A stretch of DNA of 62,851 bases, the filler included, from Basidiobolus meristosporus CBS 931.73 (taxonomy: Eukaryota > Fungi > Basidiobolomycota): the NCBI GenBank assembly GCA_002104905.1. It is 4 parts of 4 records of this genome, joined end to end, with 100 filler letters (N's around TTAATTAATTAA, not from the genome) between each part and the next. Parts side by side here need not be neighbours in the genome. Positions count along the whole stretch, not along the records: positions 29,998 to 43,825 come from MCFE01001193.1; 3 more parts are not named here. The stretch is one strand, 5' to 3'. A program made the translations under genes and the position numbers. Position 1 is the stretch's first letter. Every line of letters begins with the position of its first letter. This document shows, in pieces, positions 1-62,851 of this stretch. The notes below the pieces were generated by a model that was not told the origin of the DNA, did no database searches, and saw nothing but the letters and a program-made list of their open reading frames with translations.

Positions 1-71
1 ATGCAGTCCTCCAGTAACCAAACTGATTCAGATCTGTTGGGAAACTCCAGTGTCCAGTTGCACTGCCAGGC

Positions 72-3000
72 TTGCAACTGGACCCACCCATGAAAATCCA
101 GCATATCCAAGAGTCCTCCTTTGCCACAAAATCTATCCAGTCCTTGAGAATGCCTGTCAAAATCCAGATCCCTGACTCCAGTCCTGTCCCAGCCCTAGCC
201 CTGATTGATTCCGGTGCTTCATCCTGTTTCATTGACCAAGCCTTTGTCCAGAAGCACTCTATTCCTGTTACCTTGAAATCCTGATCAATCCAAGTAGAAT
301 TTATTGATGGAAGATCACTCTCCTCTGGTGCTGTTACTGAAGAAACATGCTTACTCCAGCTGTCCAGTACTGCTCACCAAGAAAGAATTGCCTTCAACAT
401 CATCAACTCACCACACTATCCTATTGTGCTTGGAAGCTCATGGCTGAGCTACCACAATCCAAGTATTGATTGGAAATCCAAGATCCTGTCATTCACCAGA
501 TCCCACCAAGTCAACTCCATTAAGTCTCCAGACCCTAATAACCGTGAAAAGACAGTTGCCAACTGTTCCACAGCCCAAGATACCTTGCCAGCTGAAGGAG
601 CCCCCTCAGCAAGCATACCAGCCAAGTACCAAGAGTTTGCCCATGTCTTTGACAAGAAGAAAGCAGAACTCCTCCCTGACCATTGGCCTTATGACTGCCC
701 TATTGACCTTAAAGATGGAAAAGTCCCTCCACTTGGCCCAATATATAACCTCTCCCAGCTGGAGTTGAAAGAACCCTATGATTATATTGAAGAAAACCTC
801 CAGAAGGGTTTTATTCAGCACTCCAAATCACCTGCTGGAGCCCCAATCCTCTTTGTCAAGAAGAAGGATGGCACACTCAGAATGTGTGTGGACTACCATG
901 CTTTGAATAAGATCACAGTCAAGAACCGCTACCCCCTGCCCCTGATCAACACACTGTTGGATTAGCTATCTGCTGCCCAAGTCTTCACCCATATTGACTT
1001 GAGAGGAGCTTACAATTTTGTCAGAATCAAGCGCGGTGTTGAATGGAAAACTGCCTTTCCCACAAGATATGGTCACTTTGAGTACAAAGTAATGCCATTT
1101 GGCCTTACCAATGCCCCTGCTGTGTTTCAACACATCATGAATGACATATTCCGTGAATACCTTGACCAGTTTGTGGTAATCTACCTTGATGATATTCTCA
1201 TATACTCCAAAAGCCAAGATGAACATGATGAACATGTCCAGAAAGTATTGAGAAAACTAGACTCTGCCGGTCTCTATGCCAAGCTAGAGAAGTGTGAATT
1301 TGACCAGAGAGAAGTAGAATTTCTTGGTTACCTCATCAGCCCTGAGGGAACAAGAATGGACCCAAAGAAAGTTGACTCAGTCCAATCCTGGAAAACTCCA
1401 AGCTCAGTCAAAAAAGTACAATCCTTCCTTGGATTTGCCTACTTCTATCGCAGGTTCATAGCCAACTACTCCAAGATAGTCACCTCTCTGACAATGCTTA
1501 CCCAGAAGAACACACCTTTTGCCTGGAATGAGGAGCAATCTAGCTCATTCAACCAACTCAAGAAATCTTTCCTGAAGGCCCCCCTGCTTGCCCACCCTGA
1601 CCTTGAGAAGCAATTCATAGTGGAGACTGATGCTTCTGATTTTGCCCTTGGTGCCATACTCTCCTAGTATGATGAGGACAATGTGTTGCACCCCATTGCA
1701 TTCTACTCTTGGAAGTTTTCCCCTGCAGAGATCAACTATGATATCTATGATAAGGAATTGCTTGCCATCATTGTAGCCTTTGAGCAATGGAGACACTGGA
1801 CTTGTTCCATCATTCCAGCTGATCATAGTGCCCAATAGTGCCATAGCATACCAAATGGTGCCTGATCATGCCACAGAGTGCCAGATGGTGCCATACAGTG
1901 CCAATTGGGGATCAAAATTGACATGCATATGACCCTAAAATATCAAATTAATAACAAAATGTACAGCACTTTCTGGCACTATGATCAATGGCACAATGAA
2001 ACAAGTCTACTACCTGGATGGTGCAAAACACAAAATCAAAGTTGTTTGTGACCATAAGAACCTTGAGTACTTTGCAACTTCCAGAGTACTAAGCCAGAGA
2101 CAAGCCAGATGGTCACTCTTCCTGTCCTGCTTTGACTTTACTATCACCTATAGACCTGGTGCAAAGCAAGGAAAGCCTGATGCCCTGTCCAGAAAAAAGG
2201 AATATGCCCTGGAAGAGGGAGATGATGCCTGTTGGCAAATGGAACACCCATTGCTGAGCAAGAAACATTTTGAGATTCTTGCCACCTAGTCCTCTAGTCT
2301 TGTCATCCCTTCATTCCTAGTAAGGATGTCAGAATCCCAAGCCTCTGATATGACTTCCAGCACCATCAAGAAATATCTGGAATCCCCAGTTGGGCCCCCT
2401 CCCAAGTTCCCAAACATCCAGAACCTGCATTTGGTAAACAACCTCATCTACCACAAGCAGCAGCTTTATGTCCCAGACCTTGCCACCCAGCTAGACATCA
2501 TTAAGTCTTGGCATGATTCAATGGCTGCAGGCCACTTTGGTACTGCCAAAACCTTGAATGCTATCAAAAGAGATTTCTGGTGGCCTGGAATTATAACTCT
2601 TATCAAAGAGTACATTCTGACCTGTGATATTTGCAACTGTGCAAACCAGCCAGACACCGGCCCTATGGACTTCTTCAGCCCTTGCCTATCCCAGAACACC
2701 AATGGTGATCTATATCTATGGACTTCATTACTGACCTCCCTGAGTCATGTGGCTTCAATGCTATACTTGTAGTGGTTGACTGGCTGACCAAGATGGCTCA
2801 CTTTATCCCTTGCTGTAAGAACACTGATGCAAAAGAAACTGCTGCTTTAGTCCTGAAGAATATTTTCTGCCTTGATGGTATCCCCAGTGATATTGTGTCA
2901 GATAGAGGCCCACAGTTTGTGTCCAAGTTTTGGAAACACTTCATGCAATACCTTGGTGTTCAAGTCAAGCTCTCTACTGCCTTCCATCCACAGTCTGATG

Positions 3001-3799
3001 GCCAGACTGAAAGAATCAGACAGATTCTAGAGCAATACCTCTGGTGCTATATCAATTACCAGCAAGACAATTGGGTTGATCTACTCCCTGTTGCTGAGTT
3101 TGCCTACATCAACTCAAGCCATAGTGCAACCGGTTTTACACCATTCTATGCAAACTATAGATTCCACCCTCAGTTTGATATCCAGATTCCAACAAACCCA
3201 ATGAGCCCACATGCGGCTGAACATGCCCAAGCAATCCAGGACATCCAGAATACCCTCAAGGAAGAACTATCCATAGCTCAGGAAAGCTACAAGAAATTTG
3301 CCAATCAAAACAGCATCCCAGCCCCAATCTTAATGAAGGAGATTCTGTATGGTTGCTCAGAAGAAACATCAGCACCAACCACCCTTGTGACATGTTGGAT
3401 TTCAAGAAACTTGGTCCCTTCCAGATCAAGAAGAAGCTTAGCCCTATAGTATATCAGCTACAGTTACCAGCAAGTATGAAAATCCATGATACTTTTCATG
3501 TGTCCCTCCTGGAGCCGTATGGTAGGAACACTAGGCCAAACCGGCAAGAAGCAAAGCCCCAAGCCATCCAGGTTGACCAACATCAAGAATTTGAAGTTAA
3601 ACAGATTCTAGACTCCAAGTATATCCGGTCAAAGCTGTGCTACTTGGTAGACGGGATTGGTTATGGTCCAAGTGACCAAACATGGGAACCAGCTACCCAT
3701 CTCACTAATTGTCAAGAACTAGTTACCCAGTTACACCACCAATGTCCTGCAAAACCTGCCCCAAAGGGAAACAGAGCTTCACCTGGAAGAGGAGAATAG
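72..3799 (+). pseudogene. pol: Gypsy pol polyprotein (PR-RT-RH-IN-chromodomain), disrupted
   Basis: ORF pieces 72-284, 426-965, 999-1667, 1981-2289, 2326-2772, 2718-3449, 3353-3799. Stops such as LLD*LS (963-965) and ILS*YDE (1665-1667) fall where Gln is expected. Confidence 0.93.
1798..2008. mobile_element. 211-bp MITE inserted in the Gypsy RNase H
   Basis: Termini GGACTTGTTCCAT / ATGAAACAAGTCT are imperfect inverted repeats. 3-bp TSD ACT (1795-1797, 2009-2011). Removing the insert restores AGA CAC TAC CTG (RHYL of EQWRHYL). Internal short A/TGTGCC repeats. Confidence 0.8.
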
Positions 3800-4285
3800 T
3801 GTCATGATCACATGACCGCCATGAACACCCATGCCAAGTTTCAGCTTCCTAGCTCAATTTCTAAGAGATTCCTTCTGGAACCTTCTACCACCTTCCAGAA
3901 AGATCCTGACCATTCCAAACCCTTGTTACACAATGGAACATTCCATGGAAGCTTCCTATCGTATTTTTCATAGTCCAGTGCCATATATGGAAATACCAGG
4001 TCACATGACTTAGTCACATGATCAGGTGACCCAATCCATTTTCCCATCCTGTCTCAGTGCCTTGCCTTCTATATTATTATCCCCAGCACATTGCTGTGCC
4101 TCACCCCACAACCCCATTAGTATTAGCCAATATCTCTTGGCATCAGTATAACTGGAAAGTATATATAGTCCTATCCCCCCTTAAGTATTCCTCAGTCTGA
4201 TAAACACAGGTCTTGAATAAACAGCCTTGCCTTGTTGATCCACACCTAAGTCCTTTCCTGGTCCTGCCTTGCCTAGCCCTACTCT
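3800..4285 (+). repeat. Gypsy 3' LTR (right end uncertain)
   Basis: Purine tract GGAAGAGGAGAATAG ends at 3799, followed by TGTCATGA at 3800. TATA-like TATATATAG near 4161 and AATAAA near 4217. Terminal CA not found; runs into Copia sequence. Confidence 0.75.
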
Positions 4286-4480
4286 AGAGATCCAACTTTT
4301 CATGCTAGAACTAAGCACATATATATTAGACATCACTTCATACATGAAGCTATAGAGAATAACTTAGTGAGCTTAGTTTGCTGTCCTTCAGATGAAACAA
4401 TTGCAGACATATTTACCAAACCATTAGCTAGCAACAAGTCTGAATATCTTAGGTCAAAATTTGAACTAGTCAGTCAGGAT
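4286..4480 (+). mobile_element. Ty1/Copia RNase H C-terminal fragment
   Basis: Encodes PTFHARTKHI..RHHFIHEA..ADIFTKPL; homologous to 5515-5700. Confidence 0.85.
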
Positions 4481-5115
4481 GTCTGATTTAGGAGTACTCA
4501 GTTACTACTTAGGGATAAGGTTCTCCCTAAACAGAAGTACCCAGACTATCACCCTACGCTAATCCAAGTATATTCAAGATATACTAAAGAAGTACCCAAT
4601 GGAAGACTGTAAACCAGCAGCTACCCCAATGGAAACAAACCTTGACTTAGTCAAAACTCAACTAAATCATGAGAGCTTGGTGCCATCTGAAAGCCCTGAC
4701 TTTTCTTATCAATATATGGTCAGTAGTTGGATGTATATTATGCATGGAACACATCCAGATATCTCATATTCAGTGGGGGTTGTCAGCCAACATAATAAGA
4801 ACTATGGATCTGATCATATTGCAGCAATTAAATGGATTTTTAGATACCTAAAAGGAACTGCTCATATCTGCTTAAGATACACTTATAAGAATTCAGAACA
4901 GGATCTGGTGGGATACTCTGATGCTGATTGGGGATGAAATTTGGAAGACAGAAGATCTACCACAGGATACACCTTTCTTTACTGCAAAGGAGCAATTTCA
5001 TGGAATTCAGGAAAGCAACCAACCATTGCACTTTCTATCACAGAGGCAGAGTACATGACAGCCTGTGAAGCTACAAAAGAGGCAATGTGGCTAAGAAAGC
5101 TTTTTACAGATTTAG

Positions 5116-5446
5116 TGCTGTAAGAGTCTTGGAGATATTGGAAGTGATTGGAGAACAAGTAGATTATGTGGTTTTCACTTAATGATTTATTGAATGTAAA
5201 AGTAGTATTTATACTTTTACCTGGTCTTGTCATTACAAACATGTAGAATAGGTTAAGGAAGGTCCCAAGAACATGTGTGCAAAGTTTGGGGCTGTTTGGA
5301 CAACTTATCTAATTTTCATGTTCTGGGTAAATATTCTAAGTAAATCTCTACAAGGAATTTGGTCAGTACTCTCTAGGATTTGAAGGTGATGATCTAAGTG
5401 ACTAAGTTAGGTGAATATTTAGGTGGAAATACAAGTTTTTACAACA
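5116..5446 (-). repeat. Solo LTR (Copia family A), antisense, nested in RNase H
   Basis: TG...ACAACA termini; 5-bp TSD TTTAG (5111-5115, 5447-5451); reverse complement of 5725-6074. Confidence 0.92.
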
Positions 5447-5724
5447 TTTAGGCCTATGTCAAAAAACGCCTATTACTTCATTTCAAGATAATCAAGCATA
5501 TATATTATTAAATAGAAATCCAACTTTTCATGCTAGAACTAAGCACATAGATATCAGACATCATTTCATAAATGAAGCTATAGAGAAAAACCTAGTTAGC
5601 TTAGCTTACTCTCCTACAGATGATATGATTGCAGACATATTTACCAACTATTAGCCAGAGACAAGTTTGAATATCTTAAGTCAAAATTAGAACTAGTCAG
5701 TATGAATATCTAGCTGAGTGGGAG

Positions 5725-6074
5725 TGTTCTAAAAATTTGAAATTCCACCTAAATATGCACCTAATGTAGTCACTTAGATCATTACCTTCATATCCTAGAG
5801 AATACTGACCAAATTCCTTGTTGGGATTTACTTAGAATGTTTTCACCAGAATACCAGGTACCCAGAACATGAAAATTCTCAAAGTTGTTCAAACAGCCCC
5901 AGACTTTGCACACATGCTCTTGGGATCTTCCTTAATCTATTCTGCATGTGCTCTATGCCAAGACCATGTAAAAGCATAAATACTACTTTTACATTCAATT
6001 AATTATTAAGCGAAAACCACATAATCTACTTGTTCTCCCAGATCACTTCCAATATCTTGAAGACTCTTACAACA
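5725..6074 (+). repeat. Copia family A 3' LTR (350 bp)
   Basis: TGTTCTAAAAATTTG...CTTACAACA, preceded by PPT. Confidence 0.92.
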
Positions 6075-6162
6075 GTTAGATCCATCCAACTTATCAGCAA
6101 TGGGAAGATTTTGGTAATAGCAGTAATGGACATCTTAGAGAGGTACAGCTTGGGGTGCCTAG

Positions 6163-6512
6163 CAAGGTATAAGAGTTTTGAAGATATTGGAAGTGACCAG
6201 CAGAGCCAGTATAGTGCAAGGTTTTCACTTAATGATTTATTGAATGTAGAAGTAGCATTTTTATTTTTACATGGTCTTGGCAAAGCAAAAATCTGAAATA
6301 CATTCATGAAAGACCCAAGAGCATGTATTCAAAGTTTGGGGCTCTTTGGACAACTTTGAGAAACTTGATGTTCTGGGTACCATGTTTTTGATGAGAATAT
6401 TTGAAGTAAATCCTGATGGGGGATTTGGTCAGAATTCACTAAGATTTATAGGCAATGATCTAAGTGATCAAGTTAGGTGAATATTTAGGTGTCATTACAA
6501 ATTTTTGCAACA
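6163..6512 (-). repeat. Diverged solo LTR (Copia family A)
   Basis: Aligns along its length with 5116-5446; ends TTTTTGCAACA; left end and TSD unclear. Confidence 0.8.
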
Positions 6513-6899
6513 AAAGCTATGTGCATGTTTAGGTGTAATCACCAAATTCACAGCAGCATCTACTTGACTTAGCAGCTCCTCATTAACTAGTGCCAGCTCC
6601 AGTCTCATAATAGTACACTTCAGATCAAATGTTTGTCATCATGCAGCCATTGATTGGTCAATCTTCTGTTGACATTCAAAAAGCATTTCTGGACTTGATA
6701 ACTGGGTTGTAATTTTGGTTCTTGACTCCTAGGCCATAACACATCCTTAACACCTTTGGGGTAGTCTATGGAGGATGTTTATTGGAGTTTCTATATCAGT
6801 AGTGCGCACCCTTAGATATTTGACTATTCATAGTCAGATCTTTTTGGTGATTGTTTAGGGTAGATGTTTCGTTGAAGATCACATTTTATTTCCCTTGGA

Positions 6900-8130
6900 T
6901 GATATTGGCACTCAAGGATCAAGGACACTTCTCAGAGATGACTCTGAATGGGCTTACCGATGGACCAATTGAGCCTCAGAAGCAAGCAGCAACGTGGGTC
7001 GGAATGATGGGAGACTGGGCTTGGATCATTCCTGAAGGGTTCCAAGCCCCTTGCAACAATCGAGTGGAATGAATATGATTTGGTGGCAACTCGTCAGGCA
7101 TAACCCCGAACTATCGGCCACCTATCTCCTCCCCTGCCCCACCACCCAACTGGACAGAGCTCCGTCGACCCATCATCGGTTATGGTTCAGGTGCCAGCAA
7201 CGACCGCGTCTAAAGCGGATGGCCTTTTTCCAGAGGATTGGGAAGATAATCAACCGGTTCATACAGAAGAATTCTCGAGGCCAGGTACCAAATCGAACAA
7301 GGGAACCCCATCTCGTGAAGAACCAATCGGGGAATCAAGCCCTCGGATCATGTGAGCCAACAGGAGCGAAGCAGCCTTCTCGCGACAGCGGCGGCATATG
7401 TGGCGTTCCCTCAGCCCCCGCATCTTGTGAGAATTGCCGGTGGTGTAAACATGGCAGGCCCGAAGGACGATACGGGAGAACCTCACCCCAACCCTTGCCA
7501 CTGGTCGTTGGAGAAAGCCCGTTTGCACCCAAGTCATGTTCTGCTCGGTGGGGACTTCACAACCCACCTCCAAATCGGGTCCAAGCCACGAAGGGCGTGG
7601 GTAACTAAATTCTGGGCCACCTTTGACCAATTCGGGTTGGTCAAACGTGTACGTATGTTTAGACTACGAGACTGGGACGGGTGCCACCGTCGGCAGGATA
7701 TGATTGGCCAAGAAGGAAAGATCTTCCTGAGAATCGTTCCCGTGAATCAGGAAACAGGTGTCTGATTCACCAAACTGACAACACCCGTCTCATTCCATTC
7801 CATATACGGATCACGTGAAGTGTCCATGAGGGGAGGAGGGGGGCTCAGTGCTCACCCAGCCAGTTCCACTGATGATTATTAATCGATTCTCAATCGAACC
7901 TTATCTGAAGAGAGACGTCTCTCGCCGGCCATCTGGTGAATAGGAGCCCTAGATCTCACAAGGGAGCTCTGAATCTTGATGGAATCCTAGTTGGGATGCC
8001 CAACTGGGGGGCCAAGGAAGGTTAACTTGGAATAGAATTCCCAGCTTGGTCGAGACAGACCGACGAAGGTTGCGATAGTGGCCTAGGGTTGGGTGGCCGG
8101 ATATAAGTATTGGTAGAGGTTCTACGGCCA
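6900..8130 (-). mobile_element. Degenerate L1/Tx1-like non-LTR retrotransposon C-terminal relic
   Basis: Broken frames give PNWSKV..PIWRW, a C-x-x-C..H-like remnant (RCG/AEGTPHM) and SIWYLASR, resembling the zf-RVT region. Many stops and frameshifts. Confidence 0.35.
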
Positions 8131-8318
8131 CCAGGAGAGAAGACGCTTAACTGGAGCCAAGTATTGGGGAGCGGTTGGCGGTGGCAAGAGTCATTGAAAT
8201 AAATGCAACCATGTGGTGATAAGTAACTGGTGATTTATTCATTTATATCTCGATTTATACATATTTATCTGGCCGGATGGGTTCTGACCAATAAGAGGGA
8301 GGTTGAGCCCAAGGTTGC

Positions 8319-8550
8319 TTAATAGCTGATGAACACGCTATCAGTCTTCTCCCAAGTCAGCATCTCATCACCCTTGGTCCAACGGAAGGCATACCAGCCG
8401 GACAGGGCGGTGGTGGCACCAATCAGCGAGTATTTGGGGAGCTATTCAATTGAAGACGCATGAGCTCGTGGACATGGTCAGTATTCGCTAGAACAAATCA
8501 CGACTTACTTGTTGACGAGAGATGGAGGTTAGGCGGGTTAGGAGGCTCAT
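8319..8550 (-). CDS. 54-aa single-TM microprotein, two exons (8550-8509, 8441-8319), possibly mitochondrial
   Basis: MSLLTRLTSISRQQ/LPKYSLIGATTALSGWYAFRWTKGDEMLTWEKTDSVFISY*. 67-nt intron GTAAGT..CTGAC..TAG, phase 0. TATAAAA about 80 nt upstream. Confidence 0.8.
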
Positions 8551-8628
8551 GGTCTACTTGGAGGGTTTTTTGGGTCGGCGGTAGGTGTTGACGGTTAACT
8601 TGAGGGGCCCATCCTGAGACTGGATCCA

Positions 8629-8635
8629 TTTTATA
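8629..8635 (-). promoter_or_regulatory. TATA box of the microprotein gene
   Basis: TATAAAA on the minus strand, about 80 nt before the ATG at 8550. Confidence 0.55.
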
Positions 8636-8719
8636 GCACGTCGACCGTGGGTTCCGATCTCAGCTGACCTGACAGAGACTAGCCCAGAATATGGATCTCG
8701 AAGATTCCAGGTCTAGTGC

Positions 8720-9640
8720 GGACTCTACACCAAGTTTAATTCCTCAGTTACTGGTTTTGGTGGATCGGCTGTGCTTTGTGACGTCACCCCAAATATGTAG
8801 TAGGCAGTAGGGCCGCCTCGTAGGGGATTTGCCGTTGGAAACGGATGGTACTTTTCAGGACAGATTGAAGATGCACGAACTCCGTGCGTAAGGATGGGCC
8901 CGGTAGATACAACGGTGCTCCACACCGAGGTCAGTATCCGACATTCATTTTCTTCTCCAAACGCCACCGGAAAATTCATTTGCCTGTCTCCGTTGAGCCA
9001 AGACGGCTACCCTAGTTGTTGGAGTTAAGGTTGGCGATGTGGAGTAATCTGGGCTTTACGGAGACTGGGACGAATCCGAAATTCGCCAGATGAATGCATC
9101 CTTCGGCGACCAAGGTTACTCCCCAAAGAGACACAGTCTCAGCTCCCCTATTGGCAGCTGAGATACATTAGCGGTACTGCGCATCCAACCGACTATATAA
9201 TAAAAGCCACTGATGACCGACCTTTTGCTTCCTAGTGGGTCCATTGCCTTGAGTTAGGCGGTTGTTGATGTAGCGGCTGACCTTCATCACCATCCTTGGT
9301 CCTCTCAGGAACCCCCCCCTCAGGGAGGGTACTTTTATCGCCCATGGCCCAAAAAGGGAAACGTATGTCTTCGATCTGCTTACAAGTAAGGCGATAGAGA
9401 GGTGTACACAAACCGGAATTGGGTTGTGAGTGGAAGCGTGGCTTGGATGCTGATATGATTTCGGCAATTCAGCGGGTCTCACCTCGGGACACATTAGCAT
9501 TAATACGGGATACTTGGACTGTGTGTGGGGGCGATGGATATCGCTGCAAACACGATTTACAAATAGAAAAGGTCAGGGTGGCGAGTAAGCCAAGGTCTAT
9601 TCAGCCATCGTCAACGGACCAAACCCTACCTGGTTGACTG
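8720..9640 (-). mobile_element. Degenerate L1-like RT/post-RT relic
   Basis: GRSSVAFII*SVGCAVPLMYLSC resembles the L1-clade GRxxLIxSVLxAxPxY motif; heavily broken. Confidence 0.35.
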
Positions 9641-10646
9641 TAGAGCTGTCACACTGTCAAGCCATGGTTCAGAATCCTAGGCGCTCTCTTCCACTATGTT
9701 GAACACAAATTAGACTCAGTGGAATTTGTAGTTGCCATGAAACCCCCATAGTTCTGCCCATGCAACCAGAGTATGTTCATTGGAGCAGTACAGGATGCCT
9801 ACCAACGTGAGGTATTATGCAAAGCTAGTATATTGATCTCAACTTGGCATACTCCCTAATCAGATGTATAGGAGCACCACAAAATTCATTATCAAAGAGA
9901 GGTAATATGCCCCCTAGTTAGCTGTATCCTAGTAGAATTAGGGCCCATACAGTGAAGTTATTGGGTTATGTAATGATATCAACCCTCAGCAGTGTATGCT
10001 AACTGACAAATGATGGATATTCAATAGAAGTATAAGTCAAGGGTCCACCTCAGCTGGTTACTGCCTTACAACACAAATATCCCATATGTCTGTATTGCAC
10101 CAAGTCATTCTCACAACTGGATTTATTACTTGGCCAACTTGCCCCCAAGAGTTAAGACCAGCAATATGCCAGCACAATATCAGCATAATATCAGCAGAGT
10201 TCTAAGCTTCTTTAAACTTACAACTATCAATATCTTAGGTTCAACGAATTGGCTGATAAAAAGAGATATTTTCCAGGAGAGGAATAGACTAAGTAACTTT
10301 CATGCCAAATCTGGACATAAGCTACTCACTACTTCCACTCAGATTAACAACTAAAAACCGCAAGGAAAATGCCAGCTGAATGTTGGCAGTACACCATTAG
10401 AATACAAACAGATTGTCAGTTGAATTCCTAATATAAGATTTCCATAGGGCTGCTACCAAGTATTATATCTAATTCTGCTGAACAGAACCTTGGATATGTC
10501 AGGATGGCACACAGTAAACTTACTGGGACCAATTGTGGTACCTCAATGCACTTTGTTAGATAACTGAACTGGTGAATTTTCAGTCATTTGTGCCTGCTGA
10601 GTGAATTGAAAAGGCATAGGAGCCTTAAGTGACTTCAAGTAGAGAC

Positions 10647-10995
10647 TGTTGTAATTATGAGGTTGTCACCTAAATATTCATGCTAACTTAGTCACATAGA
10701 TCTTATTTTGTGATTAGCATTCAGTCCCAACCAAATTTCCTGTTGGGAATTTCTTGGAATAATTTGACTAAATTATCAGGTACCCAGATTATGACCTTTC
10801 TCAAAGTTGTCCTAAAGACCCCCAACTTTGCACACATACTCTTGAGACCTTCTTTAGCAAACTCCAAATGTTTGTTTGCCTTGATTTATCAGAGGTATAA
10901 ATACCATACTTTTGATCAATAAATCTACAACTGAACAACATGTAAATCCTCTAGTTGTCCACATCACTTCCAATACTCCTCAGAATATTGCAACA
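10647..10995 (+). repeat. Solo LTR (Copia family A, diverged)
   Basis: TGTTGTAA...TTGCAACA, 349 bp, 5-bp TSD GAGAC (10642-10646, 10996-11000). Confidence 0.9.
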
Positions 10996-11259
10996 GAGAC
11001 AAGAGTAGTGCACAAAGTAGAAGAGAGAGTATATATAGCTTTGGTAATGTTGGGTAAAGTTTTCTAAATGCTACACTATCAAGGAAAAAGCCAAGAAAAG
11101 TGAAGGTTAATTCTTGAAAGCATGGAAAACATGGGAGGTGGTGTAGATTTTGTATTTGCATTAAATTAGCCACTTGGGTCTTGGGTTATGATTTTACTAT
11201 TTCCAGCCCAAATCCATTGTGGAGGTTTGCTTAGATGATCTAGGTATTTTATGCGCGTA

Positions 11260-13000
11260 TTGTGGCTGAGCATGGACCCAGATCCTCGTTTTTCCAAAGA
11301 TGTAGGTTTAATTCAGGTCGGATTTTTGCTGATCTTCGTGTAGTATTCCGGCGGCATCTGTCAACGATTCCTGACAGTGATAGTGTAGCTCTACGATTTG
11401 CAGGGCTTTTCAAACTGGCGCTATGGATGGGTGAGGGAAGGAACAGAGTGGCATCTCTGGAAGAAGCCTCCTCACGAATACTTGATCCGATAAAATCATC
11501 CAGGTCTAATTTATCACTAATGATACCTCAGGTGCTCGACGGGTTGTTTGCGACCGCCTCATGCCCAAATTAACTACCAACAATTTAACCAAGTGTGAGA
11601 TTATGGTCAACACTAATGATTTTCAGCATGGTTTGCTCGTAGGACTTGGATGGCGTGGAAAATATTTCTACTTCTGGTGGCACTATGTGGATCCGATAAA
11701 AATCCGATGGAATACCCATCATTTGCAACCGAGAGCACGCTTCCGAATCACCTCAAACCCCCTCCATGTTCTCATCTTCACCGGTTGCTTCTCCAACAAA
11801 TACACTTACCGACCTCTGTGGGCGTCCATATATCCGGATTGAACTGCAATACAGGGAAATCGGGCATTGGGCCAAATGAAATCAAGCCGAGCAGGAATTT
11901 CCATACATCATTGGAGTCAGCTATGATACGAGGGATACTGTCGTCATTCAACAGAAAATGCCATGACAAGCATTCTAGCCAGACCTCTGCCAGCTGATAT
12001 GGTACTATGATCCAGCATTCGGGTTGAATTGGTACGGGTGGACACGTCCCTAATTGGAATTCATACATACACATTAGGTAGCTGGTAAGGAATCGATGAA
12101 TCCCCTCGTTGATTCTCTTCAGTAAATTGGAAATACCATTAGATAGGGATTCCAACTACCGAACTCCAAGCTTGGCACACATCTTACTAGGGAATCTCAT
12201 GACATCACCACTGCTTGGGTTTCCAACGTACTGTCCAAAGCGAAAAGCACCTCACGTCACACCAATTAAGCATCAAGTGGCCGTACCACCCTCGTACCAT
12301 CATCCCAAACCCCCACCTCCAGTTGCTTCGGTGTATACAGCCTTGAAAAAATGGGGTTGCAATAGGAACATGACTGAGAATTCACCTCGCAGCTTTCGCA
12401 AAAAAACCTCCATCAAGCAAGGAACCTCATCACCGGCACCCTTACCACTGCCAACCGCTGGCAAAGAGGGGATGCAACCAACCCAGATCAGTGATGGAAC
12501 ATCCCAGTACTATCAATCAAACCCGACCCCACGGACCGCATATCCCTATCCAGATTGTTCGAAACCCATCTGGCCGTTTCTAAGTAGAAGGATGTGACCG
12601 ACCAATACTCCAAGGTTGTCTAACCGAGGCGATGTTGTCCGTCGTTAAAAGGGCCCAAAGGTCCGTCTGCTGTTGGGATCCCGCTTAGTATGTACGAGAT
12701 ACCAAGAACAAAAACAGAAGCAACAATAAGAAGTCGGAGGAATGTTCACCCCTTCGGCCAATCAGAGTCACGAAGGGTCCATCGATCGCCTGGAGAACCC
12801 TGGTGTCACGTCCGTTCCGAAAATGGGTAAATTGCTGCGCTCTATTCAGCTGAAGGTTAAAGTGGTAGAAGAATCTGCTCAAGCCTCCGACATGGTGCAT
12901 GTCAGGAATTCCACATTCCTGCTTCGATTCCCAATGTAATGGGGATCCCGTCACTGGGTAGGCTCCTCAGGAAGTGAAGTAACATACTACCAACGACCAG
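11260..13000 (+). mobile_element. Possible ancient non-LTR retrotransposon relic
   Basis: Fragments NLTKCEIM, GKYF and KPIWPFL resemble late RT and C-terminal LINE motifs; no intact frame. Confidence 0.25.
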
Positions 13001-13390
13001 ATTGGGAAGGGGTTCCAATTAATCCCAAAACCTTACAATGGTGGTATCCCACAATTTGGTAGAATTTGGAGAGACGATGTACACGGAAATGATGGATTTG
13101 GAGCAATCAACACACTTCAAGCATCTACTCACCACAATCAGTTTAATGACCCAGCTTTATACGCCTTGTAGCTTGGCAGCCTGGCGGGGGCCCAATTATG
13201 GGTAATATTGGGAAGCAACGAAACCTGGTAGGGTGGGAGGGCAAGCCGATCCGAGTAGCCCTTTCCTATAAATAGCCAAGCTGTGGGCACTGAGAGAATA
13301 AAGCCCACCCCACCTCCGTCTACACCATGAGGTAGCAAGATAAAATGATTTCGGAGTCTGTGACCCATATTTACTAACAATTGTATTGCT

Positions 13391-13870
13391 ATGTCTAGTT
13401 CATATCTGCCGCCCACACCAACCATCGAATCAGTCACTACAAGTTACTTCGGAAGTTCCTACGGTGAGGGAGGCCACTATTACCCCACGACGATCTCCGG
13501 AAGCCCGTATAGCATATATACAGTAACACAGCCAACGCCGTTCCAAACCCCCTACTGGAACACATTATATCCACCACCACACGAGAGTACTGGCTACAGA
13601 GATTCATCGTCATTCTGGATCAAAATCACAGTTCCCCTGATCATATTCATCATTCTAGGCGTTTGCCTACTTCAGCTATCCAAACATCTTCGCAATAGGA
13701 GGGCAAACGCCTTGGTAGCTGATGCCATCCCCAACCCAAGGAACAATGGCGATGATTCTGCCAGCATGATCCAGGAGCCACCACCAGCCTACAGCTCTGA
13801 GGTGGGGCCGTTCGAGGTGAAAATCGAACTGCCTCCCCCAATAGGCCAGGCTAGCACTGCTTCTACGTAG
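13391..13870 (+). CDS. 159-aa single-pass membrane protein with S/T/Y-rich N-terminus and cytosolic PPxY motif
   Basis: Intact ATG-TAG ORF; hydrophobic FWIKITVPLIIFIILGVCLL followed by basic KHLRNRR; PPPAYS; TATAAATA near 13266. Confidence 0.75.
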   Translation: MSSSYLPPTPTIESVTTSYFGSSYGEGGHYYPTTISGSPYSIYTVTQPTPFQTPYWNTLYPPPHESTGYRDSSSFWIKITVPLIIFIILGVCLLQLSKHLRNRRANALVADAIPNPRNNGDDSASMIQEPPPAYSSEVGPFEVKIELPPPIGQASTAST

Positions 13871-15236
13871 GCCTCATCTGGTCGCAGCATCTCACAACTA
13901 TGTACATTGAGCATCATACCCATCAACCATTTTGTCTATCTGATCAATCTAATTTATATATAAATACGCTTAGCAAACTCGAATCTCAGCATCACCAGAT
14001 AGAGTGTAGTGGGGCCCCCGAGCCAATAAATCCTCTTGGCCCTTTCTAGCGACGTAGAACCGTTCGGGATTGGTTATGTACTGCGCCCCAAATGAAGGTA
14101 CTGGGAAACCTCTTTCGGCAAACAGTCGCTGCCCTCAGCTCTCACTGGTCTTGTCGCCGGAGGCTGGTTGAAGTGAATGCAGCACCATCGATTTCGGTGA
14201 TGAACGTGAACAGATTTGAATGGATCGGCTGGTCTTTGCACATCTGTGTGGGTCAGCAATTCCTTTGCTCCGTGTGGTATCAACATCAAGGTTGTGCAAG
14301 CACATCGCTGTAATTAAATCCCCATAATAATTAGTATCCATAGTAATCCTCGGTCGCGTTTGCCAAGCGATTCAGGGAGGAAAGCATCTAAGAACATGGT
14401 GGGAATGAGACAGCGATGGATTTGGTTGATGCACATGGAGATGTTACCCTATATGATACTTCTAGTTAAATCCCTACAGCTGATTGTAAACGCTGGGCTG
14501 ATATTTCCCAACCTTTGCTCGGCTTTGTGAATGAGGGTGGAAGAGGTTTTCGGCAACACCGGATTCCATCACTTCTCATGCTGCATCCATCCGGAAGAGG
14601 TAACTCTACTGTTTGCTAATGCATTTTTTCACCAGCTGCGTGATGTACCATGTTTTATAGCTTCTTAGCATGGCTATCATGCGGTTTGGGGAAGGACGTG
14701 ACTCCTTAGGAAGTGAATTCTACCCAAAACAGTGTCTTCAGTGGTTGATATACCCCATTGGGATTTGCTAAAGCTAAGGCTAAAATGAGCACCAGATGCC
14801 CCACTGATGAAGCTTGGCATGTTTGGCCTGCACATACCCACAGATAACCTGGTTTGGCGCTTCATTGTGGCCGCACGTGTGGCTAGATGGATCGACACTA
14901 AATCGACCGCCCATCTCGATATGTAATGACTTTGATTGCAAGTGATCAACGATGTGCCATATTTCCCAAAACCCTTCATTAGCCTGGCATCCAAACATTC
15001 CCCACAACAGTTAGCTTGGTGGATCAGTAGAGCATTGCCCGTGCCCATCCAATCCCATTGCGAATTGCTGATGGCTCAGGAGGCTCGTTCGAGGACTTCA
15101 ACAAAAGTCAGCTGATCGCGGATACAAATAGAAAGCGATGATTATCTATATGTTGACTATGATGCTGCGGTAATACCCACTCTCCGCATATCCAATGCAA
15201 ATGGATCCACTCCTCTCAATCACAACAATCACTTAC

Positions 15237-15287
15237 CAGATGATCATGTTGGTTCCATCTCACCCGTGTTTCAGAGAGTCCCAGACC
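15237..15287 (-). other. Probable internal exon of an unresolved multi-exon gene or pseudogene (about 14100-15420)
   Basis: 51-nt stop-free segment (GLGLSETRVRWNQHDHL) bounded by CTCATAG and GTAAGT. A full gene model could not be assembled. Confidence 0.3.
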
Positions 15288-15545
15288 CTATGAGGTCTCA
15301 TCAGTTACCGCATATAGTCACCCAGCTCATATCAGGGACCATCAACCCACAGATGCTACTTCCCTTCTGGTAATTTGCAAAATCCAATTTCGTAGTTCCA
15401 TAAATATAGTTTACATAGCAGTTTGATGAGGTATGCACGTTATGGATCAGCAATAGCGGATATTCCACCCAACTCCGTGTCAGAGACAAATATGCTATAT
15501 ATATCCATTCCATGACCAAGTTTGCAACCCTGTTATTTCTCAATA

Positions 15546-18500
15546 ATGGAGCCAGATTTACATCGACGAGAAGCGCTATTCTCACGAACACTGAGCGAAT
15601 ACTCCGTGGAAGAGAGTAGACCAGGCTATTTCAATTCCAGCTACATCGATGATATCACCTCCTCTCACAGGGACCTCAACTCCAGTTCCGCTAGAAAAAG
15701 AGGTGCTTCCCCCACTTCGTCTTCCTCTTCCAGGAGCCAGTCCCCCACCACCCCCAACCAGATACCAGTTGCCAACACTTTTCTTCGGCAAGACGGCAGT
15801 CATTCTCCAGGTCCCATCCATTCACCAGCGGTAGTGGCCGGTTGGACAGATCCCTTAGGAGGCTCAGGTAGGGAATGTCTCAAGTAATCGGTTGTTGTAT
15901 CCCATGCACAAGTGATACAGAGCACCTTCTTTTCTATATTCCAGGTGAGACTTCAAAGTCAGGGGAGCCGGTCCCGGATGAAAACAGGGTTGAGGAAAGA
16001 TTGGGAGACTCGGGATCCGCTACAAAGCAGCCGCTCAAAGAGGGTAATAAGCCTCCCGTGTTTCTCAACTCACATTTGGAACCACTACCAGCCGTGAAAT
16101 ATGGCTTGAAACAAAAACTCCTAGCCTTCGTCAGAAAAAACTTTCTAGACCCGCTAACCCCCAAGGCTTTTCACTCATTCACACAGTGTTTATTGGCCTT
16201 TGTAATCGTTAGCCTTTTACTAATTATACCTAGTACCGCCAAATGGTTGGGACCGGTCGGCCTATTGGGTTGTTACGGTTTGATTTTTTTCCCGCCAAAC
16301 AAAACAGTGGGCGCTCAGTTGGAAGCTTCCGTGTTGGGCGTGATATTTGTCATAATCTCTGGGATATATAGTTATGCTGGACTGGCATGTCTAGTGGCAT
16401 ACAATTCCCGGGAAAATCACCAGCCATATGGAGCCTCGCTGATCACCGCTGCGTTTATTATTTTCTCCACTCTCCTTTTGGTGTACCTGAGGACCAGCTA
16501 CACTCGGCTGTACACGCCATGCATGGCGGCTCAAATAACTCTCCTTTTCACGCTATTTCTGAATATGCGAGTAACCGAACTAGACTTGTCTCTTGTATGG
16601 GTTGTAAGCAAACCGCTTCTGCTTTCAATCGCTATATCTTTTACCTGTAGTCTGGTAGTCTTCCCGCAGAGCGCGACAGAGAAGTTGGCGTAAGTTTTCA
16701 GATGTTCCTTCACTTGACGTTTGCTAACCAAAATTCCGTGGTGGTATGTAGCTATGAGACTCAAAATGTACTGAATCTGACCAGTACATTTCTGGAAGTA
16801 GTTGTCAAGACATTTCTGTATACGGAAGACGATGCAGGCTCACTGGAGGTCTTGGAGGCCACTCGCTTGTCTTTGCACAACTCGCTGGGTTTGCTGGATT
16901 CGGTTGGGAAGGAGGCGATGTATGAGTTATCCATTGACCGATTTTCTCCTCGAGACTACAAATGGATCGGGTCGAAGCTGACCACAGTTGGAGAAATCCT
17001 AGGGAGTATGCTACTCTTGGTTCTCAAAGAATACTCGGTGCTTCTACGAGATTCGGACGCACCTCCTTCCTACCCCTTCGACCGAAATGGATCATCCGTC
17101 ATTCAGATAGAACACGACCGAGATCTACGTATATCTGACAAGGCGGTGCACATGGCGCTGCTGAATACCGTGCGAGGCCCGGTTACCTGTATTGCTGAGG
17201 TATGCGGTCGGACCATTCAGCATATACAGACGCAACTTCTCTCGAAGAAGAGTCTTCCCCCAGCACCGAATGGAAATGTACGGGTGAACCGAGCCAACGC
17301 GAGCATTCCCCTCGTCAACAATTTCGACACAAGCAGGATCATCGAAGAGCTCGAAAGCGCCATTACCGACTTTGAGACCACGGAAGTGTTGTGCAGCCAT
17401 GTACTCCGAGAAATGGGTCTAGATACCAAGCCGCGCGATGAACTCTTCATGGTGTTCACCTTTCTATTCTGTACCAGAGAGGTTGCACGCATCTTGCTGA
17501 AGTTGGCGAAATTCCAAGAGAATCTCTGTCGACGCCGGGTCAAAGCGAATCGCATCTGGTGGCCGGCTATGAGTGTGCGCACTTTGCTGGGTGGGTCGAG
17601 ATATGTAGATCTCCCGCAAGTACCGGAAAAAGGTTTGTTGCATGACTGTGATTGCTTGGCCCAGTTGAAGAATAACCTGTATTATTCAGATGCAGATGAG
17701 GATGAGGTTGCCAGCGAACAGAACGATCGCGATCCTTACCACCCCGCGAGGATCCACCGCAACTTCCGCTATCATCTTTGGCAGTTCTTGATGTGGTTTC
17801 GGAAACCTGAGTTCAAGTTCAGCGTCAAATTCACTCTGGCCCTGTGCTTGACCGCAACGCCTGCGTTTGCTTCGAGCACGTATGATTGGTTTTTACAGGT
17901 CCACGGGAACTGGGGCTTGGTTACGGTATACAGATCTTAGTGCTAGACTCCCCCCGGCACCCCAACTAATCCTTTATCGTGAACGCTTCCAGGTTTGCTT
18001 TGTGATGAATCAAACAGTCGGGTCGACATTGAGCATTAGCATATACCGTATTATCGGAACCATTCTAGGTGGCTTCTGGGGATATCTTGGCTGGATAGCT
18101 AGTCGCGGAAATCCTTACATCGTGGCTGTCTTCACCCTCATTATCGGTAGGAAGTGTGATCGGCCAATGCCCCCCACGCATCACCCACTGACATTGTTTA
18201 CACAAAGGCGTTCCATGCTGGTTCTTTTATATCACTAGGCCGCAGACTAAGATCCATTCAGTATCTATCATCACCTATGTGGTCATCATGTTCAGCATAT
18301 ACTACACCGAAGTGATCCAGGGGCAAGAGAGCCCCAACTCCGCCTTCGTTCTGGCAGTACTGAGAACTGCAAACATCATCGCCGCCATCGTGATATCGCT
18401 GCTGGTGGAGACGCTTTTATGGCCCTACATCGCCCGGGTGGAGCTACGCAAGCATCTAAGTGCAACCATATACAATCTTGGGGTTCTTTTCTCCAGAATC

Positions 18501-19238
18501 ATGTCTATCTACATGATAAGCGGCGACATGCCCGCTGCCTTGGAGGCCAAACACGAAGCCAAGCGGCTAACTAACAAACTCCAATCTGCGATGACCAAAG
18601 CCACCGCCTTGCTCGCTCAATCAGCCCAAGAGCCAAGGCTACGGGATAGATTTCAGGAACAGGTTTATGCAGACATCATTATCAAAGCGCAGAATCTACT
18701 AGATTGGTCGTCAACCATGTATACTTCTATCGTCCAAACTGACGATACATTGCGCGTGAGGTTGGCCAAACGATTGGCTAGACGACGGAAGGATGTGGTA
18801 TGTCTTTCCAGAATCTCCCTGAACTGATCACGTCACACTACTAAAACGTTGGTTGCCAAGGTTGCCACTGCTCTCTTGCACTTCTATGTGCTCTCTGGAG
18901 CGCTCAAATCCAAGTCCCCACTACCTCCCTACCTGCCGTCAGCCAGAGTGGCCCGACTACGCCTGCTCAACCAAATCCGGGAAATGGACATTTTCCAAGA
19001 CCTCGGCAGTCGAGCACATGACGCTGCTGCCGATGGGTTCGTTTACACCTTTTGGTACTCGTATACTGGAAGCCTCATCGAAATAGTTGAAGAGCAGGAA
19101 GAGCTGGGCGACCTGATAAAGCAGATAGTAGGCGAAATCGAGTTTGCTGATTGGGATCTACAGCCCAACTCTGACGATGCCCAAGCCACGTCGATCGATA
19201 TTTCAAGAATGGCAGATGCTGATGTCGGATCCGACTAA
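15546..19238 (+). CDS. Multi-exon aromatic-acid-exporter / fusaric-acid-resistance-like (ArAE_2_N-FUSC_2, Bre4-like) membrane transporter
   Basis: N-terminal TM cluster (PPNKTVGAQLEAS), central helical region, C-terminal FUSC_2 block (EFKFSVKF..WGL..TVGSTL..RIIGTILG..PYIARVELRK..PLPPYLPSAR). GT-AG introns join ORFs 15522-15887, 15875-16693, 16702-17940, 17867-18238, 18279-18827, 18849-19238. Confidence 0.88.
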
Positions 19239-20439
19239 GCGGCAATGCTGTGTAGCGTCGGAGATATACTCCAATCAGAGTGGCCACCCACCATGAGCTT
19301 CGGTAGAACTTGTTGAGAGTCCATTACCATATTCACTTCCCAGACCCTTATTCAACCATCGACCATAAAGTAACCTCAATATGTACAGTCCGTGATACGA
19401 TATCCCGAATGATGAATTTTTTTACCTTCTCACCCTCACCCTCACCCCACCCTCAGACGACAGCCACGTTTATTTACAATTGTCCTATTGGATCGTGCTC
19501 GAATCACATAAATTCGCACTGCAACCCCACAAGGTCAATCTTTCGGGAAAGCCATACATTGAAATGGTTTGTGTGACCTCTCCGATCAACGCCAATTCAA
19601 ACTCAACGCTCGGTTACCAAACTCCGTGTTACTCCAGTATTACGGGCCACATTCACCTGGAGTTGGGACCCACTAATACATATATATAAGGTCGGCCGGT
19701 GATAGGTATTGAACACGTAGAAGAAACACGTAGTCTGGTCTTTTCGGTTTTGACCGAAGTTAGTTGGCCCTTTACCGTCACCAAGTCTACCTTACAGGTA
19801 AATGAGGTGTCACATGGATATAATATAGTAATCATCATCATACCTGAGCATATATAGAATAATCGGAGATTTAGTGCTCGGGGCCGAATAAGACCAGATT
19901 TGTGGTCGAGAATTTACTTGCGTTTTGGTGCGCTTGAATCCGATCACAAATTGTCCCTATCACATGGCTCTTCAACCTGTGATCTGGGTACGGATCTATT
20001 TCTATAAAGCCAAGGGCACGGAAGTCGTGTGTTGATGCGCGGCATTCCACATTCGAACTTTATCACTGCTTTGATGATCTGATCGCCTTACAACGAGCGC
20101 CTACAAAGGCGGAATCTAGGCAATGGATTGCTTGGAATGCCTTCACGATCACTCAATAGGCGCAGCTGGAGGGAAAGCGTATCACTGCAAGGTCTTCCGA
20201 ACTATTCGAGGGAATGTTCCCAGATTTCCTTCAACATAAGTGACGTCGGCGTTTGATTCAGTTTGACTCGTGAAAGTTGATGGGTAAAACAAAGTGACGC
20301 TAGCAGCGATAAACTGGCTGGGATCGTTCCGCGCAGCAATCATTGGTCTGTTGCTTCCATATAAGCGTAAGAGAAATCGCCTGATGTCACATCATTCATT
20401 CCAGTATGCCACACAACTTTGGGTTGAGACGACGGCGGA

Positions 20440-21030
20440 CGAGTCTGTTGGTTGTCGCTGGTAGAAGACAGAAGCCATCGAGAAAATCCAATCCAAGTCC
20501 CCGAACGCCAAATCGAGGGCATCGATCTGAGATCTGGCCTCGTTGGAATCTGCGCAACGCAGTCAATGAAGTCAACAGATACAAGAAATAAAATAGCCTC
20601 GGTGAAATTCGATGATCCTTCTTTCAGCAATGGGAAAGCATATGACAAGTACAAAGCCTACAGCCAATCCAAGACCAACAATGCTCTGTTCACTCGTAGC
20701 TTGAACGTGTCGCAGTATTCAGCCTATCGCCAAGGGGGATTCTGAGCAATCTGCAAAAAGGTGGCGCTATCTTTTCGGATAATGGCCATATGTATGACTA
20801 CCGGGGCAATCAGATTTCTGCTGAAGATCACAAGCTGAAGACGATCGGTCAAGGCGCTGCTACGCATGTAGTGACTGCATTCGACTCATCAATCAAATCC
20901 CGGTCTGGTTCCTATTTGCAAGACTGCTGGATTGACAATGATGCTGCGACCCGTATGCCAAGAGCGATGAAGATGCCGAGAGATCGTGAAAAGTTAAGCG
21001 AGAAGCTTGTTGGTGCTACTTTCGATGTGA
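20440..21030 (+). pseudogene. Short-chain dehydrogenase/reductase (retinol-DH-like) pseudogene
   Basis: LLVVAGR; EAIEKI..DLASLES; catalytic AYSQSKTNNALF; KTIGQGAATHV..SGSYLQDC..KLSEKLVG. Frameshifts, and the NNAG region is deleted. Confidence 0.85.
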
Positions 21031-21984
21031 TTAGTGAGATGGGGCAATGGCCGCTTAAGATATGTCAGGAAAATGCTTTGGATAAATCCGACGCGGAGGC
21101 TTTTAGTCTCCTTCTTGACATATTCATCTCGGGCCTTTATCTATTAGTATATTTTCGTACTAGCTTCGTTGTAGTTGCTGTGTCGATGGCCTTCAGCTCA
21201 AGCGGTATTATTGGTTGACCACTAGGATGATATTCCCTCGAGATTATTCATGAATTCATAACCAGCGCAAAGCAATCAACCAGTGACTGATCATTGGGGC
21301 GATTGCGGAGCGGCCACATATCCATTCCCCTGTTGGCCTACTAGACATACAGAAGAACCGTTGATACTTCGGGTAGAGCTACGCCAACATAAAAGTGGAA
21401 ATCCCAAGAAATCACCAGCACTGACCATTAAAGCCACCGCAGTGCATATTGTTTAATGCTGTTTAATCATTTCCAAGGCAGTTCTTTAGCAACCAGGAAG
21501 GTGCAGGTCAACATAAACCACCAGCAATCCTTCCGGCTTCTCAGCATGCACAGTGGTGTTTACTGGTTACCCGGCCTTGTGCAGTTACGGAAAAGCTTAC
21601 CAAATTCGTTCTCATCATCCTTCGATTGGCCAGTAGAACATTGGCGGTTGCTGATTCTACTTTGTTTGAAAGGAATGCGATCAGCCAGAATATTTAGAAA
21701 AGGTGCCACTATTTTGGTTATTGAAGTTTGTTAACCGAATGATAGAACCCTCTGGCGCGGTTCCCGACGTAGTACTTTCGAGGTTGGGAACTTCCGCATA
21801 AGGCTAACGCAAGTTGACACTGGCCAATTTCCCAGGACGCGGTATGATCTAGTTCTGGAAACGGCAAGGACAGGTTTTTAATTATTGAGGCTGATACTGG
21901 AAGCAGCAACACTCCGACTAATCAAGTAACCGAAGCAGCATCAAATGGATGATTTATTTGGGAAAGATTCGAGTTTCCTGGGTG

Positions 21985-23540
21985 ACCTGCGCACTAATAA
22001 ACGAGCACCGAGAACGGTCCAGACATTTTGACTGTTGCTACCAGGGGTATCGTTTTGAGCCCACCGCTTGGCTTGCCAGAGCTAACCCTTACACACTACC
22101 TTTTGTGCTCCATTCTACGCGGTAGCCGCGCTCCAATCAGCAAAACCCCCGCAGTTTTCGCGAACTGAGGTGGGACTGGGTGACCCAGAGGTGTCGGAAA
22201 TACTGTAAGCTACAGGTGGGACGATGGAGGTATTGCTGGTGGCGGTCGAGGTAGGTTATGTTGAGGATGTGGTTACTGATGGAATGCTGGGCGATAGGCA
22301 TCCCGAACCAGTGCATCGGACCCATTGAAGAACGTTGAGGAGCTCGTCATTGGAGTCGTGGCCCAGTATATCACTCCGCGGACACCAGATTGTTTGGTGT
22401 GGTCAAGCTTGATCTTGAGTGATTGAGGATCATCATAGGAGATGAAGCGCTTGTCACTCGCTCTGAACAACCAGGGGGTCTGGGTGGTGTTGTCCCAGCA
22501 ACGACTCCAGCCGCTGGCGGAGGTGGTGGGGCTGAGTTAGAGAATATCACTGCGGATGGACTGCCATTTCCAGATGCCAGAGTAGAATGTTCCTTTATTA
22601 CAGAAGGAATTAAGCTCATTAGTATCGTACAAATCACCCTTTGGAGTCACGCTATCCTTGGCAGCATACATGTTGTCAGGATTGGCGTTCATGTCAACAG
22701 TGGCGGTGAGTAAGCAACCATAGATTGGCATTCCCATGACAAGCTTGTTGGCTGGCCATTTGGCTCAGAGCAAATCATTGGTAGACTGACGGAAAGAGTA
22801 GGCATCGCCGCCCTTCGTGGTATCATAATCGAATGGAGCATTTGGTCTAGTGGTGGCTGACCATGAGCACATGACATTGATGTAGTCAAAGTACGGAGCA
22901 TATGTAGACACATCGGCCATTGGCTTGCCATCCACACCATCGAATGGTTGAACTCTCACAGCTGCGCTCAATAGCGGGTGCTCTTTGGGGAACTCCGCCA
23001 CAAGCGCAGCTCTAAGCTCCTCGAGAAGAATGAGATAGTTGGCGCTGTCGTTCTTGTCAACGTTGTTACAGATGGCTGCACTTCTACCGGGATACTCCCA
23101 ATTGATGCCAATTCCATCTAGATCCCAGCCATCTGGGTTCTCGTTGTAGTCGGGTTTTGTGTTCTTGCGCACGAACACAAGTGCAATGTTGATGAACTTC
23201 TTGGGCAAATCTCATACAAAGGCGGCGATTGTCTGGCTACCGGTCCAGCCACCCAGTGAGAACAGTGTCTTGACACCCTTTGGACTGGCAAGTTGCCTCA
23301 GCTTGCGGATTCTAGCGCCATCGTAGTATTTATCTATGGTGATGGTAGTTGGGTCACTAGTCTTCTTAGTCAGTACACCAAAGTCTTCAACTATACTCGA
23401 CGCAGCATGGCTGAGCTTGTTTAATTGTATAATCGACTTGATCAATCGCTATAATAAATGAACGAAGTGGCTTGTTTTGATTTCGTCATAGCAGAGATTT
23501 CTGTATAGAATTTGCGCTACGTCAATGTTCATACTCGAAT
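21985..23540 (-). pseudogene. GH18 chitinase with P/T linker and C-terminal CBM5/12-type chitin-binding domain, disrupted
   Basis: FSLGGWTGS; DLDGIGINWEYP (DxDxE eroded to GxNxE); FISYDDPQS..GVIYW; C-terminal CGGFADWSAATA*NG..LWQAKRWAQNDTPG..VW. Stops and frameshifts. Confidence 0.9.
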
Positions 23541-24387
23541 ACAATTGAGAATCGCCGATCGCTTCAAGTGGCCGATTAATCCATCATCAAATAACCTGAG
23601 AATAAGCTATGGTTTACTCGCCTATTCACCAACACCTTGCTTTGCCTTCGGATCAGAACTCGCAGTTCACTTGCCGAGTATGTGACCAAAGCCGATGTCT
23701 TTCTAATAATGTAGGAAATACCCAATCCATCACCACAGCCGCAAGTGCTCAAAGTGGCAAACGATTTGCGGACAAATAGAATTCACATACGAAGAACAGG
23801 TTGCTTATCTTGCCTTCATATATACATGTCCCCTTTTATCCATGGACAAGTGTTCAATTTTGAAAGCATCCCGTGAGTTGAACTGATTGTCGCAAGATTC
23901 TTTGCATTCGAATTTATGTTCGCATCAGCCTTCTAGTGGTAAGTTATTTTCACAATAGGGTATTTGCATTCAAGGTATGTACCCGCCTGTACCCGCCCGT
24001 ACCCACCTTACCCAAGCTACTCTGGAGCTGTACCAAAATAGGCAGAGCACCAGAGTGAATAATCGCACCAATGGATTTCATTCGCCTTCACCCTCACTTT
24101 AAAATCCACATTTCTATATCCGCTCATAAAAGTCACTATTATGTTATCCATTTTTGGGCCCGCCCGTTGTTACATTGCTCCACAGCGAGTACAAAGCAAA
24201 GTAAATTCAGTCGGACTTTTGGTTGTCTTTCAATGATTCTTAAATCCCTTCCCATTGCTTCCTCTATCCCACTGGCTGCTTCAGTTCAAGCAAGGGTGCC
24301 CTGTTTTGCTGGAGCATTTATGGCCTCTCAGACAGGAGTTGGTATCTTGTTTCTATTGGCAAGGTGTCCTTATTTGGGATGGGTGCC

Positions 24388-24678
24388 CTATTGACTCAGT
24401 ACCATAATGATAATCAAGAGATTCATGCCGTTTGTTGGGACATCGAGTCCGACACATGTGCCAGCGCTGTAGCTCTGTTGGGTACCGGGTCTTGTGGATC
24501 CAGCGGAGAGAAAACCTATGCGTTGATCTCTACCACTGCCGCTATCTTCAATAAAAATGCCAAAGCTTTGAGTGGTAGTTCTCGTAAATGCACTTCCCAA
24601 CAGCGAGACACATGCTTCACGTGATGGCGCTGTAAAGGTGTTCAACCTGAAAAGGGTCATTGAGAGTGTGATATCCAC
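24388..24678 (-). pseudogene. Possible S1-like serine protease fragment
   Basis: EDSGSG..RIGFLSAGS resembles GDSGS..VG.L.AG; His and Asp catalytic motifs not found. Confidence 0.2.
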
Positions 24679-25589
24679 TTTTCATCCTGAGAATGGGCAT
24701 CCAGTTAGTACTAGTATCACACGCAACGGTATTGCTCCTCTAACCCGTAAGGAGTGTAAAAGACAGATCTGTGGATCTTGCGGCCATTTTTACTGCTGAA
24801 TGCACACGACAGAGTGCCAATGCTGGTGGAAAACACTACGTTTTACGCCTGTAACATCAAGGTGTCAGTCTCATATTGATCCAAATGCTAAATGAAGCAA
24901 CCGCCAATAACAAGCCTCTATTTGGTTAGGTGTGACCAAAATGCCGAGTTTCTAAGCTCAGGATAAATAATCTAAATTCGCAGCCATCATTTCTGAATAT
25001 AAATTGCTGCGACGACTTGTAAGTTAATCACAGTACATAACCGATAGTATCGCCCAGCTCAAGAATCAAAGCATGGAGTAAACAGTGAATAACCTGAATG
25101 GCACCCGAGAACAGATTCCTCTGTGTGCAGTAATAACTCGTAGATTTCTGGCCTCCAAACTATGCTACGCCATTCCCATAGAGGCATACCTTCGACAGAT
25201 GTTATGACAAACGTTGAGCATGTTGACGGACGAGCCAATCTTTCTGGGCATTTATGGGACCTTTGAGAGCTAAAGTTGACATTCCCGTAGGTGCTTGGGT
25301 TAAGTGATGGCCCGCGTTGCAATTATGTGGCCTTGGACTTAGGGTTATTATCTGCCCTCCTCGGCTGCAATATCCAATGCCACTAATCCGACCTTGGTGG
25401 CCAATATCGCGCTCATCGATGGAGGTCAGGCAGGGAGATTCAATGTAAATACCTCGCTGTGCAGCAGTATTTCATTTGTTAACATAGACAAGAGCGTATT
25501 TTAGTGCGACCAGATGGCAGACATCCCGAGGATACTTTTAATCAATGGATCAATGATAATAAATTCTTGTCAGAAGCCATTTTTCGCCG

Positions 25590-26918
25590 AGGGTTAGGGT
25601 TAGGGGGAGGGAAAGTCACCAAGGTAGGTGAAATCTTTATTTGAATGCAGACAAGTCTAACTACAAATAAAGAAGCCAGCTGGGAATAGAAGATTCCCAA
25701 AGTAAACACTAAGTTGAATATGAATAAATCTAAGCTAAAGTTAAGGCAGTATCCCAGAGTACACTGGAGTTCAGGTTCATGGGGGAGTGAAGTAGATAAG
25801 CTTGAGAGATATAATAATCTTTGAGGAAGTGGGTAACAGCAGGTGAAGGGGAGTTTTTGATAAGTGAAGTGAATCTTGAGAGCAGAGATTCCTCTAATGA
25901 GAAGGACTTGTAAACTGGAGAATCAGGAAACTCTTTAAAGGCATGGTCAGTAGGTTCCCAGTAAAACTGGTCAGAGACATTTTGAGAGAACTCTTTAGCA
26001 ATACTTTTGTCAAGTACTACCTCCAGAGTGTGATTGTTGATAAATCTCATGTTAACAATCTTGGATAAATTGTAACCTTGTTGCTTGAGATACATCCTAT
26101 GCTCAGATATAGGAATGAACTCCACATTGGCAAAGTAGCAGACAGCCCAGTCAGTAGCAGGAGGCAAATCAGAAGTAGCAGGAAACTTTCTTTTAGTCTT
26201 GGGAGGAGCAGCAGGATGTCTTGAGGAAGCAGGAACAGGCTTTTTGACAGCTTCAGAGTAGGAAGAGTGAGCAGGAGCAGATGATTCTTGGGGAGTCTTG
26301 TTGATAGGAAGAGTTGGCACAGGGACAATAGATTCTTGCAGATCAGAGAAGGCAGAAAACAGCTTTTGAACTTGTTTCTTGAGTAAAGCATTTTCAGCTT
26401 CAACAAGTGCAAGCCTTTCCTCAAGGAAGGAAATCTGAAGGGAATGGAGTGAAGGCATAAGAAATAAGAAGAAGAGGGTAAGATGGGGTGGTGGGTGGGA
26501 AAATTAGCAGGGAGAAGAGAAGGAAGGAGCAAAAATTCCAGAAGTCAGAATTTATAGATGGATGGACAAGGGTAGATGGATGGATTATTCCTGGGTTAGG
26601 AAATTAGCAGGGAGAAGAGAAGGAAGGAGCAAAAATTCCAGAAGTCAGAATTTATAGATGGATGGACAAGGGTAGATGGATGGATTATTCCTGGTTAGGA
26701 AAATTAGCAGGGAGAAGAGAAGGAAGGAGCAAAATTCCAGAAGTCAGAATTTATAGATGGATGGACAAGGTAGATGGATGGATTATTCCTGGGTTAGGAA
26801 ATTAGCAGGGAGAAGAGAAGGAAGGAGCAAAATTCCAGAAGTCAGAATTTATAGATGGATGGACAAGGGTAGATGGATGGATTATTCCTGGTTAGGAAAA
26901 TTAGCAGGGAGAAGAGAA
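25590..26918 (-). mobile_element. Non-autonomous ORF1-only retroelement ending in telomeric repeats
   Basis: 5' ~100-bp tandem repeats, single ORF, short 3' UTR, then AATAAAGATTTCACCTACCTTGGTGAC-TTTCCCTCCCCCTAACCCTAACCCT. Further copies of the 3' end at 29737-29897 and 39140-39457. Confidence 0.8.
25730..26458 (-). CDS. LINE ORF1/Gag-like protein (242 aa; coiled coil, low-complexity linker, alpha/beta domain)
   Basis: N-terminal heptads (LEERLALVEAENALLKKQVQKL); C-terminus PSPAVTHFLKDYYIS is similar to PSYDVAYFLKNHAIS upstream of ORF2 at 39435-39677. Confidence 0.7.
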   Translation of the reverse strand: MPSLHSLQISFLEERLALVEAENALLKKQVQKLFSAFSDLQESIVPVPTLPINKTPQESSAPAHSSYSEAVKKPVPASSRHPAAPPKTKRKFPATSDLPPATDWAVCYFANVEFIPISEHRMYLKQQGYNLSKIVNMRFINNHTLEVVLDKSIAKEFSQNVSDQFYWEPTDHAFKEFPDSPVYKSFSLEESLLSRFTSLIKNSPSPAVTHFLKDYYISQAYLLHSPMNLNSSVLWDTALTLA

Positions 26919-26925
26919 GGGTTAG
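26495..26925 (-). repeat. Tandem repeat, 98-100-bp unit, about 4.3 copies
   Basis: AAATTAGCAG recurs at 26501, 26601, 26701, 26799, 26898; each unit contains (G)GGTTAGG. Confidence 0.95.
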
Positions 26926-27447
26926 GGGGAGGAAAGTCACCAAGTGGTGAAATCTTTATTTACTTATGACAAGTATCTAAAGAAGCCAAGTTAATCTGAA
27001 GTTATTCCTAGAAAGCTAGGTCTGAGAGATATCTTCCTGGTAAGCCAGGTCTGAGAGTTGAGAAGCTGAGTGGTACTATATTTCCTAGTTAGCTAGGTCT
27101 GAGAGTGGTTTCCTGGAAAGCCAGGCCTGAGAAGTGAGAATCTGAATATATCTGAGCTAAGTTATACTGGTTTGCGGTAGCTGAATTGTGGCCGGAATGG
27201 CCAGTAGACTGGGGGAACTGAGATGTATTTCTGGGCGATCACTGGCCAAATTTACTAGGCAAATCTGGCCAAGTAGCATTTCAAGGATTTCAGCCAATCA
27301 GAGCCTTTACTTTGCCCGATGGTTGATCAAGCCATCTCCCAATGAGCACACATCAATTTATTGATCAAATTTTGTTGGATCCAGGATTTGAACCCACAAC
27401 CATGGGTATGGAAGGGTTAGGGATAACCACAAGGCTAAGTGTTCTTG
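26919..27447 (-). mobile_element. tRNA-derived SINE with LINE-type 3' end and CCCTAA tail
   Basis: A-box-like TAGCCTTGTGG (27437-27427) and B-box GGTTCAAATCC (27394-27384); non-coding body; shared AATAAA-hairpin-CCCCCTAACC end. Second copy at 42515-42935. Confidence 0.7.
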
Positions 27448-29736
27448 GTTTAGGGGAGGGAAAGTCACCAAGTTGGTGAAATCTTTATTTGAGTTAAGAA
27501 CTAATCTAAGTACAAATAAAGAAGCCAATTCAGAGGTCTAGAACCTCTCTAATAAGTAATCTAATTTATGTTTTGTTTCATCTCTAATGTTTGTTTCAAT
27601 AAAGTAAAGCTCATCAGGGGTAAATATAAAATTCAGGGGTTTTGGGGGAGTACAAATTGTAGATGTTTCTGATCAATATAATCCAAGACTGGAACCCAGC
27701 CTGGGATTAGGTGCAGTAGGAAAGGTGTATGGACTTGTAAGTAGCTCTGCCACATAGATCTTAGATGGTCCTGAGCCAGTAGTCTTGGTTTCTCAGCTTT
27801 TTGAAGTTTTGAAGCAAGCTCTGTTACTACAGCAGAGCCAACCAGGGTGTGCCAGCAAGAAGATTTCAGGGAGGATTCAGATTGAAGCCATTGTTGGATG
27901 GAGGGGTTATGTGATTTCTGAAGTTTGACTAGGAAGGAAGCACGGAGATAGATCATTCGGATTTGGTATGGGTAGAACCCAAAGGCTCCATTAGTTGCAT
28001 GGATATAGGGAGATACTGGAAGATAAGGTACCAAGGATCTGATACACTGATGGAGAAATTTATCCAGGCGGTGAAGTTCTCTGGAGGTTAGGGGTATAAT
28101 GTGGAGACCAAATTCAAGTACTGGCAGCACATACTGCTTCAGAAGTATAGGGATCTTTTGAATTGGAGTGTCTGGAGTGACTACTACCAGAAGCTTTTTG
28201 AGAGCCTGTTGGGCAAGACGGATCCTATTATTCAGGTGGAGCTTGGAGTCAATCCCATGTTGACAAAACGGCAGACCTAGATATATTGCAGTTTGTTGTG
28301 GCAGAATGCTAGTGTTCTGTATAGTTGTAGTGCATCCTATTGGGACTGTCTTGGAAATTGAGAGTGAGAGGTTGTTGGCAGCCAAGTACTTCTCAATGAT
28401 GGCAGTGTCTGCTATGGGATTAGGAGTAGCAATCTTGATATCATCCGCATAGAGAGTTAGTAGTGGATAGGGAGAATCTGGTGAGGGGCCTTTTGGAAAT
28501 AAAGGAAAGTCATGTAGGAATATCACAAATAATAAGGGACCTAGTACAGATCCTTGGACTACTCCATTTGGAACCTCATAAGTCTCTGATGTACAACTTG
28601 GATGCAAAATTTTGGCTGAGTTCTCACAAAATAGAGAACGTACAAGAAGGGTCATTGGTAGTGTGGTAACTGCTAATAGCTTTCTCCAAAGCAGAGCTCT
28701 GTCCACAGAGTCAAAGGCTTTAGTAATGTCAAACAGAATGGTTGGCAATGAGAATTGAAGTGAATGATCATGGCTTAGCACTACAGCCATATCCAAGGAG
28801 AGTTTGGGCAAGAAGCCAAACTGAGAAGGATGGAATGGATATAGTTGAGATTGCAAGGATTTTGCTATTATAAGCTCAAAGATTTTCCGGCAGGTTGGTA
28901 GGAGTGAAACTGGCCGGTAAGAACCTGGGAGTGAGTGTTTCCCCTTCCCTTTGTATAAGGGTATTACATTTGCCTGTGACCAGGCCTTTGGGGTAGTCAA
29001 TTGTTGGGCACAGATAGAGTAGAATGGGAGAAGTAAGTGACTCATTTTGGAGTAGCACACCCGGAGTAGATCGTAGGTAATCAAGTCATGTCCAGGTGCA
29101 GTATTTGCAGGAAGCTTCTTTAAAATTTTCTCCAGAAGCTTTGCTGAAACCAAAATTGGAGATGTTGTACTGCTAGATATGTCACCAGTATGGTAGAAAG
29201 GAGGAGTGGGATGCACGGTTGAATCAAAGAATATAGGGGCCAGTTTGTCTGGTGATGGTATACTCCTTGCTTGGGGTCTCATGGCTTTGTATACTCTTGA
29301 TATGGACCTTGTGGTGGCATTCATATTTACTAAGGGCAAGGTATCCATGATATGAGCCCATAATCTAGTATGCTCAGTGATCTGTAGTGACTTGGAGTAG
29401 GAGATTGCGCTTTCCAGGAGGTTCTGTGTTTTTGGGTTAGGGAAACATAGGTAGCTGGAATTTAAGGCAGAAATGATGGATTTCCATTTAAGTTGGTTTG
29501 CAGATGGCTTTTGGTAGGACTTGGTGGGCAGGGCCAGACAGCCAGTGATTATGATGAAATGCTGGTAAAATAGCCATAATGCATTTATATCATCACAAAT
29601 CCATGCAGGTAAGCTGGGAAATGCATATTCTGTAAGCAAGGATAGGTAGTTTGCAAAGTCCTGTGTCTGTGATACTGAAGCTTTGGCTGGCAGGATTGTA
29701 AATGGCTGAAGAAGGGTGCCAATTGGTAGGGTTTTT
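27448..29736 (-). mobile_element. 5'-truncated LINE (RT subfamily 1) with shared 3' signature
   Basis: Uninterrupted RT frame from the 5' junction to 27633, then 3' UTR with AATAAAGATTTCACCAACTTGGTGAC-TTTCCCTCCCCTAA. Confidence 0.92.
27633..29639 (-). CDS. Non-LTR reverse transcriptase (ORF2, endonuclease lost by truncation)
   Basis: APGHDLI, YRPVSLL, DITKAFDSV, GVVQGSVLGPLLF, LYADD, YLG. Confidence 0.95.
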   Translation of the reverse strand: MLTEYAFPSLPAWICDDINALWLFYQHFIIITGCLALPTKSYQKPSANQLKWKSIISALNSSYLCFPNPKTQNLLESAISYSKSLQITEHTRLWAHIMDTLPLVNMNATTRSISRVYKAMRPQARSIPSPDKLAPIFFDSTVHPTPPFYHTGDISSSTTSPILVSAKLLEKILKKLPANTAPGHDLITYDLLRVCYSKMSHLLLPFYSICAQQLTTPKAWSQANVIPLYKGKGKHSLPGSYRPVSLLPTCRKIFELIIAKSLQSQLYPFHPSQFGFLPKLSLDMAVVLSHDHSLQFSLPTILFDITKAFDSVDRALLWRKLLAVTTLPMTLLVRSLFCENSAKILHPSCTSETYEVPNGVVQGSVLGPLLFVIFLHDFPLFPKGPSPDSPYPLLTLYADDIKIATPNPIADTAIIEKYLAANNLSLSISKTVPIGCTTTIQNTSILPQQTAIYLGLPFCQHGIDSKLHLNNRIRLAQQALKKLLVVVTPDTPIQKIPILLKQYVLPVLEFGLHIIPLTSRELHRLDKFLHQCIRSLVPYLPVSPYIHATNGAFGFYPYQIRMIYLRASFLVKLQKSHNPSIQQWLQSESSLKSSCWHTLVGSAVVTELASKLQKAEKPRLLAQDHLRSMWQSYLQVHTPFLLHLIPGWVPVLDYIDQKHLQFVLPQNP

Positions 29737-29897
29737 CTTAGGGTTAGGGGGAGGGAAAGTCACCAAGGTAGGTGAAATCTTTATTTGATTTCAGACAAGT
29801 CTAACTACAAATAAAGAAGCCAGCTGGGAATAGAAGATTCCCAAAGTAAACACTAAGTTGAGTATGAATAAATCTAAGCTAAAGTTAAGGCAGTATC
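29737..29897 (-). mobile_element. 3' end of another ORF1-only element copy
   Basis: Near-identical to 25590-25755; ends CCCCCTAACCCTAA; cut by the gap. Confidence 0.9.
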
Positions 29898-29997
29898 NNN
29901 NNNNNNNNNNNNNNNNNNNNNNNNNNNNNNNNNNNNNNNNNTTAATTAATTAANNNNNNNNNNNNNNNNNNNNNNNNNNNNNNNNNNNNNNNNNNNN
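29898..29997. other. Artificial contig spacer
   Basis: 44 N + TTAATTAATTAA + 44 N; same structure at 43826-43925 and 53576-53675. Confidence 0.98.
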
Positions 29998-32365
29998 GTT
30001 GTCTGTATCACCATCAGCAGCGCTTAATGTTTGCTTAGAATTGTTCCCCAAAGTAGCATTAGCAGTACTACTTTCAAGAACATTTTGTTGATAGTGCTCT
30101 ATTGCAATATTAGCCAGTGACTCTTGAGTCTGTGGAGCATAAATTTGACGTGCTGTCGAAGGGTGATGGTTCATAGCCGCCGCATATTTCGTCAACAAGA
30201 CCAGAGGATATGCCGTAGCTGGAACACCAACGTTGCAAGTCTTGTTGATCAAATGTGCGGTTAGAATTGGTATAGACTTGTCTAATTGCTCCCTGAAATA
30301 GGTGTCCAGTTCTCTGGGGATCTAGGCCATCTCTGCCGTTTGGGCGACTAAAAAAATAGGGATGGGACTGGCAAACAACTAGCACCGGACGCAACATCGA
30401 GATCCAAAAGATAACAAACTTTGTTAGCTCTAAAGGCAGGGTGACTCCTCTCCCTCCCGGTCTCTTGTCTTCCACTAGCTCCAGATGAAATCTCTCCTGC
30501 TTTGGATCATATAGAATATTTTGCTCTCCAGAATACCTGCTGTCCTTATCCGCATGCCTCTGCGAAGAGTGCAGCAGCATATGAGCAAAAGGTTTACAAC
30601 GTCGGCAAGGTGCAGAAATCCGAATTGCTGCGTAGAGCAACTGCTGATACCTAATTGTCAGCTGTTGGAGCAGCCGGTATGCTTGCTCACACCTCAAACT
30701 CTCCTTTAGATGCGCAATTAACTTTTCCATTGGTGTTGTGACAAAGCTCCACTTCCCAAGTGAATATTGCTGCTGCTTTGTGTAATTTTTGTTTTGAACC
30801 ACCTCATAATTCAACTCACCCCTTGGAAGCACTGTCTCCAATATAGCTTGCATACTCTCAAGAAGCCGAGAAAATAAAAATCCCACTTCTTGAGTAGTTG
30901 GTGCTTCCTCTTCCCTGGTACATTCAGTCACTCGCTTTTGCCTTCGTTCAAAAGTATGCTGGTTTTTCAATCGCCCAGCTACACTACCTAGTGCGCGTAG
31001 ATGCATCTCCACATCACAGCGTACATGCGGCTTGTCTTTTGTCTTTGGATTGTAGCAAATATTGTAAAGATATACTGCCTTCATTAAATGATGAAAGATA
31101 TTGTTCAAAGTGGATGCACTTAGTGGCGCAGAACCGTGCCTACCCTTTCGTAGCATCAAGTAGGAGTCTACGTTGGCCTTCACCCCCACTACAGCCCAAT
31201 ACGCCTGAGGGCTTCTTATATCCGGTTGGCATAGGCGCATGGAAAACAATATGAACTGCTTGATTGTCGAATTCCAGTAAACATTTGCCTGCGTGCACAA
31301 TAACCCCTTAAGACCACGGTTCCCATGGGAAATTCGGGACATTTTTTCTGGCTCTTGGTAAAATTTCTCCAGCCAAAAATTCATGAACTCAGCCCTCATG
31401 ATATTGATAAGTGCCGATTCAGATTCATTCATTGGTGTGTTATAGTGCTGAAGTAACCCCCCAAGCTGCGCAGCCTGGTCCAGATCAAGTGCTCCTTTGG
31501 TAGAAAAGTATCCAGAGCCCCCTGCTGATACTTTATTAAGTGACAAGGCTCCTCCCACCAGTCCACTTGTAGTCTCAGCTTCCACAGCGCTATTGCTCTC
31601 ATCGGAATGGGCTAAGGTGGGCAGTATTATGCTTCTAGCCGCTCTTTCAATTTCCGCAATTGACACTCTTCCTTCAGTACGCTGGACCTCATTTTGCTCG
31701 AGTATTAAATCTTCAATGACCACGTTGATATTTTCATTGCTTACAAATTGCTCCCTTCTACCTCTTGTACCACGCGCAGTGTGCGGTAGGCCATGTAGCT
31801 TCTCAGTGCTTCTTTCTTCCCCTGGGGTTGTGCAACAATTACTAAGCCCGTTTGAACAATCACCATTTGATGCCACCGGAATTGTTGCTCGAGCAATGTT
31901 CTCCTCTAATATGCCCCCGATGGATCCCCGATCTGTGCTGTATTCACTACTCATGACATCCACATCAAGGTCGCCAAAATCATTTCCAGGATCCTGATTT
32001 TCACCCAGATATTCACGCACCATGCCTACTCTGCAAGTATCGCCGCCTTTCAATCCAGGTTGGGTGCTCTTTTCTTGCTGCCCTTTCTGCGTTGCAACCG
32101 ATGTCTCCATTACCTGCCTCATTCCTAAAATGCGTACTTCCCCATTTAGTGCTACCCTTCTGTTCTTCTTGGCTCGGGAATGTTTTTTGCCACGTCGTGT
32201 TCTCTTTCTGGGATTTACGCATTGTCCATGCTGGTGACTGCTCTGGCCCTGCTCTAAGTGTAAAGTGCTTTGGGATCCGGAGGAAGTTCTAGCAGCCTGA
32301 CAGTAGTTATTCTCAACGAATATATGTTTCCCAGATGTGCTATTGCTTCCAACCCTAGCACACAA
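29998..32365 (-). CDS. Tyrosine recombinase-like protein with long acidic/low-complexity N-terminus; 1-nt frameshift near 30190
   Basis: Core-binding-like VDSYL..LSASTLNNIFHHL; catalytic-like APCRR, LVEDK, VTLPLELTKFVIFWISMLRPVL..HPYFF, QDLQR; box II YAAAMNHHPSTARQIY in the next frame. Removing one A from GACGAAATAT joins the two frames. Confidence 0.72.
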
Positions 32366-32722
32366 TTGCCACCAAATCAGTTCTTACTTGGATGCTATAT
32401 TAGCAGCGACCAAGACGCTCAAGTCCCTTCTAGAATCTTCAAAGCTCAACTTACCTTAGGTAAGACTTCTTGCCTAACTGAAAGTCCATTGCTTACAATT
32501 GTGAGTATGATTCAAGTACTTCACTAACTCTCGCGTCTGTGTCTGAATACCTTACAGAAGAGGTCTTCATTTTTATATAGCCCTGGGTGATTTACTGAAC
32601 CCCATGAAACAGACACGGGGGCATACCCTGCGGTTTTTGTTGGAGTAGACTATTTTAGTACCAACTAACGCATGACATCCATCCAACAAAGGCACATATC
32701 AAATCATTCATTACCGCATATT

Positions 32723-32938
32723 GATGAATCTTAAAACCAGATTGGCACCGCGCGGCACCAAACCTATGGTTATTCTCATCACCCTATTCTAGTATCGCAC
32801 TCTCATTTGTGCCTGATGAATCTCAATACCAAATTGGCACCGCGCGGCACCAAACCTATGGTTATTCTCATCACTATATTCTAGTATCGCACTTTCATTT
32901 GTGCCCGATGAATCCCAACACCACCGCGCGGCACCAAA
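32723..32938. repeat. 92-bp tandem repeat (about 2.4 copies) upstream of the YR gene
   Basis: GATGAATC at 32723, 32815, 32907; core CACCGCGCGGCACCAAA three times. Confidence 0.93.
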
Positions 32939-33139
32939 TGCATGTTTATCTTCATCACCATAAAACTCTTGCACCCTTTTTTATTTAGACTGTACCACTC
33001 TGACTTTTCCCTCTCCCTCTCCCTCTCCCTCTCCCACCCTTCTCGCGCAAAAAGATTAGTCTTATTTTTTATTTACCAATAGTAGCTACTACTACCTCAA
33101 GTCTGGCATACTTGATTCCTGGTACATTGCAACCCCTAT

Positions 33140-35974
33140 TTACTCCTCATCTGTCGTCTCGTCAACCTCCTCTTCATCTTCGTGCATCAGAGATCCACTG
33201 CCTTGCGCTTCATGTAATTGGCTCAAGTACCGATCATCTTGCTCTTGAAGTTGTAATGAAATTGGTACTTCGGATGCTTCATCTACCAACGTATGCGTCA
33301 TCTGGCCAAATAAGCCAATCTTACGAGTTTGACTGTCAATTACACCCTGAGCTTCAATGGAATCTTGCATGACTAACTGGTAACTAGAAACATTATTTGG
33401 TTGATTCACCCTCCAAACTCTGGCCTTTGCTTGGATTTCTACATAGGGATTCCACCAATTGTCGGCAATGATCACCGCCGATGCCATCTGCAAATTTAAT
33501 CCAAATGCGCCACATTTGATGTTGATCAGTAACACACGAATTTCGCCCTCCGGAACTGGCAATGCAAATGTATCTATACTGCTCTTTTGTATCCGAACTG
33601 GGGTGGAACCGGTAATCTTCAGATGTTCAATGCTCTGCTCCCTCAAATGGTAAGCCACTATGTCGAGCATCAGATTAAACCCAGAAAAAATAATAACACG
33701 TGCGTGCTCCTTATTTTCTTGGATTTCAAGCAGGATTTCCATGATTTTCCTAGTTTTGCCACTATGCTTGTTCACAGTGTTGTTGGTTACACCAGTGAGG
33801 AAATCTTGGATGAATAGCCTGTTGGAGTCCTCTAACGCAAGCCCTCTTTGGGCAATTGTAGGGTCGTCTTCGGTGCGTATGGCAGTTGGTGCAGAAGTAG
33901 ATGGAACGTTGGATGAGCTGTCAACCTCTTCGCTATTAATCTCTTGAAGCTGCTCCTCAACCTCAACCTCAACCGCAACCGCCTCAAGATCCTCATCAAT
34001 CTCAGGTAGAAAATCATCCTCACTCATCTCGACATCTTGGACAATGCTAACATCAGCCGCTTTTTTCAGTCAATTCCTCTTCCTACTCCAGGTATACATA
34101 TATGGATGGCATGAGTACAGACGCAGATAGGTATTTGCACCCATCCGACCGACTTCCTCTGGAAGACTTTGCTGCAGTTGTTTGTACTCCTGCAGCTCCT
34201 CCGGCAAGAATTGGCACAAGACAATCTGCTCTTGAATACTAGGCATGGATACTGCGCGTTCTCCAAATATTTGCGACTCTGGAACACGTCTCAATATTAA
34301 TGGGCCAAGTCTTTCTACAACCCATTCAACTAGCCTGTTTGCATTGGCCTCCTCAAGTAGGAGTCGATGGAAATCCTTTGGAATGCCTTCCCATAGATTG
34401 AATAATGTGAAATATGAATAAAGATCCATAATCTCATTTTGGAATGTGGTGGCAGTGACAAGTATCAAGGATTCTCCATCAATTTTACTCACTGCGTTTA
34501 AGCTACCGCCTTCGTAGTTCTTAAGTGTATCTGCCTCATCGGCCACTATTCGGCCAAATTTCACATTCCATATAGGCGAATCAGGGTTCCTTGCTTCAAC
34601 ACATAGTGTGTGGTAGGTGGTGAGCACAATCCTCTTAGTCTCCATATCTGACTTCTTGATAGCTCGGAATTTTCCATGAAATACATGAAGCTCTTCATCG
34701 GATATCCTTGTTTTTGTCTTTATCTCCATCACCCAATTGAGAAGTATTCCAAGCGTGACAACAATAAGATTTGGCCTTTGCACAGGTGTCTCCAATATGA
34801 GACTTAATATTTGCAATGTCTTTCCAAGTCCCATGGAATCGGCAAGCAATGCTCCTTTATGGATGGCCTCTGTATACATCAGCCATTGTACGCCGAATGC
34901 TTGATGGTTCTTAAGTGGGACAGTAAGACCATGGGCACTATGCCGCAAGATATTTTCAGTCTCAGCACTTCCTTCGCCTTCCCTCTCGTGCCGCTGAGAG
35001 ATTGCTGCCAATTCATTAAGAATGCGCCCTAGTAGCTGCTTTGTACTCATTTCTTCCTGACTTGGATCGGGAGGGTAAATCCAGATCTGATTATCGACAT
35101 CATAGGTGAATGTAACATTTGCATTATTGATGTATTGGATTTGGTTGCCATACTCGTTTACCACAGCAATAAAGTTTTCTCCAAGCTCCTGTATTGCTGA
35201 GTGTACATATCGTCTTTCCCAATCACCAGTTCGCAATTTTAAACAGTAGAACTCGTTTAAAAAACTCCCATTTGGTTGAGTATAAGGTGGTTCCGATGGT
35301 GTAGGATAGCCGCCCAGCAAGAATAAGCAATCAAATGCGTACGTAAGAACTGCCCAACCTCTTGCTGAAGGCATATTTGCCGGATTATTCAAGAATGGCC
35401 TTGTCTCCAATACTCTGGAGCATCCATTGCCATCTTTGTACGTGATTACCTCCAGCTTGCTCAGTCTTCTATTGATTGTCTCCCCACTCTTGCTTTGTAT
35501 CGCTTTTTTCCCCCGTTTTTTGGCACTTTCATGTCGCCCTGAGTATTCTCTACGGCTCAGCTCAAAACCACCATATATGTAGAGATTCTCGTGGTCACTA
35601 GCACAGCTGTTGCCAATTAAAATCACCCCTTTGGCTGCCTCTGTAGTTGATATGTTGTCTGGAGTTGGGAGAACTGTCACTGTGATGACTTCATCACCGT
35701 GTAGATCTGCAAGGTGAATCATTTGAACCTTTGAGCTGGGCTCATAGAGTATTCCGCGGCCGGATGTTTCTTCAGCTCTACGCTCATCATAAGGCGAGGA
35801 TATTTTGCTGTCTTGAAAGTGCTCAACAGAATACCCTCCATATAATAGCAAGTATCTCATAGACGGGGTAATGGTCATTGAGCAATAGCTGCGTTTTGTT
35901 ACACCTGCCACCGTCGCCAGGTAAACGCCAAAATGTTTCCGATGCTCCTTGTAACTGCTGGCTTCTAATGCCAT
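33140..35974 (-). CDS. Kelch-repeat / SNF2-family (Rad5/16-like) ATPase fusion, split by one in-frame TGA at 34070-34072
   Basis: Kelch GG motifs (LLYGG, YIYGG, FLLGG); motif I LADSMGLGKT, II IVADEAD, III VTAT, V GAFGLNL, DNWWNP, VI QAKARVWR. ORFs 34070-36040 and 33140-34027 are in frame, 42 nt apart. Probable ATG at 35974. Confidence 0.9.
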
Positions 35975-36165
35975 TGGGATAGGGATACAACAACTGCTGC
36001 GTGATTTATGTGACGGTGAATACTTGATAATACACCACAACTTGAAAGCTCTTAAGTACTACATACTTTACATATATTAGTCTGTAAATCGTCAATCTTA
36101 TCAGTTCAACTTATTACTTGTCAATTCATTGATTTGGGATGGTGGAAATTCTTTATTTACTCAAG

Positions 36166-37026
36166 TTAGCCAGAGGATGGCGGTGGTGATGGGGGCACAG
36201 ATAGTGATGATGGGGGAAGTGATAGCGATGAATCAACCTGTGGTATTTTTAAGATGACAATATGACTTGGTCTCTCCGCCTCCATTACAGTTACTGGTTG
36301 GCCTATAGTATCCCCACTCTGCTTCTCCACGTCTTCTTCGCACACTTCCATATCAACCTGCGTGGGGGCCATTCTCATTGTTGTGGAGGATTCTGCTCTT
36401 GTCTCTTGGCTTGTGGTAGGTTCAAGGGAGGAAGTAGTATCCCCTCCAATACTGTCGCTCGCAAGTACACCTGGGTCTGAAGATGCACCCTGCTCATCGC
36501 TTGCCCTGATGCGGGCAAACTTTTCCACCATTTGTGCCACTAATGCCTCAGTAGAATGGTGGAAACTGAAATCAATCTGGGCTTGAAGTCCAGCAATATC
36601 CCGATTTAGCTTTACAATATCACCCCTCCTCTGTTTAATCTCCTGGCACATACGTCGCAATATCTCATGGTGCGATGTTGTCCTATATTCCGGAAGCTCT
36701 TGTCAAACCTCTGACAATGCTTGGGAAACTTGGTTGACCGGCCGCCTGGTAGTGACTACAGCAACTTGCTCAGCATCATTCACGTTTGCTGCAACACCTC
36801 CTTCACGCTCCTCTTGGATTTGGCCACCTCCTTGCCCTCTTCCTCTTCCGCGCCCGGTTCCGCGTCCTCTTCCGCGTCCTTGTCCCCTTCCTCGCTCTCT
36901 TTGTTCTCTACCTTCGCTCCTGGCAGCTACCCGGCTACTGCCTGCTTCCATGCTTCTTGTTTTATGAAGGATTATGTCTACTTTCTCCACTTTTATACTC
37001 ATTCTCGGATGATGCCGGTGGCCCAT
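36166..37026 (-). CDS. Orphan protein: RG/RGG-rich N-terminus, coiled coil, S/P-rich tail; split by one in-frame TGA at 36703-36705
   Basis: ORFs 36703-37026 and 36166-36660 share a frame (SEV*QELPEYRTTSHHEILRRMCQEIK). Confidence 0.65.
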
Positions 37027-37183
37027 TCATCATATCTTTCCTTTGAGGTTACTGAGCTTCTTGATCCTACGTAACATCCGTCTAGCCAGTAATTGAATCA
37101 TTTGATGTACACATAAGTTAACTTTATTCTGTTCTTATTAAAACCCTTTTATTTTATTAAAATGCAAAACTACATTGGCAAAA

Positions 37184-37645
37184 TTATTTGGTTTCTGTAA
37201 ACATCAATTCTTGTTCCGTCTCTTGGCTGTGCGACTGTTTCTCTACAAGATCTAAGAAGTGATGCAATTGACTATCACTTAATTTATTAGTCTCTGCCTG
37301 ACTCTCCTTCATGCGCTTATACTCCAAATAAGCCACTTGGAGTACTTTATAGTGAGGCAAAGAAGAACTAAGCTGAAGTTCGTTTCGGAACTGCTCAATC
37401 GCATTGGTTCGTTTTCTCCTCAGGGCAACTGAGTCATCTGCCAATTTTTTCCGAGTTTTCTCCAGGTATTCAGGACTTCCAAAGGTACCACTACCAGAAC
37501 TGGTAATTGTACTGCTCTCCTCGCCGCAATCGTTGTCTATAGTAGACTCTTGGTCTTCCTTTGGAGCGCGAGAACTGCTATGGTAGAGGCAGCTTCCTCT
37601 TTTGGTCTTGATCCCCGAGTAGCGGTCCTTAAGCTTTCCCCTCAT
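37184..37645 (-). CDS. 153-aa orphan, basic helical protein (NLS-like RRKR)
   Basis: Intact ATG-TAA ORF, co-oriented with the cluster. Confidence 0.55.
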   Translation of the reverse strand: MRGKLKDRYSGIKTKRGSCLYHSSSRAPKEDQESTIDNDCGEESSTITSSGSGTFGSPEYLEKTRKKLADDSVALRRKRTNAIEQFRNELQLSSSLPHYKVLQVAYLEYKRMKESQAETNKLSDSQLHHFLDLVEKQSHSQETEQELMFTETK

Positions 37646-38049
37646 GGCTTGTTTATTGTCCGTGTTGGTGCTCTACTTGGTGGAGTGTCTGTGACTGCTG
37701 TTTGACTACTAGTTGTTTTCTTCTGTCCTGCAGATTTATATTACTTTCATATACACTTACTTCATCACATTTCACTTTTGCCTCTCTTGTGACTGTACTC
37801 TGGTTTCATTCCTCAACGGCTAGACAAAACCAAGGCCACCGCATATTGGGTGCGGTGGTTTAGTGATCAAAGAGCAAGCTACTGATGCTAATATTGATTT
37901 TGAGCATGTTGTCTAGGAATATCTTGGAACCAAGTTGAGTAAATAGTTACTCAATAATTCACTTAGTACCACTGTTTGCGCATAAATACTTGCTAACAAC
38001 AAAGCAATGCTTTTCTATGATGTTCGATTCCTATGCGGCTGTTTGTTGA

Positions 38050-38510
38050 TAGTCCCTACAATACACAAGTGAGCGTTTAAAGTAAGCATCCACACTACTT
38101 TCTGGGGGTATGGTTACCGCGCACTATAAAAGTGCGTTAGGGACTCAGGTAAAACTATTGTGATGAAAAATAAAAGCACTTTATTACCACGCGGCTGATG
38201 ATTGATGACTCCCGCTAGACACAAGTAAACGTAGCTAGTGGGCATCCTTAAAACCTGTTGGGGTATGGCTACTGCGTACTTTCAAAGTGCGTTAAGGATT
38301 CATACAAAATTAGCATGATGAAAAATAAAAGCATTTCAGTACCGCGCGGCTGATGATTGATGGCTCCCGCTAGACACAAGTAAACGTAGCTAGTGGGCAT
38401 CCTTAAAACCTGTTGGGGTATGGCTACTGCGTACTTTCAAAGTGCGTTAGGAACTCATGTAAAACTATCATGATGAAAAATAAAAGCACTTTTGTACCAC
38501 GTGGCTAAGT
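38050..38510. repeat. 155-bp tandem repeat (about 3 copies)
   Basis: GATGAAAAATAAAAGC at 38162, 38317, 38472; TACC(A/G)CG(C/T)GGC in each unit. Confidence 0.93.
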
Positions 38511-39139
38511 TTTACAATTCCCGCGGGATACATGTGCGCATAGAACATAAGTAGTAGTTGCGATGGTGTCAAATAAAGTTTCTATTATAGCCATAATATA
38601 TATTGAACTTTGGATACACTTTATATTTGGTAAAAGCAATCGGGTTACAGAAAATTTGTATTGGCCATGAATTTTTTTATCATATTAGGGCCGCGCAATT
38701 TATGGTGCCCGAAGCTTATCAAAATATGGGATTGTGGTCAGATTGGGATGAATCCCATTAATTATTAGATATACATTAAAATAACAATTTATTAATTAAA
38801 TAGTCATCAAGACTTATACAGAGCATATGGACAGTATGTAGGGAGACAAATATTGGCCCAGACATGCCCACTATATGAGCAGACAATGTGCCAATTGTAG
38901 GGTGAAAATATTTATGGTTAGGGTGATAAGGGTTAGGAGGAGGAATTCTAACCCTAAGGGACCAGAACCAAGAATGAGAGAAAAGTAATCCAACGGGAAT
39001 TTAAAGAGTATGGAGCAGTATGGGGGATTGCATCCCCCAAACCCCCTGCTTTTTTATTCTCTAGGGGACTGCGTCCCCCAGACCCCCTGCTCTTCTAACC
39101 TTTTCCTAGCCCTTACTATAACACCTACACCCTACCTAT

Positions 39140-39457
39140 ACTCATTAGAGGAATCTCTGCTCTCAAGATTCACTTCACTTATCAAACAACTCCCCTTCAC
39201 CTGCTGTTACACACTTCTTGAAAGATTACTGTATATCTCTCAAGCTTATCTACTTCACTCCCCCATGCAACCTGACACTCTCAGATGTACTCTGGAGATA
39301 CTGCCTTAACTTTAGCTTAGATTTATCTCATCATTGCAGACTTAGTGTTTACTTTGGGAGAATCTTCTATTCCCAGCTGGCTTCTTTATTTGTAGTTAGA
39401 CTTAGTCTGCATTCAAATAAAGATTTCACCTACCTTGGTGACTATTCCCTCCCCTAA
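39140..39457 (+). mobile_element. 3' part of ORF1-only element
   Basis: SLEESLLSRFTSLIK.. plus 3' UTR matching 25590-25900; ends CCCTCCCCTAA. Confidence 0.88.
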
Positions 39458-42400
39458 GACTCTCTACTGCTTCAACAAGCCTCCAGCCCATGTTGCCATT
39501 CTGTCTTTCTTTGCTGCCATCAAGAGACAAGCCCCCTCCTATGATGTGGCATACTTCCTCAAGAACCATGCCATTTCCCTCCTTGCTGACTTAAGTGATG
39601 CACCATTTGAAGAGCTCTGGGACTCTGCAGGTCACATTGTTAATGCTGCCTCTGAAGAAGCTACAACCTCTGCCTGACTACCTGAAGTTCTGTTGCTTAA
39701 CTGCAACAGCATACAGCCATCAAGACCAACTCTAGAGAGACTTCTTTCAAGATTTTCCCTCCTGTGTTTGATTGATGTCCAGCTACCCTCTATACTTTTG
39801 ACTAATCTATATTGCTTTTCTACTCCTAGAACAAAGAATACCTCCTCTATCTGCTTCATCTCTTCTACCATCAATACTCCTCAGCTCTGTGTTCCTCTTT
39901 ACTCCCCTTACTGTGCTGCTCTCCAGTTGCCAACTATCAGTCTGGTGCTCTGCTATCTGCCTCCAAGTCTAGCCCTTCAGGAAGTGCAAGTTATATGCCA
40001 GAAGTTCAGCAATACCAACAATCTATATCAACACCTGTTATCTTGCTTGGAGATCTCAACATTCCCCATCCTGAGAACAAGACTACTCTGACTGCAAGAA
40101 TGAAGCCAAGGTCTACATTCCTACTGAACTTCCTGAGAGAAAGCCACCTGCTAGCACTAGGTGCTCAATCTGAGAAAAGATGTGTTGACTGGATCTGCCC
40201 TTCTGCTGCTGCCCTCTACTTTGTGAATGAAGTTAAGCAATTCTCTGGAGCTGAGCTAGGATCCTTGAGAGCCTCTGACCACCCAGCCTGGTCCCTTTCT
40301 ATGCAACCAGTTGTGAAGAAGAAGCTGCCAAAACTTACTGTGCTCACCCACAAAGCTACCAAGAATCAGAAGAAAGACTTTGGGAACTACTTGAAGCTTG
40401 CCAGTTTGCTACTTTCTCTGCCAGATGATCTCAACTTTGCCTGGCTCTTTGTGAAGCATCTGATTCTGGTGTCTGCCTCCCTCTCACTGCCATGCAAGAC
40501 TACTGCTGTTACCTCAAGAAAATGGGAATCCATTGTTTCAGCCCTGCAACAAAGCTACCTGAGCTTCCCTAACCCAAAAACAGAGAAACTCCTCCTGACA
40601 GCAATACACCACTCCAAGGCAATTCACCACACTCTGCATACTCAGCTCTGGGATCATATTATGAGTTCCTTGCCTCTGCAATCTTCCAACTCTATAACAA
40701 GAACAGTATCAAGACTCTACAGGGCAATGAGGCCCTCTTCCAGGAAGTTACCTTCAACAGAACAGCTGGCTAACATCTTCTTCTCTACAAAGCAGTACTC
40801 AACTCCTGGCTTTCATCCTGACTTCAAGACTCTGCCCATCCCACTTGCACTTGATCAAAGGAGAATCCATAATGTGCTCAAGAGGCTTCCCAACTCTACT
40901 GCTCCAGGTGTGGACACAATCTCCTATGAGCTTCTGAAGACTAGTACCAAGGCCATGTCTGCACTTCTGCTTCCACTGTTTCAGCAATGCTCAGCCCAGC
41001 TTTCTACTCCTGAGGAATGGTCCTTTGCAAATGTTCTGCCACTGTACAAGGGTAAAGGAAAGCACCTGGATCCTAGCTCCTACAGGCCAATATCTCTGCT
41101 GCCCACCTGCAGAAAGGTGTTTGAGCTTCTGCTTGCTCAGGAGCTCTACTCTGACTCCCTCAAGTTTCATCCTGCACAGTTTGGCTTTGTTCCTGGCCTC
41201 TCCTTGGAATATGCAGTCATACTTAGCCAAGATCACTCTCTCCAGTGCAAGTATCCCTCTGTTCTGTTTGATATTACTAAGGCCTTTGATTCAGTTGACA
41301 GAAATCTGCTTTGGTCCAAGTTGCAATGCTTCTCCAGTACCTCTCTCACCCTCCTTGTCAGGTCTCTGTTTCTGGATCCACAAGCAAGAATTCTGCACCC
41401 AAGTGAGCAATCAGCTGTGTTCTCAGTTCCTAATGGAGTGGTTCAAGGCTCTGTGCTTGGTCCTATACTGTTTGCCATCTTCCTGAATGATTTCCCAAGA
41501 CTCTCAGCTGACTGCCTGGTTACTCTCTTTGCTGATGACATCAGAATATCCTCCTCCAATGTGCAACAAGACTCCCAGACCATCCACCAGTATCTGCAGA
41601 AGAATAATCTCCAGCTTTCCATTGCAAAGACAGTACCTTTGGGCTCTCCCATCAACTTGGAGAACTCCACTCTACCTGCTCAGGTTTCTGCTACATATCT
41701 TGGCTTTCCTTTCCTTCCTACTGGACTAGACTCTGGAGCACACCTGAAGAAGAGAATTATCCTGGCAAGACAGGCACTCCACAAGCTACTGGCTGTTACT
41801 CCTCCTACAACTTCAGCTCCCAGCTGCCTCCTTCTACTCAAGCAGTTTGTCTTCCCTGTCCTGGAATTTGGCTTACCACTTCTCTCTCTTACTTCTAGAG
41901 ACTGCACTAAGCTTGACAAGTTTGCAGTATGGTGCATTACCTCCTTGGTGCCTCATTTGCCTGAATGCCCCTACAGACATGCTATTCTTGGTGCTTTTGG
42001 GTTTATGCCCTATAAGATCAGACTTCTCTACCTTAGAACCAGATTATACCTCAGACTTCACAACTGCAACAACCCACTGATTAAGGCCTGGAAGAGAACA
42101 CACCACACAACACCTGGCTCCTGCTGGAGAACTATACTTGGAGATCCTGAAGTCAAGAAGTTTGCTCACTATATTCTGCAGTCAGAAAAACCCAAGCTGG
42201 CCTACCTGAAGTACTTGACAGACCTTTGGCAGCAATATCTGCAGCAGCACACTCCCTTTATGATGAATATCAATCCTTATCACATTCCCCTCATTAATGT
42301 TGTTCACAAGTCATTCTTACCTCTCTTGCTACCCCCCTTCCCACTGAACAGTGTCTTGAGCACTGAAGAACTATCATCACTTCTTATTAACTTACCTACA

Positions 42401-42514
42401 AATTCCCCTCAGCTACACACTCTTGTATCAAAGCTACAACAGTAGCGCTGGCTTCTTTGTTTCAACTGAAATAAAGATTTCACCTGTTGGTGACTGTCTC
42501 CCCCCCTACCTAAC
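39458..42514 (+). mobile_element. LINE (RT subfamily 2): ORF1 C-terminal remnant + APE endonuclease-RT ORF2, shared 3' signature
   Basis: ORF1 tail 39458-39677; APE motifs NCNS, CYLPP, ILLGDLN, VDW, SDH (frameshift near 40010-40040); RT FADD; ends AATAAAGATTTCACCTGTTGGTGAC..CCCCCTACCTAA. Confidence 0.93.
39693..42445 (+). CDS. ORF2: apurinic-type endonuclease + reverse transcriptase (one frameshift)
   Basis: ORFs 39693-40091 and 39995-42445; homologous to 27633-29639. Confidence 0.93.
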
Positions 42515-42935
42515 ACTAGCTGTATCCAACTTCATACCATGTTGTCAATCTGATCAGCAATTGATATAATGATGTGCTCATTGAGATGCTTGATCAACCA
42601 TCTGGCAAGTAAGCTCTGATTGCTGAATCCTTGAATGCTAATTGCCAGATTTGCCTAGTAATTTGCCAGTGATCGCCAGAAATTCTCTCAGTTCCCAGTC
42701 TACTGCCATCGGCACAATTCAGCTACGCAACAGTATACTTAGCTCAGATATATTCAGATTCTCACTTCTCAGCTGGCTTCAGAAACCTCTCTCAGACCTA
42801 GCTAACTAGAATATAGTACACTCAGCTTCTCACTCTCAGACCTGCTTACAGGAAGATATCTCTCAGACTAGCTTTCTAGATACTTCAGATTAACTTGCTT
42901 CTTAGATACTTGTCATAAGTAAATAAAGATTTCAC
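42515..42935 (+). mobile_element. Second copy of the tRNA-headed SINE, with systematically shortened homopolymers
   Basis: Collinear with the reverse complement of 26930-27440 but with many single-base deletions in runs. Confidence 0.85.
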
Positions 42936-43660
42936 TCACTTGGCTGTTACTCCTCCTACAACTCACTCCAGCTGCCTCCTTCTACTCAAGCAGTTTGTCT
43001 TCCCTGTCCTGGAATTTGGCTTACCACTTCTCTCTCTTACTTCTAGAGACTGCACTAAGCTTGACAAGTTTGCAGTATGGTGCATTACCTCCTTGGTGCC
43101 TCATTTGCCTGAATGCCCCTACAGACATGCTATTCTTGGTGCTTTTGGGTTTATGCCCTATAAGATCAGACTTCTCTACCTTAGAACCAGATTATACCTC
43201 AGACTTCACAACTGCAACAACCCACTGATTAAGGCCTGGAAGAGAACACACCACACAACACCTGACTCCTGCTGGAGAACTATACTTGGAGATCCTGAAG
43301 TCAAGAAGTTTGCTCACTATATTCTGCAGTCAGAAAAACCCAAGCTGGCCTACCTGAAGTACTTGACAGACCTTTGGCAGCAATATCTGCAGCAGCACAC
43401 TCCCTTTATGATGAATATCAATCCTTATCACATTCCCCTCATTAATGTTGTTCACAAGTCATTCTTACCTCTCTTGCTACCTCCCTTCCCACTGAACAGT
43501 GTCTTGAGCACTGAAGAGCTATCATCACTTCTTATTAACTTACCTACAAATTCCCCTCAGCTACACACTCTTGTATCAAAGCTGCAACAGTAGTGCTGGC
43601 TTCTTTGTTTCAACTGAAATAAAGATTTCACCTGTTGGTGACTGTCTCCCCCCCTACCCT
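42933..43660 (+). repeat. Near-identical duplicate of the LINE 3' end (41790-42514)
   Basis: ORF 42940-43593 is almost identical to the last ~215 aa of ORF2, including the 3' signature. Confidence 0.93.
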
Positions 43661-43825
43661 CACCAAAATACCAGGTACCCAGAACATGAAAATTCTCAAA
43701 GTTGTCCAAACAGCCCCAAACTTTGCACACATACTCTTGGGACCTTCCTTAACCTAATCTACATGTTTGTAATGCCAAGACCAGGTAAAAGTATAAATAC
43801 TACTCTTACATTCAATAAATCATTA
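43661..43825 (+). repeat. Copia family A LTR fragment
   Basis: Matches 5845-6005; cut by the gap. Confidence 0.88.
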
Positions 43826-43999
43826 NNNNNNNNNNNNNNNNNNNNNNNNNNNNNNNNNNNNNNNNNNNNTTAATTAATTAANNNNNNNNNNNNNNNNNNN
43901 NNNNNNNNNNNNNNNNNNNNNNNNNCAATCACGTCACAGCTGAAGCCGAAAACGGCGTCTTCATCAGTGTAGGCCTAGACCAGATAGTCATGACGTGCA

Positions 44000-45600
44000 T
44001 TCACCACATTTCGAGCGTAATATACCAAGTAAGGGTGATTGGCCATGGATATTTATGAAGCTAAGGTGGATCCACTCCGATCCCGCCCCTCAACACTTCG
44101 GTCAGAGTTCGAGCTGCGATGACCAAGTTTCCGGATCGGCCATTAATGACTGACTGGGTTACACACGAGAAGACTCTAAATTAACTAGGGGAGAATACTT
44201 TGTCCGGAAGGGGGCGGGATTTATCCTGAGGAACTCAAGAGTGGCCGTAGGTTCATAGGTTACCATTGTGCACGCCGTGTTGCCATTAAAGGGACTGAAG
44301 GGCGTGAACAACAATGATCCGGGTCGCAATCAGCTAGGCATGAATTTGATTGCCTCAAATGGGCAAGCTTCACACATTGACAAAGGGATCCCTTCGGCCT
44401 CGGGTAAATATCGAACCATTGTTTTCTACGCCTTGCATCGCGTAATGTGTCACCAATGGACACATTCATCGAAACAGATGCCTGCGGTGACATCAACCCC
44501 CTCCTGGCGCCCCTCAAAACGTCACCTCTCTTCTGCCCCTGATGGACTGGATTCTTCCTGCCCGCATCGGCAATTAATTGGGTTTTCCATCATAGCTCTA
44601 ACCTAATACTTGCTGATCATTTCGCTTCATTGTCACTAGTCTCACCGGCGAATCAGAAAATCACCGAGTATGGAGTCCGAACGATCTTCGATCATCCAAG
44701 ATGATTCCGATGTGGGCTGCTAATCCGTTATATCTCACCATTGCCGGATAAACTGGGGGACCAGTCAAGTGTTTTGCGCCGTAGATGGCACGAAGAATGT
44801 CAGCTACAACTGCATAGAGAGGGATCGATCGGAGCCCCCTCATGCGTGCCATTCTCACCAACTTCCATATCACCCAAGGCCAAATTAGCCTTATCTCTCG
44901 TCCTAGGTGCTCGGCTAGCTTCCACTGGCAATCCGATTTTGTCATGGTATTCATTGGTTTGAATGGTGGTGGGATGCCTGGGTAGCACGGTCTATGGCTG
45001 ATGGAAGGAATTGAGCCTTGGATGATAGAAGTTTGGGTACAACTAGGTGGCTTAGTGGAAGCTTCCTGCTCATTTGTCGAAAGATTCCCCAAGTTCACAG
45101 GTTCAAGTTCGGGGAAATCGGCGAGCTGACGGTGTTAAGGGAAGTCTTGGGCGCTTTTGGTTGAAATACGGTGAATTTTGAAGACTTGAGCACCAATCCT
45201 TGTAAACCATCCCAAACATGAGATAGTTCAAAATGGACAACCCCCAGTAAATCTGTGACTCGCCAGTACATAAAAGGGTTTCTTGATCAATAGGATAGTA
45301 GAAACTGGAGCGACGCTGAAGGAGTGTTATTGGCCTAGACCATTTTAAGCAATTTCCAATTCCCTCATCTATTTATCTACGGATTTCTGGAAATGCTCTT
45401 GCGCAAAAGGACGCATATGTTTATCATTAAAATGGCAGGTTGTCCGCAGCTGAAGTGAGTGTAGAGTCCATTCACCTCGAAATTCTTCGGACGGTCACTT
45501 TCAATTATCTCCTAGTCTGAGCCATTTGGCATCCAGGTGGAATATCCACTTGATCATCATTGTTTCGTGGGATTATTGGTTGTTTGAATTTGCAAACTAT
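44000..45600 (-). mobile_element. Degenerate L1/Tx1-like LINE C-terminal relic
   Basis: WVIWKLVRMAR resembles the L1-clade WxIWxxRN motif; GCPF remnant; broken frames. Confidence 0.4.
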
Positions 45601-46199
45601 CCCATCTATATGGCTACAACCGCAGACCAAATTTCTGGGAGGATTGATAGTAACTTGCCAGATGGATTGTATACAATTTCCTTATTTGTTTGTTGCATCC
45701 AGTAAAATATAATATCTACTAAAGCCAAATATTGTGATGGAATCCGATTGTATATTTGGTGGCAAAGTAGGTAACCGTAAACATGTATAACATAGGTTTG
45801 AGTTGTTACAAGATTCTGTGAATTATCAGAAGTGATCTAGATAGCTAGTAGGCTTACATGATAGAACTGCATAATATTCACTTACTGAGTTATCGAGCTC
45901 AAGTAAGGTACTTGTGCTTTTTGGGTAGCTTTATCAAAATATCAATAGAATGTCTTAAAGAAAGTCCTAGGAAGTGATGTGCAAAGGGCTGTGGGAAAAG
46001 TTCAAAAATATTGATAACTTTAAGGCCTTCATTGACTTCTAACAGTTAGTCTGTATTTAACAACCCAAAATTTGATAAATGATTCTTGGCTCAGCAATAA
46101 GCTACATTGAGTTTTAAGATTTCTGAATGAAATATATCTTAACTGAATATTTACAACCATGGTTATATTTTACTGTATAGCATCTCAGTCTACCATACC

Positions 46200-48646
46200 A
46201 TACCATACATAGGTATAGCTAAAATGCAACTGACTTGGTCACTTACATCATTACATACAAATCTTAAAGAATACTGACCAAATTCTGTGTTAAAATTTAC
46301 TTAGAATATTCTCACCAAAATATCTAGAACCCAGAACATGAAAATTCTCAAAGTTGTCCAAACAGCCCAAACTTTGCTCACATGCTCCTGGGATCTTCTT
46401 CAACCTGTTCTATGTGTTTGTTATGCCAAGACCATGTAAGAGTATAAACATTACTTTTACAATTAATAAGTCATTCAGTGAAACCACATAATCTACCTGT
46501 ACTCCAAATCACTTCCGACATTTTCAGGACTCATACAACAAAGATGAGGATGATATAACAGTAAGTACCAAGAGTGGAAGATGAAGACAAAGATGCTGCC
46601 ACAAGAAAGAAACCTTTGGGATATTGTCATTGGAGAAGAATGCCCTTCAATAAGGTACAAGAGGAAGCCTTAAAGTACCACAAGAAGGAACAGAGTGCCA
46701 TCAACTGTATTTGCCTTAATGTTGGAGACACATTGCTAATTGAATGCTCAAGAGCAAAAGTGAAAAAAATGCCTCAAAGGCATTAGAAGACACATACTAG
46801 CCATGTTCAGCTGCTAATGAAATGTATCTTAGACAAAAACTCTTTACTCTAAAGTTGCTGCCAGGAGGAGAAATGAAAAGTCTAAATAGCAGAATTTCCC
46901 TGCTGGTGGATGAATGAATCTGTGGGTATACCAACAATTAATGATGATGTGATAGTTACCCTCCTGAATGTTGCAAGAGTCTTGGAGATCTTGGAAGTGA
47001 TTGGGTGGACAAGTAGATTATGTGGTTTTCACTTAATGATTTATTGAATGTAAAATTAGTGTTTATACTTTTACATGGTCTTGGCATAACAAACATGTTG
47101 AATAGGTTAAGAAAGGTCCTAAGAACATGTGTGCAAAGTTTGGGGCTGTTTGGACAACTTTGAGAATTTTCATGTTCTGGGTACCTGGTATTTTGGTGAA
47201 AATATTCTAAGTAAATCCCAACAAGGAATTTGGTCAGTATTCTCTAGGATTTGAAGGTGATGATCTAAGTGACTAAGCTAGGTGAATATTTAGGTGGAAT
47301 TACAAATTTTTACAACACTGAATAGCCTGACAAACAGGTTTCAGGGCTTTCTATCAGCCCTAGAGTCCAGAACTGCAATTCACACTGAGTAAAATGATCC
47401 GCATATTGCTTTTGGTATCAGAGACCAAAGTCTATACAAGATGACTTATATCCTATTGTATCAAGAAGCCAATATAAGTACCTTAAATGACAAAACACCA
47501 ATGCTTAGGCACAGGAGATTTGGTCACATAAATATTGACTATTTGGGCAAATTGATCAAAGATCAGCAAATCTCTGGAGTATAAATTGACCCCCCTGATG
47601 ATTTGGAACACTATCAGGCCTGCATACATGGGAAACAGGCCAGATAACTACTCCAGTGCTCTGGTTTAATCAAAACTATGAAAAACTTAGATTTTATTTA
47701 CCCAGATCTTTGTGGACCTATCCCATATTTATCCTTAAGCAGGATGAAGTATTTGTTTACATCTACAGATGAGTATACAAGATACACATAGATCTACTTC
47801 ATGAAACAAAAGGAAGAAGCTCTGTCTAAGCTCACAAAGTTTAATGCAATGGTGGAGAGAGAAACTGGTGAAAAATTCAAGAAAATGTGCTCTGACAATG
47901 GTGAAGATTATACCTCAAAACTCTGCATCCACTACTACAAAATTAATGGGATAAAGCAAGAGACTATTGTACCATGCTCCCCACAGCAAAATGGACTAGC
48001 AGAACATGCAAAAAGATCAATAATAGGTATGGCAAGACCTGTGATCTATGCTTAAAATTATCCTATAATTTTTGGGCGGAATCAGTTGCCACAGCTGTAT
48101 ACCCTAAAAATAGGAGTTAGGACAGAGTAGTTTGTGATTCTACACCATTTGAGGCATGGTATGGATACAGACCAAGTGCAGAACACTGAAAACTATTTGG
48201 GTGCACAGGATATGCCATGAAACTGCCAGGGAAGCCATCAAAACTTGAGCCAAAGAGTGTGAAATGCATATTTTTGGGCCACTGCAATGAGCACAAAGCA
48301 CACACACTCTACAGTACCAAAAAAAAAGAAGCTGATCAAGCCTAGGGAGGTGTTATATGACCAAAATCTATAATTTTCACAAAATGACATCAGATGATGA
48401 CAAAAATCTGATCTCAAGTCCACTGATAGTCAAGATTACATCAGAGGAGGACAATGAAGATTTTCTGACACCAGAGGACTTTACCACTGTGTTTCAGCCT
48501 GAATCAGTGCCCAGGAATATCACAGAATCAATCATTTCAATATTACAAACCAGGAGATCCAACTATACCAGAAATAATCCAAATTGCTTTATCAATGAGG
48601 GTACAAGCTTGACCTATGCCTACTCACTGTACATTAGAGAAACTCA
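46200..48646 (+). mobile_element. Copia element fragment (LTR A 46200-46540, gag, integrase)
   Basis: gag AANEMYLRQKLFTLK; integrase CSDNGEDY, PQQNGLAE; interrupted by a solo LTR. Confidence 0.85.
46969..47317 (-). repeat. Solo LTR (Copia family A)
   Basis: TGTTGCAAG...TTACAACA, 349 bp, TSD CTGAA (46964-46968, 47318-47322). Confidence 0.95.
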
Positions 48647-50030
48647 TGCTATGCAAGTCTTGGAAATATTGGAAGTGATTGGGAGAGCAAGTAGATTAAG
48701 TGGCTTTCATTCAATGATTAATTGGATGCAAAAGTAATATCTGTACTCTTAAGTGGTCCTTGCATAGGAAACACATTGATATTTATAGGAAGGTCCCAAA
48801 AGCATGAGTGCAAAGTTTGGGGCTGTTTGGACAACTTTGAGAATTTTCATGTTTTGGGTTCTAGATATTTTGGTGAGAAAATTCTAAGTAAATCCTAACA
48901 CAGAATTTGGTCAGTATTCTTTAAGATTTGTAGGTAATGATCTAAGTGACCAATTTAGGTGAGTATTTAGGTGGAATTATAAATTTTTACAACACTACCA
49001 CTCAGCCAAATGTTCATACTGACTAGTTCAATTTTGACCTAACATATCCAAGTTTGTCCCTATCTAATGGTTTGGTAAGCATGTCTGCAATCATTTCATC
49101 TGTAGGACAGTAAACTATGTGGACTATGTTATTCTCTATAGCATCACATATGAAATGATGTCTAATATCCATGTGCTTAGTTCTAGCATCAAAAGTTAGA
49201 TTTCTACCTAATTGTCAACATCCTTGATTACCTTGAAATAAAGTAATAGGTATTTTTTGACATAAGCCTAAATCTGCATAAAGCTTTCTTAACCACACTG
49301 CTAATTCTGTAGCTTCACAGGCTGCCATATAGTCTGCCTCTGTGGCAGAAAGTGCATGGTTTGCTTTACAGTAAAGTCATAGGTATCCTGTGGTGGATTT
49401 TTGGTCTTCTAGGTTTCATCCCTAATCTGCATCAGAGTGTCCCACAAGATCCTGTGCTGAATCCTTTCCGGTGTACCTTAGGTAGATATCAGCAGTTCAT
49501 TTTAGGTACTTTAAAATATTTCCTCAACTACCACAACAAGATCAGCTCCATGGTTCAGATTATGCTGACTGCCAACTGGCACTGAATATGAGATATCTGA
49601 GCATGTTCCAAGCATGATGTACATTGCACTACCAGCCATGGATTAATAATGAAACTCCGCACTTTCAGATGGCTCCAAGTTCTCTTTATTGGGTTAAGTT
49701 TTGACTAAGTTAAGGCTTATCTTCATTGGGGTAGCTACAGGTTTACATTCTTCCAGTTGGTATTTCTTTAGTATATCTTGAATATACTTGTGTTGGCTTA
49801 GGGTGATGATCTGGGTACTTCTGTCTATGGGGAGTTTTATCCTTAAGTAATAGTTGAGTTCTCCTAGATCAGACATCTTTAACTCTTTAGATAAGCTAGA
49901 TTTAGTCACTCCTAATGTTTCTAGGCTATTGGTGGCTATAATAAGATCATCCACATTTAGAGCTAATAGTACAGGATTTGCTCTATCTGGCACTATAGTA
50001 TATACTATAGTCAGCATTACTCCTTAGAAT
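48647..50030 (-). mobile_element. Copia 3' part (RT, RNase H, PPT, LTR A 48647-48994)
   Basis: LNVDDLII; ADMLTKP; PPT GCTGAGTGGTAG adjoining the LTR. Confidence 0.9.
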
Positions 50031-50457
50031 TGGAGTGCACCAACCAATTGCAACTGCTATACTGCTGTGATGAAAATTTTTGATCAAGTTTTTGGTGAAA
50101 TCTGGGGCAATTATTTCTTAACAGTCTTTGCACAGTGCCCTGACAGAATTAATACCTCATAGTCATGGGACTTTAATTCTGTGATTGCCTTTTGAGGGGA
50201 TCATCACAATTATTTTTCATAGGGTATCATCATGAGCCTGGAATTGCAAGATATATTCATATTTGGAACCATTGAGTTTCCAAAGGAGTACTGCTGACTA
50301 TGCAAATACTATTAACCAGATAGAGCAAATCCAGTTCCATTGGCTCTATATGTGGATGATCTTATTATACCTGCCAATAACCAAGAAACCTTGGAGGAGA
50401 CTAAATCCAGCCTACCTAAGGAGTTTAAGATGTCTGATCTAGGAGAACTCAGTTACT

Positions 50458-53400
50458 AGATTTGTTCTATTGGATAGTGCCACATTGAGCCATCAGTGGC
50501 AAATGATGCCATAGTGTGCCAAGGAGGCCAATTGAGCCTATGCTTTGCCACAGAGTGTGAAACATAGCTCTACATCTTCATGCAAGCAGCCCCTGTGTTT
50601 CACCCCTTGTGCTGGAGAAAATACATTTTTTGACCTTTTTTTTTTGGATCAAGGTTGTTCAGGATGTATGAGAGCACAGAAGGACTGAAGACATGCATCC
50701 AATACTCAATACCCATGGCACTCTGAATCTAGCTCCTGTGGCTTTTATCATGTCACAAAAATGCATGGCACTGTCTTGGTCCACTGGTACTCTCTGGCAC
50801 TATAAGTGCTTCATATAGGTCTTACTTTGGGCTAATATTTAAATACAGTTGCATCCTGGTATGATTTTGCAAAGAAGTAGTAATAAATCCTCAAAGCCCC
50901 CATTACTGATATTATTGGAAATGCACCACTTCTCTAGCCACAACATTATATCATTCACCAGCAGATAGTGTACTGGGCTCACTTGGCTCCATGAAGTATC
51001 CTTAGCATTAGTTTCAATGGGTGCTGTCTCATTGCAGATTGGGATTTGACTGGGCTCATGAGTGGTACTGTTTTTGGGGAGATAGGCTCACAATCCATCA
51101 GTGAACCTTCTTTGTCAGAGCTATCACTCTGCATGCCATATTCAGAAGGCTGAGGTGAGCCTAAAGGCATCACAAACTCACCTGACTCAGTTTGCACAAG
51201 GTGACAAAGACAGCCAGGTGCCAATAAAGAAGTATTGACTGGCCTGCAAGATAATGTTGGTACAGTAGTGACTGATGAATGGTCCAATATGACTTCTGTG
51301 GCAAAACACTGGCCATGATCCTTGTAATACTTCTTATGCTGTCCACATGCTTCACATCTGAGAGGCTTGCTACAATAGCCACATGGTCTTTTTTGTCTTC
51401 ACTTACAGCATTGAACCAAAGTAGTCTTGTCCATGGGGCAAACAGTTTGACCTTGAACATCATTATGCTATTATTTCACTTTTTTGTCAATACTCATGTG
51501 AATTTAAGACAGTCTTGTATTTGAGACATTGCACCCACATTAATGTAAGATTCAATGATGACCCACCACAGTAACCAAAAAATAAAGCAAAGTTGTCTGG
51601 TTCCCAACCAAACCCCACCACTGACAGCAGCAGAAGAACAGTTGGACAACAGCTAGCTTTGACATTTAGTGCAACAAGCAGGGCTACATCTAAAAAAGCT
51701 CATGTTGACAGTGTGCCCACTGAAGGTAGTAATGTGGAATCTCAGGCCCTCAGTGAGGTAGGCAATTGGAACCTCAGTGGAGCCACAAGCTGACCATTAT
51801 ACTCAGGCAGATGAGAATGTAGGAAACACAGTACCCTCAGGTGAAGACCAGCAAGTAGCCATCATAACATCACCACCACCCATACTGGCAAGCATGTTGT
51901 CAGCTCACACTAAAGCATTAATGAAGCAATTAGGTGCAGTGGCTGATAGGATAGATGCAATGGACCAGAGAAATCTGAAAATAGTCCAGAAATAGGATGA
52001 GCAGATAATAAGTGTAGAGCAATCAATATCCCAGGTAGAGAAAGCAGTATCTTTGCTGCAAAGAAAGAACTCAAGTGGCTCAATGCCTCAGCCAAGAATT
52101 GAGTCATTTCCCAATGCAACAGCAGAGGAACACTGTACAGTCTCTGAGGTACAACAACAGTGCACAAAGATAAAGCCTACAGAAAAACCCATTGTAGTGT
52201 GGGACGGAGACAATGTGGTGTATATACCAAAGCTTAAAAATCAAGAGATATTGAAGATCTGTGAAGCTGTTGAGTGCAATAATGAAGAGTGGGCTAATAA
52301 TCAAGAGGCCAACAGAAGTCTAGCACACCATCACCTTAAGGCTGGCATACCATGGAACCATCAGGAACTCAAGGCCTAGCAGAATGCACTTGACTTCTTC
52401 CATGAGCATTATCCTGGATTCAAACAGGCAAATGGATTTTAGGTCAGCATTGGTTTGCTAAAAAAGTATCTTAAGAACAGCCAAAACTACCAAAGGCAGC
52501 AGAACAACAGTGCCATGACTAAAGACCAGCGGCTTCCTTAAGAGCCCATTACAAGCAGAGCAGAAAGCTCTAGACAAGTGTCAAACAGATGTCAGGTAGC
52601 TGGAAGAGCGCCAATTAGGGACAAGCAGGCAGACACAGATGCACCAGCACAACATTTACCAAGGAAAAAGCATAGTACCACTCAAGATGCACTCAGTCAA
52701 AGTAGCAGTGAAGGACCTGGCAGTGATAAAAACCAGCAGCTTTTACAGGAGCCCATCACAACTACAGTTGAGAGCTGTTGTATCCAAGAGAAAAGTGTAA
52801 CAAAACTCTTGAATGAGTTAACTGAACCTAAGTGACAACTAAGTGCAGAATCTTAGAATTGTCAAGAGTGACAGAAATATCAGCAATGAGATTCTAGTCT
52901 AATATTGGTCTTGTATATAGCTGAGTTGGGCTATAAAGGCAACAGAGTTGGTTTGCTATGCAAGCTAGGCTTGGTGCTCTTGGGGGTACTAGATATGCTA
53001 GGCTTGGGCAGAAACTAGAACAGAATTGTTGAATTCTTAATTTTGCTGAGGCACAATCTTAATTTTGTTGAGACACACACTAAACCAATAGGTTCAATAA
53101 TGTTTGTTTATATTTTTCTGATCAAGTTGAATTAGTAAGTGCCAAGAGACTGGACTAATTGAAATCTGTTGGGGTGTTGATAGGTGCATAAGATAAATGA
53201 AAAATTGCATCATTAATCAGCTGGGTCTTGACAACTATTGAGTGGCTGGATAGATCTCGGATGACTAATCCTTTGGAAAGGCTTAGCAGTTCAGTTGAAG
53301 ACATAATGACCACATGATAATTGATAAGGTGTGACAGCTAAAAATAGCTTCTGAGAAGTGATAAAATAAGCCATAACAGGGATTAGTTATGTTTGGTTAG

Positions 53401-53575
53401 GGAAAATCAGTTAGGGTGCCAGATTTTCTAAAGGAGTGAAATTGGCTAAGTTTTAAATGTTGATGCACAACAAGAGCTCAAAACAAGCAGGAAAGAAACA
53501 TCAGGTTGCCAGAAGATTGCCAGCAAGGGACAAGCAGGCCAAAACAGATGTGTCAGAGCAGAATTTATCAAGGAG
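50458..53575. mobile_element. DNA-transposon relic (CACTA/Harbinger-like) with accessory ORF on + and transposase-like tail on -
   Basis: Starts AGATTTGTTCTAT (like the MITE TIR) with the same GTGCC repeats and cuts a Copia RT fragment (50330-50457). Broken coiled-coil ORF 51593-52835. Confidence 0.4.
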
Positions 53576-53675
53576 NNNNNNNNNNNNNNNNNNNNNNNNN
53601 NNNNNNNNNNNNNNNNNNNTTAATTAATTAANNNNNNNNNNNNNNNNNNNNNNNNNNNNNNNNNNNNNNNNNNNN

Positions 53676-56600
53676 TCCTCTTTATGAATAAGCAATAGTT
53701 TAACTATTATCACTATATCTAAATAAGTTCCTTATATCCAAATCACTATTAAATTGCAACAGGCTATGAGCCCAATTGCTTTAACCTACTCTAAGGATGA
53801 CTTCTACCAGCAAACAGAACAATACAAACATCTTCCTTGTAAAGGAGAGGTTTGATGGGAGGAACTACAGACTTTGGAGAATCAAGATGCAGATCCACCT
53901 TGAGGAAAGAAAGCTTTGGAATACAGTAACAGGAAGAGAGGTTGAGCCCAAAGGAACAGCAGAAGCAGTGGAGGAGTTTCCAGAGAAGGAGATAAAGGCC
54001 TTTAATGCTACACATACTAATGCATAAGATTCCTTCATTAGATATATCCATGCTTCAAATACTGCCAAAGCAGCATGGGAATCCTTAGAGAAGATGTTTA
54101 GAGCAAAATCAGTATCATGCAAGTTTTATCTAAAACAAAAGTTCTTCAACATGAGGAAGAAGCCAGATGATGACATGCTACAACTCATTACCAGAATGGA
54201 GACACTTGCAGAACAACTTGACAGTATCAATGCTGGTGTAGATGATGAAGAAAAGATACTCTGTCTACTTTGCAGCCTACCAGATGAGTGTGAGCCACTC
54301 ATTTTTTCTTTTGAAAGCAGAGAAGATAATTTGACTTTGGACTATGTCAAAGGATAACTTCTTCATGAAGAACTCAGATGTAATGCTCAAGCAGAGAAAA
54401 TTGAAGACAATGCTTTATTCAGCTCAGAGTGGCACACAGAAAAGAAAGGGAAGCAACAAAACCAAAAAAAACCTGGTTGCTGTAACTACTGTAAGAAACC
54501 AAGACACTGGGCATCAGAATGCAAGAAGAAACAAGCAGACAAAAGCCAGAAATTGGAGCAGGCAAACCATGTAACTACTGAAGAACAGTTATTTGTAACT
54601 GTACAAGAGAGTGCAAGTAACCAAAATATTGAATGGTATATTGACTCTGGAGCATTGCAGCATACTTATGGTATAAAGGAGTGGTTCTGCAACTTAAAGA
54701 CTATTCCCATAAGAATGGCCTATCTGGAAGGAAACTCTGCACTGGAAGCTACCACCTGTGGCTCTATACTCTTAAGCATGAGTGATATCTCAGGGGCTAC
54801 AGCAGCAGAACTGACCGTCATACTCTACATCCCTGGAATAGCTAAGAACTTACTCTTAGTCAATAAAGCAATTGCTCAGGGACTGATATTTGTTTTTACT
54901 AAGCTGAACTGCTCAATATTGAGTGAAAATGAGCAAAAATTAGCTTTGGGAATCAGAGATCACAATATATACAAGTTACAATGCAAGATCATTGTACCTG
55001 AGTATGCCAACATTGCTGAAACTGACGAAACTAACTGGGAGATGTGACATAGAAGGCTAGGACACATTGGGGAACAGAAAATGAGCCAATTGATGAAAAA
55101 TGAGCTTGTTTCAGGCCTAAATTACTCAATATTAATCACATTTAGTGTCTGTAAGGGATGTCCATATGGCAAACAAGCTAGGCAATGTTTCAGGAGCTCA
55201 GGAGGCATTAGCATCACCAAAATATTGGCTATTGTAAATTCAGATATATGTGTGCCAATGAGAACACTGTCCTTTGGAGCCAAGAGATACTTTATGACTT
55301 TTGTTGATGACAAGACCAGATATACATGGGTATACTTCCTCAAAACAAAGGATGAGGCTTTAGAGATGTTTAAACACTTCAAGAACATGGTAGAAACCCA
55401 AACTGGGTGTAAATTGAAGATACTGTGGAGTCACAATGGAGGGGACTAATGCTCAAAGGAGTTTGCAAAATACTGCGCATCCACTGGTATTATTCAGCAG
55501 ACCAATGTTCCACATACTCCACAGCAAAACAGAATAGCAGAATGTCCCAATAGAGCAATAGTAGAGATGGGAAGTTCCATGCTACATGATATGGAAATGG
55601 ACTACAAATTTTGTGCTGAATTTGTTGCTACTACAGCATACATCAAGAATCAACAACCATCAACAGCATTATGGGATTCTTCACTCATTGAAGCATATAG
55701 AGGCAAAAATCAGACCTTCAGCACCTCAGGATCTTTGACAGTGAAGTCTTTCATCACATCCCTGACAAAAAACACTCATGGCTGGAACCAAAGAGTAGAA
55801 AAGGGATCTTTCTTGGGAATTATGATGACACTAAAGGGTATAGAGTGTTTGATGGCAAAATTCAGAAGCTGATCAAGAGCAGGGATGTTTTATTTGAGGA
55901 GAGTTCATATCAGAAAGCCACAAAACTCATTGGCTAGCTGCCTGATGATACAATCATCACTGATGAAGAAGATACGTACCCATATCTCCCAGATATGGAA
56001 GATATTTCAACCAGTGCCAGATCAGAGCAGATTATCCCTGTTGGGAGATCTACCAGAATAAGAAATACCCATGGATCCTAGTGGCAGACATCCAACAATC
56101 ATGAAGAAGCTTATCTTGCCATGTGACAAACCTCAGAACCTGGAACAGGCATTGCAAAGTCCAGATGCTACTATGTGGCAACAAGCCATGCAGGAGGGCT
56201 ACTAATCACTGATCAAAGCAAAAACATGGGAACTGGTATATGTATCAAATGGGAGAAAGCCAATAGGATGTAGATGGGTCTACAAGATCAAGATAACCTT
56301 AAATGGTACCATTGATAAGTACAAAGCTAGATTGGTGGCTCAAGGCTATTCCCAGATCCAAGGAATAGACTTTAAGGAAACAAACATCCTAGTTCTGTAT
56401 GTGGATTACCTAGTAATAGCTACAAGTGACCAGGAGGCACTTTAACAGACAAAATCAGATCCCTTCCGCAAGCTTAGTATGAAAGATCTTGGAAAATTGA
56501 GCTATTTTCTTAGAATTGAAGTGAACTTTGACTTACCTACAAAGATGGTTGTGCTAAATCAGTCTAAGTACATCAGGGACATTCTTAGATGCTGCAAAAT

Positions 56601-57750
56601 TGAAAATTGCAAGCCTGCAGTTACCCCTATGGACAATAATCTAGAATTGAGCAAATCTAAGCCAGTTTTAGGTAAAAATAGCTCAAACATCACCAAAACT
56701 TTCCCTATCAATCAATGATGAGCAGCCTAATGTACTTGATGGTGTCTACATGTCTTGATATTGCAGTGGCAGCTGGATTAGTCAGTCAATTAATGCAGAA
56801 TTATGGATCAAATCAAATTACAGCAGTTAAGCGGATTTCAGATATCTACAAGGTAACATGAATATAGTACTGGAATACTCTGGAGCAGGTAATAGGCAGA
56901 AGTTTGATGGTTATAGTGATTCAGACTGGGGAAGAGATCTGATTGACAGATGCTCTACTGCTGGGTATGTATTTCTTTATGCAGATGCAGCTATTACTTG
57001 GAATTGCAAGAAGCAACCAACTGTGACACTATCTACAACTGAAGCTGAATACATGGCTGCTTGCCAAGCAACTAAGGAGGCTATATGGCCACAGAAATTA
57101 CTCAAAGACTTAGACTTTAATTCAGATGAACCAACATGTACTTACAAAAATAATCCAAGTTGTATAGCATTAGATAGGAATCCTACAAATCACGCCAGAA
57201 CTGAGCAAATAGATGTACAACACCACTTTGTGGGGGAAGCTGTAGAAAATAACTTAGTAGAGTTAGTTTACTGTCCAACTGACAAAATGGTGGCAGATAT
57301 ATTGACAAAGCCACTAGCTAGACTAGAATTTGAGAGTCTCAGAGGGGAATTAGGATTAAGAAATATTTAGTTGAGGGGGAGTGTTGAAATATTAAGCTAT
57401 TTGGTTTCATTCAGCAGCTAAAAACTTACTTAGAAATTCTAGACTAGTATTGGTTACTGTAGGACTTATTTGCAGCCCAACTTTGCCAGTTTCTTCACAT
57501 CTATGATCCTATGATTTTTCCCATATTGTGAAGATCATATCAGCACTTTTTACCAAACATTATGTACTAACCATGAAACTGTTACAGAATGCTCCTGAAT
57601 GTTAAGAAACCCTCCTTAATTAGTGTTGCAGTTGTAATACTTCTACAAAGGTATAAATACTGATCCTCTTTATGAATAAACAATAGTTCAACAATTATCA
57701 CTATATCCTGATAAGTTCCTTGTATCCAAATCACTTCTTACATTGCCATA
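53676..57750 (+). mobile_element. Nearly complete degenerate Ty1/Copia element (LTR family B)
   Basis: 5' LTR end at 53761; PBS GGCTATGAGCCC; gag (FDGRNYRLW, zinc knuckle remnant), protease (WYIDSGA), integrase, RT/RH with internal deletion; PPT GAGGGGGAG; 3' LTR from 57382. Confidence 0.93.
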
Positions 57751-57759
57751 ATAATCTGG

Positions 57760-59900
57760 GTATATCTGTCTATGGAGAACTTTATACTTGAGTTGTAATT
57801 GATTTTACCAGGATCAGACATTCTGAGCTCTTTAGATAAGCTGGATTAGTCTCTTCTAATGTTTCAAGGTTATTGTGTTTATGATAAGATCATCCACATA
57901 TAATGCTAATAGAGCTGGATTTGCTCCACCTGGCTTATAGTATATACTATAGTCAGTATTACTTTTTTCATACTTGAAGATTTCAAATAATAATCTATTT
58001 TGCAATTCTAGGCTCTTGAGGATTGCTTGAGTCCATATGGAGACTTGTAAGCTTGCAGACCAAACAGGCATTTTCTTGGTCAATAAAACCATTGGGCTGG
58101 TCCATATACATGTCCTCATCAAGTTCTTGATTCAAAAATGTAGTTTTTACATCCATTTGATGATTAGAAATTTGTACTTGGCTGCAATAGTCAATAGTAA
58201 TCTGATTGAGTTAAACTTGGCTGCTGGTGCAAGGTCTCAGTGTGGTCAAGTCTATTAGATTGAGAGTATCCTTTGGCCACAAGCCTTGTTTTCAATCTGT
58301 CAGTTGTACTACCAGCATTGTATTTTGTCATAAACACCCATCTGCATCCAATTGATTTTTGCTTGATTGGCAATTTGACTTAGTCATAAGTTTGATTTTC
58401 CATCAGGGCCTGATATTTCTCAGTCATTGCAAATCTCCAAAACTATGTCTAAGGGCTCTTCAGGGCCATTTTTACAGTCAAGGGCTCATCAATCTGGACT
58501 GAATAGTCCTGTGCTAAGTTTGTACACTCATTGATAATGTAATTCAAGCTATTTCTTGGGCAGTTGGTTCTCCAGGAAGTTAATATTGTAAAGATCACTT
58601 CTGAGATATTCCTGTTTGCAGCTTCAGGATAAGCCACAGTCTTAGAGTCCTCAGGAGTGAAATTATCTGCATGGCTTTGCTCCAATTCAATCCTAATAAT
58701 TGATGGACTTGAGGTTAGCTTTTTAACATCATCTAATGTCATTTTTGTGTGCTAATTTTGATTTTCCAACATACATAGCATCTTTGGACTTGACCAGCAT
58801 CTTTGCTTTGGTACTGTATAGTTGGTATTTTTCACTCTCATTGCAGTAGCCCAATAATATGCATTTACACTTTTTGGCTCAAATTTTGACTGATTTGCAG
58901 GCTGTTTTTTGCCATATGCTGTAAACACAAGTAATTTTGGATATATTGCGCTTATTGGCATCTAGACCATCCTTCAAATGGAGCAGAATCCCAAAGTATC
59001 TGGTGTAAATCCTAACTTTAAGGTATACAGCTGTGGCAACTGATTCTCCCCAAAAATCATAGGACAATATTTGATCATAAGTTACAGATCTTACTATACA
59101 GGTTGTTGATCTGCTTGCACATTCTGCTATTCCATTTTGCTGTCAGGAGTATGGTACATTAGCCTCTTGCTTCATCTGTTGAATTTTCACAAGTGGATGA
59201 AGAGTTTTGAGGTGCATTCTCCACCTTTGTCAGAGCATATTTTCTTGATTTTCTCACCAGTTTCTCTCTCTGCCATGACTTTAAGCCCCCTGAGCTTGGA
59301 CAGATGTTTTTCCTTTCTCTCCATGAAGTACACTTATTTGCATCTTGTAAAATCCACAATAATCGTAATTAAACACTTCACCCCATCTGAGGATAAATCC
59401 ACTGTAGGTCTACCCATATTTGTGAGAATTGGATCTAATTTCTGCATAGTTTTGACTAATTCAGAGCTCCCAAACTCTTGCCTGGCATGTTCCCCATATA
59501 TGCAGGCTTCATAGTGATCCAAATTGACTAGTTGATCTATATTTGATATGGAAATTAGCTGATCTTTGATCATTTTGCACAAATAATCAGAATTAATTTA
59601 TTCAACTCTCCTGTGCCAGAGCAATGGTGTTTCTTTGCTCAAGTTACCTGTATTGGCTTACCAGTATAAAGGAAATAAGTCAACTAATACACATTCTGAT
59701 CCCTGACACCCAAAGCAATGGAGCACCATTTTGATCAGTGATCCTGCATCCAGATTCCCTATGAAATATTACTTGACCTCACAAGTGGATCCAATTTAGA
59801 GACTATCATAATACCAGCAGCTTGGATTAGTAACCCTCTTGACAATCTTATGACAGGATCATGATGGTGATTTGCTGATTTTACAGCCAAACAAAGTTAT
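57760..59900 (-). mobile_element. Copia fragment (integrase to RT)
   Basis: FWGESVATAVYLK, RLVAKGYSQ, ALYVDDLII; related to 47500-48640. Confidence 0.88.
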
Positions 59901-60299
59901 AAAACTTGCCAGGGCTTGAATGGTGCTGTAACAATAATTGCATGGCATTGCTGCAGTCTTAATGAGCTCTATAACTATTTTATATGGAGCAAACTGGTCA
60001 GTACATCCAATTGCTTTATATGGCAAAAACTGGACAGTATCTTCCACCTCATTTTGAGTTTCTAATGGCATTACTACAGCGGTATGGCAGCCTACAGCAA
60101 GTTCTGTATAATGCTACTATTAAAAATTTATAAGACAAAAAACATAATAGTGTTTTGGTAGCCTCATTGCAGGCCCCCAATGGCATTGTTTTGGCAGTAT
60201 TTCATCCCAAAGTTAGTTCTGTATATTGCTACTGTACCAATTTACCAAATGGTATTTCTTTTTCTACCTCCCCTTGTATGATTCATATATTCTACTGTA

Positions 60300-61280
60300 G
60301 AATCACCCTTCTTTGTTTACTTTCCCACTACTACCTTGGGTATTTCACATATAGTTTGAATCAACAAATACTATTGCCACCTGCTTACTAACCTCTATAA
60401 ATTTGTATACCTGCCACAATTGACATACTACTATCACCTCCGCTTTATGGCTTTTTAGTGTGATACTTCCCATGCTGAAATATACCTTGTACTGCTGGTA
60501 ACATATATTTCTTGCAAACATATGCTTGGTTGCAGCCACTTCTGCCATGAATATCTCCAGGATATCTGCAAAGAACTTTTTGGTATTTAGCCAATATATT
60601 CCTTTGCCCTGCAGGATTCTAGTCCCCCTTGTAGGTGCGCTCTGGCTCTTGTTTGTGCAAATTCAGTGTTGAATGATGTAGAAGTTGCTTGTGACCAAAA
60701 GATATCTGGCATACTTTGGTAGAGTTTTCCTAATAAATATAAGTTGCTGGTTGCACCCAGCACAAATATGCATCACTTAACAGACAATCTATGCATTGGG
60801 TCTGCTTAGCATCTTAATAGGCATTGATGTCTCCACACACACATCTGTTCTCAGTATTTTCCAACTTTTCCTGGCTGTCCTCAATATGCTAACGTGTCCT
60901 ATCCATGACAGACCTGAAGGTAGAATTCTTAATGGGATTAGGATATGAGAGTACCAGCAACTTGATTTGTCTTCTTATCTCCCCACTTATCCACTCCATA
61001 GAAAACTCCCAAAAGGTGAAGCAAGGCTAATGTTTTCCACACACTAAGGAAGATAGATTAGAAAATGGATACAGTAGTGGTAGAGATCTATATAACCAGC
61101 TTTATGTTTGTAGTGTAACCACTCAAGTCCCATTACCAACTCCTTGCACAAATGCTGTAGATGTGTCAAGTTGGCACTGGTGATCCACTTCTGGATAAAT
61201 ATTCCTATAATATCCAAATATGACTTCCAATGCTTCAAATGTAGTAATAATGTAACCTCAAATGGTACCATTAAAAGTGT
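60300..61280 (-). mobile_element. CACTA/EnSpm-like transposase relic
   Basis: EWLHY..HYCIHFLIYLP*CVENI..FYGV resembles the H.LlHl...i...GP.W.yW.f..ER block; heavily decayed. Confidence 0.5.
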
Positions 61281-61284
61281 AGAG

Positions 61285-62851
61285 CTTGATGATAACCAAA
61301 GGCTATTCTCAAATCCAGGGACTGGAATTTAAGGACACATTTACTCCGGTACCAAAGTTTTACTTCTTTGGGATGTTTCTAGTACTGGAAGCTGTACACA
61401 GCCTAGATCTACTCCAATTGTACATCAAAAAAGCCTTTAAGTGGAAATCTGCAAGCAGCTATACATATGGAGCAAACAGAAATAATTTCTGATCAGAGAG
61501 GCCATCAAACGGTGTGCAGACATATAGTATGCTTGTATGGGCTTAAGTAGGTACCAAAAGCATGATATTACATGATTGACACATGTTAAGTGTTGATTGA
61601 GTTTACTTGTGGCACTGCTGTTCACAATATATATGCAAAACAGCTTAAAAAGGATGTGATCATCCTATTTGTTTGCGATGACAACCTAATAATAGCCACA
61701 AGTGACCAGAAGGTTCTTAAACAGGCAACATCAGACCTCTTCAGCTGGTTGAAGCTGAAAGATCCTGAAACACTGAGCTATTTTCTTGGAACAGAGGTCC
61801 TAATTCACATACCTATGCAGAAAGCTGCGCTGATTCTGTCTAAGTACATTGCAGACATTCTTAGATGCTTCCTAATGGAAAACTGCAAGCCTGCAGCAAG
61901 CCCAATGGGCAAAAACCGGAAATTAAGCAAATTACAGCCAGTTTTAGGCCAAAACTGCTACATATGGACCAGAAATTTGGCCATCAATCAATGGTTATTA
62001 ACTTGATGTACTTGATGGTGTTCACATGTACCAATATTGCAATGGCAGCTGTAATAGTTGGTTAAATCATGCATAATCAAGGATAGGATCAAATTGCAGC
62101 AGTTGTGCAAATTTTCCGATTCTGCAAGGTACCATATAATGGCTCTAAAATACCACAAGGCAACTAATGGGTGTAAATTTTATGGCTGTAGTGATTCATA
62201 TTGTGGTAGGAATTTAATTGACAGATGCTCCACAAACTGGGTATGTTTTTATATATGCTGCTACAGCTATTACCTGGAATTGCATGAAACAACCAACTGT
62301 GGCCCTATCTACAATTGAAGCTGAATATCTGGCTGCTTGTCAAGCAACTAAGGAAGCAATATGCCTACAAAAATAACTCAAATACATAGACTTTAGTGTA
62401 GATGCGCCAGTTTGTACTTACAAGGACAATCACCGTTGTATTTTGGTAGCTAGGAATCATACCAATCATGCCAGAACTAGGAACATAAATATTCAACAAC
62501 ACATTGTGAGGGTAGCTGTCCAAAATAATTTAGCAACAGTTGGCTTACTGCCCAACTGGCAAGATAGTGGCAGATATACTGACAAAACCACTAACTAGGA
62601 CACAATTTGGGGATATCCAATATGAACTAGGATTGAGAAATTATTCAGTGAAGGGGAAGTGATGAAATATTAGACATTTGGTGTCATTGAGTAGCTTCAA
62701 GCTTACTAGGCAGTTATGAACTAGTCTTTGTCACTGTAGGACTAATTTCTAGCTCTAACTTTGCCACTTTCCTCAGATCTATGATCCTTTGGCTATTCCC
62801 CTGTAGTCAAGATCAAATTTGCACTTTTGCTGAACATAATGTCAAACCTTT
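61285..62851 (+). mobile_element. Copia 3' part (RT, RNase H, LTR family B from 62660)
   Basis: KGYSQIQG, FVCDDNLII, STIEAEYLAAC; PPT GAAGGGGAAG then TGATGAAATAT. Confidence 0.88.

What the first reader, a model, noticed from the sequence alone, without database searches (positions are those of the whole stretch)
29998..38900. Candidate new large mobile element: tyrosine recombinase + Kelch-SNF2 ATPase + orphan genes
Seen: four tightly packed minus-strand genes (153-aa basic orphan; RGG/coiled-coil orphan; Kelch-SNF2; YR), two tandem arrays sharing a core, and normal CpG content inside a CpG-starved TE field. Known: eukaryotic YR elements include Cryptons, DIRS and Starships (DUF3435 captains); NCLDVs often carry SNF2 helicases. 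Inference: this YR has no RT (not DIRS), is not a compact Crypton, and does not resemble a captain to my eye. A YR paired with its own chromatin-remodelling-type ATPase is an architecture I cannot assign to a named family.
Basis: partly seen in the sequence, partly recalled or inferred. Interest (0 to 1): 0.88.

Follow-up and report, generated by a model that had tools for sequence, protein, structure and literature searches.

The report
Recombinase–SNF2 element amplified from one end
A gut fungus of amphibians and reptiles carries dozens of young, decaying copies of an undescribed four-gene element (a DNA-cutting tyrosine recombinase, a chromatin-motor ATPase and two orphans) that share one end and thin out toward the other, likely because a neighbouring retrotransposon family copied it.

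Summary
The finding is real, but its context was misread. Window 29998-43825 is one 13,828-bp Basidiobolus meristosporus record, so the "gap" at 29898 is a join between records.

The 30-32 kb gene is a tyrosine recombinase (YR). An intact 828-aa paralog keeps R580, K625, R702, H724 and Y733. It matches a cyanobacterial plasmid integrase family (HHalign 96.7%, E 4e-10) and the XerC fold. It hits neither DUF3435 (Starship) nor DUF3504 (CryptonA). B. ranarum has a relative. Kelch-SNF2 and an RGG/coiled-coil orphan travel with it on at least 16 contigs at over 90% identity.

This copy is dead. The CpG content is near normal because the burst is young: 37% of possible CpG-loss changes are already seen among copies.

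New observation: read depth falls about ninefold from the right end (about 90 copies) to the recombinase (about 11), halving every 3 kb or so. The shared end runs into a SINE-like unit carrying the 3' motif and TAACCC tail of a LINE family. Most likely an ancestral YR-SNF2 element was recently amplified by LINE reverse transcription with 5' truncation. The main rival is erosion of a subtelomeric element. The left end and empty sites could not be seen.

The parts
29898..29997 (.). N spacer with a six-frame stop; join between separate records, not part of the element
   Evidence: source contig length 13,828 = 29998-43825
29998..32489 (-). Tyrosine recombinase gene, dead copy. Predicted intron 32454-32289; catalytic Arg (R702 of the paralog) read as Gln; one-base frameshift near 30195; last ~48 codons cut off by the record end. 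Intact paralog P0124 is 828 aa.
   Evidence: YR identity
32722..32962 (.). 92-bp tandem array (about 2.6 copies) with CCGCGCGG palindromes, upstream of the YR; CpG o/e 1.09
33140..35974 (-). Kelch-like N-terminus + SNF2 ATPase, 945 codons. All helicase motifs present (Walker A LADSMGLGKT, DEAD, TAT, IIFS, GLNL, QAKARVWR); premature TGA at 34070-34072.
   Evidence: family majority has a sense codon there
36166..36951 (-). RGG-rich + coiled-coil orphan (261 aa in intact paralogs); premature TGA at 36703-36705
37184..37645 (-). 153-aa basic orphan ORF; no family hit; no paralog retrieved, so probable rather than proven gene
38027..38535 (.). 155-bp tandem array (about 3.3 copies); holds the right breakpoint (38174) of an internal-deletion derivative
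38900..39134 (+). CpG-poor segment (o/e 0.16) with two GGGG/CCCC hairpin units and degenerate TAACCC repeats ending in CCCTA; part of the amplified unit and a hot spot for LINE insertion
39135..42505 (+). LINE inserted in this copy: ORF1-tail unit 39141-39455 and endonuclease-RT unit 39457-42505, each ending in the shared 3' motif
42508..42940 (+). Unit X, SINE-like and non-coding, ending in the LINE 3' motif. In the collapsed family contigs it directly follows 39134; second copy at 27447-26915 (minus).

Best explanation
This is a dead copy of a Basidiobolus-specific multi-gene element (tyrosine recombinase, Kelch-SNF2 ATPase, RGG/coiled-coil orphan, basic orphan) present in dozens of young copies that share their right end, and those copies were likely made by a LINE reverse transcriptase rather than by the recombinase itself.

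Shown: YR identity and an intact paralog; the multi-copy dispersed cassette; one-sided loss of copy number; the right end continuing into unit X, which ends in the LINE's 3' motif plus TAACCC; ongoing CpG decay.

Inferred, old layer: the YR moved the element as DNA (excision to a circle, crossover into a short target). The SNF2 motor would open or clear chromatin for it, and the Kelch and RGG proteins would act as adaptors.

Inferred, recent burst: a plus-strand (antisense to the genes) read-through RNA ending in unit X was recognised by the LINE machinery and copied by target-primed reverse transcription at CCCTAA-like sites. Premature stops of the RT left copies cut on the YR side, which were then methylated and decayed.
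For: YR: HHalign of 5 Basidiobolus YR sequences against 11 cyanobacterial plasmid YRs gives probability 96.7%, E 4e-10, 183 columns. 8 of those 11 match PF00589. Invariant P, R, H, Y. The Atlas model matches XerC/XerD (TM 0.74 by target). Core 61% identical against 21% in the N-terminus between two subfamilies, and 66% in the catalytic part to B. ranarum, i.e. long-term constraint.

Copies: orphan-2 cluster of 20 members, the 15 listed lying on 16 contigs; 8 Kelch-SNF2 proteins on 8 contigs; 4 + 2 YR proteins. The order 20: 8: 4 follows the read gradient.

Gradient: Spearman 0.93 in X1 (15 of 16 single-contig rows), 0.92 in X2 (9 rows), 0.93 in X3 (8 pieces); halving about 2.7-3 kb; about 11x to about 90x. 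The LINE next to it rises in the same direction (halving 1.3-2.2 kb).

Right end: collapsed contigs in X3 and X4 run from 39134 into the head of unit X. In this copy X follows the inserted LINE. All 8 LINE/X 3' motifs in the window end in a C-run with a TAACCC-like tail, except one interrupted by another LINE piece.

Decay: 70 of 189 possible non-synonymous CpG-loss changes seen among 23 paralogs, against 49 of 2429 other transitions.
Against: - No RNA holder was listed, so the antisense RNA is not seen.
- Reads show only 24-28 bases of X after 39134; that X is complete in most copies is shown only for this copy.
- No left breakpoint, target-site duplication or empty site was seen.
- With the depth-95 single divergent contig kept, the X1 correlation drops to 0.67 (16 of 16 rows). 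The tool warns that contig depth is no copy number.
- Chromosome-end erosion gives the same gradient.
- One internal-deletion joint (30056 to 38174, depth 550, listed in X1 only) fits a two-ended DNA transposon equally well.
- No intact 945-aa Kelch-SNF2 was retrieved (longest 634 aa). The gene lying between orphan and YR on the 202-kb and 265-kb contigs was not fetched, so YR-SNF2 adjacency in other copies is inferred from locus numbering.
- Both AlphaFold models failed (pLDDT 38 and 42).
Confidence: 0.45

Rival explanations
1. The cassette is a chromosome-end element of the telomere-linked-helicase or yeast Y' kind. It sits distal to TAACCC-tailed retroelement arrays with its genes read toward the chromosome end, reaches new ends by YR crossover into telomeric repeats or by recombination between ends, and is eroded from the distal (YR) side.
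For: Same one-sided gradient. 3 of 4 subfamily-1 YR records are cut on the 3' side (window copy by the record end; P0002 and P0125 'partial'). The neighbouring record ends in a head-to-tail LINE/X array with its 3' ends toward host genes and (TAACCC)2 at the junction, 25594-25605. Nested terminal truncation is documented in Pyricularia (PMC8381367, passages). Unchecked scan notes report YR-RecQ + SNF2 in telomere-linked repeats of other fungi.
Against: No telomere array at either end of this record. The array here ends inside another dispersed repeat at 43660. About 90 copies would need about 90 ends. No RecQ gene in the 9 kb seen. The telomere repeat of Basidiobolus was not established here (TTAGGG is recalled as the usual fungal repeat).
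Confidence: 0.3
2. An ordinary two-ended YR DNA transposon (Crypton in the broad sense) whose left terminus lies beyond the record end. The gradient comes from non-autonomous internal-deletion derivatives mobilised in trans by the intact master.
For: Intact YR and intact orphan on one 202-kb contig, almost free of CpG loss. Internal-deletion joint 30056 to 38174 at about 4-5 copies' depth. Two subterminal-type arrays with shared words.
Against: Depth declines smoothly over 9 kb with no recovery toward the left. The shared right end consists of old CpG-poor repeat and a LINE-type 3' end, not an element-specific terminus. The deletion joint was listed in 1 of 2 deep runs.
Confidence: 0.2
3. A fragment of an endogenous DNA virus (Polinton-like virus or NCLDV) with a YR integrase and SNF2, amplified after integration.
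For: PLVs use YR integrases (PMC12220804, passages). Dense, nearly intronless orphan genes. Atlas lists NCLDV SNF2 clusters at 0.83-0.84 and unnamed algal, diatom and cnidarian clusters nearest the YR.
Against: No capsid, packaging ATPase or polymerase in 29998-39134. No relative in viral contigs or metagenome contigs. The YR carries a predicted spliceosomal intron. The Atlas scores for viral SNF2 are below the 0.9 lead threshold.
Confidence: 0.05

Closest known systems
Cyanobacterial plasmid 'site-specific integrase' family (e.g. Nostoc WP_179076821.1, P0151)
   Same: Same catalytic-domain motifs (P-x-R-x-R, K hairpin, HPYxF, xxxR, AxxMxH, QIY); best sequence match found (tblastn E 1e-3, HHalign E 4e-10).
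   Different: Only 15-25% identical, on a long branch with unresolved placement; bacterial, with no SNF2 among annotated neighbours at the 2 loci read with wide flanks.
Cryptons (broad sense) including CryptonA/Glomhopper
   Same: Eukaryotic element with a YR and no RT of its own (PMC13465315, Background section read).
   Different: Cryptons are simple (YR, at most one more gene); no DUF3504 hit; here four genes including SNF2, and one-sided truncation.
Starships
   Same: Fungal, YR plus further genes.
   Different: No DUF3435; the YR is the last, not the first, of the co-oriented genes; fixed accessory set; outside Pezizomycotina (PMC11162782 passages).
Intons and Entons (Kapitonov)
   Same: Fungal DNA transposons with 5-6 conserved proteins, including a SNF2 helicase (PMC3520738 and PMC3627910, passages).
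   Different: Derived from IS3EU and En/Spm cut-and-paste (DDE, recalled) ancestors; here the recombinase is a YR and no DDE enzyme is seen.
Terminons of bdelloid rotifers; MoTeR/FoTeR telomeric retrotransposons
   Same: Multi-ORF units, mostly 5'-truncated, in head-to-tail arrays joined by short telomeric repeats (PMC6431247, passages).
   Different: No hammerhead ribozyme; the RT is an endonuclease-bearing LINE supplied in trans; genes would be antisense on the copied RNA; carries a YR and SNF2.
Telomere-linked helicase (TLH) repeats and yeast Y' elements (Y' recalled)
   Same: Multi-copy ATPase-encoding block beside telomere-like repeats.
   Different: SNF2 rather than RecQ/DEAD helicase; free-standing YR; chromosome-end position not shown.

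Membership tests
Tyrosine recombinase superfamily | Catalytic R...K...(H)xxR...H...Y in order | tested here: met
   P0124 R580, K625, R699-x-x-R702, H724, Y733; the first His is replaced by Arg, a position also variable in the cyanobacterial family
Tyrosine recombinase superfamily | Integrase catalytic fold | tested here: met
   Atlas model matches XerC/XerD and Phage_integrase clusters; joint profile A5 (3 Basidiobolus + 11 cyanobacterial rows) finds Xer/Int structures. My own AlphaFold models were too poor to test
Crypton / CryptonA (Glomhopper) | DUF3504-type YR | tested here: not met
   No DUF3504 hit at E <= 10 for P0124, P0003, P0135, P0126
Crypton / CryptonA (Glomhopper) | Simple element, YR with at most one more gene | tested here: not met
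   Four co-oriented ORFs; three have paralogs at over 90%
Crypton / CryptonA (Glomhopper) | Short direct repeats at both ends, empty sites | not testable with these tools
   Left end cut by the record; no genome held
Starship | DUF3435 captain | tested here: not met
   No DUF3435 hit at E <= 10
Starship | Captain at the 5' end, followed by variable cargo | tested here: not met
   YR is the 3'-most of four co-oriented genes; locus numbering on two other contigs gives the same order
DIRS / Ngaro / VIPER | Own RT-RNase H gene with the YR | tested here: not met
   No RT in 29998-39134; the nearest RT belongs to a separate high-copy LINE
Inton / Enton | SNF2 helicase among several conserved proteins | tested here: met
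Inton / Enton | IS3EU- or En/Spm-derived transposase | tested here: inconclusive
   None in the 9 kb seen; left part unseen
Polinton-like virus / endogenous NCLDV | Capsid, packaging ATPase or DNA polymerase genes | tested here: inconclusive
   None in the 9 kb seen; left part unseen
Terminon | 3' hammerhead ribozyme and Penelope-type RT | tested here: not met
   No Rfam match at E <= 1 in 25400-43825; RT is RVT_1 with weak Exo_endo_phos hits
Terminon | One-sided (5') truncation and head-to-tail arrays with telomere-like joins | tested here: met
TLH / Y'-type subtelomeric element | RecQ-type helicase | tested here: not met
   ATPase is SNF2-type; P0124 and P0135 carry no helicase domain
TLH / Y'-type subtelomeric element | Location at chromosome ends | not testable with these tools
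   No genome held; no telomere array at the record ends

The most novel reading that the evidence does not exclude
A new lineage of eukaryotic tyrosine-recombinase element, whose recombinase is closest to cyanobacterial plasmid integrases and which brings its own Kelch-SNF2 motor. It has switched engines: it is spread as a 10-kb antisense passenger of a TAACCC-tailed LINE/SINE system that builds arrays at chromosome ends. This would be a DNA-recombinase element turned telomeric retroposon, and a route by which multi-gene blocks are copied to fungal telomeres.
Probability: 0.3. Interest if true: 0.85.

Novelty: new variant of a known kind. Interest (0 to 1): 0.66.

Why it matters
A June 2026 account lists Cryptons, DIRS, Ngaro and Starships as the YR elements of fungi (PMC13465315, Background). 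This element fails the tested defining features of each, and its YR is invisible to Pfam, PHROGs and NCBIfam, so standard annotation misses the family. It pairs a YR with SNF2, as Intons/Entons pair a cut-and-paste transposase with SNF2. That suggests large fungal DNA elements have recruited this motor more than once.

The one-sided copy gradient and LINE-type end make a sharp, cheap test on an existing public genome: either a 10-kb gene block rides a LINE in trans, or Basidiobolus has a Y'-like chromosome-end element. An intact, near-master copy exists to test recombinase activity.

Tried and rejected
- No whole genome held, so ends, flanks and empty sites could not be read.
- Pfam, PHROGs and NCBIfam give no YR hit for the Basidiobolus proteins. 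PDB sequence searches with the window protein or the 5-row profile gave nothing.
- AlphaFold gave pLDDT 38 (single sequence) and 42 (5 rows). Foldseek (PDB, viral) and VIA-align gave no significant match; these are uninformative, not negative.
- phmmer of P0003 over 1.84 billion representatives found 2 proteins, both Basidiobolus.
- No relatives in viral contigs or metagenome contigs; phage tblastn gave 3 records at E 6-10.
- Protelomerase idea: the profile did not match TelN or lambda Int as single sequences. This is a weak test.
- SNF2 tree (117 rows, quick method, 282 columns): branch 4.4-4.7, unplaceable. Hits were limited to proteins of 1111-3170 aa, and best identity was about 31%.
- No RNA holder listed.
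- Runs X5-X7 (organism B) hold next to none of the words; X5 covers only the hairpin segment and LINE.
- The tRNA-like look of unit X's head was not supported by Rfam.
- I first took Intons for YR elements; the meeting report shows they derive from IS3EU.
- One search returned only irrelevant papers.
- Earlier scan notes by place and sequence: none.
Full report
SOURCE AND LAYOUT. The 30-32 kb reading frame is identical to a protein that its source names as Basidiobolus meristosporus CBS 931.73 K493DRAFT_309533, on a contig of 13,828 bp. That length equals window 29998-43825. The N spacers with TTAATTAATTAA are therefore joins between records, and the TE field left of 29898 is not shown to be adjacent. 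No genome is held.

THE GENES. Four minus-strand frames are present. Orphan 1 (153 aa) has no family hit and no retrieved paralog. Orphan 2 is 261 aa in intact paralogs and has a premature TGA here. The Kelch-SNF2 frame is 945 codons with all helicase motifs and one TGA at codon 635. Pfam gives SNF2-rel_dom E 5e-31, Helicase_C E 6e-17 and only weak Kelch hits. Its best matches are at most about 31% identical, bacterial and Rad5/16-like alike, and a quick tree could not place it. The YR frame has a predicted intron, a frameshift near 30195 and runs off the record.

IT IS A TYROSINE RECOMBINASE. Pfam, PHROGs and NCBIfam miss it, and my two AlphaFold models failed. Three other lines agree.
1. The Atlas model of intact paralog P0124 aligns to XerC/XerD (TM 0.74 by target, about 290 residues) and Phage_integrase clusters. 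The nearest clusters are unnamed eukaryotic ones.
2. tblastn of the B. ranarum protein P0003 hit a Nostoc plasmid integrase (E 1e-3; best of 11 records). I aligned 11 sequences of that family (P0151, P0152 and 9 more of the 22 records). HHalign against the Basidiobolus profile gave 96.7%, E 4e-10, 183 columns, and 8 of the 11 match PF00589.
3. The joint alignment keeps P, R, H and Y invariant. In P0124 the catalytic set is R580, K625, R702, H724, Y733.
The window copy has Gln at R702, where the majority of reads have the Arg codon. A second subfamily (P0135, P0126) and the B. ranarum protein are 66-70% identical in the catalytic part, while N-termini are 21% identical, so the enzyme has been under constraint for a long time. 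Outside Basidiobolus, phmmer over 1.84 billion representatives found nothing.

IT IS A MULTI-COPY FAMILY. The orphan-2 cluster has 20 members; the 15 listed lie on 16 contigs of 14-266 kb. Eight Kelch-SNF2 fragments lie on 8 contigs, and four subfamily-1 YR records exist. Orphan and SNF2 have adjacent accessions on the 19,725- and 19,274-bp contigs. Orphan and YR are two numbers apart on the 202,103- and 265,035-bp contigs; the gene between them was not fetched. No SNF2 paralog longer than 634 aa was retrieved. First alignments to the window are over 90% identical for most paralogs.

CpG. The genes have o/e 0.57-0.67, host genes 0.78 and the neighbouring repeats 0.01-0.18. Among 23 paralogs, 70 of 189 possible non-synonymous CpG-loss changes are seen (37%), against 49 of 2429 other transitions and 41 of 7404 transversions. 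The family is thus being mutated as methylated DNA is, and its CpG is high because the burst is young. The copy on the 202-kb contig (P0124, P0138) shows 1 and 0 CpG losses relative to the window and is the best candidate master.

ONE-SIDED GRADIENT. In run X1, single-contig depth rises from 1291 at 30234 to 11328 at 37984. Divergent single contigs have a median depth of 121 (10 chosen pieces) or 124 (all 16 listed pieces). That gives about 11 to about 90 copies, probably underestimates because 31-mers are broken by divergence. Spearman rho is 0.93 for 15 of 16 rows (0.67 with the one depth-95 divergent contig kept), 0.92 for 9 X2 rows and 0.93 for 17 bins in each run. It is 0.93 for 8 X3 pieces. 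One search's 0.98 had left out rows 33099 and 37705; one search corrects this. Halving distance is about 2.2-3 kb. All four runs are one sample, and the tool warns that depth is not copy number, but the annotated protein counts (20: 8: 4) fall the same way. One joint skips 30056 to 38174 at depth 550, listed in X1 only.

THE SHARED END. Low-depth runs, where the family collapses to one path, continue at the same depth through 38775-39134 and then into the head of unit X. In the window a LINE sits between 39134 and X, and X follows at 42508. Other copies have other LINE pieces joined at 39134. X, the LINE ORF1-tail unit and the LINE RT unit all end in the same motif (AAATAAAGATTTCAC, then GGTGAC and a C-run) followed by TAACCC-like letters; there are 8 such ends in the window. 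The LINE's own depth rises in the same direction (halving 1.3-2.2 kb). The record to the left ends in a head-to-tail array of the same units, 3' ends toward host genes, with (TAACCC)2 at the junction.

MECHANISM. I commit to two layers. Old layer (inferred from the family's chemistry; PMC13465315, Background section read): the YR moved the element as DNA by site-specific recombination, helped by its SNF2 motor. Recent layer (inferred; 0.45): an antisense read-through RNA ending in X was copied by the LINE RT at CCCTAA-like sites, and early termination produced the gradient. A retained intron in the YR gene models fits DNA or antisense copying and not sense mRNA copying. The rivals are a chromosome-end element eroded from its distal side (0.30), a two-ended YR transposon with deletion derivatives (0.20) and a viral fragment (0.05). 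The first two are not exclusive, since such copying may occur at chromosome ends.

COMPARISON. It fails the tested features of Starships (DUF3435, captain first; PMC11162782 passages), CryptonA (DUF3504, simple structure) and DIRS/Ngaro (own RT). Intons and Entons are the precedent for SNF2 in multi-gene fungal transposons but derive from IS3EU and En/Spm (PMC3627910, PMC3520738, passages). Terminons share the truncation and array pattern but need a hammerhead and a Penelope-type RT (PMC6431247 passages; no Rfam match). PLVs use YRs (PMC12220804 passages), but no virion gene is seen. Unchecked scan notes describe YR-RecQ plus SNF2 in telomere-linked repeats of other fungi; they raise the subtelomeric rival, and I did not test them. 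Y', HeT-A and TRAS/SART parallels are recalled. I also saw passages of PMC10386755, PMC10799480 and PMC8381367, none describing this element.

NOT IN PRINT, AS FAR AS SEARCHED. 'Basidiobolus' + 'tyrosine recombinase' gave 1 review; 'tyrosine recombinase' + 'Kelch' + 'SNF2' gave 0 papers. The library lacks most subscription papers, and Repbase Reports (where Kapitonov's families may be detailed; recalled) were not among the results. No supplements were read; YR lists in the supplements of the Starship and Glomhopper surveys could hold these proteins.

VERDICT. A real, undescribed YR-SNF2 element family with an unusual one-ended amplification; ends and engine are unproven. New variant of a known kind; interest 0.66.

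Noticed in passing
window 25594-29897 (minus) and 39135-43660 (plus): A LINE family whose ORF1 unit, RT unit and a SINE-like unit X each end in the same 3' motif plus TAACCC and form head-to-tail arrays; the left record ends in such an array with (TAACCC)2 at the host junction. Possibly a telomere-repeat-targeting retroelement system in Basidiobolus.
   Followed up: partly
window 26498-26920: 100-bp tandem array (4.3 copies, 96% match) containing CCTAACC units inside the LINE/X array; zero CpG.
   Followed up: no
window 39019-39103: Two GGGG...CCCC hairpin units; also matched by a 6,959-bp contig of run X5 (organism B), so an older, wider repeat.
   Followed up: partly
P0135 (25-kb contig) and P0126 (345-kb contig): A second YR subfamily in the same genome, 61% identical in the core, with an unrelated N-terminus; its neighbours were not seen.
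   Followed up: partly
L003-L013: A family of long (about 570-870 aa) YRs on small, mostly non-mobilizable cyanobacterial plasmids (22 records), most annotated as hypothetical.
   Followed up: partly
window 26900-27450 and 42510-42650: The two copies of unit X differ almost only by homopolymer indels, in opposite directions; likely long-read consensus errors, so some frameshifts in this assembly may be artefacts.
   Followed up: no
window 285-3800, 54358-57370: CpG-depleted Ty3/gypsy-type (with chromodomain-like tail) and Ty1/copia-type ORF fragments (recognised by eye).
   Followed up: no
window 15872-18827: Host membrane-protein gene (multi-exon, transporter-like by eye) in the CpG-normal host region.
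   Followed up: no
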